Origin: Oligoflexales bacterium
Lineage (GTDB): Bacteria > Bdellovibrionota_B > Oligoflexia > Oligoflexales > RGVZ01
Direction of reading: 5' to 3'
Length of the DNA stretch: 64,000 bases
Assembly: GCA_947479535.1 (NCBI GenBank)
Contig: CANJZQ010000001.1
Coordinates: forward strand, 142,324-206,323
The stretch's first letter is position 1. Each line of letters begins with the position of its first letter. This document shows, piece by piece, positions 1 through 64,000 of the stretch. The translations under genes were made by a program, and so were the position numbers. The notes under the pieces were generated by a model, which worked only from the letters and a program-made list of their open reading frames with translations, was not told the DNA's origin and did not search any database.

Positions 1-34
1 ATTTCATTGGTTTCTATTGCGAGGATTTCCGACG

Positions 35-997
35 ATGACTTTTACCCCTTCGTCTCCGGGCGCGCTCACCAGACTTTTCGGCACACGCCTGCCCGTTGTC
101 CAGGCTGGCATGGTCTGGGTTTCCGGCGGAAAACTCGCCGCCGCCGCCAGCAATGCCGGCGCTCTTGGCCTTGTCGGAGCCGGCTCCATGAAACCCGACC
201 TCCTGAAACATCACCTTGAATTGGCGAAGTCCCTGACCTCAAAGCCCTTTGGAATTAACTTGCCGCTGCTCTATTCGGGCGTCGACGAACAGGTCAAGGT
301 CGCCCTCGATGCCGGGGTGCGCATCTTTTTCACTTCAGCCGGCAGCCCTAAAAAACTGACCGCCTTTCTGAAAAGCCACGGCTGCACGGTGGTCCACGTC
401 ACGTCTTCGCCGGACCTCGCCAAAAAATGCGAAGACGCCGGCTGCGACGCCGTGGTCGCCGAAGGATTCGAGGCCGGTGGTCACAATGGCCGTGACGAAA
501 TCACGACCCTCGTCTTGATCCCCCAGGTGGTCGACGCCGTAAAAATCCCGGTCATCGCCGCTGGCGGTATCGCCGACGGGCGCGCCATTGCCGCTGCCCT
601 GGCCTTGGGTGCCTCTGGCGTCCAGATTGGGACGCGCTTTGCCGCCACTGTCGAATCCAGTGCCCACGACAACTTTAAAAATGCCATCATCCATTCCAAA
701 CCTGATTCCACTTTTTTAATGATGAAGCAGCTCGTCCCTGTTCGCCTTTTGAAGAATCCTTTTTACGAAGAAATCAAAGCCCTCGAGGCCCGCTGCGCCC
801 CGTCCGAGGAAATTGCGGCCCACCTCGGCAAAGGCCGCGCCAAGTCCGGCATGCTGGATGGTGACTTGACCAACGGCGAGCTTGAAATCGGCCAGGTTTG
901 TGCCGCTGTCCGCGACATTCCAAGTTGCGCAGAGCTTGTCGCCCGCCTTGAAAAAGAATATTCAGCCGCTGTGGCTCAGTTGCACCCGAAGCTTTAA
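35..997 (+). CDS. FMN-dependent nitronate monooxygenase / FabK-like enoyl reductase family protein
   Basis: Track ORF 17..997. ATG at 35 lies 8 nt after GAGGA (22-26). Motifs LPVVQAGM, GALGLVGAG, AEGFEAGGH and IPVIAAGGIADGR match the NMO/2-nitropropane dioxygenase TIM-barrel family. Confidence 0.8.
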   Translation: MTFTPSSPGALTRLFGTRLPVVQAGMVWVSGGKLAAAASNAGALGLVGAGSMKPDLLKHHLELAKSLTSKPFGINLPLLYSGVDEQVKVALDAGVRIFFTSAGSPKKLTAFLKSHGCTVVHVTSSPDLAKKCEDAGCDAVVAEGFEAGGHNGRDEITTLVLIPQVVDAVKIPVIAAGGIADGRAIAAALALGASGVQIGTRFAATVESSAHDNFKNAIIHSKPDSTFLMMKQLVPVRLLKNPFYEEIKALEARCAPSEEIAAHLGKGRAKSGMLDGDLTNGELEIGQVCAAVRDIPSCAELVARLEKEYSAAVAQLHPKL

Positions 998-1010
998 GTC
1001 AGGAATTGCC

Positions 1011-1805
1011 ATGACAACCGATGTGGTCAATATTTTCGCCCCAACACCCGACCGCCGCGTAAAGCGCGGGTGGATGAACCTTCGCGTGGCTCAAGTCATC
1101 CACGAGACTCCCGACACCGACACTTTTTTGATGGTGGATGCCGAAGAGAACAAGCGTGCTTTTGATTACATCGCTGGGCAGTATCTGACCTTTCGTTTCG
1201 ACGACGTCGCCGACAAGCCCGTCGTCCGCAGTTACACAATGTCCTCATCGCCGTGCCAGCCCGACACGGTGGCTTTCACTGTCAAGCGCGTGGAAAAGGG
1301 CCTGATCAGCAACTGGCTTTGCGACAACGTCCGTGCTGGTTCCATCCTGCGCGCCCGCGGACCCATTGGCCGCTTCTGTTACGATCCCGCCCACGACAAG
1401 AAACACTTGTTCATGATTGCCGCCGGCAGTGGCGTGACCCCATTTGTCAGCATCATGCGCGAGCACGCAAACACGCTTGGCAAAAAAGGATCTCCCGAAA
1501 AGATGACCCTTCTTGTCTCTTACCGGTCCACAAAGGACTTGATCTGCTGGGAAGATTTGAATGCGCTGCGCAATATCCCGGGCTGCCGCGTCATCGTCAG
1601 CCTGTCCCGCGAACACGCCGAGAAGGAAGGTTTCCTTTACGGCCGCATCAACGAGTCGATGCTGGCCGATACGATTGCCGGCGACTACGCCGACGTCACA
1701 TTTATGTCCTGCGGCCCACAGGAAATGATGGACCTCGGCCGCAACCATGCCCTCTCAAAAGGCGTCGTGCCCGAGCAATTCAAAACTGAATCCTTCGAGT
1801 CTTGA
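1011..1805 (+). CDS. FNR-type oxidoreductase (FAD-binding plus NAD(P)-binding domains, no Fe-S domain)
   Basis: In-frame ATG 1011 lies just after the upstream stop. Motifs: RSYTMSS (RxYS FAD motif), GPIGRF, MIAAGSGVTPF (nucleotide-binding) and C-terminal SCGPQEMM. Confidence 0.75.
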   Translation: MTTDVVNIFAPTPDRRVKRGWMNLRVAQVIHETPDTDTFLMVDAEENKRAFDYIAGQYLTFRFDDVADKPVVRSYTMSSSPCQPDTVAFTVKRVEKGLISNWLCDNVRAGSILRARGPIGRFCYDPAHDKKHLFMIAAGSGVTPFVSIMREHANTLGKKGSPEKMTLLVSYRSTKDLICWEDLNALRNIPGCRVIVSLSREHAEKEGFLYGRINESMLADTIAGDYADVTFMSCGPQEMMDLGRNHALSKGVVPEQFKTESFES

Positions 1806-1816
1806 TGTCTCTCAGA

Positions 1817-3361
1817 TCATCTGTCCGGGCCGCCACTTCCGCTGGTCGTGGCTGTGATCGTTCTGCCACTGGAGAACAGCGGTGATGTGCCGTTGTCGGT
1901 GGCGCAGACCCGGAAGGAGTAAGCCGTGCCCGATAAGAGCCCCGAAATCGTGGCTCCAGTCAAGTTAATGGAAGTCGCCGGAACTGCGGTCCCTGCAGAG
2001 CAGGTATCCGGAGCCGTCGGACCTGTCTGGTATGCAACCCAGAAAGCCGCGGTGTTCACTCCGCCAGTGACCCAGCCCAAGGTTACGCTGTTTGCCGCCT
2101 GCGTAAATGCCGTCAGGTTTGTCGGATTTGGTGGCGTCGAGCCGCTCGAACCAGTGCCTGTTCCCGTACCACTGCCCGTTCCCGTCGTCGCGAACTTGAA
2201 GACGCAAATCACGTTTCCGGTACTGGTGCTGGAAGCTGGAGGTTCAGTCACAGGATTGCTGATCGGATTCGGAAAGTAGGCGGTCTTGTAGGTCCCGATG
2301 TCGGAAACCCAGAATTTCGATTCGAAGATTTCTTCCTTGGTGATCAAGCCATCTGGTCCCGTTGCACCCGTTTTCAACATCCAGGCCACTTGGTTGCTGG
2401 TCGGAAGTGCCCACGTTCCAGTCGAGGAACTGTAGGTGTTACTTCCTACTTTGACTTTTGCAACTGTGCACAGGGCCAATGCCTCAGCAACTGTTCTAGC
2501 CAAGGGAGGGGGAGGGACTGTTGTTGTGTCTTCGCGCATCAGGATCCAACGGTTTTGCGTCGGATAGTCAATAAAGACCGTTGCTTTCGCGATCACCTCA
2601 TCTTGCGAGTTTTTGACATCCTCCCGACCCGTCGATTCTGCCTTAAAAGTATCGCGCGGAAGGGAAGTCCCTTGGACACCCAGCACCGTGTTTGGAATCA
2701 AGATATCGTCCGAACTTAGCTCGGAGTTTCCAGAAACCTTGAACGGCAGGTACAAGGTGGTCGGTGACGTACTGGTTGGTGCCGACAGGAAAAATGATGA
2801 CGTTGGCAATGGGACAAAGTCGCCATCTGAGATTTTTCTGACCCGGAACTGGTAAGGGTTCCCGTCTGTTCCAAACAGCGTGAAGATTTGTGGAGCGGTC
2901 TTGGTGACGCCGGAGGTGTCAAGGGACGAGGGGTCCTTACCGGTATTCAGCGGCCACAGAGTGCTGGGGAACGATCCTTGAACGCCGCCAATGGTTTGCC
3001 CCCGTCGAATCACACCGGGGTTCAGGTTTGAGTTCGCGGATGTCGCATCGACGGCGGAGAATTTACCGTCATCAGCGATGACGCAATCCCGCTGCCCGTC
3101 CGCGTTGCATGTCGGTTTTTGGTTTTGTTGTTTGCCGAGGCATGAATTCCCGGCTGCGGCAGTCCCGGTGACAATCACTCCCGTTTCCGGATGGACATAG
3201 GTAACACCAACACAGACGCTTGAAGCATCAGTTGCGATGATAAGAGGTGACTGACTGTCCTGGGGTGCTGCGAAAAAGTTGGTGGTCCGCGATTGCGCAA
3301 AAATTTTCGGCGCCGCGAGCAGCAAGAACAGCGTGATGATTTTCAAGAATGTGCTCTTCAT
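1817..3361 (-). CDS. Secreted protein, DUF1566/Lcl-C-terminal-like domain plus C-terminal fibronectin type III-like module
   Basis: ATG 3361 gives the signal peptide MKSTFLKIITLFLLLAAPKIFAQS. WALPTSNQVAWML..FWVSD..NVICVFK resembles DUF1566. A GTGSGTGTGTGSSGS linker precedes an FN3-like LTAFTQAANSVTLGW..YSFRVCATD segment. Confidence 0.6.
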   Translation of the reverse strand: MKSTFLKIITLFLLLAAPKIFAQSRTTNFFAAPQDSQSPLIIATDASSVCVGVTYVHPETGVIVTGTAAAGNSCLGKQQNQKPTCNADGQRDCVIADDGKFSAVDATSANSNLNPGVIRRGQTIGGVQGSFPSTLWPLNTGKDPSSLDTSGVTKTAPQIFTLFGTDGNPYQFRVRKISDGDFVPLPTSSFFLSAPTSTSPTTLYLPFKVSGNSELSSDDILIPNTVLGVQGTSLPRDTFKAESTGREDVKNSQDEVIAKATVFIDYPTQNRWILMREDTTTVPPPPLARTVAEALALCTVAKVKVGSNTYSSSTGTWALPTSNQVAWMLKTGATGPDGLITKEEIFESKFWVSDIGTYKTAYFPNPISNPVTEPPASSTSTGNVICVFKFATTGTGSGTGTGTGSSGSTPPNPTNLTAFTQAANSVTLGWVTGGVNTAAFWVAYQTGPTAPDTCSAGTAVPATSINLTGATISGLLSGTAYSFRVCATDNGTSPLFSSGRTITATTSGSGGPDR

Positions 3362-5367
3362 GGTCCGTTCCCCGCAGAGCCAACTGGCTTGTAAACGCAC
3401 GCGGTCCACGCGGATTCTGCGTTGATTGCGGATCGCGCCTGGGATGTCGCACCGGCATTTGGAAACTCAAAAATCTTGTAATTCGCGGTGCCGTTGATGG
3501 TGGTCTGAGTCCACAATTTGATCGACGTGGGGGTCGTGCCGTTTGGGCTCGTAAATTGAGTTAACATCGCGCCGGGACCGCTGGTCATGCCGGTCGACCA
3601 GGCCCAGAACAAATCCTGAGGGCTTGGCAGAGAGCCTTGCGTGCAGGTGGCTGGCTCAGGTGTTCCGTTGTTGTTGACCAGGTACCAGTTGTAGCCAGTG
3701 GCTCCGTCGATCCACGTCGTGCCTGACTTGCTCCAGTAGTTTCTCGGCGGGGTCGTGCCCTTTACACCGAAGATGGACTTATCCGCGACAATCATGTCCG
3801 CCCTCAGACCAGTACCGGCAATTTCGAAGCCCGTGTAAAGCGTCTTCGTTCCAGAGCGTTCGATCGGTAGTAATCCTGGTGTCAGCAAGGGTGGTGGCGC
3901 GTTGGCCGCCGTCGAAGTTTGTGCCCCGGCGCTGCGAAGATTGAACGTCACGCCTTCCCCTTCATCTGTTAAAAGCGTGATGGCCCGGGTATCAGTCGGG
4001 GACGCGCCAAACGCGGGAAGATTTGCGAAATCCGGGTGCGCGGAGATGTCGGCAGCATTCGTGTTCGTTGGCACCGTCAATTTAGAGGTGCTTGAGGGGA
4101 ACGCGCCTGTGACGGTTCCGGTTGCGAGGGTCAGCACTGTGCCTGATTTCAGTGATTCCGGGCGGACGCGGGCAACTTCAACGGCAGGCCATGCTGCCGT
4201 TGTGAAGCACTTCGATAATTTGCCAGCAGTACACGCTGTTTCAGCGGCCGGGCGGCCGGTGCAGTTTCTGGTCCCAGTTCCAGTGCGAGTGGTGCCATCG
4301 CCGGCGATGAAATTCTGACGTGCGCAGACGGCTTCGGAGTTCAGGCTGAAGGCAAAGGCACTGGCAGTGGCAGCGGTGTCCAAGATCATGATGTTGGTGT
4401 CTGTGCCCGGAGATCCATCCTGGCCAAGGCCGATGACGAACATGCCGCGGCCGCGTCCGCGAGTGGTTGCGGAACTGGTTGTGGCGATCAATTCTTCGGT
4501 GGTGGGCAGCTGAATTTCAACGGACTTGCCGTCGCTGGATTCTTTTAGGGTCAGTTTGCGGTCTTTGATAAAGGCTCTCATCCCGATCAGATTTTCGCCC
4601 GTGACCGTGAATTTTCCGACGGGCTGCACAACAAACGGTTTGCGACCAGTGACCAACATTTTGGGCAGGTCCTTGACCTCGTTGTTGCGTTTCGGTGGTG
4701 CTTCGGCGGTGGGTTTGACCATGCGTTCGACAGGCTTCTCAACTTCTTCGCTGATTTGCACCAACCGGTAACTTCCCCAAGTCGACGTCTCGAATGTGGC
4801 ATTGCCGTCCTTGAAAGTGATTTCCTTGTTGGGAATCAAACCGACGGAAGTTTCTTTGGTTTCCAGTTTGATGCCAACGTAAGCCACGGCGTAACGCGAT
4901 GTGTCGGCGTCCAGAAACAGGCTGCTGGAAGAAAACAAGGGCAGGCTCAGGGACATCGGCACAATAAGGTCGGTGGCGTCAGAGGCAGAAACGTAGAGAG
5001 ACGATCCGACGCCGCTCACCGCAGAAGAATCCAGCCCAAGCTGTGCCAGGACATCAGCACTCGCGGCGTCAGAGCCTTCGCCCAAAATGATGGACGTACT
5101 GAAGGAAAGAGATCCTGGGGGGAAGATCACCGATGCGCCGGATACGGCTGAACTAGAGGACGCCAGGATTGTTTGGTAGCGGTTGGATGCCGCGGAATAG
5201 CTGCCCGTGACGTCGCCGGCTTCTTCGGTGGTTTGAATCAGGCTGGTCAAAGCCTCGGTCTCGCCCTGCTTCAAAAACCCCGGGCCTTTCAGGCAAGACG
5301 AAGTCCACGTCGCGAGAAGGATCGCAACGGCGGGGCAGGCGATTGTGGTGAGGTTAAACCGCATCAA
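3358..5367 (-). CDS. Large secreted/lipoprotein-like protein with C-terminal DUF1566-like domain (paralog of 1817..3361)
   Basis: N-terminus MMRFNLTTIACPAVAILLATWTSSC is signal/lipobox-like. The C-terminus reads SLPSPQDLFWAWSTG..LWTQTT..AWTACVYK. It shares GAFPSS/GSFPST and IFGVKGT/VLGVQGT motifs with the downstream ORF. Its stop overlaps the downstream ATG (ATGA at 3358-3361). Confidence 0.6.
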   Translation of the reverse strand: MMRFNLTTIACPAVAILLATWTSSCLKGPGFLKQGETEALTSLIQTTEEAGDVTGSYSAASNRYQTILASSSSAVSGASVIFPPGSLSFSTSIILGEGSDAASADVLAQLGLDSSAVSGVGSSLYVSASDATDLIVPMSLSLPLFSSSSLFLDADTSRYAVAYVGIKLETKETSVGLIPNKEITFKDGNATFETSTWGSYRLVQISEEVEKPVERMVKPTAEAPPKRNNEVKDLPKMLVTGRKPFVVQPVGKFTVTGENLIGMRAFIKDRKLTLKESSDGKSVEIQLPTTEELIATTSSATTRGRGRGMFVIGLGQDGSPGTDTNIMILDTAATASAFAFSLNSEAVCARQNFIAGDGTTRTGTGTRNCTGRPAAETACTAGKLSKCFTTAAWPAVEVARVRPESLKSGTVLTLATGTVTGAFPSSTSKLTVPTNTNAADISAHPDFANLPAFGASPTDTRAITLLTDEGEGVTFNLRSAGAQTSTAANAPPPLLTPGLLPIERSGTKTLYTGFEIAGTGLRADMIVADKSIFGVKGTTPPRNYWSKSGTTWIDGATGYNWYLVNNNGTPEPATCTQGSLPSPQDLFWAWSTGMTSGPGAMLTQFTSPNGTTPTSIKLWTQTTINGTANYKIFEFPNAGATSQARSAINAESAWTACVYKPVGSAGNGP

Positions 5368-5454
5368 ATCTCCCAGTTCCCTAAGGAGATCGGTTGGATG
5401 CGGGCAGGCTTTAGCGGTTCTTACAAAATATTTTAGGCGGGGTTCGGACTCTGC

Positions 5455-6570
5455 CTAAACCATCGCCGAAACGAATTCTGATGGGTTGAAGGGCCTGAGA
5501 TCATTAACTTTTTCTCCGACACCAATAAAGGATATTGGCAGACGGAACTGGTGGGCGATGCCGACCAGGACGCCGCCTTTGGCGGTGCCATCCAGTTTCG
5601 TGGCGACGAGGCCAGTCAGTTTGACCACTTCGCTGAAGGCGCGGACTTGCTGCACGGCATTTTGGCCCGTTGTGGAATCGATGACGAGCAAGGTTTCATG
5701 CGGCGCGCCGGGAAGTTCTTTTGCGATGCTGCGGTTGATTTTGGCCAGTTCCGCCATCAAATCTTCTTTGCTGTGCAGTCGGCCGGCAGTGTCGATGATG
5801 ATGACATCCGCGCCGCGAGCCTTGCCAGCCTTTACCGTGTCGAAGGCGACGGCGGCGGGATCGGCCCCCGGTTGTTGCTTGATCAAGTCGACGCCGGTGC
5901 GGTCGGCCCAGGTTTGCAATTGGTCAATGGCCGCTGCGCGAAAGGTGTCGCCAGCGCCCAAAATGACTTTTTTTCCCTGGGATTGAAACCAGGCGGCCAG
6001 TTTGCCGATGGTTGTGGTTTTTCCGACGCCGTTGACGCCGACGACCAGAATCACGTGGGGCTTAGTTTCAGCCATGGCGGTCTGTGGCGCAACGAACAGC
6101 GACTGCATTTCGCCGATAAGAAAGGGGCGGACTTGATCCCACGTTAAATCCTGCTGGCCGGCGAATTTCTGACGCAGGCGTTCGACCAAAAGGTCTGTCG
6201 TCTGAACGCCCATGTCTGCGCGGTAGAGGGCCTCGTGGATTTTTTCCAGAAGTTCATCGCCAAACTTGGTGCCGGATCCAAAGAGGTTGCCCAAGGTGCT
6301 GGCAAAGGCAGACCTGGTGCGCGAGAGGCCTGTTTGCAAACGCTCCGACCAGGTTTCGGGTGCAGGGGGTTGTGGAGGCAGTTCTGGGGTTGGGGTGGCG
6401 GTCGATTCTGCAAGGGCTTCGTTCAGCGCTGATTCGTCGCGGCGCTTTTTGACCTGGCGCATGAACAGGCCAGCAACAAGAATCGCGCAGAGCAGGAGAA
6501 AGACGGCGACCATGATGGCAACGAAGGGATCGCCTTGAATCAGGGTCGAGAATGGGTCATTTGCCTGCAT
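5455..6570 (-). CDS. ftsY: Signal recognition particle receptor FtsY
   Basis: Motifs GVNGVGKTTTIGKLA (P-loop), DTAGRL and TKLDGTAKGG, with an N-terminal TM helix and an acidic/Pro-rich A-domain. ATG 6570 is preferred over the TTG at 6600; the start is uncertain. Confidence 0.9.
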   Translation of the reverse strand: MQANDPFSTLIQGDPFVAIMVAVFLLLCAILVAGLFMRQVKKRRDESALNEALAESTATPTPELPPQPPAPETWSERLQTGLSRTRSAFASTLGNLFGSGTKFGDELLEKIHEALYRADMGVQTTDLLVERLRQKFAGQQDLTWDQVRPFLIGEMQSLFVAPQTAMAETKPHVILVVGVNGVGKTTTIGKLAAWFQSQGKKVILGAGDTFRAAAIDQLQTWADRTGVDLIKQQPGADPAAVAFDTVKAGKARGADVIIIDTAGRLHSKEDLMAELAKINRSIAKELPGAPHETLLVIDSTTGQNAVQQVRAFSEVVKLTGLVATKLDGTAKGGVLVGIAHQFRLPISFIGVGEKVNDLRPFNPSEFVSAMV

Positions 6571-6625
6571 GGTGTCCACTTTCCGGCTATACTGGTCCAA
6601 AGAGAACTTCTTACGGGTTTACTGA

Positions 6626-7381
6626 ATGCTCTGGACCGGGAAAATTGTCAAAGGCTGTGTGATGGCCATGATCTTCGGCAGTGGCACGGCATTGGCCGAG
6701 GTTCCGGCCGGGGTCTCAGAGGCTTTGCCGCCTGCGGGGGCTATAGAGGCTCCTGAAGCTTCGGCGCCTTTAACCCGGGAATTTACCCGCTGGGAGCGCG
6801 TGGTTCGCGGATTTCGTCGTGAGCATCATTTTGGCGTGACGGGGGGCTACCTGCGCGGCAGTTGGCAGGTCGGCAGCTTCGGACCTTTGACGAACATGCA
6901 GATTGGCGACGACGGGTTCTGGACCCGGGGCGAATACACCTACCACCTGCAAATTTATGATGGCTTTGGTTACCTGCTGGGAAGCAGTCTGGGGACCACC
7001 TACACCCGGACTTCGGATGTTGCCACACTCAAGCCGCCAACTTCACTGATCTATCCCGGGGTGGTCGTCGGCGCTGTCTACAACATATCCCCAAGGTTCC
7101 GGCTCCTCGGGGCCGGCAGTGTCAATCTTGAGCGCTATGATGGTTTAAGGGCCTTGGCCGAAGGCCAGGATGAAACCCAGATTTCAATCACCATGGAATC
7201 CTACGATGCCCAGGCTGCCCTCGATATTTTCGTGGCGATTAATTTCGCCATCCGGATCGAAGGACACGATCGCTACCAGCTTTACCGGAAACCGCGAAAC
7301 GCAGGGGACAAGGCCGTCAATGCGGATATAGAACGGTTTGATCGATGGTATGGGGCAGGCATTGTTTACCACATGCTTTGA
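6626..7381 (+). CDS. Hypothetical secreted protein, possibly a small outer-membrane beta-barrel
   Basis: Signal-like N-terminus (..CVMAMIFGSGTALA/EVP). Alternating aromatic/Gly-rich segments (GEYTYHLQIYDGFGY, GAVYNISPRFRLLGAGSV). No family recognised. Confidence 0.5.
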   Translation: MLWTGKIVKGCVMAMIFGSGTALAEVPAGVSEALPPAGAIEAPEASAPLTREFTRWERVVRGFRREHHFGVTGGYLRGSWQVGSFGPLTNMQIGDDGFWTRGEYTYHLQIYDGFGYLLGSSLGTTYTRTSDVATLKPPTSLIYPGVVVGAVYNISPRFRLLGAGSVNLERYDGLRALAEGQDETQISITMESYDAQAALDIFVAINFAIRIEGHDRYQLYRKPRNAGDKAVNADIERFDRWYGAGIVYHML

Positions 7382-7396
7382 TGGAGGCGCGTGAAC

Positions 7397-7579
7397 ATGG
7401 CAGAAAAAAAAACGGGGAAGTCGGTAGCCGCTCCTGGTGGAAAGAAAATTTTGGCGGAGAAACAGCGTGGAACTGAGGATGATGTTGAGATCATTAAACT
7501 GATCCTTGACGAGAATCCTGCACTCCGTCAGCGTGTTTTGGACAAGATCAAGGCCATCCGCAAAGCGAGCAAACTGTGA
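7397..7579 (+). CDS. Small charged hypothetical protein (60 aa)
   Basis: ATG 7397 lies 9 nt after GGAGG (7383-7387). Its stop overlaps or abuts the next gene. No recognised family. Confidence 0.35.
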   Translation: MAEKKTGKSVAAPGGKKILAEKQRGTEDDVEIIKLILDENPALRQRVLDKIKAIRKASKL

Positions 7580-7593
7580 AGGGGCAAGTCCAG

Positions 7594-8214
7594 GTGAAGT
7601 TCATTTTAGCTCCGATAGTGATGACACTTCTTGCGTTGACGACGGGTTGCGCCATTGTCAGTTCTTTTTATGGGCCAAAGGTTCTGGAAAAGAGCAAGGA
7701 ACAGACTCCTCCTTGGGTTTCCGTGAAGCCATCGCAACTGATGCTGCAAGAAAATGGTTTTCAGTACCATGCCGTCCAGCTTGACGAAATGGACCTGCCG
7801 CTCGGGGTGAAAAAGGCACAACTTGGTGCAACCCAGCTGTGTGAGATGGCGATTGTCGATGCGGCAAGGACCAGGGCTCGTGAGGTTTGCAAGCTGCCAG
7901 CAAAGTCGGAAAAGGCCAGTTCGGTCGAGCGCATCGATGGGGCTGTTGCCGATGCGGTGAAAAGGGAGTTTGGCGGGGCAATGCGCGTGGCGGACATCTA
8001 TTATGAAAAGGTAGAGGCCCCCGAAGCCGGCGATGAAAAGATCGTCCGGGCGGGGCATGTTTTCAACATCCACGTGCTGGTGACCTTCCCGCGGGAGCAA
8101 TATGACGCCGCCCTGGCGGCCGCCGGCAAAACCCTGCGCCGTGAATCTGGAGTAGAATCCAGACGTTGCGGCGAGGCTCTGACAGCCTTGCCAGGACAGC
8201 CTTCAAGCCGTTGA
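7594..8214 (+). CDS. Hypothetical lipoprotein
   Basis: GTG 7594, after GAAGGGG, gives (M)KFILAPIVMTLLALTTGC, a signal peptide with a lipobox-like Cys. The rest is helical and Ala-rich. No family recognised. Confidence 0.55.
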   Translation: MKFILAPIVMTLLALTTGCAIVSSFYGPKVLEKSKEQTPPWVSVKPSQLMLQENGFQYHAVQLDEMDLPLGVKKAQLGATQLCEMAIVDAARTRAREVCKLPAKSEKASSVERIDGAVADAVKREFGGAMRVADIYYEKVEAPEAGDEKIVRAGHVFNIHVLVTFPREQYDAALAAAGKTLRRESGVESRRCGEALTALPGQPSSR

Positions 8215-8247
8215 CCCGACCGCTCCGGTGTGTTTCCCTAGGCCCCG

Positions 8248-9447
8248 ATGATCGACCTTTCTGAAAACCTTATAGCCCGCCCGGGCAATGTCGTGCTGCC
8301 TGCCTGGCTGGCAGGTGCGCTCGTGCAATCCTGTGGCAGCGGTCCGGCAATGAATTTTAGCCGGGCCTTTCGGTCCTCAGCGCCAGGCGATTCGATCCAG
8401 TGTGGAGTTCCCGTTGGTTTATTGCCCGGCGATCTCGATCTGATGCCATACGTTTTGGCGGAATGGCTGAATCAAGTTGAATCGGTGCAAATTGAGGGCA
8501 AGGGTTCGGGGGCAGATCCGTTTGGAGGGTCGAGCCTCTCGATTGATGCTCTGTCTTTGCGGCAGCGCATCCCCCCGGAATTTTCGGAACGGGTTGATGA
8601 TTTGTGCCAGCGTTTGTTTGGATTGCGTTTGCTGCCCGGTAATTCTGGTGTGGCGGAACCGTTTTTTGAAAACGAGACCATTGAGAGCCTTGGGTCTGGC
8701 AGCTACGCGGGCACTTTGTTTTTGCGCAGCCGCATGCTGTCACAACTGCTCGGCCGCGGCGGACAGGCGTTACCGGCGATCGTGGTTCCGCGACGCTTGT
8801 GGGATGATCTTTCGGCTTTGGAGCGCGGCTGGTTGATCGTGGTCGAGGCTGCAGCACGTTGGCAGTTTTCGTGGGTCCGCGAAGATGGATGCGTAGAATT
8901 AGAAATGATTTTACCTGCCGATGAGGCGCTGGCGAATTCACTAAAGCCTCTGGCTGCGCTTGGCCGGAAGTTGGTCGACTACGGATGGCTCGCGCTGGCG
9001 CTGGATGATGCTCCTGTTTTATTTGAACCTCATCAGGGATCCAGCTCATTGCGCTTGATGTGGGTGCTGCATCCATCGCGGGCCATTCTGCCTGAAGCCA
9101 TTGTTTTAAGCGTTCCGGAGGTGAAACTTCCTGAAGTGCGAATTCCGTCAGTGAAGGCGCCAGAGGTAAAACGGGACGTGGCTCATGATGGGTGGCAATC
9201 CAAAATGCGCCTTTTAGCGGCTGAAGAACTGCAAAAAATCAGAGCCGGCAACTCTGGGCAATATTTACAACTCAAGCAACGTTATCTGGAATCTCTCGAT
9301 TTGCATGGCCGAAAAATCATTTGCGACATCGAGCAAAGGCTTGCCCCAGTGCTTTTTGAAGAGCATTTGCGGCACGGGATTATTCGCTACATGGTCGATC
9401 ATCCGTCGGCGTGGCAAAGTGCCCGATCAGGAAAACCTGCACATTAA
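8248..9447 (+). CDS. Hypothetical protein (399 aa) with short PEVK-like repeat
   Basis: Long ORF with ATG start. Contains VPEVKLPEVRIPSVKAPEVKR. No family motif recognised. The large antisense track ORF 8357..9076 is judged a shadow ORF. Confidence 0.5.
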   Translation: MIDLSENLIARPGNVVLPAWLAGALVQSCGSGPAMNFSRAFRSSAPGDSIQCGVPVGLLPGDLDLMPYVLAEWLNQVESVQIEGKGSGADPFGGSSLSIDALSLRQRIPPEFSERVDDLCQRLFGLRLLPGNSGVAEPFFENETIESLGSGSYAGTLFLRSRMLSQLLGRGGQALPAIVVPRRLWDDLSALERGWLIVVEAAARWQFSWVREDGCVELEMILPADEALANSLKPLAALGRKLVDYGWLALALDDAPVLFEPHQGSSSLRLMWVLHPSRAILPEAIVLSVPEVKLPEVRIPSVKAPEVKRDVAHDGWQSKMRLLAAEELQKIRAGNSGQYLQLKQRYLESLDLHGRKIICDIEQRLAPVLFEEHLRHGIIRYMVDHPSAWQSARSGKPAH

Positions 9448-9459
9448 TCAGTTTCACCC

Positions 9460-9488
9460 TTGATTTTTAGATGGTTGCACCCTATCTT
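9460..9488 (+). promoter_or_regulatory. Candidate sigma70-type promoter of the HU-like gene
   Basis: TTGATT (9460-9465), 17 nt spacer, TATCTT (9483-9488). It is embedded in a direct repeat, CACCCTTGATTTTTAGAT / CACCCTATCTTTTTTAGAT. Confidence 0.3.
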
Positions 9489-9530
9489 TTTTAGATCACG
9501 TACATCTGACATCCATGGAGGAGCAAAAAG

Positions 9531-9947
9531 ATGGCGGCTAAAAAGAAGACGACGAAGAAGACGACCAAGACAGTGGTGAAGGCGAAAGCCACCAAGACGG
9601 TAGCGAAGCCGGTTAAAGTCGGCCCGATCCCGTCCACCTCACGTCCGCGCACCAAGAGCGACATCATGAGCATCATTTCGGTTCAGACCGGATTGACCCG
9701 CAAAGATGTTGGCAACATGTTCAATACCCTCAGCGAAATGATGGGTATGGATATCGGCAAGAAGGGCCCAGGCGCATTTGTGATCCCAGGGATGATGAAG
9801 GTCACCCGCGTTCACAAGCCAGCCACCAAGGCTCGCAAAGGCATCAACCCGTTCACTGGCGAAGAGACCACGTTCAAAGCCAAGCCGGCTCGCAACGTTG
9901 TTAAAATCCGCCCGTTGAAGAGCTTGAAGGAAAAAGCAAACCACTAG
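9531..9947 (+). CDS. HU/IHF-family DNA-binding protein with Lys/Thr/Ala-rich N-terminal tail
   Basis: The C-terminal ~90 aa (LTRKDVGNMFNTLSEMM..FVIPGMMKV..GINPFTGEETTFKAKPARNVVKIRPLKSLK) is an HU fold with a DNA-binding arm. The N-terminal ~44 aa is MAAKKKTTKKTTKTVVKAKATKTVAKPVKV. GGAGGAG lies upstream of the ATG. Confidence 0.85.
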   Translation: MAAKKKTTKKTTKTVVKAKATKTVAKPVKVGPIPSTSRPRTKSDIMSIISVQTGLTRKDVGNMFNTLSEMMGMDIGKKGPGAFVIPGMMKVTRVHKPATKARKGINPFTGEETTFKAKPARNVVKIRPLKSLKEKANH

Positions 9948-9980
9948 TCGTGGTTCGCTAATTTCGTTCAGACACGGAAT

Positions 9981-10020
9981 TAAAAAAGAAGCCAGGCAGC
10001 AATGCCTGGCTTCTTTCATT
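9981..10020. terminator. Bidirectional rho-independent terminator
   Basis: Perfect 11 bp stem GAAGCCAGGCA (9988-9998) / TGCCTGGCTTC (10003-10013) with loop GCAA. An A-run precedes it and TTTCATTTC follows. It sits between convergent genes. Confidence 0.85.
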
Positions 10021-10037
10021 TCATCAGAGTGCAATGA

Positions 10038-10637
10038 TCAGCGATTTTTACGTTCCTGATTGCGGACGTATTCCAGAAATGCAGCCTTGTCTTCCATCAC
10101 GTTGAGAGACGTTGCGTGGGCTGCATGGCGCTTGTTCATTCGACCGCCGCCGCCACCGCCGCCGTGCCTGCTGGCGTTGTTACCGCCACCCTGACCCTGG
10201 TACCCGCTTGGCTTGTTGGAATGCCCTTGGCGTACGTTACCTTGGCGCTGCTGTTGTTGTTGCTGTTGTTGCGGGCTGCCGCCGCCGCGCATGGCACTTT
10301 TGCGCTCCACGATCTCCCACGCCCGAAGGACCAGACCTTCCGCGAGAAGTTCCGACGCGAGATCGTCGACGCTGACGCCCTCTTCACGTGCACTTTGCTC
10401 TAGACGCTTTTTCAGGGTCTTGGACACCTGAAGATTGAGACCTGAAGTGCCGGCCATGGAATCGGATTCAACGTGACCGTGTGCGGTTTTTGCCGGGGTA
10501 TTACCGATTTCCTGAGCTTGGTTGAAGTCTTCATTGAAGTCTTCGTTGTGAGGCATCGAATCCTCTTCCGTTGAATGGGTGTCGCGAGGTTTCTTGGGGA
10601 GGGCGCGGTTGCCATCCGGGATCGGCTTGTTGGGCAT
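10038..10637 (-). CDS. Ribbon-helix-helix-like protein with poly-Gln and poly-Gly low-complexity tail
   Basis: LNLQVSKTLKKRLEQSAREEGVSVDDLASELLAEGL fits a beta-alpha-alpha RHH/CopG pattern. It is followed by QQQQQQQQ and GGGGGGG runs. Confidence 0.5.
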   Translation of the reverse strand: MPNKPIPDGNRALPKKPRDTHSTEEDSMPHNEDFNEDFNQAQEIGNTPAKTAHGHVESDSMAGTSGLNLQVSKTLKKRLEQSAREEGVSVDDLASELLAEGLVLRAWEIVERKSAMRGGGSPQQQQQQQQRQGNVRQGHSNKPSGYQGQGGGNNASRHGGGGGGGRMNKRHAAHATSLNVMEDKAAFLEYVRNQERKNR

Positions 10638-10700
10638 GAAAATCCTTAGGTAATCCAGGGTGTTGACGCTGTTTGCGCCGCAATCTGTTTCGATGCACTT

Positions 10701-12029
10701 CTACTTTTGTTTCTTGGCTGGGCCGACCGTTTGTGTGGGAGCCACCGGCGTCCAGACTGACTTACACGCTAGGAAATCAGTGTGGTCTTGGTTTGCCTTA
10801 CCCCGACTTTCCAAGTCAAGCGAGAAATCATAGCGACCCCGATCCATGCGACTGATATCGACAAAAAAACCTGTAGTTACGGCATTCTTTCTAAACCAAC
10901 GGATTACGTCCCCCGGGATTCCGGACTTGTCGTCTGGCTCTCCAGCCTGCCAGACATGAGGCAAGGTTCCGCTGCGGGCCAAATCCCGGTCCAAGGTGGC
11001 CGACAGCACGAGGCCTGCCGGATGCTCTACCGAAACCCGGGCTGGGCCATCGCCGGTCCTTTCCAGTTTCGGCGTCACCTTTCCCGAGAGTTGTAGCCCA
11101 TAGGCAAAGCCACTGCCTGACCCCAAGAGTTTGTCCGGTGAAAATGGGATATCCACCACAGAAGGAATTTGAAAACGACTGCGATAGAACACGAGTTCGC
11201 TGAAGAGATGGGCTTTAACGAGGCTCCAGAATGCACTGTATTTGCTGCCAACGGCGACAATGGTTCTGATTGGCCCCGATCGCCAGCTTTCAATGGCGCC
11301 AGCAAGATCCTTGTTGGATTTCGAAATGACGGGGAAGCCCCACGGTGGCTTCAGCCAAATGGCAAAGCTGCCTTCCTGATGGATGGTGATGAAGTCATCT
11401 TTTTTTTCGCTCCCTGACGGGATTTCAAGTCGCCCCATCGCTGCGGGGTTTTGCTCATTGAACCGGTATCGGTAGGCAGCGGTTTGAATGGTCTGAAGTT
11501 CAGGATTGAAGGCCACAGCATCTGGCAGGTCAACAACAGGCAATCCGGTCACAAACAGAACCTGTGCCGTTTTCGATCCTGCGGTGAGATCGACGCGCCA
11601 GGCCTTTATGCTTTTTTCAGCTGGAATAATGCCGCGGATTGTTTCCTTTTGTAGTTTTCTTAACCATGCCATGGCTGCTGGGTCAGTGAATGATTGAGCT
11701 TCGGAAAAATTTTCTGGCAGTTCAATGACCAGTTCGTCCTTGTGGTTGAAGCGGCTATCTCCACCGTCGGCAGTGAAAGGCAGGCCGTGTTCAAGGACAT
11801 AGTCACCATTTCCGTCACGCTCATCAATTTGGATGGAAGCCCGTTTCCAGACTTTTCCGTTCGTCAGATAAGCGCGCAGGCCTCGAACCGGGACCGTAAA
11901 TGTTCCAGGGGCCCGCGAGGGAGCCTTTTCTGGAATCGTCTGGCAAACCAGGGCAGAGGCGGGTCCTGCCGAGGCGAGCCATGTGATCGACACGAGCAAG
12001 ACGAGCCATGCGCTGGGTCGAACCCTCAA
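10701..12029 (-). CDS. Hypothetical secreted protein (442 aa)
   Basis: TTG start overlaps the pepP stop by 4 nt (TTGA). The N-terminus (M)RVRPSAWLVLLVSITWLASAGPASA is a signal peptide. No family recognised. Confidence 0.55.
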   Translation of the reverse strand: MRVRPSAWLVLLVSITWLASAGPASALVCQTIPEKAPSRAPGTFTVPVRGLRAYLTNGKVWKRASIQIDERDGNGDYVLEHGLPFTADGGDSRFNHKDELVIELPENFSEAQSFTDPAAMAWLRKLQKETIRGIIPAEKSIKAWRVDLTAGSKTAQVLFVTGLPVVDLPDAVAFNPELQTIQTAAYRYRFNEQNPAAMGRLEIPSGSEKKDDFITIHQEGSFAIWLKPPWGFPVISKSNKDLAGAIESWRSGPIRTIVAVGSKYSAFWSLVKAHLFSELVFYRSRFQIPSVVDIPFSPDKLLGSGSGFAYGLQLSGKVTPKLERTGDGPARVSVEHPAGLVLSATLDRDLARSGTLPHVWQAGEPDDKSGIPGDVIRWFRKNAVTTGFFVDISRMDRGRYDFSLDLESRGKANQDHTDFLACKSVWTPVAPTQTVGPAKKQK

Positions 12030-13360
12030 AAGCGATCCTCGAGCTCAGCAACCGATTTTGCGATTCCTGCGGTGATGATTTCGTGTCCTGATGCGGTGAT
12101 CAAGACATCATCTTCGATCCGGATCCCGATTCCCCGAAATGCAGCCGGTGCAACTTCGTCAGAGGGATCGACATAAAGGCCGGGTTCCACGCTGAAGTAC
12201 ATTCCTGGTGCCAGGGCGATGGGTTTTTCGTTTTCGGTGTAGTCGCCCACGTCATGCACATCCATGCCAATCCAATGGCTGGTGTTGTGGGGAAAAAATC
12301 TTTTGTAAGTCTGATTTTCTTTTATTTCGTCGCGCGAGCCTTGGAGCAGTTTGATCTCACGCAGCCCGTCAACCAGAACGTTTAGTCCGGCCTCGTGGAT
12401 CGCGGGCAGATTGCTGCCTGGTTGTGCAACCGCAATGGCGGCTTCCTGGGCCGACAAAACGATTTCATAAAGGGCTTTTTGTTCAGGCGTGAACTTGCGT
12501 CCAATGGGGAAAGTCCGTGTGACGTCGGAGGCGTAATAATCACGCTGGGCACCGGCATCAACAAGCAGAAGATCACCGTCACGGAGTTTCATGTTGTTAC
12601 TGCGGTAATGAAGGACGCATGCATTTGCCCCGCCAGCCACGATTGAACCGTAGGCTTCCATCTCGGCGCCGTTGCGCAGGAATTCACCGAGGATCAGTCC
12701 GTGGACATCACGCTCGGATTGGCCGGGGCGAACCGTATCGTAGATTTTTTTAAAAGTGGCTCGCGTCACTGCCGCGGCCGCACGCATGCGGTCCACCTCC
12801 TCGCTTGACTTGCGCAGGCGCATTTGTCCGGCAATACCCCAGGCATCCAACACCGGCAGCTGCCATCCTCGCGTGCGTCCGATCAGGCGCTTGTGACGTC
12901 CAATGGCAGCGATGACCTGCTCGTCGTCATGCGGGCTCGTCCCAAAATGGTAATAAAGGGTTTCAGCCTGACCCAGAAGTTGTGGGAGCATCGTCCACAA
13001 CTGGTCGATCCGAAAGGCCTTGTCGACTCCGATTCGAGAGGCGGCTGCCGCTGTGCCCAGGCGCAAACCCTCCCACAGCTCAACCGCTGGATCTTTTTCG
13101 CGTACGAACAAGATCATCTGTTCGCCTTCAGCTGCCTTCGGCAAAAGAAGCAGCGCCGATTCGGGCTCTTCGCATCCCGTCAGGTAATGCATGACGCTGT
13201 CTTGGCGGTAGGAATGTTCGACGTTGCTGTTTCGCAGTGCCGTCGGTTGGGCGATGACGAGCATGGCTCCACCGTTAAGCAGGTGCAGGCATTTTTCCAT
13301 CCTGGCGCGATAGTTGATCGGAGCAATTTCAGAAGAGTCAGTTGATTTGATATTAGTCAC
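12026..13360 (-). CDS. pepP: Xaa-Pro aminopeptidase (M24B, PepP)
   Basis: Motifs LLLVDAGAQRDYYASDVTRTFP, HNTSHWIGMDVHD, SVEPGLY and GIRIEDD (metal ligands). GTG 13360 gives 444 aa. The track start 13501 adds a Pro-rich, probably non-coding, extension. Confidence 0.85.
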   Translation of the reverse strand: MTNIKSTDSSEIAPINYRARMEKCLHLLNGGAMLVIAQPTALRNSNVEHSYRQDSVMHYLTGCEEPESALLLLPKAAEGEQMILFVREKDPAVELWEGLRLGTAAAASRIGVDKAFRIDQLWTMLPQLLGQAETLYYHFGTSPHDDEQVIAAIGRHKRLIGRTRGWQLPVLDAWGIAGQMRLRKSSEEVDRMRAAAAVTRATFKKIYDTVRPGQSERDVHGLILGEFLRNGAEMEAYGSIVAGGANACVLHYRSNNMKLRDGDLLLVDAGAQRDYYASDVTRTFPIGRKFTPEQKALYEIVLSAQEAAIAVAQPGSNLPAIHEAGLNVLVDGLREIKLLQGSRDEIKENQTYKRFFPHNTSHWIGMDVHDVGDYTENEKPIALAPGMYFSVEPGLYVDPSDEVAPAAFRGIGIRIEDDVLITASGHEIITAGIAKSVAELEDRF

Positions 13361-13509
13361 GGGATCCGCCTTTTTTGATCCACCTGTTTTTGCTGTTTTT
13401 ATCCAATATGGCAAGGGGAAGGCAGGGAAACTCAAGATCAGAAGGCCAGGAATCTGCAGGGCCGGGGGTAGGTAGGGGGGGAGACCGGCCCCCGCAAACA
13501 ATCTTGCAG

Positions 13510-13653
13510 AAAGAGGGGGGCCAGTCTTGCAGCCTTGGTGGCAGCGGTCTTAAAAGACCGTCACCTCCGTGCTACTGGTACAACAACCTTGAACCATGAG
13601 CACCACCTCCTCTCCTGGACCTTGGTCCATGGGGCATTTTCCAGCCCCTCTTT
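13510..13653 (-). other. Structured non-coding element (candidate sRNA or leader) with 15-codon mini-ORF
   Basis: AAAGAGGGG (13510-13518) is complementary to CCCCTCTTT (13645-13653), and CCAG pairs with CUGG. There are internal hairpins. Two GGAGGTG motifs lie on the minus strand, one 8 nt before ATG 13597 (MVQGCCTSSTEVTVF, stop at 13550). Confidence 0.3.
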
Positions 13654-14248
13654 ATATTTTAGCAAATAGATTATCTTTGTAGAACTTAAGCTCTTCGATG
13701 CTCTCGCGTATGTCATCGAGAGCGCGGTGATTTCCCTTTTTTTTCGCCTTTTTATCAAGAATGCCAGGGTGCCACCTCCGGGCAAGTTCCTTGACCGTGC
13801 TGACGTCAATCATCCGGTAATGCAGGTATTGATCGATCGGTTTCATGTACTTTGCGATGAACCGACGGTCCTGCCAGATCGAATTTCCGCACAATGGACT
13901 TTTGCGTGGCTGGCTGTGCTGTTTGATGAAGTCCAGGGTCTGACGTTCGGCCTCATCGAGGCTTAAGGTTGAATCAAGAACGGCGCTCCATAGTCCGGAT
14001 TTCCTGTGGTGTTCACGGTTCCAGTCGTCCATGCCCTCGAGAAGTTCCTTCTCGTGATGGATCACGAGTTCTGGGCCTTCTGCGATGATTTCCAGGGATC
14101 CTGTGGTGATGATGGTCGCGACCTCAAGGATGACATCCTTTTCAGGTTCGAGCCCGCTCATCTCCATGTCGATCCAGATCAGAGGTGCATAGGTTTCAGC
14201 ACCCGGTATTTTTTCTTTGCTGGCGTTTTCCATGTTTGTCCTGTCCAT
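13652..14248 (-). CDS. orn: Oligoribonuclease
   Basis: Motifs LIWIDMEMSGLEP (DEDD exo I), CGNSIWQDRRF and HRALDDIRESIEELKFY (exo III). Length is about 197 aa. Confidence 0.9.
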   Translation of the reverse strand: MDRTNMENASKEKIPGAETYAPLIWIDMEMSGLEPEKDVILEVATIITTGSLEIIAEGPELVIHHEKELLEGMDDWNREHHRKSGLWSAVLDSTLSLDEAERQTLDFIKQHSQPRKSPLCGNSIWQDRRFIAKYMKPIDQYLHYRMIDVSTVKELARRWHPGILDKKAKKKGNHRALDDIRESIEELKFYKDNLFAKI

Positions 14249-14256
14249 GCCGTTCG

Positions 14257-15006
14257 TTACTTTTCATCGATGTTGAATTGAAAAACTGGCGCACGCCACG
14301 CAATCCATTCGAAAATCTCGTTAACTTGGGCGCCAGCGACGTGAATCTTTACAGAAGGATCGTGCTGAATATTCCGGATCACGGACAGTTCTGTGAATTC
14401 AGTTGTCAAAAAATTAGTCCAACCCCCGGCGCTGTCGCTCCACCCTCGGGCACCTGCCCTGAGAACCGCCTTGTGAAAATCTTCTTCACTGGATTTTGGT
14501 GCTTTTTTTACCAGAATGTTTCCCACCCGGTGGCCCAGATAGTCCGGATAATCTTTTTGCCCGAGGTTTGCCACCATGGATGAGTTCAGCGCACTGGTTT
14601 TTAGATCAATTGGGAGGTTCACCAAGAAATGGTGGTTTGGTGACCTTATGACTGCGCGGGCCCATGCATCCTGCGGGGAGGCCTCGGGAACAGACAGCCA
14701 GAACGTGACTTCTCCATCGCCGAAAGCATTTTCATGCAGTCCGATGGATCCAGCATAGGTCCTGACGAGGTGCCTGATCCGGTCCCGGTAAGCCTCTTTT
14801 GGAAAACTTGTGGTCGTCTCATCGATCCTGAAAATATACGCCTCGTCAGTCTCGCAGACTTGGACCGCTGGATCGGGGTCATCTGACGGAATTCCCGTGC
14901 AGTTGGTTCCGGCAAACGCCGCACCCGGCGTTGCTGCAGCCAATGCCACCAACCCCATGCTGAGCAAGCTATTCCTGATTCCATCTGAAGCTTTTGAACC
15001 CTGCAA
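14257..15006 (-). CDS. Hypothetical secreted protein
   Basis: Signal-like SLLSMGLVALAAATPGAAFA. No family recognised. Confidence 0.5.
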   Translation of the reverse strand: MQGSKASDGIRNSLLSMGLVALAAATPGAAFAGTNCTGIPSDDPDPAVQVCETDEAYIFRIDETTTSFPKEAYRDRIRHLVRTYAGSIGLHENAFGDGEVTFWLSVPEASPQDAWARAVIRSPNHHFLVNLPIDLKTSALNSSMVANLGQKDYPDYLGHRVGNILVKKAPKSSEEDFHKAVLRAGARGWSDSAGGWTNFLTTEFTELSVIRNIQHDPSVKIHVAGAQVNEIFEWIAWRAPVFQFNIDEK

Positions 15007-15248
15007 TTTAAAACCTCCCGGGACAATCGCGTCGTCCCAGGGAAAGGCTTCGGGGTCTCAATTTTTATATTTAGAAAAAAATAATTGGGACAAACTCAAA
15101 AAAATTTAAATGTACCTGTGGGATCAGATTCTTGTCCTGCAGGGTTCGCTAAATCGAAAATTGGATTTTTGGACTAGATTAGCCAAGAACTCCTGATAAG
15201 ATGCCAACTTGTCCCTTCATTTTGACGGATTTCAAACAGGAGTGCGCT

Positions 15249-16355
15249 GTGGTGATGACACTGAAGCGATTGGTTCAATTCCGTATGGTCCCTGCTGCTG
15301 CGGCTGGGTTTTTATTTTTTGCGTCTGGCTTTGCTGCCACTCTGGCCATGGGGGCGGATAACGACGCGGCTTTTAAGGTTGCCGGCAAGGTTGTGACCAT
15401 GAAAGAGGTGAAGAAGGCCAACGAAGGCGAGTTCTTCGAACTTGAAAAGCGGCGCTACGGATTGATCGAACAGGCAGCTCGCGAAAAATACCTCGAGCAT
15501 TACTGGCAAAAGCTTGCCAAAGATTCCGGTAAATCAGTCGCGGCAGCCAAGTCTGATTATATGGAAAAAAACGGGAAGGTCTCCGACGATGAGGTCAAGG
15601 CAACCCTCGATCAGTTCAAGGATCATCCCCAGCTTTCAAAAATGCCAAAGCCTGAGCAAGAAAAACAGGTCAAGGAATACTTGAAGAGCCGCAAGGGTGA
15701 GGAGTCACTCGAAAAGATTCTCGACGCCGCGCGCAAGTCGAAGGATCTCGTTATTTTGGCAACAGCTCCAAAAGAGCCTGTTTTCAATATCGCGATCAAC
15801 AGCACGGATAAGGTCCGTTATGCCGCAATCAAGGACGGCACCGATCCAACGGTTGCCGTCGGTTGTTCCGGCAACGACTGCGCAATCACCATTGTCGAGT
15901 ACTCTGAATTTCAGTGTCCGTTCTGCAAGCGGACTTTGCCCGCGGCCGAACAAGTGATGGCTGAGTACAAGGGAAAGGTTCGCTGGGTCGTCCGCGATTT
16001 CCCTCTTAGCTTCCACGATCGCGCCAAACCCGCAGCCATTGCTGCCTCCTGCGCTGGTCAACAAAACAAATACTGGCAGATGTACAAAGCCATTTTCGAC
16101 AACCAGCAAAAGCTGGCTGATGCGGACCTTGAGAGTCACGCTAAAACGGCAGGGGTGGATTTGAAGCGTTGGAAATCTTGCGTGAAGGACCCCAAAGGCC
16201 TCGAAGAGCAGATCGACGCCAACATGAAATCGGGGATGACTTACGGTGTCAATGGCACGCCGGCTTTCTTCGTCAATGGCAGGAGATTGTCCGGAGCTGT
16301 TGCGTTTAACGAGTTCCGTCGCGTCATCGAAGACGAGTTAAACGCAAAGAAATAG
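15249..16355 (+). CDS. Periplasmic DsbA-family thiol:disulfide oxidoreductase with N-terminal chaperone-like extension
   Basis: EFQCPFCKR (CxxC) lies in a thioredoxin-fold C-terminal half, with GVNGTPAFFVNG. There is an N-terminal signal/anchor. GTG 15249 is 6 nt after AGGAG; the start is uncertain (15201/15255 are alternatives). Confidence 0.8.
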   Translation: MVMTLKRLVQFRMVPAAAAGFLFFASGFAATLAMGADNDAAFKVAGKVVTMKEVKKANEGEFFELEKRRYGLIEQAAREKYLEHYWQKLAKDSGKSVAAAKSDYMEKNGKVSDDEVKATLDQFKDHPQLSKMPKPEQEKQVKEYLKSRKGEESLEKILDAARKSKDLVILATAPKEPVFNIAINSTDKVRYAAIKDGTDPTVAVGCSGNDCAITIVEYSEFQCPFCKRTLPAAEQVMAEYKGKVRWVVRDFPLSFHDRAKPAAIAASCAGQQNKYWQMYKAIFDNQQKLADADLESHAKTAGVDLKRWKSCVKDPKGLEEQIDANMKSGMTYGVNGTPAFFVNGRRLSGAVAFNEFRRVIEDELNAKK

Positions 16356-16399
16356 CGTAAGTATCTGTAATCAAAAGTGATTATTGTTTTGAGAATAAA

Positions 16400-16448
16400 C
16401 CTCCGCGTCTTGATGCCGAAGAGAGTGGCTAAGGACGCGGGGGTTTTT
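16400..16448 (+). terminator. Candidate rho-independent terminator after the dsbA-like gene
   Basis: CCTCCGCGTC (16400-16409) pairs with GACGCGGGGG (16434-16443), followed by TTTTT. The large 24 nt loop lowers confidence. Confidence 0.4.
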
Positions 16449-16449
16449 C

Positions 16450-16869
16450 ATGTCTGAACCAAAAGAGAATCGCAGGACCGCCAGGATGCGGCTGAAGGAC
16501 CCGATGTCGGTCACCATCAACTCGATGGGTGACGCCGTGGTTTATGAGACGTCCACACGCAATCTCTCTCAAACCGGTTTTTTTCTCGAGTTTGATCGCC
16601 CTTCAAGATTTCCTTTCAGTGCTGCGAGCATTCTGGAAGTCCGGCTGCAGTTTCCGGATGGAGCGAGTATTTTTTTCAACGGCAAGGTGGCTCGCGTCGT
16701 AAATTCTGGTGATCCCGCTGCGAAGGAAACCGGCACGGGAATCGGGATCAAGATCGTTCAAATAGACGCCAAGTCTGAAAATATCCTGCGGGCTTTCTTG
16801 GACAAGGTTTTTATCGAACAGCAACGGGCCATCAAGGCGGATTCTGGAAATTCAGAGGGTGCTGCCTAG
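16450..16869 (+). CDS. PilZ domain protein (c-di-GMP binding)
   Basis: An RxxxR motif (NRRTARMR) and a D/NxSxxG motif (NLSQTGFFL) are at the expected spacing. Small beta-barrel-sized protein. Confidence 0.75.
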   Translation: MSEPKENRRTARMRLKDPMSVTINSMGDAVVYETSTRNLSQTGFFLEFDRPSRFPFSAASILEVRLQFPDGASIFFNGKVARVVNSGDPAAKETGTGIGIKIVQIDAKSENILRAFLDKVFIEQQRAIKADSGNSEGAA

Positions 16870-16918
16870 TTGGCAGGCTTCGCGCGAAAAATCATGATAA
16901 AGTTCAGTTTAAACTTTG

Positions 16919-16927
16919 TGCTAGAAT
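16919..16927 (+). promoter_or_regulatory. Candidate extended -10 promoter element for the small ORF at 16957
   Basis: TGcTAGAAT at 16919-16927. It is followed by the hairpin AATCAGG-AATTA-CCTGATT (16925-16943) and then GGGAG 8 nt before ATG 16957. Confidence 0.3.
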
Positions 16928-16956
16928 CAGGAATTACCTGATTGGGAGATTTTATT

Positions 16957-17196
16957 ATGGAATGGAAATCTGTCAAAGTGCCATCAGGATCAAAGTTGTT
17001 CAAGGCTCACAATTTCACTTTCATGAACAAGGGTCATTCCTGGCACCTTGAAGTTGATGAGTTCTCTGATGGGACGTTCTCTGGTCACGGAGAACATTCC
17101 ACGGATCGCAACAGTTTTGTGGAATCCGTGAGCGGCCGCTCCCTGAGTGACTGCTTGACGGCTTTGATCGAGCGAGTCCAGAATCGTAATCCCTAA
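16957..17196 (+). CDS. Small hypothetical protein (79 aa)
   Basis: ATG with a GGGAG SD at 8 nt. No family recognised. Confidence 0.4.
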   Translation: MEWKSVKVPSGSKLFKAHNFTFMNKGHSWHLEVDEFSDGTFSGHGEHSTDRNSFVESVSGRSLSDCLTALIERVQNRNP

Positions 17197-17209
17197 ATAA
17201 TTTTTAAAG

Positions 17210-18430
17210 GTGGCACCGATGCCCTCTTTTCGTTCTGGGCTTGAGGCTTGGATCGGCAATCCCAGGATTGCTGATCCGTGGGGCAACTGCGCGTTGCTGT
17301 GCAATCAGGCTTCCGTTACCAGCGATTTTGAACCGGCCTGGAAGGTTGCACACCGGTTGCTTGGCACACGGTTAAAGGCATTGTTGGGTCCTCAACACGG
17401 CTTTTACGGCACTGCACAAGACAACATGATCGAGACGCGTCACGTTCACGACGAACATCTGAAAATTCCGATCTATAGCCTTTATTCCGAAACCAGAGAA
17501 CCAACTCCGGAAATGCTCGAAGGAATCGACACCCTGATCGTCGATTTACAAATTGTCGGTTGCCGGATCTACACGTGGAAGGCGACGATTGCGGCATGTC
17601 TGCGCGCCGCTGCAAAGTCAGGCAAGCGGGTCGTCATTCTTGATCGCCCCAATCCTGTTGGTGGAGAGGTTCTTGAGGGGCGTGTTCTTGATATGGACGC
17701 ATCGTCATTCGTCGGAGAATTTCCGATTCCAATGCGTCACGGCCTCACAGCCGGAGAGGCCGCAAGATTTTTCAACCGGAAGATCAAGGCAAATCTGGAC
17801 GTGGTTGCGCTAGAGGGGTGGCGCCCCCAGATGCTGTGGGCAGATTTGAACCGGCCGTGGGTTCTCACATCGCCGAATTTGCCGACGATCGACCCCGTTC
17901 ACGTTTATCCAGGACTCGTGATTTTAGAAGGCACCAATATTTCTGAAGGTCGCGGAACTGGTTTGCCATTTCAGTTCACCGGTGCACCATACATCAATCG
18001 TTCTTCGGACCTGATCGAACGTGTGAGGCAATTGCTTGGATTGAAAACGGGGCAGCATCCGCCCGGAATTTTTCTTCGTGAAGCAAGCTTCGAGCCGACT
18101 TCGGGAAAGTGGATGAAGAAGGTCTGCTACGGATTGCAGGTGCACGTTGTTGATCCATCTAAAGTGCGAAGTTTTGATTTTGCCGTGGCTTTGGTCAGAG
18201 CCTGCATTGAGCTTTCAGATGGTGCCTTCGCGTGGAAGGATCCACCCTACGAATACGATCTCGTGACCTTGCCCATGAAATTGATCATCGGATCACAGCA
18301 GGCCGACCAGAAATTTATGGGTCAGGATTTCTCTATCGAGGATCCCTTCTGGCACGAAGGGCTGGCAGATTTTGCCCAGGAGGCCCAGGAAATTTTAATT
18401 TACGAACGTGAGCACGGGCCGATGGCCTAG
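17210..18430 (+). CDS. DUF1343 family protein (NamZ-like exo-beta-N-acetylmuramidase)
   Basis: LLGPQHGFYG, IPIYSLYSETREPTPEML, DTLIVDLQIVGCRIYTW, VILDRPNPVGG and SFVGEFPIPMRHGLTAGE match the DUF1343 pattern. The start may be ATG 17219. Confidence 0.8.
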   Translation: MAPMPSFRSGLEAWIGNPRIADPWGNCALLCNQASVTSDFEPAWKVAHRLLGTRLKALLGPQHGFYGTAQDNMIETRHVHDEHLKIPIYSLYSETREPTPEMLEGIDTLIVDLQIVGCRIYTWKATIAACLRAAAKSGKRVVILDRPNPVGGEVLEGRVLDMDASSFVGEFPIPMRHGLTAGEAARFFNRKIKANLDVVALEGWRPQMLWADLNRPWVLTSPNLPTIDPVHVYPGLVILEGTNISEGRGTGLPFQFTGAPYINRSSDLIERVRQLLGLKTGQHPPGIFLREASFEPTSGKWMKKVCYGLQVHVVDPSKVRSFDFAVALVRACIELSDGAFAWKDPPYEYDLVTLPMKLIIGSQQADQKFMGQDFSIEDPFWHEGLADFAQEAQEILIYEREHGPMA

Positions 18431-18442
18431 GCTAGTATGCTG

Positions 18443-19882
18443 TTAGTCTGTACTTGCAGTTGCACCTGCTGGCTCATCGCTCGCTTCGGCAGCAATGATC
18501 TCTTGGAAACCAACGAGCTTGCTGATCGACCCGAAGTCCTTGTCGACCCGAGCTTGTTCCGATAAGCGTGGCTCAAGTTGAACTGCCTCGCGCAGAGAAT
18601 ACAGTGCCTCATCCTTTCGGCCAAGTAGCGCCAATGCACACGCCTCGTTGTAGCGCGCAGAGGCGTCTCCTGGATCGATCTCCGTAGCTCTTGTGAACTC
18701 AATCAACGCAGCGTTTAAATCGGATTGCCGGTAGAGGGCAAGGCCCAGGCCGTTGTGGTATTCGCTTCGGGTGGGTTCAAGGACAATGGCGCGCCGGTAT
18801 GCGTCTGCCGCCGCTGCCTGCTGTCCCAAACGATCCGACAAAGCCTCTGCCATGTAAGCATGGACAATGCCCTGACCAGGTCCGATCTCGCTTATCTCCT
18901 GCAACAGGCTGATCAAATGTTTTTCAGCTCGCAGGGACTTATACTCATTGAACAAGAATTCAATCATCGTTGGCCGGTCTCCTGCCATGTCCAGGGCAGT
19001 TACGAATGCATCGTGCGCGGCCCGAAAATTACCCTTGCGCAAATATGCTGCTCCCAGATGCGCCTCGATCATCGATGGAAACTTCTTGTTTGAGGTGCTC
19101 AGGAATTCTGGGTCGCTGCGAAGGCGATTCTTGAGCGCTGTCAAACCAGCAATCCCCTCCTTTGTTTTTCCCAATTTTCGGTAAGAGATCACTGAGTCGC
19201 TGAACAAAAGTTCCTTGTGGTCCGTGCTTCCCTTGTGAAGGCTTTGATAGATTTCATGCGCTTCAGCATAGTGGCCACGCTCTGATTGCCAGGCTGCGAT
19301 CGCCTCGTCAAAACCAGATCCTGGGAACTGGGATGCCCATTCCTCCAGGGCACTAAGCACCATCGGCGGTGACGAAAATCTTGATTCAGTAACGATCACC
19401 AGATAGGGCGCAATGATTCTGCGCAGGCTTCCCTCGAAATTAAGGGCTGCCTGCAGAGCTTTTGCGGTGTCTTCCGCGTTGCTACGATCTGCTGACAGAC
19501 GTGCTTGGCTGAATTGAAGGCGCCATCCGGTGGTGCGTGAACGGCCTTCGTGTAGAATTGCCATCGCCTTATTGCTTTGCCCCAGAGCCTCCAGGACTTC
19601 GGCCATCGCGACATACCCAAATTCCTGGTCGGGAGCCAATTCAAGGGATTGGGTCGCCAGCTCGCTTGCGGCACGAAGTGACTCCACGTCCTGCTGGTCG
19701 TTGGCAAACATCCGCAGATAAGTGTGTGACAGCAGAAAATGATAGTAAGCAGATCCTGGGTCGATTTGAACCAGACGAACTCCCTCCCGCTCCAGCGACG
19801 GCAACGTTTCGTCGTCTGCTGTCCAAATTCGTTCTTCGAGGGTAGCCGGATTCGGGCTTGCGATGGAAATCCCACCAGACAT
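18443..19882 (-). CDS. TPR repeat protein
   Basis: Multiple 34-aa TPR-like repeats (e.g. ARYNEACALALLGRKDEALYSLREAVQLEP). See the finding on a possible upstream ATT start at 19927 that would add a signal peptide. Confidence 0.7.
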   Translation of the reverse strand: MSGGISIASPNPATLEERIWTADDETLPSLEREGVRLVQIDPGSAYYHFLLSHTYLRMFANDQQDVESLRAASELATQSLELAPDQEFGYVAMAEVLEALGQSNKAMAILHEGRSRTTGWRLQFSQARLSADRSNAEDTAKALQAALNFEGSLRRIIAPYLVIVTESRFSSPPMVLSALEEWASQFPGSGFDEAIAAWQSERGHYAEAHEIYQSLHKGSTDHKELLFSDSVISYRKLGKTKEGIAGLTALKNRLRSDPEFLSTSNKKFPSMIEAHLGAAYLRKGNFRAAHDAFVTALDMAGDRPTMIEFLFNEYKSLRAEKHLISLLQEISEIGPGQGIVHAYMAEALSDRLGQQAAAADAYRRAIVLEPTRSEYHNGLGLALYRQSDLNAALIEFTRATEIDPGDASARYNEACALALLGRKDEALYSLREAVQLEPRLSEQARVDKDFGSISKLVGFQEIIAAEASDEPAGATASTD

Positions 19883-20148
19883 GCCGACCAGGAGCGCCGC
19901 AGCGATATTTGACCTGCTGAGTAAAATAAATCACGTCCTTTAACTTTTATATTAATAGGATCGGGATCTTTTAATATTCTATTAGAAGTAATTAAAAATA
20001 AGCCTGTAACTTTTAATAAAAGCTAATGTAATTGATGGTTTAAAAATCAGGCTGACTTCGACCAAAACAGCCAAACACCCGCACTTTTGGTCCATCCCTC
20101 ACTAGATGTGGTTTTTTGTCGATACCAAGCGCTGAAGCGCGAGGGGCG

Positions 20149-22785
20149 ATGAAGAGCATTTTTAAAACAATCCAGGCTCATGTCAAAAGCCGTCAAAGGC
20201 TCGTCATGGCAACCGTTGTGGCTGCTATTTTCGGCCTCTTTGTCGGTATTGCCGGGTTCCGGCTTCTTCCTGGCCTGAGGGCGCGTGTTGGGATTCCTGA
20301 TTGGCCGAATTCTGCCAGCCCACTTTCAAATGGAAACGATCCTGGCCTCGGACAAAACCGCCTTCGGGACCGGCAGGCACGCAAGATGGCGTGGAATAAT
20401 GGATTGGAGTCTTCAGCGCAGGCGCGGCAACTGGCGCAGGCTGTGATGGCAACGGTTCGAAACTTTTACCTGGATTCAGAACGCGTCTCTGAAAATAAAC
20501 TTGGTGAAATCCTGGTCAAGGTTCTTAGAAGAAAATCCTCGGCAATCGCAGTCAGCCTGAGTTCAAATTCAATCATCCTCGGCAGTCAGAAGAAATCAGT
20601 CGCCTTTCCTTTGACCACGGCAGGGCTGGTCGATGCAATTACCGAGGGCAGTGTGCTTCTGTCTGCCGAAGATAGAAATGAAGTGTCAGATCATTCCGAT
20701 GAAACGGATCGTGGCCCGGTAAAAAAATGTCGGGAAATCCTGAATCTCATGGTCTCAGAACTTGATCCGCATTCTTCTGTGTTGTCGCCAGCCTCCTATA
20801 ATGAGCTTCGTCAAGGCACCGAAGGCAGCTTCGGTGGGCTGGGTGTTCTGGTCGGACTTAGAAACCGTGTGCTGACGGTGATCAAACCTTTGCCAAATAG
20901 TCCAGCCGCCCAAGCGGGGGTGTTGGGTGGCGACCGTATTGTACGGATCAATAATCAGCCGACGTTCGGGATGGCTCTTGAAGACCTGATGGACTTCATG
21001 CGAGGCAGCCCGGGGACTCACGTCACGATGCGGATTCTGCGCGAGGGCAGTCATTCCCCAATGGATCTTGTCATCAAGCGGGAAGTCATCCAGGTTGATT
21101 CTGTAACATCTCATCCAGTTGAATTCGGTGAACTAAGAATCTTACGGATAAGCGTCGAGACATTTTCTGCAAAGACATCACGCGAAATCCTTTCTGCTAT
21201 GAAAGCCTTTAAAAAAAATCGCGGTGCGATCGATGGCTTGATTTTGGATTTACGATCAAATCCAGGTGGACTCCTCGATCAAGCGGTCCAAGTGACAGAC
21301 TTGTTTCTTGAGGAGGGCGTCATTGTTTCGACGCGAGGGCGTCGTGAAGAAATCGAAGTTGCTGGAAAGGGATACGATGAGGTCGAATTCCCGATGGTTG
21401 TCCTGATCGATGAGGAGTCCGCCTCAGCCAGTGAGATCGTTGCAGGCGCCCTGCAGGATCATGGCAGGGCTGTCATCCTGGGGCAGCCTAGTTTTGGCAA
21501 GGGCTCTGTACAAACGGTTTTTGAGTTGCCGTTCGATATTGCCCTCAAATTGACCATCGCTCGATATTTCACACCGCTAAACCGTTCGATCCAAAATGTC
21601 GGAATCCTTCCTGATTTATGGCTTCAGCCGCTTATTGAAAAAAACGAAAACCTGAATCTTTTTGGTCCATCCAGATACCGCAACGAGGGATTTCTGGTTC
21701 ACCGCTTGGATGAAAAATCAGACGGACGGCAGCGCATCATGGATCTCGATCAACAAATGTCCGAATCTTGTTGTTCGAAATCATATTTCATCGCGTCAAA
21801 ATCTGGTGCGGAAGATGCAGATGACGAGATTGATGCAGCCAAGAGAGTCATTTTTGCGGCTCACGATGCAATGCTTTCTGAAAGGAATCATGTGTCTTGG
21901 GGAGTCGACAAGGCGCGGGAATGGATTCGTGATCGGGCTGTGCATGCCAGCGTCACTAAAATGGCTGCGGAAGCTTCTCTTTGGATCAAGTCCCGATTCG
22001 GTATTGAATGGGCTCAGCCGAATGAGCGGGGACATTTCAAGTCCCTCGCAACCCAAGGTGGCACGGTCGATTTTAAAGTTCAGTCCCTGTCCGGAAAGCA
22101 AGCGATCGCCGGTGATGAGTCAAGATTCCTTTGGACCATCACTAATATGGGCGCACGTCCCATGCGGAGGATATCTGTCTACCTTCGTAGCTCCGGGGTC
22201 ACCGGTGAAACTCAGGAAATTCTTGTTGGATCGGTTGAGCCAGGGGAATCCAAGTCGGGTCCCATCAGTTGCAGGGCGCCATTCGTCTCCCTTGAAGACT
22301 CCTGGGACATCGATGTTGGCCTTGCAATGGATGCATGGCCGGTGATGTCACTTGTCAAACAGTTTCAATTGAAGGTCGAGACTCGTGATCGCCCTATATT
22401 AAGTTTTGTCACATCAATTGTGAGCGAAAAGGGTGGGGTTGCAAACGGAGTCCTCGATGCGGGGGAACGGGCCAACCTTCATGTGGTGATCACGAATCAA
22501 GGAAGGGTTGGCGTCAATGAAATGTCAGTCAATCTTGTGAACTTAAGCGGGGGGCGTGTCTCAGTGGCGGAGGGTGAGATCATAAAAAAACCAATAACAG
22601 CTGGCAGCAGCGAAAGCTTTGATATTCCTTTGGTGTTTCATGGAAACCACGCTTCGGAAGAAGTTGATGTTGGGATTTCAATTGAATCAAAGGAGATGGA
22701 GTCTCCAGTTGTTCGACAGATAACTTTGCCGGTGTCGGCCATTGCTGGTCGTGTTGGTCAGACGGTACATGAATTTCCGAAATAA
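20149..22785 (+). CDS. S41 family C-terminal processing peptidase with PDZ domain and long C-terminal extension
   Basis: PDZ motifs (GGLGVLV.., GDRIVRINNQP). Also DLRSNPGGLLDQAV, SASASEIVAGALQD and GKGSVQ (Ser/Lys dyad region). ATG 20149 gives an N-terminal TM anchor. The last ~330 aa lie beyond the protease core. Confidence 0.85.
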   Translation: MKSIFKTIQAHVKSRQRLVMATVVAAIFGLFVGIAGFRLLPGLRARVGIPDWPNSASPLSNGNDPGLGQNRLRDRQARKMAWNNGLESSAQARQLAQAVMATVRNFYLDSERVSENKLGEILVKVLRRKSSAIAVSLSSNSIILGSQKKSVAFPLTTAGLVDAITEGSVLLSAEDRNEVSDHSDETDRGPVKKCREILNLMVSELDPHSSVLSPASYNELRQGTEGSFGGLGVLVGLRNRVLTVIKPLPNSPAAQAGVLGGDRIVRINNQPTFGMALEDLMDFMRGSPGTHVTMRILREGSHSPMDLVIKREVIQVDSVTSHPVEFGELRILRISVETFSAKTSREILSAMKAFKKNRGAIDGLILDLRSNPGGLLDQAVQVTDLFLEEGVIVSTRGRREEIEVAGKGYDEVEFPMVVLIDEESASASEIVAGALQDHGRAVILGQPSFGKGSVQTVFELPFDIALKLTIARYFTPLNRSIQNVGILPDLWLQPLIEKNENLNLFGPSRYRNEGFLVHRLDEKSDGRQRIMDLDQQMSESCCSKSYFIASKSGAEDADDEIDAAKRVIFAAHDAMLSERNHVSWGVDKAREWIRDRAVHASVTKMAAEASLWIKSRFGIEWAQPNERGHFKSLATQGGTVDFKVQSLSGKQAIAGDESRFLWTITNMGARPMRRISVYLRSSGVTGETQEILVGSVEPGESKSGPISCRAPFVSLEDSWDIDVGLAMDAWPVMSLVKQFQLKVETRDRPILSFVTSIVSEKGGVANGVLDAGERANLHVVITNQGRVGVNEMSVNLVNLSGGRVSVAEGEIIKKPITAGSSESFDIPLVFHGNHASEEVDVGISIESKEMESPVVRQITLPVSAIAGRVGQTVHEFPK

Positions 22786-22812
22786 TTTTACAGTGACGCC
22801 AGGGAGGCGAGC

Positions 22813-24555
22813 ATGGCTAAGATTGCTTTGATTGCGGGAAAGTTGGAACAGGTTCCTGTGATGCATGTGTTTTCACGCATGGCCTCAGTTCACGAGATTC
22901 GCATCCACGCTTTTCTTGGTTCCATACCGGATTCCATGCGCAATTGTGGGTTCGCATTCAGCCTTTATGAAGCGGATCCGACAAGGGCTGGTTATATGTC
23001 TGGATTGGAAGATCAAATTGCAGACGCGGATCTAATTGTCGTGGCAGGGCCGGAGAACCTCTCCTCGTTTCAGGCAATGCGCTCTGCCTTGAAGAATAAT
23101 ATTCATTGCCACGTAATTTCATTTGATCTTGTTCCCCAGCCATTTGATGATTTCGTAAATATCCGGGCCATCCGCCAAGATGTTTTGAATCGCTGCCAGA
23201 TCATATGGACGACTGGCGAGCGGTCCATTGAAGCCCTGACATTTGAAGGGTATGAGCTTCAGCGAATCCACAACTTGCCGGCTATTTTTGATGGGGAATC
23301 TTTCCCGTTGGATGCTTTGCGCAGCAATAAGTTCAGAGACCATGTTGGAATCAGCCGGGATTCTTTTGTGGTTCTTTTTCAGGATGTGCTTGATCACAAA
23401 GGTGCTGCTGGGGAGTTAGTCAAGGCATTGCATGCACTTCGGGCATCCGGTAACCCTGACTTTGAAAGGTTAGTGGTCTTGTTTTCTGGTCAACGCGAGG
23501 GTTCGGAACCTTTAAAATACATGATTTCCGATTGGCGTCTCTCCAGTCACGTCAGGTTTCTTCATCAGAATAGCTCTGAATTTACTTTGGACTTGTTGAA
23601 TGGAAGCGATCTTGTCGTCGGACCCTGTCATGGTCGGTCAAGCGAAGCACACGTCTTGGCAGCGATTTCCAGTATGGTCGGAGCTCGTCCCCTTCTGAAT
23701 GTTTCACAAACGACAGGCGGTTGGCTTGACATGCCGTGCTTGAGTGTCTCTGAGTACACCAGCCTTCCTCTCGCAAAGGCCATCAAAAACGGTTTGGCCA
23801 CCAGTGATTCAAGGTTGGAGCGGCGTGAGAACTTTCTCAAAGTGATTAGCTCTGCTGATCGGCAGATTGATTCTCAAAACTTCATAGACTTGATTCAGCG
23901 TTCAACGGTGAAATCAGCCTCTCAAAGCGCAACGGCAAAAGATCAATATCTTGAGCAGCAAGTTGCTACAGTTGAATCGATGGGTGCCGGTACATCGCTC
24001 GATGAGAGGTTGCATGCCGTTGAAGATCTTCTGTTGCGTGAACCACCACCTCCACTCGCAGCAAGGGCCCATATGTTCAAGGGGTCTGCTCTGTATGCAG
24101 CGGGTAATTACGAGGCAGCGACCGATGCCTATCGCGCAGCATTGCTGTCCATGCATGGTGTACCAAACGGAGAAAGTTCGCCTCAGCCGCGTTCATTGAT
24201 TTCCAGCTGTTACCGGGGGCTGGGGAATGTTGCAGCCGCGGTTCAATCCCATCAAGAAGCACTCGATCTCTACCGGCGCGCCCTTGCCTTGGAACCACAA
24301 GATTCCCTCACTTGTGCGGGCATCGGAAACGTCTACCGTCGTCTGCGTCTTTATGATGAGTCGCTGCATTGGTTGGCGAAATCGGCTTTGTCGACGCCCG
24401 GTGACGAGTCTGCATTGACGCGCTTTTCTCAAGTCCTTCTTGAGTGTCCAGAAAAACCTGTGGCCGCAAAAGCCTTGATTGACGTCCTTCAGGTGGTTGG
24501 CGAGCATCCCTCGCTAGCGAAAGCGATGGTCAGCCTGGATGTTCGTCTGGATTGA
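22813..24555 (+). CDS. GT-B glycosyltransferase-like N-terminal region fused to C-terminal TPR repeats
   Basis: GGGAGG SD. The middle segment FVVLFQDVLDHKGAAGELVKAL..LVVLFSGQREG..SDLVV resembles a GT4 C-domain, but the catalytic motifs are unclear. C-terminal TPRs (AYRAALL.., YRRALALEPQD). Confidence 0.5.
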   Translation: MAKIALIAGKLEQVPVMHVFSRMASVHEIRIHAFLGSIPDSMRNCGFAFSLYEADPTRAGYMSGLEDQIADADLIVVAGPENLSSFQAMRSALKNNIHCHVISFDLVPQPFDDFVNIRAIRQDVLNRCQIIWTTGERSIEALTFEGYELQRIHNLPAIFDGESFPLDALRSNKFRDHVGISRDSFVVLFQDVLDHKGAAGELVKALHALRASGNPDFERLVVLFSGQREGSEPLKYMISDWRLSSHVRFLHQNSSEFTLDLLNGSDLVVGPCHGRSSEAHVLAAISSMVGARPLLNVSQTTGGWLDMPCLSVSEYTSLPLAKAIKNGLATSDSRLERRENFLKVISSADRQIDSQNFIDLIQRSTVKSASQSATAKDQYLEQQVATVESMGAGTSLDERLHAVEDLLLREPPPPLAARAHMFKGSALYAAGNYEAATDAYRAALLSMHGVPNGESSPQPRSLISSCYRGLGNVAAAVQSHQEALDLYRRALALEPQDSLTCAGIGNVYRRLRLYDESLHWLAKSALSTPGDESALTRFSQVLLECPEKPVAAKALIDVLQVVGEHPSLAKAMVSLDVRLD

Positions 24556-24569
24556 TGGTTGGTGGTGGA

Positions 24570-25004
24570 TTAAAGGCCTGTGGATCCAAATCCGCCCGTA
24601 CGCACCGATGTCGTCACTGCGGACTCGATTTGCAATCTTCCAACGAGATTGACGACGAGCTGGGCGATGCGGTCGCCTGGATTGATCTGAAATGGCTCAG
24701 TGCCAAGATTCAGCAGAAGGACACAAATCTCATCTGGATAATCGGCATCGATGGTTCCGACGCCATTGGCAAGGGTAATCTGCTTTTTGAATGCCAGCCC
24801 GGAGCGCGCACGGATTTGCAATTCAGGGACGAATCCGTCTGGCACTTGATTCCATTCAACACGATCAATAAAAACCCCCGTTGGCACGCGTCCAACGCGG
24901 CCCGGGGGTATTACGAGATATTCAGTCGATTTCAAGTCTGCGCCGGCACTGGCTCCGGTCATATAGGCTGGCTCAAAGCCAGTGCGGAAGCGCAGACTAA
25001 ACAT
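24570..25004 (-). CDS. dut: dUTP diphosphatase
   Basis: Motifs SAGADLKS, RSGLAFK, GTIDADYPDE and RTGGFGSTG. It starts 2 nt after the pnp stop. Confidence 0.9.
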   Translation of the reverse strand: MFSLRFRTGFEPAYMTGASAGADLKSTEYLVIPPGRVGRVPTGVFIDRVEWNQVPDGFVPELQIRARSGLAFKKQITLANGVGTIDADYPDEICVLLLNLGTEPFQINPGDRIAQLVVNLVGRLQIESAVTTSVRTGGFGSTGL

Positions 25005-25006
25005 AA

Positions 25007-27103
25007 TCAGGTAGCCGTGGCGTTTGGCTTCTTGCCGAGGGCGTCTTTACGACTCAGCTTGATTTTACCCTGACGATCAATCTCCAGGATCTTCACCAAG
25101 ACTTCTTCGCCTTCTTTTAAAATGTCTTCCACACGCTCAACACGATTGTTAGCCAGCTGAGAGATATGACACAGCCCTTCGCTACCCGGCTTGATTTCAA
25201 TGAATGCGCCGAAATCCATGATTTTCTTCACAGTGCCAAGGTAAATGGCGCCGATTTCCGGTTCGGATGTGATGGTGCGGATCATTTGCTTTGCAGCTTC
25301 TGCCGAGGTTACATCGGGAGAAACGATATTAACCATACCGTCATCTTCGATGTCGATCTTGACGCCAGTCTGGGCCACGATCTTTTTGATGACCTTGCCC
25401 CCCGGTCCGATCAGTTCACGCACTTTGTCTGGCTTGATCTTAATCTGGAAGATTCGCGGTGCATGCTCAGACAGTTCGCCCGGCTGATTGATTGTACCGG
25501 TCATCTTACCGAGGATGTGCATGCGGCCGCGATTTGCCTGGGCGAGAGCCTTCGACATGATTTCGCCGGTCAGTCCACCAATCTTGATGTCCATCTGGAG
25601 GGCTGTTATGCCCTTGGCGCCACCGCAAACTTTGAAGTCCATGTCGCCGAGGTGATCTTCGTCACCGAGGATATCCGACAGGATCGCGAAGTCATTGCCT
25701 TCCTTGATGAGGCCCATGGCGATACCGGCGACGGGTTCCGTAATTGGCACACCGGCATTCAACAATGCCATCGTTCCGGCACACACGGTTGCCATGGAAG
25801 AGCTGCCGTTTGACTCGAGAACCTCAGACACCAACCGGATGGTGTAACCAAATTTATCTTTGCTCGGAATGACTTGCTGAATTGCGCGTTCGGCAAGGTT
25901 GCCGTGACCAACTTCGCGACGGCTTGGTGCACGCTGCGGTTTTACTTCGCCGACAGAGAAGGCGGGGAAGTTATAGTGCAGCATGAAGCTTTTCACCGCG
26001 TCTGGAGTGGCGATGGTGTCAAGGCGCTGTTCATCGTCGCCCGCGCCAAGGGTCACGGTTGCGAGAGCCTGAGTTTCGCCGCGCTGGAAAAGGGCGGAAC
26101 CATGAGGGCGTTTCAGCACGTCGACTTCACAGCTGATCGGACGGATGTCCTCAAGGCCGCGGCCGTCGATCCTGGAATGGGATTTCAGGATTTCATGGCG
26201 GACGACGTCGTATTGAACTTCTTCACAGATCTTTTTGATGGCGCGCGTTTTAGCGGCATCTGCTTCAGGGTTCAGTGTTGCGATCGCTTTTTTGGTCGCC
26301 TCAGAGAGTGCCTTGCGGCGCTCCTGTTTTGCCCGAATCTGGAATGCCTTTGCGACGTCCGATCCCAATGCTGCCTTGACTGGCCCCATCAGGGATTCGT
26401 GTAGTTGATTGACTGGAACTTGACGCTTTTCTTTGCCAATCGCGCGCTGAACTTCAAGCTGGAGTTCGAAAATCGGCTCCATCGTCTTGTGAGCAAAATT
26501 AATTGCATCGAGCATTTGAGTTTCGCTCAGGAAATTCGCGCCAGCCTCAACCATCAACACAGCTCCCGGCTTCGCGGCGATGTTGAGATCGAGATCGCCT
26601 ATTTCTTCAGGCGTCGGGTCGACGATGTATTTGCCGTCTTTCATGCCAACCCGCAGTGCAGCGACTGGTCCGTTGAACGGGATGTCGCTGATCATCAGCG
26701 CAACACTTGCGCCCATACAGGCCAGTGGTGCCGGCTGATGCTTCGGATCGTAGGACAGAACCATACAGATCACTTGGGTTTCGTTCAGGAAGGCCTCAGG
26801 GAAGCACGGGCGGAGCGGACGATCGATAGTTCTGGCAGTCAGGACTTCGCGTTCGCTTGGCCTGCTTTCGCGTTTGAAAAATCCACCCGGGATGCGACCC
26901 GCTGCATAGAAGCGTTCGAAGTAATCCACGGTCAGTGGGAAAAAGTCCTGCCCTTCCTTGGCTTCTTCCGAAGAACAAACGGTGACGAGGACTTGAGTGT
27001 CGCCACAGGATACCAAGACGGATCCGTTGGCTTGCTTTGCGAACTTGTTGAATTCAAATTTGATTTTCTTGCCGGCAATTTCAACTTCACGGATCAGTGA
27101 CAT
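25007..27103 (-). CDS. pnp: Polyribonucleotide nucleotidyltransferase (PNPase)
   Basis: Two RNase PH domains, then KH (GPGGKVIKKI) and S1 (GTVKKIMDFGAFIEI). ATG 27103 follows GAGG and gives 698 aa. The track start 27190 would read through the rpsO-pnp hairpin. Confidence 0.95.
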   Translation of the reverse strand: MSLIREVEIAGKKIKFEFNKFAKQANGSVLVSCGDTQVLVTVCSSEEAKEGQDFFPLTVDYFERFYAAGRIPGGFFKRESRPSEREVLTARTIDRPLRPCFPEAFLNETQVICMVLSYDPKHQPAPLACMGASVALMISDIPFNGPVAALRVGMKDGKYIVDPTPEEIGDLDLNIAAKPGAVLMVEAGANFLSETQMLDAINFAHKTMEPIFELQLEVQRAIGKEKRQVPVNQLHESLMGPVKAALGSDVAKAFQIRAKQERRKALSEATKKAIATLNPEADAAKTRAIKKICEEVQYDVVRHEILKSHSRIDGRGLEDIRPISCEVDVLKRPHGSALFQRGETQALATVTLGAGDDEQRLDTIATPDAVKSFMLHYNFPAFSVGEVKPQRAPSRREVGHGNLAERAIQQVIPSKDKFGYTIRLVSEVLESNGSSSMATVCAGTMALLNAGVPITEPVAGIAMGLIKEGNDFAILSDILGDEDHLGDMDFKVCGGAKGITALQMDIKIGGLTGEIMSKALAQANRGRMHILGKMTGTINQPGELSEHAPRIFQIKIKPDKVRELIGPGGKVIKKIVAQTGVKIDIEDDGMVNIVSPDVTSAEAAKQMIRTITSEPEIGAIYLGTVKKIMDFGAFIEIKPGSEGLCHISQLANNRVERVEDILKEGEEVLVKILEIDRQGKIKLSRKDALGKKPNATAT

Positions 27104-27188
27104 GGGAACCTCTGTCGATGGGAGAGCGGATGGTCGGGATGCGTCGGCAGCAAAGGAAGCCAATAAAAACGCGGACCCGTTCTGCGAC

Positions 27189-27218
27189 ACAGCCGCCTCG
27201 GTGTTCCGGGGCGGCTGT
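27189..27218 (-). promoter_or_regulatory. rpsO-pnp intergenic stem-loop (attenuator/processing-site candidate)
   Basis: ACAGCCGCC .. GGCGGCTGT is a 9 bp stem located 11 nt after the rpsO stop and ~85 nt before the pnp ATG. No U-tract follows. Confidence 0.4.
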
Positions 27219-27228
27219 CGTGATTGTG

Positions 27229-27495
27229 TTACTTGCGGATTTCCAAGTCCTGAATCAGCTTCAGGTAGGAATCGGGATTCTTGCGGTGCAGGTATTTCAG
27301 GAGCCGGCGCCGATGACCAACGAGCTTGAACAGGCCGCGGCGTGAATGATGATCTTTCGTATGGGTTTTGAAATGCCCGGTCAGCTGGTTAAGACGAGCT
27401 GTCATGAGGGCAATTTGAACCTCGGTCGAGCCGGAGTCACCGGATTGGGAACCGAACTTTTCGATGATGGCTGCTTTGTCAGTAGATTCGAGCAT
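27229..27495 (-). CDS. rpsO: 30S ribosomal protein S15
   Basis: [63 protein letters not shown]. 88 aa from ATG 27495. Confidence 0.95.
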
Positions 27496-27865
27496 GAAGG
27501 ACCTTTCAGACCAAAACTTCAAACTTAGATAATAAGCTTCATATTAAAAATATCTATAAACTTATCAGTATAATGCAATCTTATCAGTGGCTTGCGCGGA
27601 AATAACCAAGCCAGTATCGCCACTTGAGGCGGCAAACTAACGAATTGAAAGGATATTGGCAATCAATTTGTTGTCATTTTGTCTTTCTCATCGATCTCTA
27701 ATCCTTTCCCCCTTCTAATGGAGATATCAGAGATTTGCAGGTCAGATTCGTTTTATTTTTTAACGATTTGTATTTATAAATTGACTTTATTAAAGGTTTT
27801 TAATAAAAAGGGTTGGAGTTTTGGGCTTTTCAAGTAGGCCCCAGAAACACGAAACGAGGTCCCAT

Positions 27866-28351
27866 ATGCAGTTCAAAATCGGTGACAAAGCGGTTTACCC
27901 GGCTCACGGAGTCGGCGTGATCAGAGGCATCGAGTCAAGGGACATCGGTGGAGCCAAGCAGGACTTTTACGTCCTTCAGATTCTATCGTCCGGGGCAACC
28001 CTCATGGTGCCGACGACTGGCTGCGAAAAGGCCGGAATGCGCGAGCTCATCTCTCGCACGGAAGTTACTCGCGTTTACGACATCCTGAAAAGCCCGGGTC
28101 GGGTGTCTCAGACGACATGGAACCGCCGGTTCCGTGAGTTCAACGACAAACTCAGGACTGGGTCGGTTGTCGATATTGCAGAGGTCCTTCGGGATCTCTC
28201 CTCCCTTAAGGGCGACAAGGACTTGTCCTTCGGCGAAAAGAAAATGCTCGACAAGGCCCTGTGCATGATTGTGTCGGAAATCAGCGCGGCCACGGCTAAA
28301 GACGAGTCGGAAGTTCAGGCCGAGTTGTCCAGTATGCTTCTCCCCAACTGA
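27866..28351 (+). CDS. carD: CarD/CdnL family RNA polymerase-binding transcription regulator
   Basis: MQFKIGDKAVYPAHGVGVIRGIE..QDFYVLQI..LMVP matches the CarD_CdnL_TRCF N-domain. 161 aa from ATG 27866. Confidence 0.85.
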   Translation: MQFKIGDKAVYPAHGVGVIRGIESRDIGGAKQDFYVLQILSSGATLMVPTTGCEKAGMRELISRTEVTRVYDILKSPGRVSQTTWNRRFREFNDKLRTGSVVDIAEVLRDLSSLKGDKDLSFGEKKMLDKALCMIVSEISAATAKDESEVQAELSSMLLPN

Positions 28352-28389
28352 TTTGGGATCTTAGCCTGATCTCGAAAGGCGGACCGGAC

Positions 28390-29037
28390 TTGCGCATCAT
28401 CAATGTCATGGCCGCCAGCCTCGACGGCAAGATTGCAGGTCACCACCTGGAGAGTGACCAGGAACGCCGTGATTACGGATTTACCAACAAAGCAGACCAA
28501 GACTTCGTGAGGCACCAGTTGACCATGGCAGATGCTGTGGTGACTGGTGCCAACTCACTTCGTGCCAGCCAGGGCGCTTGGCAGGTGGTGAACCACAAAG
28601 GCCGTTTGGCCACTTGGGTTGTTCTGACCCGTTCTGGTCTGGATCCAGATCTCAGGTTCTGGACTCAGACGGAAGTGGACAAGTGGATTGTCACGCCGGA
28701 CCCAAATTTGGTTATTCCCGCAGGTGCGAGAAATCGCCTTATCGTCACGCCCCCGGCAGTTAATCCCGCGATCCTAGTTGCAAAAGACTTAAAAGATGCT
28801 GGATTCGAAAGGGTCTTGTTGTTTGGCGGAGGCCACGTCAATCGTATGTTTTACGATGCGGGCCTCGTTGATGAACTGTGCTTGACCTTGTGCCCCTTGA
28901 TGTTGGGGACGCCCGACGCCTCGTCTCTTTTGGCACCGCCGCTTTCACACCCCGTCTTCTTCAGGCTGGAAACTTCCAACAGGAGCGGGGATCTGCTATT
29001 CTTAAATTATACCGTTCATAAAGCGCCTCAAATGTAG
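28390..29037 (+). CDS. RibD C-terminal domain / dihydrofolate reductase-like reductase family protein
   Basis: VMAASLDGKIAG, ADAVVTGANSLR and VLLFGGGHVNRMF are typical of the RibD_C fold. TTG start. Confidence 0.65.
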   Translation: MRIINVMAASLDGKIAGHHLESDQERRDYGFTNKADQDFVRHQLTMADAVVTGANSLRASQGAWQVVNHKGRLATWVVLTRSGLDPDLRFWTQTEVDKWIVTPDPNLVIPAGARNRLIVTPPAVNPAILVAKDLKDAGFERVLLFGGGHVNRMFYDAGLVDELCLTLCPLMLGTPDASSLLAPPLSHPVFFRLETSNRSGDLLFLNYTVHKAPQM

Positions 29038-29094
29038 TCGTCTCTGGAACCAGTGCGTCGCTGAAGCGATGCCAGCAACAGGCGAGGGAGTACC

Positions 29095-30018
29095 ATGGGT
29101 CTGAGAATCAGAACCAACGTCCAGTCATTGGTGGCTCAAAGGCATTTTGGCACGTCCACCAAGGGTGTTGCAGCCCAGACGGAGAAACTTTCCTCTGGAT
29201 TCAGGATCAACAAGGGTGCCGATGATGCTGCTGGATTTGCAATCGCCGAGGGTTTGAAGGGTGATATTCGGGCTCTTGGCCAGGCTCGTCGCAACGCCAA
29301 TGATGCTGTCTCCCTCGTGGAAGTTGCGGAAGGCGGCCTCGACGAGATCAATAACATTATGATCCGTTTGCGCGAGCTTTCAGTCCAGGCTGCCTCTGAT
29401 ACCATCGGAGCCCGTGAGCGCGGTTACTTGAACGAAGAGTACATGGCCCTCAAAGACGAGATCGACCGGATAGCGGTCTCAACTGAATTTAACGGTACGC
29501 GTTTATTGACTGGACAGAAGGAACTCGATCCTTCGCTGCTATCGGAACACAACTATTCCCCCCTCGAAGTCCAGGTCGGCAAGGATTACTTTCCCGGGCC
29601 AGACGCATTGTCTACTCCCAATCCGATTAACATAATCCGGATGAACCTTGGTAATTTCAACGCATCCACGGAAGGCGAAGATTCCCTTGGCCTCGGCAGT
29701 GCCCAGAACTCTGAAGGCTCCCGGGTGAATGACAAGGTCGCGGCGCAAAACGCCATGATGGTAATCGATAATGCGATGAACAAGATTGCCTCCTATCGCG
29801 GCACTTTAGGCGCGACTCAGAATCGATTCCAGAGTACGGACCGTAACCTTGGCATTCAAATTGAAGCATTGACAGCCGCCCGTTCACGGATCAAAGACGC
29901 CGACTTTGCGATGGAATCAGCGGAACTTGCGCAGCAGAGTATTTTGCAGCAAGCTGGCGTGTCGGTGTTGTCGCAGGCCAATCAGTTGCCAAATATTGCA
30001 CTAAAGCTACTTCAGTAA
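29095..30018 (+). CDS. fliC: Flagellin (short, 307 aa)
   Basis: N-terminal MGLRIRTNVQSLVAQR..LSSGFRINKGADDAAGFAIAEGL and C-terminal TLGATQNRFQST..SILQQAGVSVLSQANQLPNIALKLLQ conserved D0/D1 helices. GAGGGAG SD. Confidence 0.9.
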   Translation: MGLRIRTNVQSLVAQRHFGTSTKGVAAQTEKLSSGFRINKGADDAAGFAIAEGLKGDIRALGQARRNANDAVSLVEVAEGGLDEINNIMIRLRELSVQAASDTIGARERGYLNEEYMALKDEIDRIAVSTEFNGTRLLTGQKELDPSLLSEHNYSPLEVQVGKDYFPGPDALSTPNPINIIRMNLGNFNASTEGEDSLGLGSAQNSEGSRVNDKVAAQNAMMVIDNAMNKIASYRGTLGATQNRFQSTDRNLGIQIEALTAARSRIKDADFAMESAELAQQSILQQAGVSVLSQANQLPNIALKLLQ

Positions 30019-30019
30019 T

Positions 30020-32557
30020 TTAACGCAGATCGATCAAGGCTTTTAACTTGCCGGTGCGGCTCACCCGTGTGATGCCGCCGCTGGCGTGCGCCACGACTAG
30101 GAGTCGTGGAGACACCCAGGCCCGGGGGTGCTGCGCCTGCAGGTCTTTTGAGTGGCTGTAAACCAAGTCGACAAGAGACCCCTCTTTCAATTGTTCAGCG
30201 TTCTCATGCTCAACATGAAATTCGATGGTTTCCCGGGCTGACTCATCCTGTTTCAGGATAATTTGAAACATGGCCCCGTCCAGATTGCAGTCTGCCAGCG
30301 CTTTTTCAAAGTCATTGATGAAAAGACGACACGCCCAGACATTGAATTGACTGTCTGATCTACCGAGCAAACGGAATCTGACATCGCTGCTTCCGCACTC
30401 GCAATCACCATGTTTCTCAGCAATCCACTCCAAAAGGTCTCCGGTACAGAGACGGATGATGGGCATTTTCTTTTTGATGCGAGATGTAACAACGCCTTCA
30501 CCGTTTATGATTTCGAGATGAACACAGTCTGAAAATAAATGATGAATTCCATCAACGCTGAATCGACACTGATAGCCGATTGGACCTGCGTCGACCGAGG
30601 CGTAACCTGCCGATCCAAAATAGGTGGTTCCTGCAACTGTACCAAGAAATTTTCTTGCGACGACACTGAGATGTTCTCCCGCGTACAACACTGCCGGCAT
30701 GGAAATGGTGCGTCCCGTTTCCTTGGCGTGCCGTGCAAGTTCCACTAGCTGTGTTGGCAAGCCAACGACAAACTGAGGTTGGAATCGCTCAAGGTAAGTC
30801 AACGTTTGGTCTTTGTCTGCTAGACCTCCAATGGGCAAAACCGTGGCGCCGATCTTTGCCATGGCTTGATCCACTGCCATGAATGACGACCAAAGGTTTC
30901 CTGCAACAAAAAGATTCGCCACTACGATCCCCGGGACTATGCCTTGAGCCCGAAATCCAAGCGCCAGTAGTTCTGCCACCTGACTGAATTCATCGTGTGT
31001 GTAGATTGCATATTTTGGAGCGCCCGACGTGCCACCAGATGAGAAAATATAGCCACCCCTCACCAGATCATTAGTCGCCTTGTGGGTGAATCGCGACAGT
31101 TTCTCCCCGTTCGCAGTGTCGAGGTCTGCCCCCTTGATCAGTGGCATGTCGGTGATTTTGGTTACCAACTTGCCTTCCCGCAACTCACGATAGAATGGAA
31201 CGTTTGAAATGGCGTCATTCGCCAAACCTTCAAGTGTCCCGTCGAGTTCTTCCGGAACGATTCTGGTCAACTCAACGAGGGTCATTTTTCCATCATGTGG
31301 CGCTCCGATCGGCGCTTGCATGACTTGACCGAGCTGGGCAAATCGCATCACACCCATGGCGCCCAATGCGGCAATCATGGTCTGCTTTTCGGCATCCGTT
31401 GCGAGAAGTGAGCATGATTGCAGATAGCGCGCAAATGGGGAGAGCTGTTTTTTCAGATCATCAAGTGAATCGTAGGTTTTGCAGATCAGACTCCGGTTTA
31501 GTGGTGACGTGCGAAGTCCCGGACTTGGATCGTAGTGCAGGAGATAGTCTTTTCCGTTGCGAAAATCGCCGCCATTTTCGATCTTGTTGTATTGTGCTCT
31601 CGCGAGTTCCTTCAAAATCTCGACATGCTCATCGTCCGAGAGGCGCCCGCGGGCGTATTGGAAGTTTTGCAGGGCAATTTCTGTGTGGTTCATGAGTCCT
31701 GCGATGTCGGCTCCACGCTCGATGAACAGATTTTGGGGCGATGCACATGCCGCCTGATCCCACATGGCGATGTCCTGTGCGACCCAGGCGCCGGCCTGAG
31801 CCAAACCATGGCGTTCAAGGGCATCGCGCGTGATGGTTTGAAATGAAATTTTGGGACCGTACTCAATGAATTTGACGCCTAAAGGGAGCCCCTTTTTGTA
31901 GGAGTGAATCATTTCCTCCCCACCCCAGGCGATGATTCCGTTGGATTCCCTTTTGATCAAGGACTCCACAGCCTGTATCCCACTGGGAAAGTGAATCAGG
32001 GCGAACTTGTCACTCAAAATCCCCTCGTGATCGATATCCCTGATGGACTCTGCAAACAGCATGGGAAAAGACAGGTTGCGTGAGCTGAGTTTTACGAGCG
32101 ACACATTTTTTGTCAGGAAGCCCATCAGGAGTGAATCGATGGCTCCAAGGAATACGTTCCCGGCAGAAACGTGAAATAAAATCCCGAGAGGGAATGCACG
32201 CTCCATCCCGCCAAACGCATGGCTTTTGACGAATCCGTCAAGTTTATCCGGTCCGCCAAAGTCTGCTTTGATTCGTGCGCCGATGTTCCGTGCATTCAGA
32301 AGTTCAGGAATGACGTCCAATGAATGAGCGATCATGTCATCACTGAACGGGACTTCGTTTCTGGTCAAATCAAAGGCGCGGGACCAATAGTCCGAACCAT
32401 GCACCCAGGCGTTGCTCAGACGATCCAGCACATCCACGATTTTCCGAACCGGTTGAGAAACCATCGCGGGGCAGCGGAGGCGGGCATCAAGAAAGGCCTT
32501 TGTCAGAAACGCCTCATCGCAAACAGCGTGTGGGGTTTCATTTCCGAAGAGATACAT
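30020..32557 (-). CDS. Fusion protein: LuxC-type acyl-CoA/acyl-protein reductase domain plus PaaK/F390-synthetase-like adenylating domain
   Basis: The N-terminal ~470 aa carries WDQAACASPQNLFIE (ALDH-type catalytic Cys, ~31740-31768). The C-terminal ~375 aa carries FSSGGTSGAPKY (~31020-31050). GGAAGGA SD; starts 3 nt after the luxE-like stop. Confidence 0.7.
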   Translation of the reverse strand: MYLFGNETPHAVCDEAFLTKAFLDARLRCPAMVSQPVRKIVDVLDRLSNAWVHGSDYWSRAFDLTRNEVPFSDDMIAHSLDVIPELLNARNIGARIKADFGGPDKLDGFVKSHAFGGMERAFPLGILFHVSAGNVFLGAIDSLLMGFLTKNVSLVKLSSRNLSFPMLFAESIRDIDHEGILSDKFALIHFPSGIQAVESLIKRESNGIIAWGGEEMIHSYKKGLPLGVKFIEYGPKISFQTITRDALERHGLAQAGAWVAQDIAMWDQAACASPQNLFIERGADIAGLMNHTEIALQNFQYARGRLSDDEHVEILKELARAQYNKIENGGDFRNGKDYLLHYDPSPGLRTSPLNRSLICKTYDSLDDLKKQLSPFARYLQSCSLLATDAEKQTMIAALGAMGVMRFAQLGQVMQAPIGAPHDGKMTLVELTRIVPEELDGTLEGLANDAISNVPFYRELREGKLVTKITDMPLIKGADLDTANGEKLSRFTHKATNDLVRGGYIFSSGGTSGAPKYAIYTHDEFSQVAELLALGFRAQGIVPGIVVANLFVAGNLWSSFMAVDQAMAKIGATVLPIGGLADKDQTLTYLERFQPQFVVGLPTQLVELARHAKETGRTISMPAVLYAGEHLSVVARKFLGTVAGTTYFGSAGYASVDAGPIGYQCRFSVDGIHHLFSDCVHLEIINGEGVVTSRIKKKMPIIRLCTGDLLEWIAEKHGDCECGSSDVRFRLLGRSDSQFNVWACRLFINDFEKALADCNLDGAMFQIILKQDESARETIEFHVEHENAEQLKEGSLVDLVYSHSKDLQAQHPRAWVSPRLLVVAHASGGITRVSRTGKLKALIDLR

Positions 32558-32560
32558 GGC

Positions 32561-33709
32561 TCACATCCTTCCGGGAGTTTCGTCAAGTAGCTTGGAAGCA
32601 GTCAATGCACAGCCTTTGTGTTTGTGAACGCCGGCACGTCCAAGGATTTCGAGTGTCGCTCCCCCAATGCCGCAGTCACATTCTCCGATGCGCCCATAAT
32701 CCGTCGTCAAAAGGCTGATGCTTGGATAGCTGGTTACATAGGAGCAAAGGAAATGAATCAGGCCAGTATCGCCGTTTGAAACCACGCTAAAATCTTTCGG
32801 CGAGCGAATATAAACCCTGGCATAATTCGGTATGTGAAGATGCCCTCTGGAGCAGTCACAATAAGGGATTCCGTGTTCTACCATTCCAAACATGTCCCGG
32901 TTGTTGGATGCCGGAATCCCAAGCCTGTCTGTCATGAAGTTTCGAAAATCCGCCTTTGGGACCTCCTCGTTGGTAAATCCCTTCCATCCTCCTCCAGTTT
33001 GAATCCAACTGTTGGTGGGGAGTCGCAACTTGATATTGTTGTCGCGCACGATTTTGTACAAGTGTGCAGGAAACCCCAATATCCGGACGGGCTTCGGTGA
33101 GGCTGCGTAGCGCTCAAGGGTTTCGATGACCCCCTTGACGTTTAAAGAGAAGTCATTCTTGGCCTGATCCCATTGGATCGCATAGTAGACCTCGTTTTTT
33201 TTTGTGAAACTTGTGAGCAATTCATCCGTGAAGGCTGTGCCAAGGTTAGTGGCAACCTTTGGATCGTAAGTAAAACAAAGGTAATTCACTTCGTCCTCGG
33301 ACGTCATGCCCAGGGCGTCATGGATCATCCACGCCAGTTTTTTTACGCGAAGCAGCGACTGGTGATCGAGCAGTATCTGGCTTTTCTGTCCGCTTGTTCC
33401 GGAACTTGTAAGATTCAGGACGACATCGGCAGGCGATCCCGTGATGAGTTCGTGCTCTTTAAAAAGGTTCACCATGATGGGTGGTACGCGAGTCAAGTCG
33501 TGTTCCGATTTAATATCGGCGGGCTTGATGCCTGCAAGATCCCACAAGCCGCGGAAGTAGGAGTTTCCTTTGTAGTGAACTTCAGCACACGTTACAAAAC
33601 TTTCACGAAAAAACGCCTGGGATTCTTTGGAATTGTCGAATGGATTGCTTGAAAACAATCGATCGATACCAGAGTGGATCTGGTCTGATGTTTGCTTTGC
33701 CGGTGGCAT
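32561..33709 (-). CDS. LuxE-type acyl-protein synthetase
   Basis: LTSSGTSGQKSQI adenylation loop (~33380-33412). Overall length is ~380 aa. A Cys lies in HKGCALTAS about 15 residues from the C-terminus. ATG is 1 nt after the upstream stop. Confidence 0.7.
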   Translation of the reverse strand: MPPAKQTSDQIHSGIDRLFSSNPFDNSKESQAFFRESFVTCAEVHYKGNSYFRGLWDLAGIKPADIKSEHDLTRVPPIMVNLFKEHELITGSPADVVLNLTSSGTSGQKSQILLDHQSLLRVKKLAWMIHDALGMTSEDEVNYLCFTYDPKVATNLGTAFTDELLTSFTKKNEVYYAIQWDQAKNDFSLNVKGVIETLERYAASPKPVRILGFPAHLYKIVRDNNIKLRLPTNSWIQTGGGWKGFTNEEVPKADFRNFMTDRLGIPASNNRDMFGMVEHGIPYCDCSRGHLHIPNYARVYIRSPKDFSVVSNGDTGLIHFLCSYVTSYPSISLLTTDYGRIGECDCGIGGATLEILGRAGVHKHKGCALTASKLLDETPGRM

Positions 33710-33710
33710 G

Positions 33711-34871
33711 CTAGGGCTCCATGGTCTGATGCGGCTTCAGGAATTGCTCTTGAATGTTCCGGATATATTCCTCGAGGTAGATTCGATTCTTACCTGCCAG
33801 TTTTAAATGTCGGAAATCGAGTATTTCAAATGTCCTGCTGAGAACAACGAAATCATACCGGTGACTGCCGTTGAGTTGAAACGCGGGGAAGTATGCGCAG
33901 GGTAAAAACCTGGCACGAAGCACCCGTTCAATGGTTTTTGCCTTGTCAGCCCGGACAAGGATTTCAAGGTACCGGACCCCGATCGTGTTCAGGAGCTTGA
34001 CCGATTGCTCGAGGATGTCTGCAAAGTCATATTCCCGCGGCTTCTTTACGCCCATGATCACACAATGATCATCAACCTCAGACTTGTAGACGAATATCTC
34101 CACCGTTTGGCATGGTGAGCTGATCACCATGTTCGGTGAGTGGAATGGATAGAAGTGGGCGTGGAGAAGGTCTTGATCCCGCTGCCCTTCAAAACGGCAC
34201 CTTGCAAACCTTTCCGCTTGGATCAGTTCAAGCTTTATTGAGTCTGGATAATCGTTCAACGCCAAATCCGCCTCATTGGCTGGAGTGAGCCGCGCCAATG
34301 TGCATTCTGTACGCACGATTTCATAAAGATTTATGATTGCCGGATGCAACCGGAAATCCTGGAACCTGGCCCAAAGTGCTTCGGTCGTAAAAAATGCAGT
34401 CAGGCAATGTGTTTCATAAACATCCGTCTTGTGAACGTTTGGGAAAATGCCAAGCTTTTTGTACCCAAGGTGTTCCGTTACGATTTGGGGGGCAGGGCTC
34501 GAAGTTCGTGTGGTCGCATAGATGACGTCTACGATGCCAAGGGTATTCGTGAGGTGTTCTTGGGCAAAAACCATCGCACGTTCAAGGATCCGGTAGCCCC
34601 GGTACGTCGACAGCACTGCCCCTCCAAATGCCCGGGCCAAGCGGTGCAACTTGTCGCTTTCATATACGACGGAGCCAACAATCTGTCCTTGTTCCTCGGC
34701 AATAACCCAGACATTAGCCGGGTCTTCAAGGAATTTTGTCAGGAGGCCTGTATCTCGCATCAAGCGGTTGGTATAATTTCCACCATAGACCAATTGATAC
34801 AAAACAGAGATGCCGGTTGCATCCTGCGGAGTTGCAAGACGAAGGTTTGGTGTCAGCAACTTTGTTGTCAT
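33711..34871 (-). CDS. GNAT-like acyltransferase domain protein (386 aa)
   Basis: ATG 34871 (MTTKLLTPNLRLATPQD). VWVIAEEQGQIVGSVVYE..VLSTYRGYRILERAMVFAQEHL resembles GNAT motif A. The C-terminal half is unassigned. The track start 34967 would overlap the divergent MFS gene. Confidence 0.5.
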   Translation of the reverse strand: MTTKLLTPNLRLATPQDATGISVLYQLVYGGNYTNRLMRDTGLLTKFLEDPANVWVIAEEQGQIVGSVVYESDKLHRLARAFGGAVLSTYRGYRILERAMVFAQEHLTNTLGIVDVIYATTRTSSPAPQIVTEHLGYKKLGIFPNVHKTDVYETHCLTAFFTTEALWARFQDFRLHPAIINLYEIVRTECTLARLTPANEADLALNDYPDSIKLELIQAERFARCRFEGQRDQDLLHAHFYPFHSPNMVISSPCQTVEIFVYKSEVDDHCVIMGVKKPREYDFADILEQSVKLLNTIGVRYLEILVRADKAKTIERVLRARFLPCAYFPAFQLNGSHRYDFVVLSRTFEILDFRHLKLAGKNRIYLEEYIRNIQEQFLKPHQTMEP

Positions 34872-34889
34872 TCGGTGGTGTTCTCCGTG

Positions 34890-34902
34890 GTCACGGCGTG
34901 AC
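34890..34902. promoter_or_regulatory. Candidate operator palindrome in the divergent GNAT/MFS control region
   Basis: GTCAC-GGC-GTGAC is a perfect inverted repeat. It lies 19 nt upstream of the GNAT ATG and 34 nt upstream of the MFS ATG. Confidence 0.3.
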
Positions 34903-34935
34903 AGTTGATTATCCAATATTCCTACGGAGCCTGCA

Positions 34936-36201
34936 ATGTCGCGAACGAGTAACCTGTTGATCCGCAATCGCGACTTTCGGCTCGTCTGGTGCAGTCAGGT
35001 TTTAAGTCAAGCGGGCAGCCGCGCCTTTTTTATTAATTTGCTGTGGTGGATTATCAGTTCTGCGCCAGAGGTTCGTGGTGGAGGGTCTGCCTCGACTTGG
35101 GCCAGCGGCATACTTTTGACTATTCTAGGTTTGCCTTCGGTTCTTTTGGTTCGGTGGATAGGGAGGGTCCTTGAACGTTATTCTTCACAGAAGATTATGG
35201 TTTTTTGCGAAGTGGCGGGAGCCCTGTTGTCGTTGGTGGTTTTTGGTCTGTCCGTCTCTGGGAACCTCACGCTCGGGTGGGTTTACGGTCTGTCGGGTTT
35301 GATTGCCCTGTGCCAGGCGCTGGTTGATCCAGCCCTCGTGAAGGTTGTTCCGGAGCTGGTCGAGGAAGCTGATATCGAGGCGGCAGTTGGACTTGAGTCG
35401 TCGACCCAGGCGCTAGCCTATTTCTCTGGTGCAGCAATCGGTGCGATTGCAAGTGGAATCCTCGGATTTTCAGTGACCACCGCGATCAACGCACTCAGTT
35501 ACGGGGTGTCAGCGTTTATGACATCGCGTGCTCGATTCCGTCCGAGTTCCATTGCAGCGAATCACGAATCTACGGAACGTGGGTTGTCAAATGTGCCGAG
35601 TTCGCAGGATGGTTGGGCCAACCAGGTTGGCCCACTGCTAAAGGCATTTGGTGCGGCAAATGTTTTCATGTTCCCTATTTTCCTTGTTCTGCCACTTTTT
35701 GTGAAAGATTCGCTGCAAGGTAGCGTTATTGTCTTGGGTCTTCTTGAATCCTGTTTTTGGTTTGGATTGGTAGCAGGCGCAAATCAGGCTTGGCGACTTG
35801 ACGCTGAGGGCAGGTTCTTGAAGATGTCAGCGATTCTATTTTTTCTTTTTGGTTCGCTGATCTGTAGTATTGCCCTTAATCCATCAGTGGTCTGGGTGGC
35901 GGTTGTGCTGGTATGCGGTGGGATAAGCGCTGGCCTGGTGAATGTTAAAGTAATCACTTACTTCCAAATTGTCGTGCCCGAATCTGCGAGGGCTAAATTT
36001 TTCGCCCAGCTTCAAGCCTATGTTGCTGGAGCTCAACCTTTGAGCTACTTGCTGTTTACAGGGATCCTTCTCGTTCTTTCCCCGGTGCACTCATTTGCGC
36101 TCATTGGATTCGGCTTGGCGATGGTTGGTGCATTTTGCTGGTGGTACGAAAAACGCATGATAAAGTTCAATGCGGCAAAATTACTGGAGATTGGCAATTG
36201 A
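34936..36201 (+). CDS. MFS transporter
   Basis: About 12 predicted hydrophobic helices in a two-halves layout (LVWCSQVLSQAGSRAF.. N-terminus). 421 aa. Confidence 0.8.
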   Translation: MSRTSNLLIRNRDFRLVWCSQVLSQAGSRAFFINLLWWIISSAPEVRGGGSASTWASGILLTILGLPSVLLVRWIGRVLERYSSQKIMVFCEVAGALLSLVVFGLSVSGNLTLGWVYGLSGLIALCQALVDPALVKVVPELVEEADIEAAVGLESSTQALAYFSGAAIGAIASGILGFSVTTAINALSYGVSAFMTSRARFRPSSIAANHESTERGLSNVPSSQDGWANQVGPLLKAFGAANVFMFPIFLVLPLFVKDSLQGSVIVLGLLESCFWFGLVAGANQAWRLDAEGRFLKMSAILFFLFGSLICSIALNPSVVWVAVVLVCGGISAGLVNVKVITYFQIVVPESARAKFFAQLQAYVAGAQPLSYLLFTGILLVLSPVHSFALIGFGLAMVGAFCWWYEKRMIKFNAAKLLEIGN

Positions 36202-37406
36202 AGGCTTTTAGCGTCATTCTAATGCTTTCTTTTTCGTTGCACCTTGCCTCCTGCGAGATTCTGCGGCGTGGAGCCGTGAGTCTTCTGTCGTCCGAACAAC
36301 CCCCGTCCAGTTCAATGAATGCAGGGTTGGCTGTTTTGTCTGCGAGCGAAATGCCCGATGACAAAAGCCACGCTCTCAAACTGGAGCCCGTTGCTGGTGG
36401 ATTTGAAGGCATTACGGATGTCCAGTTTCTTCCGGGCCAGGCCATGCAGGTTGTGGTTCTTCAAAAAAATGGCACGGCGTTTTTAGTGAACCTGAAGGAT
36501 GGTGTGAGGGCAAAATTATTTAGCCTCAATGTGGCCACCACATCCGAGCTAGGGCTTTTGGGATTTGCATTTCATCCAGCGTTTTACGAGTCAAAGAAAT
36601 TTTATGTTCATTACAACCCGAAGAGTGATCTTTCCCGTGTAACTGAGTGGGAGTGGACTGAAGGTGGCAGTCCAGCAACGATTGCTTGCAAGGAAAAACG
36701 GGTCATATTTGAAGTTAAACAACCATACCAAAATCATAATGGCGGCAGTTTGGTTTTTGGACCTGACCGCAAGCTTTACATTGGTTTAGGTGATGGGGGG
36801 TGGAGGGGAGACCCGGAAAATAGAGCGCAAGATTTCGGGTCTTTGTTGGGAAAGATGCTCAGGATTGATGTCGAACAAACGATTGATGGTAAATATCTCC
36901 CTGAGATCTTCGCGTCTGGACTTCGAAATCCATGGAAATACTCATTTGACTCCAAGGGCAGGTTGGTGGCCGGTGATGTTGGGCAAGACAAATGGGAGGA
37001 GATAACCTTCGTAGAGAAGGGCGCAAATCTCGGTTGGCGGATTTACGAAGGGTCCCATTGTTACGATCCGCCCCAAGATTGTGAGAAAGTCGTCCGCAAT
37101 CTAGTTGGCCCCATCGCAGAATACGATCACGCGTTGGGGGTTAGTGTGACCGGAGGCTTTGAATACAGTGGCTCATCGTTGCCGTCCCTGAAAGGTAGAT
37201 ACCTGTTTGGTGATTTTGCAACAGGAAGGATCTGGAGCATTGTGTTGCCAGAAAAGACTCCGGTTCGCCCGCTCTCTGGTAAGAACCTTCGATACCACGG
37301 CAGATGGCCGGTTCTGATCTCTACGTTTGCAAAGGATTCAGCTGGTGAAATATATGTCGCAGATTATTCCGGTGGTAACATTTACCGGATTGCTTCCGTC
37401 AATTAA
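36198..37406 (+). CDS. PQQ-dependent sugar (glucose/sorbosone-type) dehydrogenase lipoprotein
   Basis: TTG 36198 overlaps the MFS stop (TTGA) and gives (M)KAFSVILMLSFSLHLASC (lipobox). Motifs LLGFAFHPAF, HNGGSLVFGPDRKLYIGLGDGG, GLRNPWKYSFD and AGDVGQDKWEEI. Confidence 0.8.
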   Translation: MKAFSVILMLSFSLHLASCEILRRGAVSLLSSEQPPSSSMNAGLAVLSASEMPDDKSHALKLEPVAGGFEGITDVQFLPGQAMQVVVLQKNGTAFLVNLKDGVRAKLFSLNVATTSELGLLGFAFHPAFYESKKFYVHYNPKSDLSRVTEWEWTEGGSPATIACKEKRVIFEVKQPYQNHNGGSLVFGPDRKLYIGLGDGGWRGDPENRAQDFGSLLGKMLRIDVEQTIDGKYLPEIFASGLRNPWKYSFDSKGRLVAGDVGQDKWEEITFVEKGANLGWRIYEGSHCYDPPQDCEKVVRNLVGPIAEYDHALGVSVTGGFEYSGSSLPSLKGRYLFGDFATGRIWSIVLPEKTPVRPLSGKNLRYHGRWPVLISTFAKDSAGEIYVADYSGGNIYRIASVN

Positions 37407-37606
37407 TCCAGTTAACTGAGGTCGCTCGTCAAAAAGCCGCCGCTTGCATTTTGACACTGGGACAAAATTGCCCAATCCGTAATCTGACGGACGCTGTCAA
37501 TATTCTGCCGCCACAGTTGGTAAAATATTTTTTTTCCCAAAAATCAGCAGTCGTTGCGGCGCGCTTTTTGTCACTTTCCCAGTGCGAGCACCCGGCGCCA
37601 GGGACT

Positions 37607-37622
37607 TGGCCTGGACTTTGCT
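37607..37622 (+). promoter_or_regulatory. Sigma54 (-24/-12) promoter of the flgF operon
   Basis: TGGCCTGGACTTTGCT has GG and GC elements at exactly the consensus TGGCACG-N4-TTGCW spacing. It lies ~60 nt upstream of the flgF ATG. Confidence 0.6.
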
Positions 37623-37681
37623 TTAACAGGTTGAACGGTTAAACCTGATTGCCAAAGAACGCCACTGATAGAGGTCATCCG

Positions 37682-38470
37682 ATGCTTCACGGGATTTACA
37701 CGCCACTTTCCGGTGCCCTGGCGCAGGAGCGTGTGCTGGAAGTCATCGCCAACAACCTGGCGAACGTGAATACCAATGCCTTTAAAGGAGATAATATCTC
37801 CTTCAAGTTGCTTGAGAGTGAGCCGGAAAGAAATTATGCGAGCCCTCTTCCGCCGGCAAACTTCAAAGTAAACCTTGAAGAGTACATGCCATTCAGGGGC
37901 AATGAGATCGCTTTCGTCGGAGTTGCTGATATCGACCGGGACGTCAGTCAGGGTCCGGCCGTCGAAACAAAGGATCCCACGGATTTAATGATCGACGGCG
38001 AAGGACTCTTTGCGGTCCAGACCCAGGATGGTGTGCGTTACACCCGCAGCGGTGATTTTAAAATCAGTCCAGATGGTGTGTTGATGACGTCTTCGGGTCA
38101 TCCCGTTATGGGTGAGCGTGGAAATATCTTTATCCGATCGAATTCTTTCGAAGTGAACCCCCGCGGAGAAATCTACCAGGATGGTGAGTTGGTTGACCGG
38201 GTGAAAGTCTTCGAGTTCGCCGATCAGAAACAGCTGGAACGCACCGGCGACAATTACTTTGTTTTTGGTGGGCCTGATTCTGACCGGACGGTTGCGGAAA
38301 ATTCGACGGTCCGGCAGGGCTATCTTGAAGGATCAAACGTAAACGCGATGAAGAATCTCGCAGCGATGATCATCGCTCATCGCTCTTATGAGGCTTATCA
38401 GAAAGCGATTTCGAATTACGACAAGATGCTGGAAAAAGGCTCGAATTCAATTGGTGAAGTCAGGGCGTGA
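37682..38470 (+). CDS. flgF: Flagellar basal-body rod protein FlgF
   Basis: N-terminal MLHGIYTPLSGALAQERVLEVIANNLANVNTNAFK and C-terminal GYLEGSNVNAMKNLAAMIIAHRSYEAYQKAI rod-protein motifs. Confidence 0.85.
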   Translation: MLHGIYTPLSGALAQERVLEVIANNLANVNTNAFKGDNISFKLLESEPERNYASPLPPANFKVNLEEYMPFRGNEIAFVGVADIDRDVSQGPAVETKDPTDLMIDGEGLFAVQTQDGVRYTRSGDFKISPDGVLMTSSGHPVMGERGNIFIRSNSFEVNPRGEIYQDGELVDRVKVFEFADQKQLERTGDNYFVFGGPDSDRTVAENSTVRQGYLEGSNVNAMKNLAAMIIAHRSYEAYQKAISNYDKMLEKGSNSIGEVRA

Positions 38471-38537
38471 TTTCAAGGGCAATTCTGATTCATTGAATCT
38501 GTGACGGCCCCGCGACGGGGTGATGGAGGTATCGATT

Positions 38538-39317
38538 ATGATGCGCTCATTGTTGACTGCTGCAACTGGTATGGAATCGCAGCAAACAAACATTGACACG
38601 ATCGCCAACAACTTGGCCAACGTGAATACCAATGCGTTCAAGCGCTCACGCGCAAACTTCCACGATCTTCTGTATCAGACGGTACGTGCGGCGGGTCAAA
38701 GCGCGACCACGGGCACAGTGGTGCCAAGTGGAATTCAGATTGGCGCGGGTTCAAGGCTTGCCTCCGTAGACAAGCTTTTCACGGAGGGTGGCATCAAGGT
38801 AACGGAGCGGAACCTCGATTTTATGATCGAAGGGCAAGGCTTTTTCCGCATTCAAAAAGATGACGGGACGATTGGGTACACGCGTGACGGTCACCTGGAC
38901 AAAGACAATACCGGGCGTCTAGTGACCTCGGACGGGTTTCCTCTTGTTCCAGAGATTACCATTCCGCAAAACGCGACGGATCTCAATGTCGGAATGGATG
39001 GGATTGTTACGGTAAAGGTGGATGGAGAGACTCAAGAGCTTGGCCAAGTTCAGGTTGCAACATTTATTAATCCTGCTGGCCTTCAGTCAGCAGGGCGTAA
39101 CTTATACAGCCCGACGCGCGCCAGCGGTGAGCCGGTGGTTGGCAATCCCAATCAGGGGGGCGTTGGACGGATTGCGCAGTATCAATTGGAAAACTCCAAC
39201 GTGAACATTGTGGAAGAAATGGTGAACATGATCACCGGGCAGCGAGCCTATGAAATCAACTCCAAGGTTATATCAACCAGTGATCAGATGTTGCAGACAA
39301 CCAATAACGTCCGGTGA
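38538..39317 (+). CDS. flgG: Flagellar distal rod protein FlgG
   Basis: MMRSLLTAATGMESQQTNIDTIANNLANVNTNAFKRSR.. and ..YQLENSNVNIVEEMVNMITGQRAYEINSKVI. 259 aa. Confidence 0.92.
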   Translation: MMRSLLTAATGMESQQTNIDTIANNLANVNTNAFKRSRANFHDLLYQTVRAAGQSATTGTVVPSGIQIGAGSRLASVDKLFTEGGIKVTERNLDFMIEGQGFFRIQKDDGTIGYTRDGHLDKDNTGRLVTSDGFPLVPEITIPQNATDLNVGMDGIVTVKVDGETQELGQVQVATFINPAGLQSAGRNLYSPTRASGEPVVGNPNQGGVGRIAQYQLENSNVNIVEEMVNMITGQRAYEINSKVISTSDQMLQTTNNVR

Positions 39318-39351
39318 TCAAACCTGACTTTGAATTGACAGGGCATCGTCG

Positions 39352-40521
39352 ATGAGATGCGCGAGAAGAACCATTCGAATAATGCGGGCTGTGGCTTTGT
39401 TCACGGCCGGCATTTTTCTTTTTGAATTTGGGGCAGTTCTTGCGGCGGTTATCAAGTCCGCGCCTTTGCAGCCAGCATCTTCGCGTGGTGATATTGAGAA
39501 AAGTTCGGCAACATCGACGGACCATTTGCCTGTGTCGGATGAAAAATCAATCGGACTGGAATTCCGTCCTCGTGTCGAAATTGAGTCGTCGAGGGTGATG
39601 CTTGATCAGATCGCCTTCTGCGTCCCCGCGCGAACCAGGCATCATGATTGCGCTGAGATTCTCGCTGTTGATGCTGGTCCAGCGCCAGCGCCTGGAAAGA
39701 CTGCAAGAATTAGCCGGGCAGGGATTTTGGAAATTCTGACCAATGAGTTCCCCGGCACAAGGGTCGAAGTCCTCGGGCCTGAAAGTTCATTTGTAAGTTC
39801 ACGCGGAATTTCTCTGGCTGATGAGGCCCTCGCAGTTCCTTTTCGTGAACAAATCGATGAGTTGTTTTCGGGTGCTGCGGACTTTCGGATCCAGGTTTCT
39901 GGAGTTCGTATTGAATCGCGGCCCCAAGTCCGTCCAGGATCCATTAGTTGCCGCTTCGCACAGCTGGACCTTTTAAAGCGCAGGATGGCAGAGCCATCGG
40001 GTGCGTCAATTGAATCAGATCTCGAGAGTCTTCTGACGCGAATTCACAATGGCGCGCAGTTCAATGCGCAGTGCATGCAGCCAGGCACTGAGGTAGGTGA
40101 GGCCCAGTTCTACGTGCAGTTTTCGCCAAGGATTATTGTAGAGCGGCAGATGCCATTAGCCCGCAGGGATCTTGCGGCCAAGACAGTTTTTGCGGTTGAG
40201 GATTCCGTGCTGGGTTGGGTTCCCTGGACGCGGAGTGCTGGGCGCGCACTCCGTGATGCAAGCTCGTTGGCAGGCATGTCCCTGCTTCGACAGGTGCAGG
40301 CCGGTCAGATGCTGATGTTCAATGATTTCGAAAGGCCTCTTGCCGTCCGGCGTGGTGATAGCGTTCAGCTGATGCAGAAGTCTGGCGAACTAACCATCTC
40401 TGGGAACGCAATTGTGATAACCCAGGGTGCAATTGGTGAACGCATTGAAGTTCAAACAACTGCAACGAAAAAGCGCCTCCGGGCGGTTGTTCGGTCGAAC
40501 AGCGCTGTGGAGGCAATGTGA
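39352..40521 (+). CDS. flgA: Flagellar P-ring assembly chaperone FlgA (enlarged)
   Basis: C-terminal SAF-type region VRRGDSVQLMQKSGELTISGNAIVITQGAIGERIEVQTTATKKRLRAVV. Position is between flgG and flgH. N-terminal signal/anchor. 389 aa is unusually long. Confidence 0.6.
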   Translation: MRCARRTIRIMRAVALFTAGIFLFEFGAVLAAVIKSAPLQPASSRGDIEKSSATSTDHLPVSDEKSIGLEFRPRVEIESSRVMLDQIAFCVPARTRHHDCAEILAVDAGPAPAPGKTARISRAGILEILTNEFPGTRVEVLGPESSFVSSRGISLADEALAVPFREQIDELFSGAADFRIQVSGVRIESRPQVRPGSISCRFAQLDLLKRRMAEPSGASIESDLESLLTRIHNGAQFNAQCMQPGTEVGEAQFYVQFSPRIIVERQMPLARRDLAAKTVFAVEDSVLGWVPWTRSAGRALRDASSLAGMSLLRQVQAGQMLMFNDFERPLAVRRGDSVQLMQKSGELTISGNAIVITQGAIGERIEVQTTATKKRLRAVVRSNSAVEAM

Positions 40522-41546
40522 AGTTTTTCCCAATTAAATTCCTTCATCCGTTTCTGCTGTTTACGGCGGCTTTGGGTGCTGGCTGTCAGACCTCTCACGT
40601 TATTTCTGAACGCCCAGTGGATCCAGTTATCGCTGGTGTTCAGGATCAGAATCTGGTCCCTCACGGACCGGGGGCTCCAGTTCCGGAGAGGCAGGATGTC
40701 TTTCTTCGCGAACATCGTACCGTTATCTCTGAGGCGCCACGTGATCCCGATCAAACCGGGTCTCTTTTTTCCCTGGACGACTCGCGTAGCAACCTCATTG
40801 TTCACAGTCCATTGCGTGCGGGAATGCTGCTCGATATTAAAGTCTTAACATCGCGTTCGCCGGCTGCTGGAGACCAGTCGAAGGCTCAGAGGGGGTCAAG
40901 CAAGACCGGGGATGTGGGGGCCGGATCCGAAGGTTTATCTGCCGCATTGCCGAAACTTGAGCCGACGGTCGCCGGGGCGGGGCCTCTAAAGTCGTTCAAA
41001 ATGCGATTAGACTCAATCCTTCCAAACGGCGATGGGATGGTGTCGGTTACCCGGCGCTCCAGTCGGACCGGGGACTTTCATGAAGTCTATGCCAAGGCCA
41101 GGATTCCGGCAGAACAAATGATTCCCGGGGCAGAGTTGAGCACGTCGAATTTATTTGATGTTGCGTGGATGGATTTTGATGGGTCCCAAACCACGGAGCG
41201 TCATTCCACGGCTTGGGAGGACGAATATTCGCTGCGCCTCAGCGGTTTTGAGGAATTAAGGTCAAAAGAAGCTCTTGCCGTGGAGGAGGGGCGTCGCCAG
41301 GTTCAAATTGAAAAGGACAAGGTTTCGGAGGAAACGCGAAGGATGACCGACGAGCGTGCCCGGTCGGCAAAACAGCGGGATGAATTGCAGCAGAAACTTC
41401 GAGAGGCTGAGGCCAAAATCTCCGAGCTCCAGAAGGGTGCGGCCGCAGCCCTGACCAATGGCGCTCCAGCAACATCACCAGTGCCTCCAGCACCGCCAGC
41501 GGGAGCTCAAGCAGCGAATGGAGGCTCGAATGCGCAGAAGAAGTAA
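40518..41546 (+). CDS. flgH: Flagellar L-ring lipoprotein FlgH with C-terminal coiled-coil/Pro-Ala extension
   Basis: GTG overlaps the flgA stop (GTGA). Lipobox LGAGC. Motifs GSLFSLDDSRSNL..LRAGMLLDIKV and ILPNGDGMVSV fit FlgH. The last ~100 aa are a charged heptad-like region plus PVPPAPPAGAQA. Confidence 0.7.
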   Translation: MKFFPIKFLHPFLLFTAALGAGCQTSHVISERPVDPVIAGVQDQNLVPHGPGAPVPERQDVFLREHRTVISEAPRDPDQTGSLFSLDDSRSNLIVHSPLRAGMLLDIKVLTSRSPAAGDQSKAQRGSSKTGDVGAGSEGLSAALPKLEPTVAGAGPLKSFKMRLDSILPNGDGMVSVTRRSSRTGDFHEVYAKARIPAEQMIPGAELSTSNLFDVAWMDFDGSQTTERHSTAWEDEYSLRLSGFEELRSKEALAVEEGRRQVQIEKDKVSEETRRMTDERARSAKQRDELQQKLREAEAKISELQKGAAAALTNGAPATSPVPPAPPAGAQAANGGSNAQKK

Positions 41547-42567
41547 TTTCTTTCCTGGATTGATCGGCGCTGTACTTTTTTTCTCTGTGGTCGCTGGTAA
41601 GGCTCTTGGGCAAGAAGTCCGGCTGAAAGACTTGACCCAGATTCGGGGAGTCCGTACCAATCAAATTTACGGGCTTGGACTGGTTGTTGGACTTAGTGGA
41701 AGTGGTGATTCAAAAAAATCACTCGCGACCAACCGTGCTGCTGCAAATATGCTTTCGCGGCTCGGGATGCAAATGAAAGAGGATGAAATTGTCCCTGGGA
41801 CAATGGCGGTCGTGATGGTGACTGCGGACCTTCCGCCTTTTTCGCGGAACGGAAGTAAAATCAACGTCAAGGTGTCGACGGTGGGTGACGCTAAATCTCT
41901 TGCCGGGGGTAACTTGATGGTAGCCCCTTTGCGTGCCGCCGATAGTCAAATTTATGCAGTGGCTCAGGGCGGTATCGTTATTGGGAAGGCGACGGGAACT
42001 GGGGTTCAGGTCCAGACTGTGGCGATGATTCCTGACGGTGGCGTTGTTGAGCGGGAAACCTCAACTGATTTCGCTCGGGGGAGCAGCTTGGTTCTGGTGC
42101 TGAAGGAACCTGATTTCACCACAAGCCAGCGTATCTGTGACGCAATAAATTCGCATTTTCGCGGTTTTTATGCTGAAGCCGGCGACTTGTCCGCGATCAA
42201 ACTCAAAATTCCCCCTGCATACGATGGAAAAATCGTGGAATTTGTTTCTGAGTTGGAATCCTTAAAAGTCGTTGCTGATCGCCCTTCCGTTGTCGTTCTG
42301 AATGAGCGAACAGGAACGGTCGTGATGGGTGGGGATGTCCTGGTGAGTCCAGTCTCTATCTCGCATGGCGACCTTGCCATCCAGGTGGGTGGTGGCAATT
42401 CGAAGGATCCAGGCGTCAGACAAGGCATCGTAGAAATGCCCGGGACGACAGTCGCGTCTTTGATAAAATCGCTAAATGCCATGGGTGTGAAACCGGAGGA
42501 TCTTGTCAGCATCCTCCAGTCACTGAAAGTTGCTGGTGCGCTCAAGGCAGATTTGAGGGTGATGTGA
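41530..42567 (+). CDS. flgI: Flagellar P-ring protein FlgI
   Basis: ATG 41530 lies 5 nt after GGAGG. Signal peptide ..VVAGKALG/QEVRLKDLTQIRGVRTNQIYGLGLVVGLSGSGD. C-terminal LVSILQSLKVAGALKADLRVM. Overlaps flgH by 17 nt. Confidence 0.92.
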   Translation: MRRRSNFFPGLIGAVLFFSVVAGKALGQEVRLKDLTQIRGVRTNQIYGLGLVVGLSGSGDSKKSLATNRAAANMLSRLGMQMKEDEIVPGTMAVVMVTADLPPFSRNGSKINVKVSTVGDAKSLAGGNLMVAPLRAADSQIYAVAQGGIVIGKATGTGVQVQTVAMIPDGGVVERETSTDFARGSSLVLVLKEPDFTTSQRICDAINSHFRGFYAEAGDLSAIKLKIPPAYDGKIVEFVSELESLKVVADRPSVVVLNERTGTVVMGGDVLVSPVSISHGDLAIQVGGGNSKDPGVRQGIVEMPGTTVASLIKSLNAMGVKPEDLVSILQSLKVAGALKADLRVM

Positions 42568-42944
42568 TGGAAAAAATAAGCTTGGCAGTTGGGCAACCGG
42601 GTCCGCAAGAGAATGTCGGCACCAAGAAAGAACGGGCAAAGATTCGTGAGTCTGCGCAGGAATTTGAAGCGATTTTCCTTGAGACCATGCTCAAATCAAT
42701 GCGAGACAGTGTTCAAAAGAGTGGACTGATCGACGGCGGCAATGCCGAGAAAATGTATGAGTCGATGCTTGATTCAGAGTATGCGAAGCAGATGTCAGCC
42801 CAGAGCATGACTGGAATTGCAGAAAATATTGAGAAGCAATTGTTGGCATCGGCTGGTTTCAAGGAAGATCCTGCAGCTCTACGTGCAGCGAAGATGCAAG
42901 GTTTGGCTGGCTATCAGTCCGTTTCGAAAGGACAAATCCCCTGA
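42567..42944 (+). CDS. flgJ: Rod-binding protein (FlgJ N-terminal domain only)
   Basis: ESAQEFEAIFLETMLKSMRDS is the rod-binding domain motif. At 125 aa there is no muramidase domain. Confidence 0.75.
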   Translation: MEKISLAVGQPGPQENVGTKKERAKIRESAQEFEAIFLETMLKSMRDSVQKSGLIDGGNAEKMYESMLDSEYAKQMSAQSMTGIAENIEKQLLASAGFKEDPAALRAAKMQGLAGYQSVSKGQIP

Positions 42945-43046
42945 ATTGGCTTCAAGTGAAACAGACTTGAGCCTGGTCATGTTCCCGGTGTGATTGTTTC
43001 AGGTGCCAAAACAGGGGACAATAAAACAGAAAGAGAGGTGGACATC

Positions 43047-43421
43047 ATGGATACGCGCAAAATTTCAGGCAGCCATACGCCATCAGATGTCGCTGGAAAC
43101 AGGGGTGCTGGACAGACTTCGCAAGCCGGAAAAGTGCCTTCGTCGGCTGCGGGATCATCAGCAACTTTAAACAGTCCGGATGCAAAGTCGGGAATCAATG
43201 TTGCCGTGTCGCCCAAGGCACGCGAACTTGTAGATGCGCGCAAGCGCGCTTTTGAAATTGCAAAGGGTACTCCTGATATCAGGGAGAACCGTGTGGCGGA
43301 TATCAAGCGCCAGCTCCAAGCTGGGACTTATCAAGTGGATCCAGGAAAGATTGCTGACGGTATCGCACGTGAGGCTCTTCTCGAATTCATGGCAGAATCT
43401 GACGGCAAGGCCGGGCTTTAG
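43047..43421 (+). CDS. flgM: Anti-sigma-28 factor FlgM
   Basis: The C-terminal RENRVADIKRQLQAGTYQVDPGKIADGIARE matches the FlgM sigma-binding region. The N-terminus looks disordered. GAGAGGTGG SD. Confidence 0.75.
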   Translation: MDTRKISGSHTPSDVAGNRGAGQTSQAGKVPSSAAGSSATLNSPDAKSGINVAVSPKARELVDARKRAFEIAKGTPDIRENRVADIKRQLQAGTYQVDPGKIADGIAREALLEFMAESDGKAGL

Positions 43422-43466
43422 TTTTTCCAGATTTTTTTGTGGATTAACGCGTGAGGTTGATTCGTC

Positions 43467-44102
43467 ATGAGCCAGTCTGTGAACCAATTTCAGATAAATT
43501 CAAGGGGTGTGGAGAGCCTGGTGGATTTTATCACCAGCTTCCGCCACGAGCTTGGCGCGCTTGCAAGCTTGTACGGACAATTACCGGATCTGATTGCTGC
43601 GGAGCACGATGCGGTTATATCTGGAAACTTCAATTTGATCCGCCAGGCATCGGATGCAAAAATGCAGGTCTGTGATCAAATTACGACGTCTCATGAAGCC
43701 CTCCTTGAACTGTCCAGGCGTTTACCTGGGATTTCGGAGGCCGTGACCGGCCAGTTCTGCGCACAGCCAGCAACACTCTCCGCGGCCTTGAGCAGACTTG
43801 TTGATTTGGCTGAGGCAGTTACCCAGGAAAACAGCGGCGGCACAGTCCAGTCGATGACCCGAGACATGTTGCAGAGGCTTTTGGCTGGGAGCACTTCAAG
43901 TTTGGAGTTTTTTCTCGATGTCGCAGCGGCTGTGAAGCCCCGCATTGAGGCCAACCGGATCCTTCTGCAGAAACTGGCTAAAAGTTATCAGGATAGTTAT
44001 CGGTTTTGGGTTGAAATGGCTGCTGAAACACAGGCTCCATATGATGCCCGTGGTGTTCAGCGGTTTTCTTCTGTGGCATCGGGAATCCAGATCAAAGCTT
44101 AG
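43467..44102 (+). CDS. flgN: FlgN-like flagellar export chaperone (tentative)
   Basis: Helical 211-aa protein in the canonical flgM-flgN-flgK position. No strong motif was read, so the call rests mostly on synteny. Confidence 0.45.
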   Translation: MSQSVNQFQINSRGVESLVDFITSFRHELGALASLYGQLPDLIAAEHDAVISGNFNLIRQASDAKMQVCDQITTSHEALLELSRRLPGISEAVTGQFCAQPATLSAALSRLVDLAEAVTQENSGGTVQSMTRDMLQRLLAGSTSSLEFFLDVAAAVKPRIEANRILLQKLAKSYQDSYRFWVEMAAETQAPYDARGVQRFSSVASGIQIKA

Positions 44103-44116
44103 TAACCTGTTTCTTG

Positions 44117-45550
44117 ATGAGCGCCCTTATGTCGGGTCTTTTTCGTACATTGAATATCGGCAGTGAGTCATTGTCAGTCACCCGTATGGGTGTAGACACG
44201 GCTGGACATAACATTGCCAATGCACAAGTCGAGGGATATTCCCGGCAACGAGTCAACGTCAAGGCTCGTGAGCCACATCAAAAGGGTGGTGTTCTACTTG
44301 GTGCTGGTGCCTACGCGGACAGTATTGACCGGGCGCATGACCAATGGAATGAAAAGCAACTAAATCGCGCAAATCAGTCTGCGGGTGCCAGTGCTGCGCG
44401 GCTTTCGGCTTTGAAGTCGATCGAGGGGTTGTTTAGTCCGGATTTGCAGGCCGGAGTCGATGTCGAGATTACAAACTTTTTTAATGCTGCACAGGATCTT
44501 TCTAATTTCCCCGACGATGTTACGGTCCGAACGTCGTTTCGTGAATCAGCCAAGGGGTTAACCCAATCGTTTAAGCGGGTCGATTCAGGTCTCGAACGTG
44601 AGCGTCTGGATTTAAACCAGAAAGTGGCGTTCGAGGTTGCTGCAATCGATGATTCAATGCAGCAAATTGCACGACTGAACTTGCAAATCCGCGAACAAGA
44701 ATCCACACCTGGGTCGCACGCGAACGATTTGCGTGACCAGCGAGACCGCCTCCTCCGTGATATGACCAGAAAGATTGATATCCATTATTACGAAAACCAG
44801 AATGGAATGCTGTGTGTGCGTGGGCCTGGTGACAGTATGCTCGTTGATGGCGTTATGGCCACGCACCTTTATGTCCAGCCTTCTTCTGAAAACGGTGGGC
44901 TTCACGATGTCATGATCGAGGGTGCAGAGGGTGGAATGGATTTTAATCTCACCCGCCACTTGGACAACGGTGAAATCAGCGCAATGATGGAAGTGCGCGA
45001 CAAGGTAATTCCTGGTTTAACCAAAAAAAACAATCAGCTCGCGGCCTCAATGACTCAAAGCATTAACGAGGTTCATCGGCAGGGTTTCGGCCTCAGGGGG
45101 TTTCAGGAGGTTGCGGGGCGAAACCTCTTCAAGGAACCGGGCAATCTGGATCGTGCTGCTGCAGAGATGACTCTGGACGATGCGATTGAGGCTTCAACAG
45201 ACGCTATTTCGTTTGCAAGTACCCCAATGGCAGTTGGCGATAATATCGTTGGCAACCAACTTGTGGGCTTGAAGGAGAGTAAAATCCTGGATGGTCGTGC
45301 CAGTTTCACGCAGTTTTACTCTGACATGGTTGGGGGCTTTGGCTCTCAGGTGGTCCGGGCAGAACACGTCAACGAGGCAGAAGAGATCCTGGTAAAGGAT
45401 CTGCAAGACCGTCGTGAATCTGTCAGTGGTGTGTCTCTGGATGAGGAGGCTACCAATCTGATGCGCTGGCAGGCTAATTTTGCGGCATCTTCGAAATTAA
45501 TTACGACAGTTGATGAAATGCTGGATACCGTCTTAAGCATGAAGCGTTGA
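44117..45550 (+). CDS. flgK: Flagellar hook-associated protein 1 FlgK
   Basis: N-terminal LNIGSESLSVTRMGVDTAGHNIANAQVEGYSRQRV and C-terminal SGVSLDEEATNLMRWQANFAASSKLITTVDEMLDTVL. The start could be 44129. Confidence 0.88.
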   Translation: MSALMSGLFRTLNIGSESLSVTRMGVDTAGHNIANAQVEGYSRQRVNVKAREPHQKGGVLLGAGAYADSIDRAHDQWNEKQLNRANQSAGASAARLSALKSIEGLFSPDLQAGVDVEITNFFNAAQDLSNFPDDVTVRTSFRESAKGLTQSFKRVDSGLERERLDLNQKVAFEVAAIDDSMQQIARLNLQIREQESTPGSHANDLRDQRDRLLRDMTRKIDIHYYENQNGMLCVRGPGDSMLVDGVMATHLYVQPSSENGGLHDVMIEGAEGGMDFNLTRHLDNGEISAMMEVRDKVIPGLTKKNNQLAASMTQSINEVHRQGFGLRGFQEVAGRNLFKEPGNLDRAAAEMTLDDAIEASTDAISFASTPMAVGDNIVGNQLVGLKESKILDGRASFTQFYSDMVGGFGSQVVRAEHVNEAEEILVKDLQDRRESVSGVSLDEEATNLMRWQANFAASSKLITTVDEMLDTVLSMKR

Positions 45551-45558
45551 GGTGAACG

Positions 45559-46458
45559 GTGAGGGTGACGGACAGACACCGCTATGACATTGTTGGAAGC
45601 CGTGTGGAAGGCTCCAAGGCACAAAACGCCAAAGACCTTGAGACCCTTTCAACATTGCGCCGGATTAACAAAGTTTCGGACGATCCAACGGGCGTTGCGG
45701 CCGGGATCAACATCAAAGACCGGATCGCGTCAAATATACAGTTTCAGAAAAACGTTGAATTTTCGAAGGGCATGCTCGAGCGCAGTGAAACAGCTCTGGG
45801 CGGCATGCAGGAAAATTTAATGCGCCTTAAAGAGTTGGCGATCGGGATGGCCAACGAAACTTACGACCATTCGAGTCGACTGGCGGCATCGGCTGAGGTG
45901 AAGGAGATCCTGAAGGAAATAGTGCAGCTTGGTAACACAACCTTCAACAACCGTTATGTATTCTCCGGATTCCGCAGTAATACCCCTGCAATCAGCATGG
46001 ACGGTAAATTTTTGGGTGATGACGGTGCCGTAATGTTGCAAGTGGGGGAGAGTCAGTTTCAGCAGATCAGCATTCAATCCAGAGACCTGTTTGAATCGAC
46101 TAGTGATGAGCGCGCCGCGGGTCACTCCAACATGATCGACACCGTCGAAGAACTCCTCTCCGGATTGCAAAACAATTCGAAAGACAGCATCCGGTTTGCG
46201 ATCGGGGAATTGGACTTTCAGTTGGACAAGGCGGCCTCGTTTCAGGCCAAGGTTGGAAGCGTCGTGACAGGATTGAACGGAGCCACGGAGAGGGCGTCCC
46301 GGAATGTTGACATGGACAAGACAACATTGTCCTCGGTGTTTGACGCGGACATCTTCGAGGCGTCATCGGATTTCCGGCGGAGCGAGGCCGTTCTGCAGAG
46401 TACGCTTCTGGCCTCAACAAAGCTCCTTCAGCCCTCGCTGTTGAATTTTCTTCAGTAG
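45559..46458 (+). CDS. flgL: Flagellar hook-associated protein 3 FlgL
   Basis: (M)RVTDRHRYD.. N-terminus. Flagellin-like N and C helices (KVGSVVTGLNGATERAS, AVLQSTLLASTKLLQPSLLNFL). GTG start after GAGGTGA. Confidence 0.8.
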   Translation: MRVTDRHRYDIVGSRVEGSKAQNAKDLETLSTLRRINKVSDDPTGVAAGINIKDRIASNIQFQKNVEFSKGMLERSETALGGMQENLMRLKELAIGMANETYDHSSRLAASAEVKEILKEIVQLGNTTFNNRYVFSGFRSNTPAISMDGKFLGDDGAVMLQVGESQFQQISIQSRDLFESTSDERAAGHSNMIDTVEELLSGLQNNSKDSIRFAIGELDFQLDKAASFQAKVGSVVTGLNGATERASRNVDMDKTTLSSVFDADIFEASSDFRRSEAVLQSTLLASTKLLQPSLLNFLQ

Positions 46459-46588
46459 GCATTGACTGCAGTCATTGGTGGGGCTTTGGTTCCAGAGCGG
46501 CAATGAAGTAGAATAAAATAAGACATAGCGCCTTTCTGAACACTCCGGGGATTGACCTGGAGCGTCAGGAAAACCAGGGAGGGTGGGC

Positions 46589-46882
46589 GTGCTGGTACTG
46601 ACCAGAAAAGTTGGCGAAGGAATCGCCATTGGCGACGATGTCAAAATCGTGGTCATGCAGATCAAAGGCAAGCAGGTCCGGCTTGGTATCAAGGCTGGAG
46701 CCTCGACAATTGTTCATCGAGAAGAGATTTACCAGCGGATCCAGGATGAGAATCGCAGGGCCTCTACTTCTGATGAAAGCGCTGTCAGTCAGGCTTCCCA
46801 GCTGATCGGAACTCCCGATCAGGGCGTGGTTAGAAGTCCGCTGCGACGCCATGTTCGGCCGCCAAAGGCATCAGACGAGTGA
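46589..46882 (+). CDS. csrA: Carbon storage regulator CsrA (FliW-partnered type, long C-terminal tail)
   Basis: (M)[53 protein letters not shown] 46589 lies 8 nt after GGGAGGG. 97 aa, with a ~40 aa tail beyond the core. Confidence 0.9.
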
Positions 46883-47007
46883 GAACTCGGATGGGCTCTG
46901 GATAAAAGCTTGAACTTTTATGGTGGCGTGCGTTACTATGTTGATTAGGCAATAAGATAAATTTGTTTCAGACTTTGGGCTGTCGCTCGACGCGAGAGGA
47001 GCTTGCC

Positions 47008-47574
47008 TTGATTCAGGTCAAAACAACTCGATTCGGCGATATTGAGGTTCGGGATTCCGACGTGATTGAGCTGCCAAGCGGCTTGATTGGATTTCCGGAG
47101 TTAACGAAATACGTTCTCCTTGATCACGACAAGGAGTCCCCATTCAAGTGGCTTCAATCCTTGCAGGACGGTGGGATCGCCTTTGTTCTGATCAACCCTC
47201 TGCTTTTCAATCCTGACTACACGGTGGAAGTCTCTGAGGCGGAAGTTTCAGATCTGCAGCTTGGTTCCGAAGACGATGCAGTGATTTCCGTGATCGTGAC
47301 CATGCCTTCCAATCCCCAGAATATGACGGCTAATCTCAAGGCTCCCCTTGTCTTCAATTTGAAGAACCGTCTGGGAAAGCAACTGATTCTGAACAACCCT
47401 GCTTATTCAACCCGTCACAATGTGATGGAAGAATTGAAGAAGCGGGCTGCAGAAATTGATGCGAGCCAGGCCCAGCAGGTCATTGACAGCGCAAAAGTAG
47501 AAGCCGCGAACTCGGTCAAGGAAGCAGCTGGTGGTTCAACTTCGACGAAGAGCAAGTCCACCAAGAAACGCTGA
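47008..47574 (+). CDS. fliW: Flagellar assembly factor FliW
   Basis: TTG 47008 lies 7 nt after GAGAGGAG. Sequence IQVKTTRFGDIEVRDSDVIELPSGLIGFPELTKYVLLD..PFKWLQS..AFVLINP..NLKAPLVFN. A ~45 aa charged C-terminal tail is present. Confidence 0.88.
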   Translation: MIQVKTTRFGDIEVRDSDVIELPSGLIGFPELTKYVLLDHDKESPFKWLQSLQDGGIAFVLINPLLFNPDYTVEVSEAEVSDLQLGSEDDAVISVIVTMPSNPQNMTANLKAPLVFNLKNRLGKQLILNNPAYSTRHNVMEELKKRAAEIDASQAQQVIDSAKVEAANSVKEAAGGSTSTKSKSTKKR

Positions 47575-47604
47575 TTATCATCGCCTGATTCTTCTTTCTG
47601 TACA

Positions 47605-48549
47605 TCACGCGCCCGTATTCCAATCAACTTGGGATCCGATGGCGCGTGTTATTCCTGCCTGAAACAGCCGTTCAAATTCACGGAAGAAACTGCCGCTTCT
47701 GCTTGTTTGAAGCTTTTGGCGTCCAATCCTGTTGACGGGCGTGATGCCGCGCAGGCTCGAGGTTATAAACGCCTCGTCGAATCTCGGTAGTTCATCGATC
47801 TGCACAGTAGAAATTTCGGCACGAATTCCTGCGGCCATCAAAAGTTCTATCATCCAGCTCCGCATGATTCCCTCGAGTCCGCCGCTTTTTCCTGATGGGG
47901 TCACAATCTCCAGCTGGTCACCCTGGCGCCCAATGAAAAAGATATTTGCCGCCGAGGTTTCGACGACTTCCCGATCCTGATTGATCCACAGGATGTCGTC
48001 GAATCCATTGCTCCGCGCCCTTTGAAGTGGTAGCGCTGCGTTGCCATAAGCCGCCAGTTTCGGGGGAGGGTCGCGACGGGTGTAGCCCAGGTCTGTCGGT
48101 TGAAGCGCAATCCCAAGCAGGCCAGCCTGTGTTTGGGTTTCGCACCATCCTGCTGGGGGTGGCGTCACAAATGCGTACCAGATGGGTTTGTTTTCTGGGG
48201 TGTTTGGCATTCCCCAGCCAGTTCCGGTCGTGATGTAAATGCGGACGAATGACTTGGGCAGGCCGGCGGCTGCAACCAGCGAACGAGTGGCAATGCCAAT
48301 GCGTTCCAGAGTCCAAGGCAGATCAATACCGAGGTAGGAGCAGGAAAATTCCAGTCGTGACAGGTGTTTATCAAGATTTACGATGCAATCTCCAAAAGCG
48401 CTCATAGATTCAAAGGCACATTCTCCGTATAAAAAACCGCGGTCGAGGGCGGAAATGCTCCATGGACCTTCGACGGGTTGTCCGTTAATTGAGAAAAATT
48501 CAGTTTTTTTACTGACGGATGTGTGTTGAGGATGTTGATTTTGTTTCAT
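47605..48549 (-). CDS. Class IV (fold type IV) aminotransferase family protein (PabC / D-amino-acid or branched-chain aminotransferase-like)
   Basis: LDRGFLYGECAFESM and the later LEGIMRSWMIEL and ITSSLRGITPV motifs. ATG 48549. Confidence 0.75.
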   Translation of the reverse strand: MKQNQHPQHTSVSKKTEFFSINGQPVEGPWSISALDRGFLYGECAFESMSAFGDCIVNLDKHLSRLEFSCSYLGIDLPWTLERIGIATRSLVAAAGLPKSFVRIYITTGTGWGMPNTPENKPIWYAFVTPPPAGWCETQTQAGLLGIALQPTDLGYTRRDPPPKLAAYGNAALPLQRARSNGFDDILWINQDREVVETSAANIFFIGRQGDQLEIVTPSGKSGGLEGIMRSWMIELLMAAGIRAEISTVQIDELPRFDEAFITSSLRGITPVNRIGRQKLQTSRSGSFFREFERLFQAGITRAIGSQVDWNTGA

Positions 48550-48593
48550 TGAAATGTTAGAAATCCGCGCTATTTCTATTAATATTACTTGGA

Positions 48594-50003
48594 ATGCCCA
48601 TGTCGCAAAATTCAGCCCAGCAAGCTCCAAAAGTTCACATGATTTCGCTTGGTTGCGCTCGCAACCGCGTCGATTCGGAAGTCATGCTCGGCTCGCTCCT
48701 CAAAACCGGGTGGCAAATCTCACAAGAATCCGAGGGCTCTGATGCCATTATCATCAATACCTGCGGTTTCATCCAGTCTGCCAAGGAAGAAAGTATCGAT
48801 CAGATCCTTTCCGCGGCAGCCCTTAAAAAAGATCGTCCAGGACTGAAGGTGGTGGTCGCAGGTTGTCTGACCCAGCGCTACAAGTCTCAGTTGGCCAAGG
48901 GTCTTCCTGAAGTCGACTTGTTCATTGGCACTGACGAATTTCCGCGTTTGCCTGAACTTCTCGCAGCTGAGCTCCCATCCGGTTCCGTTTTTGCCCGGAG
49001 GACCCACTACCTTTACAACGAGGCCATGCCCCGTGTTAACACATTGGCGCGTCACTCGGCCTACGTGAAGGTTGCTGAAGGTTGCCAGCACAACTGTGCC
49101 TTTTGCATCATTCCAGCCATCCGCGGGCGTCTTCGTTCGCGCCCCCTGACTAGCGTGGTCTCCGAAGTTGAGCAGCTGGCCCGGGACGGCGTAAAGGAAA
49201 TAAACCTGATTGCACAGGATCTTGCTGCATACGGACGTGAACGTGGTGAAGATGCCCTGTTGCCGCTGCTGCGCGTCCTGGCATTGGTCGATGGCATCGA
49301 ATGGATCCGCTGCTTGTACATGTACCCGGAAAATATCAGCGATGAGTTTCTGGAGCTTTTGGCAACGGAGCCCAAACTGGTTAAGTACCTGGACGTTCCA
49401 GTGCAGCACGGCAGCGACAGGATTTTAGCTGCCATGAACCGTGGTGTGACGCGAGCGGGACTTTCGGAGGCATTTGCAAAGTTGCGCGAACGGGTTCCTG
49501 GAATCGCGATCCGCACTTCAGTGATGGTGGGCTTCCCTGGAGAGACCGAAGAGGACTTTCAGGAACTAAAGCAATTCGTTCGCGATCAAAAATTTGATCA
49601 CCTGGGGTGTTTTTCCTACTCCCAGGAAGATGGCACCGTCGCAGGGCGTATGAAGGACCAAATCGACGAGGAAACCAAGGCACGCCGGTTGGATGAAATC
49701 ATGCGCCTGCAAAAGGAAATTTCACGGACTAATTTGTTGAAATATGTTGGGCAGGAAGTCGAAGTTCTCATTGAAGGGCCGAGCGATGAGTCAGACTTGC
49801 TCTGGCAGGGGCGAATGTCTGTGCAGGCCCCTGAAGTAGACGGTGTAGTCCTCATTAACGACGGCGCGGTCAGGAAGGGTGAAATTCAGAGGGTTCGCAT
49901 TTCAGATGCCTTCGAATACGACCTTGTTGGCGAGGTGATGGAAGGAAGCACCTCTGATTCTCGTATTGGTTCAGAATTGGGCGAGTGTCCAGTCCAGGCG
50001 TAG
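48594..50003 (+). CDS. rimO: Ribosomal protein S12 methylthiotransferase RimO
   Basis: KVHMISLGCARNRVDSEVM (UPF0004 domain), radical-SAM CQHNCAFC, and a C-terminal TRAM domain (GQEVEVLIEG..). The start may be ATG 48600. Confidence 0.88.
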   Translation: MPMSQNSAQQAPKVHMISLGCARNRVDSEVMLGSLLKTGWQISQESEGSDAIIINTCGFIQSAKEESIDQILSAAALKKDRPGLKVVVAGCLTQRYKSQLAKGLPEVDLFIGTDEFPRLPELLAAELPSGSVFARRTHYLYNEAMPRVNTLARHSAYVKVAEGCQHNCAFCIIPAIRGRLRSRPLTSVVSEVEQLARDGVKEINLIAQDLAAYGRERGEDALLPLLRVLALVDGIEWIRCLYMYPENISDEFLELLATEPKLVKYLDVPVQHGSDRILAAMNRGVTRAGLSEAFAKLRERVPGIAIRTSVMVGFPGETEEDFQELKQFVRDQKFDHLGCFSYSQEDGTVAGRMKDQIDEETKARRLDEIMRLQKEISRTNLLKYVGQEVEVLIEGPSDESDLLWQGRMSVQAPEVDGVVLINDGAVRKGEIQRVRISDAFEYDLVGEVMEGSTSDSRIGSELGECPVQA

Positions 50004-50366
50004 TCCATTGCGGCCGCTTGGCGTGAGGTCGACAGCTTTTTGTCTGGGGTCGAGGCGGTCACGCCCGTGTCCTGAATCGACAACCAGGACGAGATATCCG
50101 CCGAGTGCTGCTCCCCCAAGAAAGCCGACCGAAGCCCCGGTGGTGATGTAATGAAACTTTTCCTTCGGATTTGCGGTGAAGGCCAGCAGTGCAGCCCCAA
50201 TTCCTGCTCCGAGCGCAGTTGAGTATCCAGCGCTCGTAAATACCGTTTCGAATTTCTCATCCGTGTCGACACTGGCGCGAGCGGTCCCAGCAAAATGCAG
50301 CCAGCCCAAGCTTGCGAAGACACAAAAAGCAATTTTGCGGGAATTCGGAGTTGAAAATCGGAACAT
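49971..50366 (-). CDS. Small secreted/membrane protein with glycine-zipper segments
   Basis: Signal-like KIAFCVFASLGWLHFAGTARA. Also GYSTALGAGIGAALLAF and GASVGFLGGAALGGYL. The 3' end overlaps the rimO 3' end by 33 nt, which tempers confidence. Confidence 0.4.
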   Translation of the reverse strand: MFRFSTPNSRKIAFCVFASLGWLHFAGTARASVDTDEKFETVFTSAGYSTALGAGIGAALLAFTANPKEKFHYITTGASVGFLGGAALGGYLVLVVDSGHGRDRLDPRQKAVDLTPSGRNGLRLDWTLAQF

Positions 50367-50568
50367 TTCTTGAGGCCTCCGTGATTAATTGATTGTATCT
50401 GCTCCTGCGTTTTGTTACAAATTACCCCCGGTTCGAAGTCGGACCACACCTCAGAACTCATCTGAAACCATCAATTCTTTGCCAGACTGAAAACTTAAAA
50501 CTCTTTTTTCAATCCGTGAATCGAGTTTTGCCAATAGAGGCTACAAGAAAGGCTATAAGAGAGGCGAA

Positions 50569-52029
50569 ATGTCTACAGACACTCCCACCAAAAAACGCAT
50601 GAGCAGGCCGTCCAATCAGCAGGCAAATATTAACCCTGCTAACGCTGTCAACCCTCAGGACGTGAGCGAAGGTCAGGCTCCAGCCCAGTCCTCTGTCGCT
50701 CCCGAGCCAAGCCGCGGTGCAGCTCCGGTTGGCACCGATCAGCCGGCACATGTGCAGCAGGGCGTCCAGGAAGTTCCTGAAATCAACCTCAAGGAACTGA
50801 AAGAACGCAAGATTGCGGATCTCAGCCGTTTGGCGAAAGACCTCGGAGTCGAGGGTGCGAACAGCATGCGGAAGCAGGAGCTTATTTTCGCTCTGCTTCA
50901 GGCTCAATCCGAGCGCGGCGGTGTCGTTTACGGTGAAGGTGTTCTTGAGACCTTGCCGGACGGTTTTGGCTTTCTAAGGGCTCCGGATTACAACTACCTC
51001 CCAGGTCCAGATGATATTTACGTGTCCCCATCCCAAATCCGTCGGTTCAACCTGCGGACTGGTGACACCATTTCCGGTCAAATCCGCCCCCCCAAAGACA
51101 GCGAGCGTTATTTCGCTCTGCTTAAAGTTGAACGGGTCAATGGCGCAGGTCCTGAACTCGAGTTCGAAAAGATCATTTTCGACAATTTGACGCCGCTTTA
51201 TCCGATGCAGAAGTTCAAGATGGAGTATGCGACGGATAACTACGCGACCCGCGTGATCGATCTGATGTGTCCGATTGGCAAAGGCCAGCGGTCTCTGATT
51301 GTCGCTCCGCCGCGGACCGGTAAAACGGTGCTCATGCAAAATATTGCAACGGCTCTTGCCAAAAATCACCCGGAAGCAATTTTGATTGTGCTCCTGATCG
51401 ACGAACGTCCAGAGGAAGTGACGGACATGCAGCGGTCGGTCAAGGGTGAGGTGATCAGCTCGACTTTCGATGAGCCGGCCCAGCGCCACGTCCAAGTGGC
51501 TGAGATGGTTATCGAAAAAGCGAAACGCCTGGTGGAACACAAGCACGATGTGATCATTCTGTTGGACTCAATCACCCGGTTGGCCCGAGCTTACAACTCG
51601 GTGGTGCCTCCTTCGGGCAAGATCCTGTCTGGTGGTGTTGACTCGAACGCCCTGCACAAGCCAAAGCGTTTCTTCGGTGCTGCCCGCAACATCGAAGAAG
51701 GTGGCTCTTTGACGATCATCGCGACAGCCCTCATCGACACGGGATCGCGGATGGACGAAGTGATTTTCGAGGAGTTCAAGGGTACCGGTAATATGGAACT
51801 CCACCTGGACCGCAAGCTATCCGATAAACGGGTTTTCCCGGCTATCGATATCAACAAGTCCGGAACGCGTAAGGAAGACCTGCTGCTGCCGAAGGAAGTT
51901 CTTAACCGGATGTGGATTCTCCGGAAGCTGCTTGCCCCCCTCAACACGGTGGATGCGATGGAGTTCTTGTTGGATAAGATCGAAAAGACCAAAACCAACC
52001 AGGATTTCATCCAATCGATGAACGGGTAG
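50569..52029 (+). CDS. rho: Transcription termination factor Rho (with ~70 aa N-terminal low-complexity extension)
   Basis: Motifs [21 protein letters not shown] (Rho_N), [14 protein letters not shown] and [19 protein letters not shown] (Walker A). C-terminal [14 protein letters not shown]. Confidence 0.95.
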
Positions 52030-52090
52030 TTGACGAATTGTGCCGGGACATTGTAATACGCAAGGTCCCTGCAATGCAGGTAATTAACAG

Positions 52091-52115
52091 TCGACCATTT
52101 GTGGTCGAATTTTTG
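52091..52115 (+). terminator. Rho-independent terminator downstream of rho
   Basis: TCGACCA (52091-52097), loop TTTG, TGGTCGA (52102-52108), followed by ATTTTTG. Confidence 0.7.
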
Positions 52116-52140
52116 ATCGATTTTGATCAATCTTGATCGA
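52111..52140 (+). repeat. Three tandem 10-bp repeats, each carrying GATC
   Basis: TTTTGATCGA / TTTTGATCAA / TCTTGATCGA. They lie directly between the rho terminator stem and the rpmE SD (AAGGA, 52140-52144). Confidence 0.8.
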
Positions 52141-52152
52141 AGGATATGGGCC

Positions 52153-52353
52153 ATGAGAGAAGGAATTCACCCGGAATACCACCAGGTTGAAGTCAAGTGT
52201 GCGTGTGGCAACAAGTTTACGACTGGTTCCGCTCGCAAAGAAATCGAAGTTGAAATCTGCAGTGCCTGTCACCCGTTTTTTACGGGCAAGCAGAGGCTGA
52301 TGGATACGGCTGGCCGCATCGAGAAATTCAAGAAAAAGTACGGCAAGAACTGA
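52153..52353 (+). CDS. rpmE: 50S ribosomal protein L31 (Cys-containing zinc-ribbon form)
   Basis: [35 protein letters not shown]. 66 aa from ATG 52153. Confidence 0.92.
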
Positions 52354-52387
52354 TTCGTCTGTTCGATACGCCGAACGTTAGTGAACT

Positions 52388-53470
52388 ATGCTCAGCTCGA
52401 TGGTTGAAAAACTCGAAGCCGTGGAGCGTCGATACGACGAGCTCGAGCATTCGCTATCAAGAGAAGGCCTTGACGGCCGTGAATTGACCCGTCTTTCAAA
52501 AGAGCGGGCCAATATCGCGGAAATCGTTGAGGCCTTTCGTCGTTTCAAGGGTCTGGATAGGCGCGAACTGGATGCCAGGGAACTTTTGAACGAATCCGAT
52601 CCAGAACTTCGCGCCATGGCGAAGTCCGAGCTCGATGAGCTCCGTCCGATGCTCGAAGCCGCCGAGCGGGATCTGGTGCTATTGACCCTTCCAAGTGATC
52701 CTAACGATTCTAAAAACTGTATTGTTGAAATTCGCGCTGGCACGGGAGGCGAAGAAGCGGCTCTTTTTGTCGCAGACATGCTTCGCATGTACACCCGTTA
52801 TGCTGATGCCCGTGGTTGGCGCCTGGAAGTCCTCAGCTCAACCCCTGCGTCTGCCGGGGGGCTCAGGGAGGTCATCATGATGATCGAAGGGCAGAAAGTT
52901 TTCAGCCGACTCAAATTCGAGAGTGGTGTGCATCGGGTTCAGCGGGTCCCGGCTACCGAAGCTCAGGGCAGAATTCACACCAGTGCTGTGACCGTAGCGG
53001 TACTGCCAGAAGCCGACGAAGTCGAAGTTACGGTAAACCCGGGAGATCTCGATATATCGGTATTTCGTTCTTCTGGAGCCGGCGGACAGAGCGTCAATAC
53101 GGCAGACTCGGCGGTTCGCATTGTCCATCGTCCGACGGGGATTGTCGTCGAATGTCAGGATGAGCGTTCGCAGTTAAAAAATAAAGATCGTGCCCTCAAG
53201 ATTCTCAAAGCTCGCATTCTCGAGAAGGCTCAGGCGGAGCAGCATGCCCAGATCAGCGCGACTCGCAAGAGCCTCGTGGGAAGCGGTGATCGCAGCGAGA
53301 GGATTCGTACATACAATTATCCTCAGGGTCGGGTCACGGATCACCGGATCAACTTGACCTTATATGCGCTTCCAGAATTCGTGAACGGCAAGATGGATGA
53401 GGTTCTGGATGCCCTTGGGACTCATCACCAGACTGAACTTCTCAAGCAGGAGCTTGAGCCATCCCTATGA
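52388..53470 (+). CDS. prfA: Peptide chain release factor 1
   Basis: [12 protein letters not shown] (the PxT tripeptide of RF1) and [10 protein letters not shown] (GGQ). Confidence 0.95.
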
Positions 53471-54387
53471 TCTGGACCTTGATGAGTGCCCTTCAGTGGT
53501 CTGCCGATTTTTTAAAAACAAAGGGATCTGAAACTCCGCGCGTTGATGCTGAATGGTTGCTTTCTTCGGTTCTTGGGTTTCGGAGGGTCGAACTTTATAC
53601 AAACTTCGACCGCCCCTTGAACGATGTGGAACGAGAAAAGTACCGTAATTTTATTCGCCGCCGTGCGTCAGGCGAACCGGTGGCTTATATCCTTGGTGAG
53701 AAAGGTTTCGCTGGACGTGATTTTCAGGTCTCTCCGGCAGTTTTGATTCCTCGCCCAGAGACTGAGCTGCTTGTTGAGCATGTCATCGATGCCGTTCAAA
53801 TTGCTGTGAATGAATGTCCAACTCGAAAAATTCGTATCCTTGATGCCGGAACCGGTAGCGGCTGTGTCGCCATTTCCATCGCAAAATGGTGGCTGGAAAA
53901 AGTTGCACCCAGCGGCACAGCTCCTTCTGGAGCGAGTCTTTTAATTGATGCATGGGACGTCAGCGAGGACGCATTGGCGGTGGCTGAGACCAATTCAATG
54001 CGCCACGGCACGGGCGATCTGGTGCGGTTTAACAAGTCAGACATGCTGGCTCCGGAATCGTACTCAAAAGATTATTCATGGGATTTTGTGGTTTCCAATC
54101 CGCCGTATATCGGCGACGAGGAATTCTCCCAGCTAAGCCCGGGAGTGAAAGATTTTGAGCCCCGCCTGGCATTGTGGGGTTATCCTGATGGTCTGTATTT
54201 TTACCAGCGGTTGGCACAATTTGCCCGGCGCTCCATGGTGGAACAAGGCAAGATATTCCTGGAAATCGGATTTCAGCAGGGAGATTCCGTCAAAAGACTC
54301 TTTGAGTCTAACGGCTGGGCGTCGGTTCGCGTAGAATTAGACTATGCGCGCCATCCGCGAAATGTGATTGCAGTCAATCCACGCTGA
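53467..54387 (+). CDS. prmC: Release factor glutamine N5-methyltransferase PrmC
   Basis: Overlaps the prfA stop (ATGA). Motifs [13 protein letters not shown] (SAM binding) and VSNPPYI (NPPY). Confidence 0.88.
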
Positions 54388-54389
54388 TT

Positions 54390-55580
54390 GTGCCCGAACA
54401 ACCTGGTTTCCGCCCGATGACAAAGAACAAAAAAATTGGACTAGTCACTTTGGCCCTGATTTCAGTTGGGGCTGTTTTCGTTATTCTTTTTCGGCCTCTC
54501 CTTGTTTCGATTGCTGTTGCCGCGATGCTTGGCCTTTTGATTGCGCCGGGCGTCGACCACATGGAGCAGAGACGCATCCCGCGTTCCCTCGCGACCTTTT
54601 TCTGCTTGTCTCTCGCGGGCCTCATTGCCATGGCGCTGATTGGTGGTTTTGTGCCCTCCGCAGTTGATCAGGTTTCGTACATGCTTTCACGCGGCCCTGA
54701 TGTCTTTTCGTCCCTGTATGCATCGGTGACGACACAACTGAATGCGTTCCTGCGATCGTTGGGGTTCTCCTCGAGGGAGGTTTCCACGATGGCTGGGAGC
54801 AAGGCTCAAATACTTTCCAATTTGCTTGGCAGGGTTGAAGCCGGTTTGATGGGTATTTGGACAACCAGTGCGATGGTTCTGAGTGGTTTTGTTGATGCCG
54901 CCCTCGTCCCGTTTTTCGCTTTTTTTCTCGTCAAGGATCGCGATCGGCTTCATCGATTGTTCCTCAAAATTTTACCAGAGGATGTTGCTGATGTTTTTGA
55001 CGGGGTGCTCCTTTCAACTGCAGATGCGCTCCGTGCGGTGCTTAGGGGACAGTTGATTTTAATAGCCGTGGACAGCTGCCTTTATGTGGCATTGATGACT
55101 TCGTTGGCAGTTGATGGTGGCGTTGTTTTGGGGGTTGCTGCCGGATTGTGTCGTCTCGTGCCCTATCTTGATGCCATCACCGCTTTGTCTCTCGGTGCTA
55201 TTTCCATTTCGATGCATGACGGTGGATTATCTGGTTTGGCCGGTTTAGGGGTCGGTGTCCTGGGTATTCAGATGTTAGATGGTTTGTTCCTAACGCCACG
55301 CCTTGTAGGCGGCCGTGCGGGTTTGCATCCAGCGGTGGTCATTGGGACGGTCTTGGCGTTTGGAAAAGCCTTCGGAATCTGGGGGGTAATCTTTGCCATT
55401 CCTGTGGCGGCAATATTCAAAGCCCTCTTGGGTGAGCTTTTACCGTATTACTTGTCATCTGGAATCTACTCAACGGACGGTCGGCAATCATCTGCGGCGC
55501 CATTTTCCTGGAGAACGCAACGCCGGCTTTTGAGTCGCATGGGACCGATGGGGCGTCGCTGGTCTGGTAGAGGGCAATGA
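54390..55580 (+). CDS. AI-2E family transporter (PerM/UPF0118-like)
   Basis: Polytopic membrane protein with a typical C-terminal core (LTPRLVGGRAGLHPAVVIGTVLAFG..GVIFAIPVAA). The start is uncertain (GTG 54390 or ATG 54417). Confidence 0.8.
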   Translation: MPEQPGFRPMTKNKKIGLVTLALISVGAVFVILFRPLLVSIAVAAMLGLLIAPGVDHMEQRRIPRSLATFFCLSLAGLIAMALIGGFVPSAVDQVSYMLSRGPDVFSSLYASVTTQLNAFLRSLGFSSREVSTMAGSKAQILSNLLGRVEAGLMGIWTTSAMVLSGFVDAALVPFFAFFLVKDRDRLHRLFLKILPEDVADVFDGVLLSTADALRAVLRGQLILIAVDSCLYVALMTSLAVDGGVVLGVAAGLCRLVPYLDAITALSLGAISISMHDGGLSGLAGLGVGVLGIQMLDGLFLTPRLVGGRAGLHPAVVIGTVLAFGKAFGIWGVIFAIPVAAIFKALLGELLPYYLSSGIYSTDGRQSSAAPFSWRTQRRLLSRMGPMGRRWSGRGQ

Positions 55581-56270
55581 CCGTCTGCCCGTTCCTGCGT
55601 CCAGAATAAGGACAAAATTTAGTTTACCTAATTCCTTGGTCCCTTCGTGGATGGCACGGAGGGAGTCGTTCCAGATTACCTCCTCCGTTCCACTAAGATC
55701 CAATGCCAGGGTAGCCATGTGGTTCTCACCGAACACCTTTTTGCACGACTCGAGGAGTGCGGCCAAACGATAGGGTGTATCCATTAGAGCAAGTGGAACG
55801 CCGAGCGTATTCCATTCCATCAGTTGTCTTTCCCGTGCTTCATTTTCTCTTGGGGCAAACCCGCAGAAGTGGAATTCCGCCATGTCAAATGGGCATGCGG
55901 CAATGGCTGCGGTTAAAGAGCTGGGACCCGGGACCACACGGATTTCCGCTTTTTCCCTGACGGCCACTCGAACGATTTCCCTGCCGGGGTCAGCGAGACC
56001 TGGGCAGCCTTGGTCACTCATGTAAACCGCCGTCTTTCCATTTCTGAAGGATTCCGTCAGGATTTCCAGGGTCTGTTTCTGGTCATGCTCGTTGTAGCGG
56101 AGGTATTCTCGGTGAATTCCCGCGGATTTGAGGGCAGAGCGAGCTCCGCGATCCTCCTCAAAAATGAGAAGATCTGCGGTCCTTAAGGCCTCGAGGCTTC
56201 TGAGGGGAATGTCTTGGGCCTCGCCAATAGAGTGGCTTGCCATGATGAGGCGTCCCTTGAGCTTTTCCAT
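55488..56270 (-). CDS. rsmI: 16S rRNA (cytidine1402-2'-O)-methyltransferase RsmI
   Basis: Tetrapyrrole-methylase fold motifs (IGEAQDIPLRSLEALRTADLLIFEEDRG, MSDQGCPGLADPG, VVPGPSSLTAAIA). ATG 56270 lies 9 nt after GGGAG. The 3' end overlaps the convergent transporter gene by 93 nt. Confidence 0.85.
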   Translation of the reverse strand: MEKLKGRLIMASHSIGEAQDIPLRSLEALRTADLLIFEEDRGARSALKSAGIHREYLRYNEHDQKQTLEILTESFRNGKTAVYMSDQGCPGLADPGREIVRVAVREKAEIRVVPGPSSLTAAIAACPFDMAEFHFCGFAPRENEARERQLMEWNTLGVPLALMDTPYRLAALLESCKKVFGENHMATLALDLSGTEEVIWNDSLRAIHEGTKELGKLNFVLILDAGTGRRSLPSTRPATPHRSHATQKPALRSPGKWRRR

Positions 56271-56315
56271 TCGTCGCATCTCCCGCGTTAGTCTTGCGAA
56301 TTCTGGTAGTTACAT

Positions 56316-56339
56316 CCTTTTTGCGCATCCGCAAAGAGG
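56316..56339. other. Strong stem-loop in the rsmI/uppS divergent region
   Basis: CCTTTTTGCG-CATC-CGCAAAGAGG forms a 10 bp stem with one G-U pair. No flanking U-tract, so it is not a classical terminator. Confidence 0.4.
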
Positions 56340-56454
56340 ATAGACGCGTCGCCAGAGCGTGTGTTAATCACAAAGAATCTAGTTGGAATTAAAGAACGTC
56401 CATAACCGGCTGCGCTGGTTGGCAAATTTGAACAAGGTCTTGCATTTGACGTCT

Positions 56455-57240
56455 ATGCTGCAGGGACCAGATCAGGCGAGTCGCGTCATTCCGCGCCATG
56501 TTGGAATCATCATGGATGGCAATGGTCGTTGGGCACGAAGTCGCTTCATGCCTCGGATCTGGGGCCATAAACGTGGCGCGAACAGTGTTCGTGAGGTGGT
56601 GAAGGCTGCATCATCATCGGGCGTGCAGGTCCTCAGCCTTTTTGCCTTCAGTGATGAGAACTGGGGGCGACCGGTTGAAGAAGTAAATGCCTTGATGGGC
56701 TTGTTCGATCACTATTTGAGCCATGAAATCAGTGAACTCATGCGACAAAATATCAAATTGCGCGTCATGGGGAACCTCGATCGTTTGCCAGTACGGACTA
56801 AAAAACTGTTGATTCAAGGTTGCGAAGAACTTTCGTCGTGCACAGGCATGGTGCTGAACCTTGCGGTAAGTTACGGCGCCCGGGCCGAGATCACGGAGGC
56901 CGTTCGCAATATCGCCCAGCAGATCCGCGAAGGGGTGATTGATCCGGAACATGTTGACGAAGACCTTTTTGCATCACATCTGGCGACAGCAGGCTTGCCG
57001 GATCTTGATCTGGTCATTCGAACGAGTGGAGAGCAAAGGCTTTCAAATTTCATGCTGTGGCAGTCTTCTTATGCGGAGCTTCACTTCACCAAAGTTCAGT
57101 GGCCAGATTTTAGCGCTTCAGATTTTGACAAGGCGGTTCATGAATTTAGTTCAAGGCAGCGCCGCTTCGGTCTTGTTGATCAAGTCATCAACAATTTGAC
57201 CATCACAACAGATCCTGGTGCTGGTGAAATTTCATGTTGA
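56455..57240 (+). CDS. uppS: Undecaprenyl diphosphate synthase
   Basis: Motifs HVGIIMDGNGRWA, FAFSDENWGRP and RTSGEQRLSNFMLWQSSYAEL. ATG 56455 gives 261 aa. Confidence 0.92.
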   Translation: MLQGPDQASRVIPRHVGIIMDGNGRWARSRFMPRIWGHKRGANSVREVVKAASSSGVQVLSLFAFSDENWGRPVEEVNALMGLFDHYLSHEISELMRQNIKLRVMGNLDRLPVRTKKLLIQGCEELSSCTGMVLNLAVSYGARAEITEAVRNIAQQIREGVIDPEHVDEDLFASHLATAGLPDLDLVIRTSGEQRLSNFMLWQSSYAELHFTKVQWPDFSASDFDKAVHEFSSRQRRFGLVDQVINNLTITTDPGAGEISC

Positions 57241-58157
57241 TTTTGCGTGTGCTTACCGCTGTTGTGGGTCTGCCGCTTTTGATGGCGCTTCTCACTCGTG
57301 GTTCTCGTGCCTCGGTCCTTTGTTTTTTTTGTTGTTGCAGCGCAATTGCCGTCTATGAGGCAGCCCTCATGGTATTGCCTGAGTTCGATCGTTTGTTCGC
57401 CCTTCACCCGGTGATCGTCCAGGCCAAGGATGATTCAAGGGAGCGCGGCGTTAAACCTCAAGTAGAATTTTCTAAATCCTCTTATCGCCGCGCTGCTTTG
57501 CTTTGCGGATTGGGCATGTTGGTGCTTTGCTTCGCCGTGGCGGGTGTTCAGCCTCAGGCCGGGCTTGGAATCGTCATTTCAGCACTTGCTATCGTCATCC
57601 TATTTAGCATTTTTTTGACCAGGGGAATTGACGCTGAAGTATCCCGCATGTCCGGAGTCCTTGTTACTGTCGTTTATGCGGGATTGCCGTGGATCTTAAT
57701 CTGGAATCTCTATGAGTTGAGACCAGACGCTGCCTTGGTGTTCCTGCTCTTGGCCATAGTTTGGGGGGGAGATACGGGCGCTTATTTTGGTGGACGATTC
57801 TTCGGTCGGCACAAATTGTCTCCTCAGAAATCTCCCAAGAAGACTTGGGAAGGTGCTATTGCGGGTATGGGGACCAGTATTATCGCGGCCATGGTGGTGG
57901 AAATTTACTTTAAATACCCATTGGGTGGCTTGTCTCAGGCCGTGGTTGCCGGGGCGCTGTGCGGTAGTCTCGGGCAACTCGGGGATCTCGTTGAGTCCGT
58001 TATCAAGCGTTTTGCCAGGGTAAAGGATTCCGGTGCCGTGTTTCCCGGGCATGGCGGTTTTCTTGATCGCGTGGACGGTCTGCTGGTTGCAGCGCCTGGC
58101 CTGTGGTTATTGTTCGCCCTTTTGCAGAATGTGCAATTGTTGGCGAGGGCCCAATAA
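57234..58157 (+). CDS. cdsA: Phosphatidate cytidylyltransferase
   Basis: SPKKTWEGAIAG and the C-terminal signature SVIKRFARVKDSGAVFPGHGGFLDRVD. Overlaps uppS by 7 nt. Confidence 0.88.
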   Translation: MLILRVLTAVVGLPLLMALLTRGSRASVLCFFCCCSAIAVYEAALMVLPEFDRLFALHPVIVQAKDDSRERGVKPQVEFSKSSYRRAALLCGLGMLVLCFAVAGVQPQAGLGIVISALAIVILFSIFLTRGIDAEVSRMSGVLVTVVYAGLPWILIWNLYELRPDAALVFLLLAIVWGGDTGAYFGGRFFGRHKLSPQKSPKKTWEGAIAGMGTSIIAAMVVEIYFKYPLGGLSQAVVAGALCGSLGQLGDLVESVIKRFARVKDSGAVFPGHGGFLDRVDGLLVAAPGLWLLFALLQNVQLLARAQ

Positions 58158-58187
58158 GTCAGCCTGTTCAACCGGAGTGAAATTCCT

Positions 58188-59891
58188 TTGGCATCCTTTT
58201 TTTCACACCCTCTGATTGCCGTCGTCGCACTTCTAGGTGCGCTCGTGTTTGTTCACGAGCTTGGTCATTTTCTTGTCGGGCGTGCTTGTGGCATTGCCGT
58301 GGAAATTTTCTCCATTGGTTTTGGGGCAAAGCTTTTTAGCTACCGCCGCGGAAATACTGAGTACCGGCTTAGCGCCATTCCTCTTGGCGGATACGTCAAA
58401 TTTTATGGTGCATCTCCGGCCGAGGTTGTTCCTGTCGGGGTAGAGGGGCGAGAATTCTTTCGCGCAAATTATTGGCGCCGCATGGCCACCATTGCCGCTG
58501 GTCCGGGGGCTAATTTTCTACTTGCTGCAATCGCGTTTGCAGTTCTCGGTCTTTCGGGAATCTCACATCCGCCCGCAATGATCGGCGATGTTCTTCCCGG
58601 TGCTCCGGCGGAGCTTGCGGGCGTTTTTCCCGGTGACAAGCTTGTGGCAATTGACGGCGTTCCGGTCTCCCGCTGGCGGGAGCTTGAAGCGTTAGTAAGC
58701 AAGTCTGCGGACCGTGTCATGAAATGGACTGTGGAACGCAACGGGCAGGTGATCCAGATTGATTTAAAGCCCGCCGCAGTAGAAGTTGAAAATGCCTTGG
58801 GCCGCAGGGTGCAGATTGGGCGTGCGGGTGTTTCCCTTGGGATAGTTCCCGCTTATTTATACACCTCGAAAAAAGATGGCTGGGCCTATCGCTCGGGGAT
58901 CCGGACTGGTGACCTTGTAAAGTCAGTTGAATGCCCTGGATTGGGTGTCACGCGAGCTACCCCTGGATTTGGTTCTTTTGTCGTCGGACTTCGGGAATTG
59001 ATTTCGGTCTGTGATACGTCAATAAATATTGAAGTCGTCCGTGATGGAGTTTCGATAAACATAATTGGGGCTAAAGTTGATCGTGGTCTTGGAAGCATCG
59101 ATAACAGCAATCGATTTGTTTTTTCGAAGGTTCGCGAGTTTGCCGCTAGCCTCGGAGTTGAAGATGCTCAACTTATCGTCTGGCCTGACCCAAAGGAGTT
59201 AAGTGTTTTTCTGCGGGGTGACCGATTGGTCCGTTTTGCGGGAAAACAGTTTGAGGGAGTTTTTGGGCTGCGTGATCTCGTCATTGAGAACCAGAGTCCA
59301 GTAGTTAAAATTGGGGTGATTCGGGATTTTCGCGAAATTGAACTGGATTTGCCGTTGAAAGCTGTCGACTCTCAACAGGCGAAAGGCCGAGTGACCGTTT
59401 ATACGCTCCCGGTTTCATTGCTTGGGCAGCCAGAAGAGCCTGCTCCTGTGATTGAAAAATACAGTGGCTTTTTTCCTTCGCTGACTTACGGTTTTGAAGA
59501 GTGCGGCAGGCAGATGGTCGTAATCGCCGGGGCCCTTGCGCACCTTGTTTCGGGAGAGATTCCAATCAAGGCCCTTGGGGGCCCAATCATGATTGCCAAG
59601 GTTGCTGGCGACTCTGCAAAAATGGGCTGGCAATCATTTTTGACCTCTCTGGCTTTGATCAGCGTGAATCTCGGTCTGGTCAACCTTTTTCCGATTCCTG
59701 TCCTCGATGGTGGTCAGATGGTGCTCTTTTCAATCGAGGCGATGTTGCGGCGGCCCCTCAATGATCGAGCAATGGAGTTTTTTCACAAACTGGGTTTCAT
59801 CTTCGTTGCCGCTCTAGTTTTGCTTGCGACTTACAATGACCTTAGTCGGTTCTGGAAATCGATGCTGATGGCTCTTGTGGGTGAGCAATGA
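58188..59891 (+). CDS. rseP: RIP metalloprotease RseP (M50 site-2 protease)
   Basis: HELGHF zinc motif in the first TM helix, PDZ segments (GDKLVAIDGVPV), and C-terminal NLFPIPVLDGG. Confidence 0.88.
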   Translation: MASFFSHPLIAVVALLGALVFVHELGHFLVGRACGIAVEIFSIGFGAKLFSYRRGNTEYRLSAIPLGGYVKFYGASPAEVVPVGVEGREFFRANYWRRMATIAAGPGANFLLAAIAFAVLGLSGISHPPAMIGDVLPGAPAELAGVFPGDKLVAIDGVPVSRWRELEALVSKSADRVMKWTVERNGQVIQIDLKPAAVEVENALGRRVQIGRAGVSLGIVPAYLYTSKKDGWAYRSGIRTGDLVKSVECPGLGVTRATPGFGSFVVGLRELISVCDTSINIEVVRDGVSINIIGAKVDRGLGSIDNSNRFVFSKVREFAASLGVEDAQLIVWPDPKELSVFLRGDRLVRFAGKQFEGVFGLRDLVIENQSPVVKIGVIRDFREIELDLPLKAVDSQQAKGRVTVYTLPVSLLGQPEEPAPVIEKYSGFFPSLTYGFEECGRQMVVIAGALAHLVSGEIPIKALGGPIMIAKVAGDSAKMGWQSFLTSLALISVNLGLVNLFPIPVLDGGQMVLFSIEAMLRRPLNDRAMEFFHKLGFIFVAALVLLATYNDLSRFWKSMLMALVGEQ

Positions 59892-60598
59892 AATCATCAA
59901 AAATTGATGGGTTGACCGTTGTCATCGACACCTCAATTTGTGGGCTGCGCCTTGCACTTGTTTCTCCAGGCGAAGAGGTGCCCACGTGGCGGGGCGGAAT
60001 TGATGAGACTCAGGGATCCGCGGCCCGCCTTGCTGGAATCGTGACTGACGGACTAAGAGCGACGTCACGGCAAATTAGTGAAATTGATCGAGCGCTTGTT
60101 TCATGTGGTCCCGGCTCGTTCACGGGAATTCGGGTTGGAATTGCGTTTGCTCGCGGCTTGTTTGCAGGCAGGGAAAAGGGGCCGGAAGGTTGTGCTTCAC
60201 TGGGATTGTATGCAGCCTTTGAGGCCGCACGCCTCGGGGGGCCTGTGGCTGTGTATTTGCCTGCGACGCGGAGTGCTGGTTATGTTGCCATTGCTGAATC
60301 TCCCGATAACGTAAGCTTGCGGCCATTTTTGCTTGATGCATTTTCTGCGGAATCAGGTGCTGTTGCTGACAATTTTACTGTGTTGATAGTCGGAACCTGG
60401 TCAGGGCTTTGTGAAGCATTTGATCGTATTGGAAGACCATACCGGGTTGAAAATTCGTCCGATGTTGCGGATGCATGTTGCTTGGCAATGTGTCGCCTGG
60501 CAGCGAGTGGCCGAAAGTTGGATGATGCGATTGGATTGCAGCCGATTTACTTGCGCCGCAGTTCAGTCGAAGAAAAAGGAGGAAGCGGTGCAAACTAA
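59888..60598 (+). CDS. tsaB: tRNA threonylcarbamoyladenosine biosynthesis protein TsaB
   Basis: Overlaps the rseP stop (ATGA). Motifs VVIDTSI and VSCGPGSFTGIRVGIAFARG. Confidence 0.8.
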   Translation: MKSSKIDGLTVVIDTSICGLRLALVSPGEEVPTWRGGIDETQGSAARLAGIVTDGLRATSRQISEIDRALVSCGPGSFTGIRVGIAFARGLFAGREKGPEGCASLGLYAAFEAARLGGPVAVYLPATRSAGYVAIAESPDNVSLRPFLLDAFSAESGAVADNFTVLIVGTWSGLCEAFDRIGRPYRVENSSDVADACCLAMCRLAASGRKLDDAIGLQPIYLRRSSVEEKGGSGAN

Positions 60599-61460
60599 GT
60601 CAGGCAAGTCGATGTTGGGCGGTGCAGTCTATGTTCTCCCTAATTTATTGACGTCGGGTAATTTATTCTTTGGTTTTCTCTGTATGATCCGCTCTTTGGA
60701 TGGCCAGTTTGCTTGGGCCGCAGTTGCGATCTTCATTGCGGCCCTTTTCGACATGCTCGATGGGCGCGTGGCGCGGATCACCAAGGGGACCAGCGAATTT
60801 GGTGTCCAGTACGATTCGCTTTGCGACGCTGTTTCGTTCGGTGTTGCTCCTGCTTTCATGATGTATCAGTTTGGTTTATTCGATGTCGGCCGTCTTGGAT
60901 GGGCGGCTTGTTTCATGTATCTGGCCTGCGGCACCCTTCGCCTTGCGCGCTTCAATGTTCAATCTTCGATTGGAAAAGCGGGCGGAGATTTTACGGGTCT
61001 CCCGATCCCGATGGCAGCGGCGGCCGTGGCGTCATGGATTCTTTTGATGGACGCGATTGACTCCCCAACAGGTGGATATGACTGGCTGCCGGCAGGAGTC
61101 CTTGAGTTCGTGGGCGATCAGGGTTTGCGCAATATTTTCATGCTTTTCTTGGCGCCTGCTCTCGGAATCGCAATGGTCAGTAATTTCGCTTATCGCTCGC
61201 ACAAGTCGTTGAAGATCAGGGGAATTAGGCCTTTTAGATTGCTTGTTTTGATCACAGGGTTGATCGGATTTTTGGCCTATCAGACTGAGCTTGTCGTTTT
61301 TATTTTGGCGTTTGGCTATGCTCTGAGCGGTTTGATCGAGGGAATAGCCGGGTGGCGCAAGCCAATTGAAGATGATGAGATTTTTCAGTCTTCCCATGAG
61401 GACCATGCCTACGATGGCCGCGAGGATGACTCAAGGCCCTTGGGGGGGGATCGCAATTGA
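60588..61460 (+). CDS. pssA: CDP-diacylglycerol--serine O-phosphatidyltransferase
   Basis: GTG 60588 follows AAAGGAGGA. CDP-alcohol phosphatidyltransferase motif DMLDGRVARITKGTSEFGVQYDSLCDAVSFG. Multi-TM protein. Confidence 0.85.
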   Translation: MQTKSGKSMLGGAVYVLPNLLTSGNLFFGFLCMIRSLDGQFAWAAVAIFIAALFDMLDGRVARITKGTSEFGVQYDSLCDAVSFGVAPAFMMYQFGLFDVGRLGWAACFMYLACGTLRLARFNVQSSIGKAGGDFTGLPIPMAAAAVASWILLMDAIDSPTGGYDWLPAGVLEFVGDQGLRNIFMLFLAPALGIAMVSNFAYRSHKSLKIRGIRPFRLLVLITGLIGFLAYQTELVVFILAFGYALSGLIEGIAGWRKPIEDDEIFQSSHEDHAYDGREDDSRPLGGDRN

Positions 61461-62470
61461 AAGTTGCCATAATTGGAGCAACAGGAGCTGTTGGTCGCGA
61501 GATGATTGGCGACTTGGGTGACTCCAATCTTGAGGTTGAACTGATCCCTTTGGCGAGCGCCCGGTCGGATGGTGCCGTTGTTGATTTTCGCGGAAAATCT
61601 CTCAAGGTTCGCGCCTTTTCGGTGGACCTCGTCAAGGGATGCAGATTCACGTTGATGAGTGCTGGTGGTGATTTTTCTCGCTCAGAAGCGGCCGGAATCG
61701 TCCAGACGGGTTCCACGGTTATCGACAACAGTAGCGCATGGCGCATGGACCTGTCGGTGCCATTGGTGGTTCCTGAAGTTAATCCATCGGCCCTTGCACC
61801 AGCCCTTATGACGAAGGGAATTATTGCAAATCCAAACTGTTCAACGATTCAGTTGGTAGTGCCGTTGGCAGCCCTTCGTGATGCATTTGGCCTCCAACAA
61901 GTTCAGGTCGCTACTTATCAGTCGGTTTCAGGTACCGGACAGAAAGGGATTTCAGAGCTGGCTGGGCAAGTTCAGGGGCATTTTTCTTTCAGGGAACCTG
62001 AGCCTCAGGTTTATCGTCAGCCCATTGCGTTTAACCTTCTTCCGGCAATCGACAAGATCGACGCCTTCGGGCATTGCTTTGAAGAGGAAAAGATCATTCG
62101 TGAGACCCGCAGAATTTTGGATATGCCTGACCTGCAGGTACTTGCCACGACGATTCGCACACCGACTTTCCATTGCCACGGCGAGGCAGTTTCGGTCCGT
62201 CTCGATCGCAAGGTGAGCCTTGAGCAGGTCAAGGCAGTTTTTCGTGCCGCTAAAGGCATTTCATTTATTGACTCAATGGATATTGCGGATTTACCGACGC
62301 CGCGGATGGTCGCAGGTGATCGTGGAATCTGGGTGTCTCGGGCCCGTCTACCCTTGGATGCAAGGGAGTCGGAATGGCTGCAATTCTGGGTGATTGCTGA
62401 TAATCTGAAAAAGGGTGCAGCCACAAACGCCGTCCAAATTCTAAACCTTATTGCTGCCGGGGGCAGATGA
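61457..62470 (+). CDS. asd: Aspartate-semialdehyde dehydrogenase
   Basis: TTG start overlaps the pssA stop (TTGA). Motifs (M)KVAIIGATGAVGREM, IANPNCSTIQ (catalytic Cys) and NLKKGAATNAVQI. Confidence 0.92.
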   Translation: MKVAIIGATGAVGREMIGDLGDSNLEVELIPLASARSDGAVVDFRGKSLKVRAFSVDLVKGCRFTLMSAGGDFSRSEAAGIVQTGSTVIDNSSAWRMDLSVPLVVPEVNPSALAPALMTKGIIANPNCSTIQLVVPLAALRDAFGLQQVQVATYQSVSGTGQKGISELAGQVQGHFSFREPEPQVYRQPIAFNLLPAIDKIDAFGHCFEEEKIIRETRRILDMPDLQVLATTIRTPTFHCHGEAVSVRLDRKVSLEQVKAVFRAAKGISFIDSMDIADLPTPRMVAGDRGIWVSRARLPLDARESEWLQFWVIADNLKKGAATNAVQILNLIAAGGR

Positions 62471-63369
62471 AGATCATGGTCATTCGCATTGTTGCCTCTC
62501 TAATATTCTGCGCATGGTTTTCCTCGTCCATGGGCATGGCGAATGATGCGTCCGCAGATTTATCTTCCGATGAGCAGGCTTTGAGTGAATCCGACGGCGC
62601 TTCCACCTCCGTCACGGGTGAAGCAGGAGTGGTTTCGCCGGAACCAAGGCTGAAGAAAGAACTCAAGTTAGAAGCCAAAGGCGATGAAAAATCCTGGGCG
62701 GATCCCGTTTTTGGGCGTTACCATATTCAACTCAATTTTCACGATCATCCAGAATTTGATGATGGCCTGAAATATTACGACGACCTCTACGGAAAGACTC
62801 CCCGTTACGGGATGCTTGGGGCGGATTACACCCCATGGGGTTGGTTTGTGAATTTTGGGTTTGGATTTCGCAGTGGCATGTTTTCGGATCGGGGGAACGC
62901 TGCCTCCGAAATATCATCGTCCACAGGCGAAGTTACGTTGGATGAAAACGGAAAGACGACGTTGACCCTCATCCCATTCCAGTTTCTTGCCGTCGCAAGA
63001 TTTACGCCGTTTTCGAAGAAATGGCTGGTCCTTGAAGGATACGCTGGGCGAGAGCGGATGTATTTTCAGGAAATCCGGAACGTAAGTTCCAGTTCGTCGA
63101 TGCTTGTTGGTAGTCCAAAGTCAGGAATTGTTGGTGATAACGCCCTGACAAACAAAGGCTGGCTTTCAGGGAACGTTGTTGGTGCCGCTGTCAGCATCCT
63201 GATGAATCCTCTCGATGAAACTTCGGTTCGATCAATGGTGCACAGCCTCGGACTTGGGTTTGTGTATCTGACGTTGTTTCAGGAAAAGATTACTTATCTG
63301 GACAGGGACAGGGTGTCCTTTGGTCGCAGCTCGAGCGGAATTGGTTTTACCTTTGAAACCGTCAAGTGA
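62467..63369 (+). CDS. Hypothetical secreted/outer-membrane protein
   Basis: Overlaps the asd stop (ATGA). Signal peptide MKIMVIRIVASLIFCAWFSSSMGMA. Aromatic/Gly-rich beta-like segments. No family recognised. Confidence 0.5.
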   Translation: MKIMVIRIVASLIFCAWFSSSMGMANDASADLSSDEQALSESDGASTSVTGEAGVVSPEPRLKKELKLEAKGDEKSWADPVFGRYHIQLNFHDHPEFDDGLKYYDDLYGKTPRYGMLGADYTPWGWFVNFGFGFRSGMFSDRGNAASEISSSTGEVTLDENGKTTLTLIPFQFLAVARFTPFSKKWLVLEGYAGRERMYFQEIRNVSSSSSMLVGSPKSGIVGDNALTNKGWLSGNVVGAAVSILMNPLDETSVRSMVHSLGLGFVYLTLFQEKITYLDRDRVSFGRSSSGIGFTFETVK

Positions 63370-64000
63370 TTGGATTCCCCATTGCCCCGTTTGAGGTTTG
63401 AGATCGCATATATTGGGGCTGGGTTCAGCGGCTGGCAGTCCCAACCAGATGGCACTGCGGTCCAGGACCACTTTCGTAAGGCATTGGAAACTGCCCTCAG
63501 GGTTAGTGACCCTTGGCTCGTGGCTGCTTCCCGCACTGATGCCGGGGTTCATGCGGAAATGCAGGTCGTGGCTGTGGAAGTTTCGGATCCAATCCCTGAT
63601 CTGTTGAAATTGCAGCGTAGCCTGAACGCACTTCTTCCGAAAAACATCGGCATCCGCTCCATTGCCGTTGCAGCCCCGGATTTTCATCCAGTCTACCAGT
63701 CCGTTGCAAAGGTATATCGTTACCGCCTGTGGACTGCGGATTGGTCCAACCCTTTTCTTGCTGATTATGTCTGGAAAATACGAAGGCTTCAGGACCCAGC
63801 TGTTTTTTTACAAAATCTCGCTGCTGTGTGTGGGACCCATGATTTTTCCAGTTTTTGCGCTGCTGATTCTTCCGCAAAAACGAGAGAAAGGACGATCATG
63901 GACGTCCATATGGAAGTGTCGGACGACTTGATCGACGTTTGGATTCAAGGGTCTGGTTTTTTAAAACAAATGATTCGCAATATCGTTGGAACACTTGTTG
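63370..64000 (+). CDS. truA: tRNA pseudouridine(38-40) synthase TruA (3'-truncated by window edge)
   Basis: Not in the ORF track because there is no stop in the window. My translation reads LRFEIAYIGAGFSGWQSQPDG..AASRTDAGVHAEMQVV (catalytic Asp)..THDFSSFC..GSGFLKQMIRNIVGTL. The start is TTG 63370, 63382 or 63391. Confidence 0.85.
   Translation, partial: MDSPLPRLRFEIAYIGAGFSGWQSQPDGTAVQDHFRKALETALRVSDPWLVAASRTDAGVHAEMQVVAVEVSDPIPDLLKLQRSLNALLPKNIGIRSIAVAAPDFHPVYQSVAKVYRYRLWTADWSNPFLADYVWKIRRLQDPAVFLQNLAAVCGTHDFSSFCAADSSAKTRERTIMDVHMEVSDDLIDVWIQGSGFLKQMIRNIVGTLV

Follow-up and report, generated by a model that had tools for sequence, protein, structure and literature searches.

Five genes between the flagellin gene fliC and the flgF operon in a 64,000-nucleotide stretch of an Oligoflexales genome (contig CANJZQ010000001.1; hereafter the window) form a trimmed-down relative of the known leupeptin (leup) operon, and not the orphan cluster described in an initial annotation of this DNA. 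The homology of the cassette, its architecture, its conserved catalytic residues and the linkage of its genes are established, and we think it reasonably probable that it is a minimal, NRPS-independent, leup-type cassette for a peptide aldehyde that is exported from the cell.

Genome organization

The cassette lies to the right of fliC (29095-30018, plus strand), and its first three genes are on the minus strand: an 845-residue LuxC-PaaK fusion (30020-32557), a 382-residue LuxE-type protein (32561-33709) separated from it by 3 nt, and, after a gap of 1 nt, a 386-residue tandem GNAT (33711-34871) with an ATG start and a GGAGAA Shine-Dalgarno sequence. Across a 64 bp divergent intergenic region (34872-34935) are the plus-strand genes for a 421-residue MFS transporter of the MFS_3/EntS/Mef-like type (34936-36201) and a 402-residue GSDH-family predicted lipoprotein (36198-37406). 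The ORF map agrees with the initial annotation in all five reading frames, their spacing and the motifs quoted, and the sigma54 promoter that it placed ahead of the flgF operon corresponds to a sigma54-type motif, TGGCCTGGACTTTGCT, at 37607-37622. Reading of the intergenic sequence shows a Shine-Dalgarno-like GGAG before both the GNAT and MFS starts; no consensus sigma70 promoter was detected in these 64 bp, which from their position are presumed to be a shared control region.

In Pfam sweeps the flagellar cluster of the window comprises FlgF/G/A/I/K/L and FliW only. As the initial annotation had reported, luxAB, luxD, ACP, PKS and NRPS genes are absent from the window, as judged by Pfam sweeps of ORFs of at least 150 residues and, for ACP, by tblastn (best E = 5). 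The Pfam sweeps also found no FabG or CaiC in the window, and there are no pse, Maf or sugar genes in it. The sole glycosyltransferase-like match in the window is a weak, sub-threshold Glycos_transf_1 match in a TPR protein (22813-24555). Horizontal acquisition, which had been put forward as something to look for, finds no support, the composition of the cassette giving no sign of recent transfer.

Constituent enzymes

The fusion protein has an N-terminal LuxC-type thioester reductase domain (at about 31262-32455; Pfam LuxC 1.5e-66, residues 35-432), in which Cys271 aligns with the catalytic Cys296 of LuxC, followed by a C-terminal PaaK-type adenylating domain (at about 30023-31234) with a P-loop, SGGTSG, at residues 507-512 and TGK837 near the C-terminus. 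The Pfam AMP-binding match is just 1.3e-5, under the gathering score, but residues 442-844 match an NCBIfam PaaK-like model at 1.5e-25, and the protein matches both LuxC (7xc6_A) and PaaK (4r1l/2y4o) in the PDB. C271, G508/G509 and K837 are among the residues that are invariant across 25 fusion homologs. The match to LeupB of Klebsiella michiganensis (27% identity over 750 residues, E 1e-59) is collinear across both domains, includes the DQxACxSPQ cysteine and the SGGxSG P-loop, and is far stronger than that to Photobacterium LuxC (E 1e-17); the fusion is the homolog of LeupB. It does not reach equivalog level with NCBIfam LCFA_red_LuxC, scoring 84 bits against a cut-off of 750.

The LuxE-type protein (Pfam LuxE 7.5e-51) carries GGGWK243, R358 and a C-terminal acyl-acceptor cysteine, C367. 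It aligns with Photobacterium LuxE (7xc6_E) through the KGCxL motif, and C367, which lies in the HKGCALTAS segment singled out by the initial annotation, does fall at the Photobacterium acylation site, Cys364. This residue is kept in 81/81 LuxE homologs (100%). The identity to LeupA is 35% (E 7e-71), of which the protein is, from this alignment, a homolog; with NCBIfam LCFA_lig_LuxE it scores 111 bits against a cut-off of 550, again below equivalog level. The roles of the LuxE and LuxC residues are taken from the LuxC-LuxE complex (PDB 7xc6; PMC9157457), with which the window proteins have in common the folds, the Lys, Arg and C-terminal Cys of LuxE, and the Cys of LuxC. The relay of that complex, from adenylation through self-thioesterification and transfer to LuxC to reduction by NADPH, is presumed to be the same here. 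The window differs from the luminous systems in having no LuxD or LuxAB, in the fusion of LuxC to PaaK, and in the linkage to a GNAT and a transporter.

The Pfam match of the GNAT is just 0.0025, under the gathering score, and the canonical Q/RxxGxG/A CoA motif is absent, but a profile search and two AF2 models (pLDDT 91.1 and 91.6) back the assignment. Of its two domains, the N-domain (about residues 8-165) matches ArsN/PAT/SpeG best in a Foldseek search of the PDB (E 6e-11) and is homologous to LeupD (hhalign probability 96%, E 3.4e-9). The C-domain (about residues 215-350) also matches GNATs (E 5e-7) and is a divergent second GNAT fold without a recognisable CoA motif. Among GNATs of known structure, the nearest relatives are amino-acid N-acetyltransferases that act in detoxification, for example ArsN and phosphinothricin acetyltransferase. 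Thus, while the LuxC, LuxE, MFS and GSDH calls of the initial annotation are supported by Pfam directly, its GNAT and PaaK-like calls are sub-threshold in Pfam and are carried by the NCBIfam, PDB, profile and AF2 evidence.

The transporter matches Pfam MFS_1 (9e-17) and MFS_3 (1.6e-13) and is similar to exporters like EntS and Mef. It is, as far as sequence and linkage indicate, the transport component of the cassette, probably acting outward.

Relationship to the leupeptin operon

A K. michiganensis locus (L093) has the order MFS-LuxE-LuxC/PaaK fusion-PaaK ligase-GNAT over 5,826 bp. Because the published leupA_f and leupB_r primers map to it exactly, 1,235 bp apart, giving the published amplicon size (PMC8283571), we identify this locus as the leupeptin operon; a 2026 preprint gives the same five components (10.64898/2026.08.25.747093), and the operon yields leupeptin and a derived Arg-Leu pyrazinone (PMC11480411). 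The components are an MFS transporter, LuxE-type LeupA, LuxC-PaaK LeupB, PaaK-type LeupC and GNAT LeupD, and their steps are tentatively assigned from domain logic together with older leupeptin enzymology. The leupABCD operons of Klebsiella, Photorhabdus and Xenorhabdus were reportedly described by Li et al. in 2020 (Angew Chem 59:17872). The leup hosts (K. michiganensis/oxytoca, Photorhabdus and Xenorhabdus) are Gammaproteobacteria, whereas the window comes from a member of the Bdellovibrionota.

Both the leup operon and the window encode a LuxE-type synthetase bearing a C-terminal Cys and a LuxC-PaaK protein whose two domains align collinearly; both also have a GNAT, homologous in its N-domain, and a neighbouring MFS gene, and neither has a carrier protein or an NRPS. 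Unlike leup, the window lacks a stand-alone LeupC ligase: when four LeupC-type ligases were compared with all of it by tblastn, the sole match was the fusion's C-terminal domain. Since LeupC is absent the window lacks a third adenylating module, with two such modules compared to three in leup. The window GNAT is a tandem protein of 386 residues against 305 for LeupD, the gene order differs in that the GNAT is first and the MFS divergent, a PQQ-dehydrogenase lipoprotein is added, and the two transporters show no homology and belong to different MFS families. Identities between window and Leup proteins are just 27-35%.

The gap is narrowed by operons on Streptomycetaceae megaplasmids (NZ_CP109501, NZ_CP108248, NZ_CP034351), which run PaaK-MFS-GNAT-LuxE-fusion and are annotated as encoding a PaaK-family ligase, an MFS transporter, a GNAT, an acyl-protein synthase and an acyl-CoA reductase; they are uncharacterised. 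Their LuxE, fusion and ligase share 54%, 41-42% and 39% identity with LeupA, LeupB and LeupC, respectively. They share the GNAT>LuxE>fusion order with the window, as well as a tandem GNAT (28% identity over its full length), an MFS transporter (30-31%), LuxE (34%) and the 845-residue fusion (27%). These operons nonetheless differ from the window in carrying the extra LeupC-like ligase, in having a co-directional MFS gene inside the operon and no GSDH gene, and in LuxE and fusion proteins that are nearer to Leup than to the window. By these comparisons they appear to be a bridging form between leup and the window cassette.

Distribution and genomic context

The three genes keep the collinear order GNAT>LuxE>fusion in 57 of the 67 genome loci with enough flanking sequence, and the triad is spread through Bdellovibrionota, Elusimicrobia and other phyla, with the same cassette also present on Salmonella plasmids. 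The MFS gene adjoins the triad in nine related loci (L001-L004, L007, L067, L077, L078 and L085), and there are natural fusions of an MFS transporter to a tandem GNAT (P0417, P0427). A LeupC-like stand-alone ligase is present in only 5/86 related loci, and neither LuxD nor luxAB recurs among them. RefSeq labels these proteins 'long-chain-fatty-acyl-CoA reductase'. In L003, eutBC follows the MFS gene.

The description of the cluster as an orphan fails because the triad is common across phyla and homologous to an experimentally defined operon. The link to motility that had been proposed from its position fares no better. Among loci with at least 18 kb of sequence, flagellar genes adjoin the cassette in only 1/44, a MAG of the same genus (L007), which is also the only one of 80 genome loci with the layout flanked by fliC and flg genes; in L001 a five-gene block 70% identical to that of the window lies in a non-flagellar context.

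Alternative roles

These contexts, together with the cassettes in Streptomyces and on Salmonella plasmids, make it extremely improbable that the cassette provides flagellin or the flagellar sheath with an acyl or aldehyde group, or makes a motility-coupled lipid or signal. Its position between fliC and the flgF operon with its sigma54-type motif, repeated in L007, would favor such a role, as would the LuxC/LuxE homologs of flagellin glycosylation islands in Aeromonas (group II) and Enterobacteriaceae (PMC7874193, PMC4875605), which like the V. cholerae O1 genes WbeK-O place enzymes of this family outside bioluminescence and, in one case, next to flagellar genes, a likeness that we draw from published descriptions. 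The islands and WbeK-O, however, decorate glycans with the help of ACP, FabG or an Fe-alcohol dehydrogenase, a CaiC-type ligase and sugar or glycosyltransferase genes, and the window has none of these, nor the pse and Maf genes of the islands. A role in supplying a surface glycan with an unusual N-acyl substituent, on the model of the O1 tetronate pathway (VC0248-0252; PMC3441752), has a similar logic of reductase, adenylating enzymes and acyltransferase, and WbeN (VC0251, 2478 nt), which is needed for O1 antigen (PMC9915646), is annotated as a reductase/synthase fusion. We consider this very unlikely too: the window has no ACP (WbeK), Fe-alcohol dehydrogenase (WbeM) or O-antigen context; neither there nor in 80 related loci are ACP, Fe-alcohol dehydrogenase, sugar-nucleotide, glycosyltransferase or O-antigen export genes found near the cassette; and the gene that recurs beside it encodes an MFS small-molecule transporter.

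Two further alternatives are unlikely, although less remote. The strong Pfam LuxC and LuxE matches, the retention of the Photobacterium catalytic residues and the RefSeq label would all suit a Lux-type fatty-acid reductase whose long-chain aldehydes or alcohols go into lipids, waxes or the remodelling of membranes, the GNAT being unrelated or regulatory. Both proteins nevertheless score far below the NCBIfam equivalog cut-offs, LuxD, ACP and luxAB are missing, LeupB is much the better match to the fusion, and a small-molecule pathway would suit the strict co-inheritance with a GNAT, with a second adenylating domain and, in many cases, with a transporter. Salvage or detoxification seems slightly harder still to credit; here the MFS would import an amine or amino-acid-like compound, whose N-acylation and reductive processing would serve catabolism or resistance, in keeping with the detoxifying GNAT relatives, with the MFS-acyltransferase fusions, which resemble uptake-coupled acylation systems, and with eutBC in L003. 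Two ATP-consuming adenylating modules and an NADPH-dependent reductase would make detoxification costly, the one relative that has been characterised is biosynthetic, and the MFS resembles exporters.

A proposed pathway

For synthesis of a leup-type peptide aldehyde we infer the substrates, the order of the steps, the adenylating module that feeds the reductase, the direction of transport and any part played by the dehydrogenase. As in the acetylation step of leupeptin synthesis, the tandem GNAT would N-acylate an amino acid from acyl-CoA, after which the PaaK domain of the fusion would adenylate the N-acyl amino acid and ligate a second one, forming a single amide bond. LuxE would then adenylate the C-terminal carboxylate and form a thioester on its own Cys367, the LuxC domain would take over the acyl group on Cys271, NADPH would release it as an aldehyde, and the MFS would export the product. 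The three adenylating modules of leup account for two amide bonds and one reduction, so the two in the window fit this chemistry, and the outline given in the initial annotation (two ATP-dependent carboxylate activations, a thioester reduction that gives an aldehyde, transfer of an N-acyl group, and export) matches the leup relative well.

We would expect the product to be an N-acyl dipeptide aldehyde or, should the PaaK domain make the acyl-CoA donor instead, an N-acyl amino aldehyde; by analogy it is likely to be a protease inhibitor or the precursor of a pyrazinone-type signal. Because identity to the Leup proteins is so low, the substrates may differ greatly from those of leup and need not be amino acids. 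The absence of LeupC counts against a leup-type reading, as do the extra domain of the GNAT, of which only the N-domain is common to LeupD, its missing CoA motif, a transporter unrelated to that of Klebsiella and the restriction of GSDH to close relatives, and the fusion of MFS to acyltransferase could mean uptake, not export.

The dehydrogenase gene

The rightmost gene encodes a protein of the PQQ-dependent glucose/sorbosone dehydrogenase family (Pfam GSDH 3.2e-34). Its start is most likely the TTG at 36198, which overlaps the MFS stop codon as TTGA, and from which the protein has a signal sequence, MKAFSVILMLSFSLHLAS|C, with a lipobox (LASC); it is thus a predicted lipoprotein whose translation is probably coupled to that of the MFS gene. 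In this lineage only, the periplasmic dehydrogenase may act on the exported aldehyde or a cyclised form of it. Any such role would be accessory and lineage-specific, the gene being confined to close relatives, since L001/L002 and L007 are the only other loci in which it accompanies the cassette.

Organization of the cassette

The fliC gene (29095-30018, + strand) is followed by three tightly spaced minus-strand genes, encoding a 386-aa protein predicted to be a tandem GNAT (33711-34871), a 382-aa LuxE-type protein (32561-33709) and an 845-aa fusion of a LuxC-type reductase to a PaaK-type adenylating domain (30020-32557), with 1 nt between the GNAT and LuxE genes and 3 nt between the LuxE and fusion genes. 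An MFS transporter gene (34936-36201, + strand) diverges from the operon, with 64 bp separating its start from that of the GNAT gene, and just downstream lies a gene of the GSDH family of PQQ-dependent dehydrogenases, whose likeliest start is a TTG at 36198 that overlaps the MFS stop, and which ends at 37406 (+ strand). The predicted signal sequence of the GSDH protein (MKAFSVILMLSFSLHLAS|C) bears a lipobox. The open reading frames of the initial annotation agree exactly with our map, and its domain calls are likewise borne out below.

The fliC and fusion genes are convergent, with stop codons only 1 nt apart (TAA t TTA, 30016-30022). No terminator-like hairpin is present at this stop-to-stop junction, so transcription from either side should enter the other gene as antisense. 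Promoter and terminator scans of the window gave counts at or below shuffle expectation and are uninformative. The σ54-type -24/-12 motif upstream of flgF (TGGCCTGGACTTTGCT, 37607-37622, + strand) lies where it was first placed, 27 nt 5′ of the flgF TTG start, and its count, one match in the 64 kb against 1.6 expected by chance, is not above chance. Composition had been suggested as a check on horizontal acquisition; in GC, GC3 and codon usage all five genes fall inside the spread of the window, with no signal of recent transfer.

Domains and catalytic residues

Pfam identifies the LuxC (1.5e-66), LuxE (7.5e-51), MFS (MFS_1/MFS_3) and GSDH (3.2e-34) domains. The Pfam GNAT and AMP-binding matches are both under their gathering thresholds; the PaaK-like domain of the fusion is backed by NCBIfam and by solved PaaK structures, and the GNAT by profile searching and structure prediction (full-length model, pLDDT 91.1). 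The N-terminal GNAT domain resembles amino-acid and polyamine N-acetyltransferases (Foldseek E 6e-11), and the C-terminal domain, folded alone (pLDDT 91.6), has a more divergent GNAT fold (Foldseek E 5e-7). Because both domains are GNAT-like, the protein is a tandem GNAT.

The catalytic residues described for the Photobacterium LuxC-LuxE pair are Lys238, Arg355 and Cys364 of LuxE and Cys296 of LuxC (PMC9157457). Their counterparts here are K243, R358 and C367 of LuxE and C271 of the fusion, and C367 is kept in all 81 of the LuxE homologs examined. Each protein also carries a second group of cysteines: C145, C286, C344 and C346 in LuxE (91-94% conserved), and C664, C719 and C721 in the PaaK domain of the fusion (30020-31234; 90-92% conserved). 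The CxC motifs in LuxE and the PaaK domain suggest a structural metal site.

Relationship to the leupeptin operon

A search with a Salmonella fusion protein recovered hundreds of Klebsiella michiganensis genomes encoding an 801-aa homolog. The K. michiganensis locus spans 5,826 bp and encodes an MFS transporter, a LuxE protein (375 aa), the fusion (801 aa), a PaaK-like ligase (444 aa) and a GNAT (305 aa). A published account of the leupABCD cluster (PMC8283571) gives its interval as 5,831 bp, places a transporter next to it and lists diagnostic primers. Both primers match the K. michiganensis locus perfectly, leupA_f in the LuxE gene and leupB_r in the fusion gene, and the distance from one to the other, 1,235 bp, is the published amplicon size. 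The products of the leup operon are leupeptin, for which a mass consistent with acetyl-Leu-Leu-argininal is quoted, and a derived Arg-Leu pyrazinone (PMC11480411).

The window fusion aligns with LeupB collinearly across both domains (27% identity over 750 aa, E 1e-59), and the window LuxE with LeupA (35%, E 7e-71). A profile of the window GNAT matches LeupD, the Klebsiella GNAT, with an hhalign probability of 96% in the N-domain only, and the MFS proteins are unrelated beyond the superfamily. The Klebsiella operon also encodes the PaaK-type ligase LeupC, a defining feature that the window cassette lacks; further differences are the architecture of the GNAT, the family to which the transporter belongs, the order of the genes and the presence of GSDH. 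We therefore regard the cassette as leup-like and do not class it as a member of leupABCD, although its enzymatic logic is already known from leup.

The literature open to searching treats genes of leupeptin biosynthesis only in Klebsiella and in connection with unrelated NRPS routes of Streptomyces. An NRPS-free leupeptin route was reportedly the subject of work in Photorhabdus and Xenorhabdus by Li et al. in 2020. The routes to leupeptin in Streptomyces roseus and to livipeptin in S. lividans are NRPS- or tRNA-dependent and unrelated to the cassette, and the TabE acyl-ACP reductase of the tambjamine pathway is a distant ALDH-like analogue only. The Vibrio cholerae tetronate pathway, with its WbeN annotated as a reductase/synthase fusion, would be a looser analogue.

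Conservation and genomic context

The cluster was initially considered an orphan, a view supported neither by the leup homology nor by its distribution. Full-length relatives of the fusion protein number in the hundreds, and among 80 loci from named genomes the GNAT, LuxE and fusion genes are collinear in 57 of the 67 with enough upstream sequence. These include loci from Bacteriovoracaceae, Halobacteriovoraceae, a complete Peredibacter genome, Oligoflexia, Elusimicrobia, Riflebacteria, Wallbacteria, Muiribacteriota, Cloacimonadota and Sericytochromatia. Peredibacter sp. HCB2-198 (NZ_CP174607, locus L041) is one cassette-bearing organism that can be cultured. The two-module, tandem-GNAT form is near-ubiquitous in the sampled Bacteriovoracaceae and Halobacteriovoraceae loci and is also found in Oligoflexia, Elusimicrobia and other candidate phyla. 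Any further partner of the triad is limited to at most 31 of the 82 loci, and the extra neighbours that do recur reflect Bacteriovoracaceae synteny.

The nearest genome, a MAG labelled Pseudobacteriovorax antillogorgiicola (Bdellovibrionota, Oligoflexia), encodes a fusion protein 87% identical to that of the window, and its flanking genes are 84-99% identical. All five genes, MFS and GSDH included, recur as a 70%-identical block in an unrelated context, and the GSDH lipoprotein is confined to close relatives. In one 56%-identical relative (L003, 4001-7714) the divergent MFS gene is followed not by GSDH but by eutB and eutC (ethanolamine ammonia-lyase), an arrangement seen once. Two homologous proteins, P0417 (803 aa) and P0427 (799 aa), are natural fusions in which an MFS_1/MFS_3-type transporter at the N-terminus is joined to a tandem GNAT of the window's family at the C-terminus; this Rosetta-stone link ties the transporter functionally to the pathway, and acylation may be coupled to transport.

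The position of the cassette beside fliC had prompted the speculation that it is linked to the flagellum. In a neighbourhood survey of 80 genome loci together with metagenome contigs, however, flagellar genes adjoin the cassette only in the same-genus MAG, so the conserved linkage on which that proposal depended is absent and we have dropped it. Since the linkage is limited to one genus and the five-gene copy lies in an unrelated context, the flagellar position is a lineage-specific accident of location, and a tempting yet unsupported role in flagellar modification is thereby removed. A flagellin glycosylation island is ruled out as well, since the window lacks ACP, FabG, pse and Maf genes and those for glycosyltransferases. 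A wider search of the window for ACP, FabG, pse/neu, Maf, sugar-nucleotide, PKS and NRPS genes found none, as had been claimed from the outset for ACP, PKS and NRPS. Elsewhere the window contains housekeeping genes, and its flagellar genes form an ordinary cluster (FlgF, FlgG, FlgA, FlgI, FlgK, FlgL, FliW).

About 4.5 kb 5′ of fliC is a gene for a 580-aa protein (22813-24555, + strand) with a weak, sub-threshold Glycos_transf_1 match (residues 173-273, E 7.7e-6) followed by TPR repeats (residues 401-497). A glycosyltransferase joined to TPR repeats resembles the make-up of Caulobacter FlmG and similar flagellin glycosyltransferases, and by this analogy flagellin modification would be a likelier role for the protein than for the cassette. 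A 342-aa ORF between flgA and flgI (40518-41546, + strand) has no Pfam match; from its position it would be expected to encode FlgH of the L-ring or a basal-body protein specific to the lineage.

Proposed pathway and product

Leupeptin is acetyl-Leu-Leu-argininal, and its assembly takes a single N-acetylation, the formation of two amide bonds and the reduction of one carboxylate. The leup operon and the window cassette each encode one GNAT and one LuxC, but leup has three adenylating modules and the cassette two. There is no third ligase anywhere in the 64-kb window, and one is found in only five of 86 related loci. With two modules in place of three, the simplest reading is that the product has one amide bond fewer.

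Homology, architecture, conserved residues and gene linkage are shown directly; which substrates are used, in what order the steps run and which way transport goes are inferred from this comparison. The GNAT would acylate an amino acid, which the PaaK domain would ligate to a second amino acid; LuxE would then adenylate the C-terminal carboxylate and form a thioester on Cys367, and the acyl group would pass to Cys271 of the LuxC domain for release as an aldehyde with NADPH, the MFS protein exporting the product. In a variant of this scheme the PaaK domain would make an acyl-CoA donor, and the product would be an N-acyl amino aldehyde. More speculatively, the GSDH lipoprotein may act after export, oxidising the aldehyde or a cyclised form of it.

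The cluster is probably a compact, widespread and mis-annotated route to peptide-aldehyde protease inhibitors in under-studied, often predatory phyla. A fuller proposal, which we think doubtful as a whole, is that the two-module, tandem-GNAT cassette makes an undescribed family of N-acyl amino or dipeptide aldehydes, and that the GSDH protein of the Pseudobacteriovorax lineage oxidises these in the periplasm, with a pyrazinone-type signal or an inactivated acid as possible end products. Were it true, Bdellovibrionota, which are mostly predators, would possess a dedicated small-molecule means of controlling proteases, whether their own or their prey's. Peptide aldehydes of the leupeptin type rank among the protease inhibitors in widest use, and they affect host colonisation and signalling in Klebsiella and Photorhabdus. 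The leup enzyme logic has been kept, in shortened form, in Bdellovibrionota, Elusimicrobia and several candidate phyla; a full-length form is found on Streptomyces megaplasmids. As three or four genes the cassette is a compact target for heterologous expression and protease-inhibitor discovery, and a lead on how predatory bacteria possibly regulate proteolysis.

Annotation and variant forms

In RefSeq the fusion is entered as an 'acyl-CoA reductase' and given the term GO:0008218 bioluminescence (loci L088, L091 and L092), and UniRef calls the family, Klebsiella LeupB included, 'long-chain-fatty-acyl-CoA reductase'. These labels are systematic mis-annotations, and the pathway offers a concrete product class for genes so named; NCBIfam does not assign the fusion as a Lux fatty-acid reductase at equivalog level.

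Searches of plasmids with tblastn revealed the same architecture, with unrelated flanks, on Streptomycetaceae megaplasmids, in the order PaaK-family ligase, MFS, GNAT (378-381 aa), acyl-protein synthase and 845-aa 'acyl-CoA reductase'. The LuxE (54% identical) and fusion (41-42%) are closest to the Leup proteins, and the ligase is 39% identical to LeupC; the GNAT is 28% identical to that of the window over its full length, and the MFS 30-31%. By these identities the Streptomyces operon bridges the leup and window forms.

A shorter form of the cassette is carried by a conjugative IncF plasmid of Salmonella enterica (CP053580.1, 836-12437), with genes for a 121-aa hypothetical protein, LuxE, an 802-aa fusion 66% identical to Klebsiella LeupB, and a PaaK ligase; a GNAT is not annotated. 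A few kb from this set are genes for an exporter pair of the bacteriocin type, made up of an HlyD protein and an ABC transporter with a peptidase domain. The most distant variants, in Clostridium ihumii and Wallbacteria, keep a LeupD-like GNAT region inside proteins of ∼500 aa. In a Wallbacteria MAG (L079, 9944-19314) the fusion gene is followed by one for a 493-aa protein joining a kinase-like ATPase domain (HATPase_c_2) to the GNAT region, then by genes for LuxE, a 510-aa protein lacking a Pfam match, a PaaK ligase and a MatE exporter. The C. ihumii locus (L083, 6383-12571) encodes a LytTR response regulator, a homologous 506-aa protein, LuxE and the fusion.

Follow-up and report, generated by a model that had tools for sequence, protein, structure and literature searches.

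Leupeptin, a protease inhibitor with two peptide bonds, an acetyl cap and one C-terminal aldehyde, reportedly comes from an operon of Klebsiella, Photorhabdus and Xenorhabdus that Li et al. are said to have described in 2020 as encoding "discretely expressed ligases and accessory enzymes". To our knowledge, descriptions of this NRPS-independent route are limited to a few Gammaproteobacteria. Locus data for leupABCD and its MFS gene are available from Klebsiella michiganensis/oxytoca (PMC8283571; bioRxiv 10.64898/2026.08.25.747093). Related enzymes form the LuxC-LuxE fatty acid reductase of bacterial bioluminescence (7xc6; PMC9157457), in which the DQQAC cysteine of Photobacterium phosphoreum LuxC is Cys296 and the KGCSLS cysteine of its LuxE is Cys364 (PMC9157457).

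Judged by sequence, the leupeptin operon leupABCD of Klebsiella, and not lux, is the closest characterised system to the cassette analysed here. The cassette lies in a window of 64,000 nucleotides (the whole stretch of DNA that was analysed) from an Oligoflexales bacterium and consists of a tandem GNAT gene, a LuxE-like gene and, last, a gene for a fusion of LuxC with a PaaK-type ligase, beside a divergent MFS gene (Table 1). We found the link through tblastn matches on plasmids and the leup primers of PMC8283571. In locus L093 the published primers leupA_f and leupB_r both match, at the spacing of 1235 bp given in PMC8283571; the locus encodes an MFS protein, a LuxE-like protein, an 801-aa LuxC and AMP-binding fusion, a stand-alone PaaK-like ligase and a GNAT, the same five leup components that are listed in bioRxiv 10.64898/2026.08.25.747093. 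The window proteins are homologous to all four Leup enzyme types. The fusion aligns collinearly with Klebsiella LeupB (27% identity over 758 aa, E 2e-59, BLASTP) and has the same two Pfam domains and the common motifs DQxAC, SGGxSGxPK, VDAGPxG and GKxxxxIDxR; the LuxE-like protein aligns with LeupA as far as the tail motif GRAxxxKxxxCAL (36% identity, E 1e-70); the fused ligase domain aligns with stand-alone LeupC (27% identity, E 1e-22); and the GNAT profile aligns with the N-domain of LeupD (95.8% probability, E 6.9e-9, hhalign). Both sets combine a LuxE-like protein with a C-terminal cysteine tail, a fusion of N-terminal LuxC and C-terminal PaaK-type ligase, a GNAT and an MFS transporter, with no NRPS genes in either. 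They differ in that identity reaches only 27–36%, stand-alone LeupC is absent from the window, the window GNAT is a 386-aa tandem protein encoded first whereas LeupD has 305 aa and is encoded last, the window host is of Oligoflexia/Bdellovibrionota type whereas the leup host is a gammaproteobacterium, and the window product is predicted to be one residue shorter. Because identity to the Leup proteins is so low, the window enzymes could act on other substrates or even use another class of nucleophile.

Number of PaaK-type modules separates the two clades: leup has two, with a product of two peptide bonds, and the window clade has one. Searches of the 64-kb window by tblastn and blastp with LeupC, Massilia and Streptomyces queries for a LeupC-type second ligase returned only the fused domain, and no extra stand-alone ligase was found in 82 related loci. 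Uncharacterised clusters of Streptomyces sp. NBC_01426 (plasmid NZ_CP109501.1) and Massilia sp. DJPM01 share with the window the same tandem type of GNAT, a LuxE, the fusion and a homologous MFS transporter, but they carry an additional stand-alone PaaK-like ligase that the window lacks, and their fusions group with LeupB (38–42% identity) and not with the window (26–27%). The clade with a second ligase (Klebsiella, a Salmonella plasmid, Streptomyces and Massilia) shows 38–66% identity within itself and 26–28% to the window clade.

The window fusion is a single polypeptide with intact catalytic motifs in both its LuxC half and its ligase half. Its frame runs from an ATG through all 845 aa without interruption, and since the gene is on the minus strand, the protein begins with LuxC and ends with the adenylating domain. 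The earlier note had proposed just such a fusion beside a retained LuxE-like gene, unlike canonical lux systems, in which LuxE and LuxC are separate subunits; Pfam, NCBIfam, PDB and AF2/Foldseek results confirm the two domains in one frame, the separate LuxE-like gene is present, and the distinction from lux is correctly drawn. The boundary that it placed at about 31150 shifts by ~90 nt, to a linker that follows the Pfam LuxC match and precedes helix 1 of the N-terminal microdomain of PaaK type, as modelled by AF2. The LuxC half matches LuxC 7xc6_A in both the PDB search (aa 97–442, E 1.2e-17) and Foldseek (TM 0.74). Similarity of the C-terminal half to adenylating families, likewise claimed, is borne out by PaaK/F390/DVU1553-type NCBIfam models spanning aa 442–845 (best E 1.5e-25), an AMP-binding Pfam match at aa 503–644, PDB matches of aa 450–845 to the PaaK structures 4r1l and 2y4o, and Foldseek matches of the domain to PaaK1, BT_0428, NatL2, AjiA1 and ClxA; the model of the whole fusion (pLDDT 88.4) matches PaaK1, BT_0428 and LuxC 7xc6. 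Cys271 aligns to the DQQAC cysteine of P. phosphoreum LuxC and is invariant in 44 homologues, in which G508 and G509 of the phosphate-binding loop are also invariant and S507, T510, G512, P514 and K515 are conserved in ≥90%. Lys837, aligned to the GK lysine of PaaK2, is likewise invariant among homologues. Fusing the last ligase to the reductase would hold consecutive steps within one complex.

Table 1. Features of the cassette and its divergent transporter gene (window positions)
Feature	Position	Strand	Details and evidence
MFS (MFS_1/MFS_3) transporter, divergent, probable exporter	34936..36201	+	Pfam, neighbourhood, homology
Tandem-GNAT acyltransferase CDS	33711..34871	-	386 aa from ATG 34871; Pfam, AF2, Foldseek, hhalign
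LuxE-like acyl-protein synthetase CDS, LeupA homologue	32561..33709	-	382 aa; PF04443 E 7.5e-51
Cys367 codon, C-terminal tail GRAGVHKHKGCALT, predicted self-acylation site	32609..32611	-	Alignment with LuxE
LuxC::PaaK-type ligase fusion CDS, LeupB homologue	30020..32557	-	845 aa, single frame from ATG
LuxC-type acyl-thioester reductase domain, aa 35–432	31262..32455	-	PF05893 E 1.5e-66 (Pfam)
Cys271 codon, WDQAAC motif, predicted acyl-accepting catalytic cysteine	31745..31747	-	Alignment with LuxC
Short inter-domain linker, aa 433–441	31235..31261	-	End of Pfam LuxC match to first helix in AF2 model
PaaK-type ANL adenylating/ligase domain, aa 442–845, C-terminal subdomain complete	30023..31234	-	NCBIfam, PDB, Foldseek
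Phosphate-binding loop FSSGGTSGAPK, aa 505–515, ligase domain	31013..31045	-	Alignment with PaaK SSGTTGKP
Lys837 codon, RTGKL motif, catalytic lysine of ANL C-terminal subdomain	30047..30049	-	Alignment with PaaK2

The fusion is genuine and widespread. That an assembly or sequencing artefact joined two separate genes is vanishingly improbable: nothing was found in favour of it, several separate assemblies encode the identical 845-aa protein (12 contigs in all), at least 153 species have collinear full-length homologues, and the junction aligns in 44 homologues and is modelled confidently by AF2. More than 120 full-length homologues (40–87% identity) have the same collinear architecture, which together with the 12 identical contigs excludes a lost stop or frameshift for practical purposes. 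At 50% identity, 328 clusters reach E<1e-30 against the fusion, and triple LuxE-LuxC-ligase fusions exist among related loci. The fusion, called unusual in the earlier note, is not rare; besides its spread over at least 153 species, it forms part of a pathway that has been characterised genetically. No direct precedent emerged when the literature was searched for LuxC-PaaK fusions.

The partner genes are tightly packed with the fusion. A gap of 1 nt separates the GNAT stop from the start of the LuxE-like gene, which itself ends 3 nt upstream of the fusion gene; its product matches 7xc6_E in the PDB search (E 5.5e-25); Cys367 aligns to the KGCSLS cysteine of P. phosphoreum LuxE, and a basic-x-Cys motif stands in the tail of 73/77 family members. 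The mechanical ORF of the GNAT gene reaches further than the CDS given in Table 1, to TTG 34967. Pfam gives a weak GNAT match at aa 40–126 (PF00583 is matched by 38/46 homologues), and the AF2 model (pLDDT 91) has two GNAT-like halves, with Foldseek matches to ArsN/PAT/SpeG and to the tandem GNAT 2wpw. Over its full length the protein is 27% identical to its Streptomyces counterpart in the leup-like cluster and 45% identical to that of Massilia. The pyrophosphate-binding loop is non-canonical (RGYRIL; the ArsN counterpart is RRSGIA), and this, with an architecture unlike that of LeupD, makes the acyl donor uncertain. The window MFS protein is 31% identical over 390 aa to the MFS protein inside the Streptomyces leup-like operon. 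Transporter genes of this family adjoin or sit within the cassette in the window, at loci L005 and L008 (both divergent, as in the window) and in Massilia, Streptomyces and Klebsiella; a transporter next to the cassette is absent at most window-clade loci.

Conservation of the operon extends to three genes. In 69/82 related loci from many phyla, the genes for GNAT, LuxE and the fusion stand side by side in one orientation, with exceptions mostly at contig ends. Clustering of flanking ORFs found no other conserved neighbours common to several phyla, and flanking synteny (H+-PPase, 2OG-Fe(II) oxygenase, YcaO and others) is specific to Bacteriovoracaceae. In the window, the 3' end of the fusion gene and the stop of a flagellin gene are 1 nt apart, within a flagellar gene region, and a gene resembling TPR-glycosyltransferases lies 4.5 kb away. 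A scan for promoters and terminators gave no promoter-like sites and terminator-like sites at chance level.

Other known systems share folds and motifs with the cassette and differ in composition. The LuxC-LuxE fatty acid reductase has the same fold, a two-cysteine relay from the LuxE tail to LuxC and the GGGWK lysine loop; in the window, LuxC is fused to an extra ANL domain and no luxA, luxB or luxD was found among the ORFs scanned. We scanned with Pfam ~43 of the 72 mechanical ORFs of ≥150 aa (window ~8.2–9.4 and 10.7–63.4 kb, likely coding strand), and none of these ORFs matched a luciferase-like monooxygenase (luxAB), LuxD or paa catabolic genes. Scores against the LuxC equivalog NF052251 (84.3 bits; cut-off 750) and the LuxE equivalog NF052244 (110.9 bits; cut-off 550) fell far short, and a long-chain fatty acid is an unlikely substrate of the window LuxE and LuxC. 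Synthesis of a lux-type fatty aldehyde was rejected on these scores, on the lack of luxABD matches among the scanned ORFs and on the closer relationship of the proteins to LeupA and LeupB. As the fusion is a distant relative of LeupB, the cassette most likely makes a peptide aldehyde instead. Members of the PaaK family (PaaK1/2, BT_0428 and the CoA-independent NatL2, AjiA1 and ClxA) share with the window domain the fold, the N-terminal microdomain, the C-terminal subdomain and the P-loop, TGD, GR and catalytic-lysine motifs, but the window domain is fused behind LuxC and its A5-like motif is unusual (GSAGYASVDAGPIGYQC). Gene sets of V. cholerae O1 RfbK-O and of flagellin islands likewise add an acyltransferase and a second adenylating enzyme to a LuxC/LuxE pair (RfbN being itself a putative LuxC-LuxE fusion). 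These sets have ACP, FabG or alcohol dehydrogenase, and glycosyltransferases, whereas no gene for an ACP, a 3-oxoacyl-ACP reductase/alcohol dehydrogenase or a glycosyltransferase is adjacent to the window cassette. A dicarboxylate model of RfbK-O type, in which one carboxylate is reduced and the other activated for N-acyl transfer, found no specific support given the leup homology.

We propose with moderate confidence that the GNAT, the LuxE-like protein, the LuxC–ligase fusion and the divergent MFS transporter form a minimal NRPS-independent pathway of leup type, whose product is probably a small N-capped peptide aldehyde. The leup operon has LeupB and one further ligase, and leupeptin has two peptide bonds and one aldehyde; the most natural role for the PaaK-type modules is therefore that of ligases forming amides, with LuxE alone feeding the reductase. 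Domain content, along with the reported account of Li et al., suggests this assignment of steps to the individual Leup enzymes. Precedent exists in the CoA-independent ester- or amide-forming enzymes of PaaK fold among the structural matches (NatL2, AjiA1 and ClxA). By analogy, the tandem GNAT would N-acylate a first amino acid, with acetyl-CoA as the probable donor; the fused PaaK-type domain would adenylate the acyl-amino acid and make a single peptide bond by joining it to the amino group of a second amino acid; the LuxE-like enzyme would adenylate the new C-terminal carboxylate and transfer it to its own tail Cys367; the acyl group would pass from there to LuxC Cys271, where the thioester would be reduced with NAD(P)H to the aldehyde; and the MFS pump would export the product. 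Architecture, conserved catalytic residues, operon conservation and homology to the Leup enzymes are observed; that the PaaK-type domain acts as an amide ligase is inferred, as are the sequence of steps, the dipeptide length and the identity of cap and residues. The earlier note had instead seen two carboxylate activators feeding one reductase, which is unsupported, as the collinear LeupB operon has one further PaaK-like ligase. Its suggestion of a ligase step after reduction survives in part: ligation itself is retained, but it has to come before reduction, because an adenylating enzyme requires a carboxylate.

Different roles for the PaaK-type domain predict different products. Were it a true acyl-CoA ligase, a non-acetyl acyl-CoA (aryl-acetyl or short acyl) would be passed by the GNAT to a single amino acid, which LuxE and LuxC would convert to an N-acyl amino aldehyde with no ligase-made peptide bond. 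Every gene would have a role, acyl-CoA is the normal GNAT donor, and in sequence and structure the domain is matched best by the CoA ligases PaaK1/2, BT_0428 and HCL. We nevertheless consider this unlikely: leupeptin has an acetyl cap, and nothing in leup but the two PaaK-type modules is a candidate for making its two peptide bonds; a distinctive motif common to LeupC and the fused domain, G-x-A-x-VDAG-x-IG, stands in place of the usual A5 motif; and all PaaK equivalog scores lie far under their cut-offs (TIGR02155, 58.8 vs 646 bits; NF041878, 89.7 vs 700). Catalytic residues are kept in both activating enzymes, and LuxC takes both acyl-LuxE and acyl-CoA donors (PMC9157457), as would suit a scheme in which LuxE and the fused domain activate different acids (say, a fatty acid in one case and an aryl or amino acid in the other) and deliver both to the single LuxC cysteine, giving two aldehydes. 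Such a scheme is quite improbable, since it leaves the strictly co-conserved GNAT without a role and conflicts with the leup operon, which makes one aldehyde and has a further ligase; moreover, the number of PaaK-type modules varies by clade while LuxE and LuxC stay single.

The flagellar surroundings of the window, with the abutting flagellin gene and the TPR-glycosyltransferase-like gene, would fit modification of a flagellin or other surface glycan, as in the flagellin glycosylation islands of Aeromonas and enterobacteria or in V. cholerae RfbK-O tetronate synthesis, and such islands are known to encode homologues of LuxC and LuxE together with an additional AMP-dependent synthetase (PMC4875605, PMC7874193, PMC4772473). 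However, flagellin adjacency is confined to the window and its 87%-identical relative (1/82 related loci), no ACP, FabG, nonulosonic-acid or further glycosyltransferase gene occurs among the Pfam-scanned ORFs, and the window proteins are nearer to LeupA and LeupB than to any other described set. A glycan role is thus highly improbable, and with no conserved adjacency and no glycan genes among the scanned ORFs, lipidation of a flagellin glycan was set aside as the main model.

Peptide aldehydes of leupeptin type are protease inhibitors in wide use. Tentatively, the single-ligase cassette may be an undescribed minimal route to acyl-dipeptide aldehydes, or to pyrazinones from cyclised uncapped dipeptide aldehydes, that is widespread in predatory Bdellovibrionota (Bacteriovoracaceae, Halobacteriovoraceae, Peredibacter and Oligoflexia) and in poorly known phyla (Elusimicrobiota, Eremiobacterota/Xenobia, Muiribacteriota, Armatimonadota and Riflebacteria). 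It could also supply the genes still missing for orphan compounds of the acetyl-dipeptidyl-argininal kind, thiolstatin and the bacithrocins among them, and possible roles are those of a protease inhibitor or a signal in predation or competition. Peredibacter sp. HCB2-198, Massilia sp. DJPM01 and Streptomyces sp. NBC_01426 offer cultured hosts for experiments; the Peredibacter cassette lies between 409209 and 431530 of NZ_CP174607.1. If the proposal is true, the labels "acyl-CoA reductase (bioluminescence)" and "phenylacetate-CoA ligase" on these genes could be corrected, and the number of PaaK-type modules would provide a simple and testable rule for peptide length. The same enzyme logic, in single-ligase form, would then be present in >150 species, many of them predatory or uncultured, as an untapped source of small protease inhibitors or pyrazinone signals.

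Several kinds of evidence place a LuxC reductase and a PaaK/F390-like adenylating domain in a single polypeptide, the architecture suggested by the earlier note: Pfam, NCBIfam, PDB sequence matches and AlphaFold2/Foldseek agree, and a separate LuxE-like gene is retained directly upstream of the fusion (see table). The adenylation-family similarity sought in the C-terminal half is present, with a best NCBIfam E of 1.5e-25 and every model far under its equivalog cut-off. Among PDB sequences the N-terminal half resembles 7xc6_A, the LuxC of the Photobacterium LuxC-LuxE complex (E 1.2e-17), and the C-terminal half phenylacetate-CoA ligases (4r1l, 2y4o, 2y27). The AlphaFold2 model, with 44 homologues as input (mean pLDDT 88.4), matched PaaK1, BT_0428, HCL and LuxC 7xc6_A in Foldseek, together with NatL2, AjiA1 and ClxA, which are CoA-independent PaaK-family enzymes. 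The domain boundary, earlier put near 31150, shifts by about 90 nt according to the HMMs and the model.

Features of the window cassette and of related loci
Feature	Position	Strand	Details
Fusion CDS	30020-32557	-	845 aa, ATG start
LuxC domain PF05893	aa 35-432 of fusion	-	Pfam, E 1.5e-66
AMP-binding, partial match	aa 503-644 of fusion	-	Pfam
PaaK-type adenylating domain	aa 442-845 of fusion	-	NCBIfam PaaK, F390-synthetase and DVU_1553-type models
Inter-domain junction	~aa 433-441 (nt 31235-31261)	-	
LuxE-like CDS	32561-33709	-	PF04443, E 7.5e-51; 7xc6_E, E 5.5e-25; 3-nt gap to fusion
GNAT CDS	33711-34871	-	386 aa; upstream of LuxE-like gene, 1-nt gap
MFS_1/MFS_3 transporter	34936-36201	+	divergent from cassette
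Streptomyces sp. NBC_01426 operon (L089)	6533-14166, plasmid NZ_CP109501.1		PaaK-family ligase, MFS, tandem GNAT, acyl-protein synthase (LuxE-like), 845-aa 'acyl-CoA reductase' (LuxC::ligase)
Salmonella enterica IncF plasmid CP053580.1 (L090)	8560-14302		acyl-protein synthase, 802-aa 'AMP-binding protein', PaaK-family ligase; conjugative plasmid
Massilia sp. DJPM01			order GNAT, MFS, LuxE, fusion, extra AMP-binding ligase
L093 MFS			cut
L093 LeupA			LuxE-family, 378 aa
L093 LeupB			801 aa, LuxC (E 8.8e-110) + AMP-binding
L093 LeupC			PaaK-like ligase, 446 aa
L093 LeupD			GNAT, 305 aa

The reductase and both adenylating enzymes look active, since their catalytic residues and motifs are conserved. 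In the alignment of 44 homologues, Cys271 (WDQAAC, LuxC domain), which aligns with the acylated catalytic cysteine of LuxC (PMC9157457), is invariant, as are the ANL motifs TGD705-707 and GR732-733 and the C-terminal Lys837; the phosphate loop (aa 505-515) is invariant or nearly so. The LuxE-like protein retains a GGGWK loop and the tail GRAGVHKHKGCALT, whose cysteine aligns with Cys364 of LuxE, and a basic-x-Cys tail motif occurs in 73/77 family members.

The fusion is not an artefact. Gene calls on 12 contigs give exactly this 845-aa protein; four of these places lie in ENA and Logan assemblies, each of a different sample. At 40-87% identity, over 120 protein clusters of similar length cover 95-100% of the query. 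HMMER, run exhaustively against 1.84 billion cluster representatives, recovered 328 clusters at E<1e-30, most of them 780-900 aa long and aligning from one end to the other. Scanning one genome per species found relatives in 153 stretches, the nearest (87%) in a MAG labelled Pseudobacteriovorax antillogorgiicola, which points to an Oligoflexia/Bdellovibrionota-type source for the window. Many belong to Bacteriovoracaceae, Halobacteriovoraceae and Peredibacter; further hosts are Elusimicrobia, Eremiobacterota/Xenobia, Muiribacteriota, Armatimonadetes, Riflebacteria and Burkholderiales. Two LuxE-LuxC-ligase triple fusions span 1276-1314 aa (L080, 7069-11013, from an Armatimonadetes MAG, and P0193, a 1276-aa metagenome protein). 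A 1244-aa LuxC::ligase homologue that continues into Clp_N and IspF (YgbB) domains (P0137) probably reflects gene-call read-through or a misassembly.

Leupeptin is acetyl-Leu-Leu-argininal: a single acetyl cap, two peptide bonds and a single aldehyde at the C-terminus. The fusion type is already known as LeupB, in the genetically characterised pathway for this compound. An exact-match metagenome scan with the leupA_f primer, from the published Klebsiella leupABCD coordinates and PCR primers (PMC8283571), returned 8 loci; in one (L093) the leupA_f to leupB_r amplicon is exactly 1235 bp, as published, and its five components are those also listed for K. oxytoca NC_016612.1 (bioRxiv 10.64898/2026.08.25.747093). 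LeupB aligns with the window fusion over 758 residues and both domains (27% identity, E 2e-59), LeupA with the LuxE-like protein (36%, E 1e-70), LeupC with the fused ligase domain (27%, E 1e-22; both carry an unusual VDAG-x-IG motif), and the LeupD N-domain with the window GNAT profile (hhalign 95.8%). We infer the roles of the individual Leup enzymes from their domain content.

Closer counterparts of the leup operon occur on plasmids, where tblastn found full-length fusion relatives in Streptomyces and Salmonella. The Streptomyces set (L089) is complete and leup-like (54%, 42% and 38% identity to LeupA, LeupB and LeupC), and its GNAT is homologous to that of the window over the full length (E 7e-37). 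Similar matches lie on other Streptomyces and Kitasatospora plasmids and the S. cattleya megaplasmid. An NRPS locus has been proposed for Streptomyces leupeptin (bioRxiv 10.1101/2020.10.26.356543), and the L089 set may bear on this unsettled gene cluster. The Salmonella proteins are 73%, 66% and 66% identical to LeupA, LeupB and LeupC; the leupD homologue there is probably a pseudogene because its coding sequence is broken between two frames (13434-13733 and 13685-14302), and the cluster adjoins HlyD and a peptidase-domain ABC exporter. The Streptomyces, Salmonella and Massilia gene set matches what leupeptin would need. Klebsiella, Salmonella, Streptomyces and Massilia fusions share 38-66% mutual identity, each beside a stand-alone ligase, whereas the window fusion shares 26-28% with all four. 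No second PaaK-type ligase was found in the 64-kb window or in 82 related loci. Counted by module, the leup operon contains two of the PaaK type, a single GNAT and a single LuxE/LuxC pair, and the window contains one ligase module. The simplest mapping would assign one such module to each peptide bond, and a single bond is therefore predicted for the window cassette.

GNAT, LuxE-like and fusion genes are neighbouring and co-oriented in 69/82 related loci with flanking DNA, and most of the other 13 are truncated by contig ends. The N-terminal half of the first of these proteins is a GNAT: the window protein itself matches weakly, and PF00583 is matched by 38/46 homologues. AlphaFold2 models the window protein (pLDDT 91) as a pair of GNAT-like halves; the model matches amino-acid/polyamine N-acetyltransferases (ArsN/PAT, SpeG) as well as tandem GNATs, 2wpw among them. 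Its CoA-pyrophosphate loop is atypical. Clustering of the other flanking ORFs across the 82 loci, which was spot-checked, revealed synteny only within Bacteriovoracaceae and none common across phyla. A divergent 276-aa 2OG-Fe(II) oxygenase (PF13532) lies just upstream of the GNAT gene in L006 (4827-5657) and about 31 Bacteriovoracaceae loci (for example L059, 6817-7776), and an ORF of about 186 aa, family unassigned, immediately follows the fusion in about 35 loci; these may reflect lineage synteny or be tailoring genes. In a Muiribacteriota MAG (L072, 12723-17796) the cassette is followed directly by a TetR regulator, an HlyD-type membrane-fusion protein and an ORF of 1030 aa that probably encodes an RND pump; this set would provide another export route where the MFS gene is absent.

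We propose that the GNAT would cap a first amino acid, which the fused ligase would adenylate and couple to a second. The LuxE-like enzyme would then adenylate the new C-terminal carboxylate and load it on its tail Cys367, from which, following the relay of the LuxC-LuxE complex (PMC9157457), the acyl group would move to Cys271 in the LuxC domain, and NAD(P)H would reduce the thioester to an aldehyde. The MFS transporter would export the product. Having the last ligase on the same chain as the reductase, with LuxE joined as well in some lineages, fits consecutive steps in one complex. Earlier enzyme work on Streptomyces roseus reportedly distinguished an ATP-dependent leupeptin acid synthetase from a leupeptin acid reductase that depends on both ATP and NADPH, a division of labour that fits this pathway. 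Left uncapped, the dipeptide aldehyde would form a pyrazinone by cyclisation, which the Klebsiella leup pathway is reported to do (PMC11480411). Identity to the Leup proteins is low, and we infer all five steps, with the ligase domain taken by analogy to be amide-forming rather than CoA-forming.

In the leading alternative, the GNAT would receive its acyl group from the ligase domain as a non-acetyl acyl-CoA, and the product would be an N-acyl mono-amino aldehyde. The earlier note instead had two carboxylate activators feeding one reductase, which leaves the GNAT without explanation and contradicts the leup precedent; its other suggestion, ligation after reduction, holds for the involvement of a ligase but not for the order, as ligation would precede reduction. 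A role in flagellin-glycan modification would draw on the adjoining flagellin gene, which is convergent with the fusion (stop at 30018, against a fusion stop codon at 30020-30022, 1 nt between) with no terminator-like hairpin at the junction (30018-30022). This adjacency lacks conservation, however: flanking flagellar genes are common only to the window and its 87% relative (1/82 loci). Pfam, run on about 43 of the 72 mechanical window ORFs of at least 150 aa, matched no glycan-precursor, ACP or luciferase gene; outside the cassette and flagellar genes, the ORFs with family matches are mostly housekeeping. A 580-aa protein (22813-24555, +), 4.5 kb from the flagellin gene, carries TPR repeats, matches Glycos_transf_1 weakly and might be an FlmG-like flagellin glycosyltransferase. 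A 342-aa ORF with no Pfam match (40518-41546, +) sits between FlgA-like and FlgI genes, where the L-ring protein (FlgH) is expected.

We found no description of a single-ligase, tandem-GNAT cassette in the searchable literature. Relative to the leup operon, the window carries a divergent variant of this kind, widespread in predatory and little-studied bacteria.
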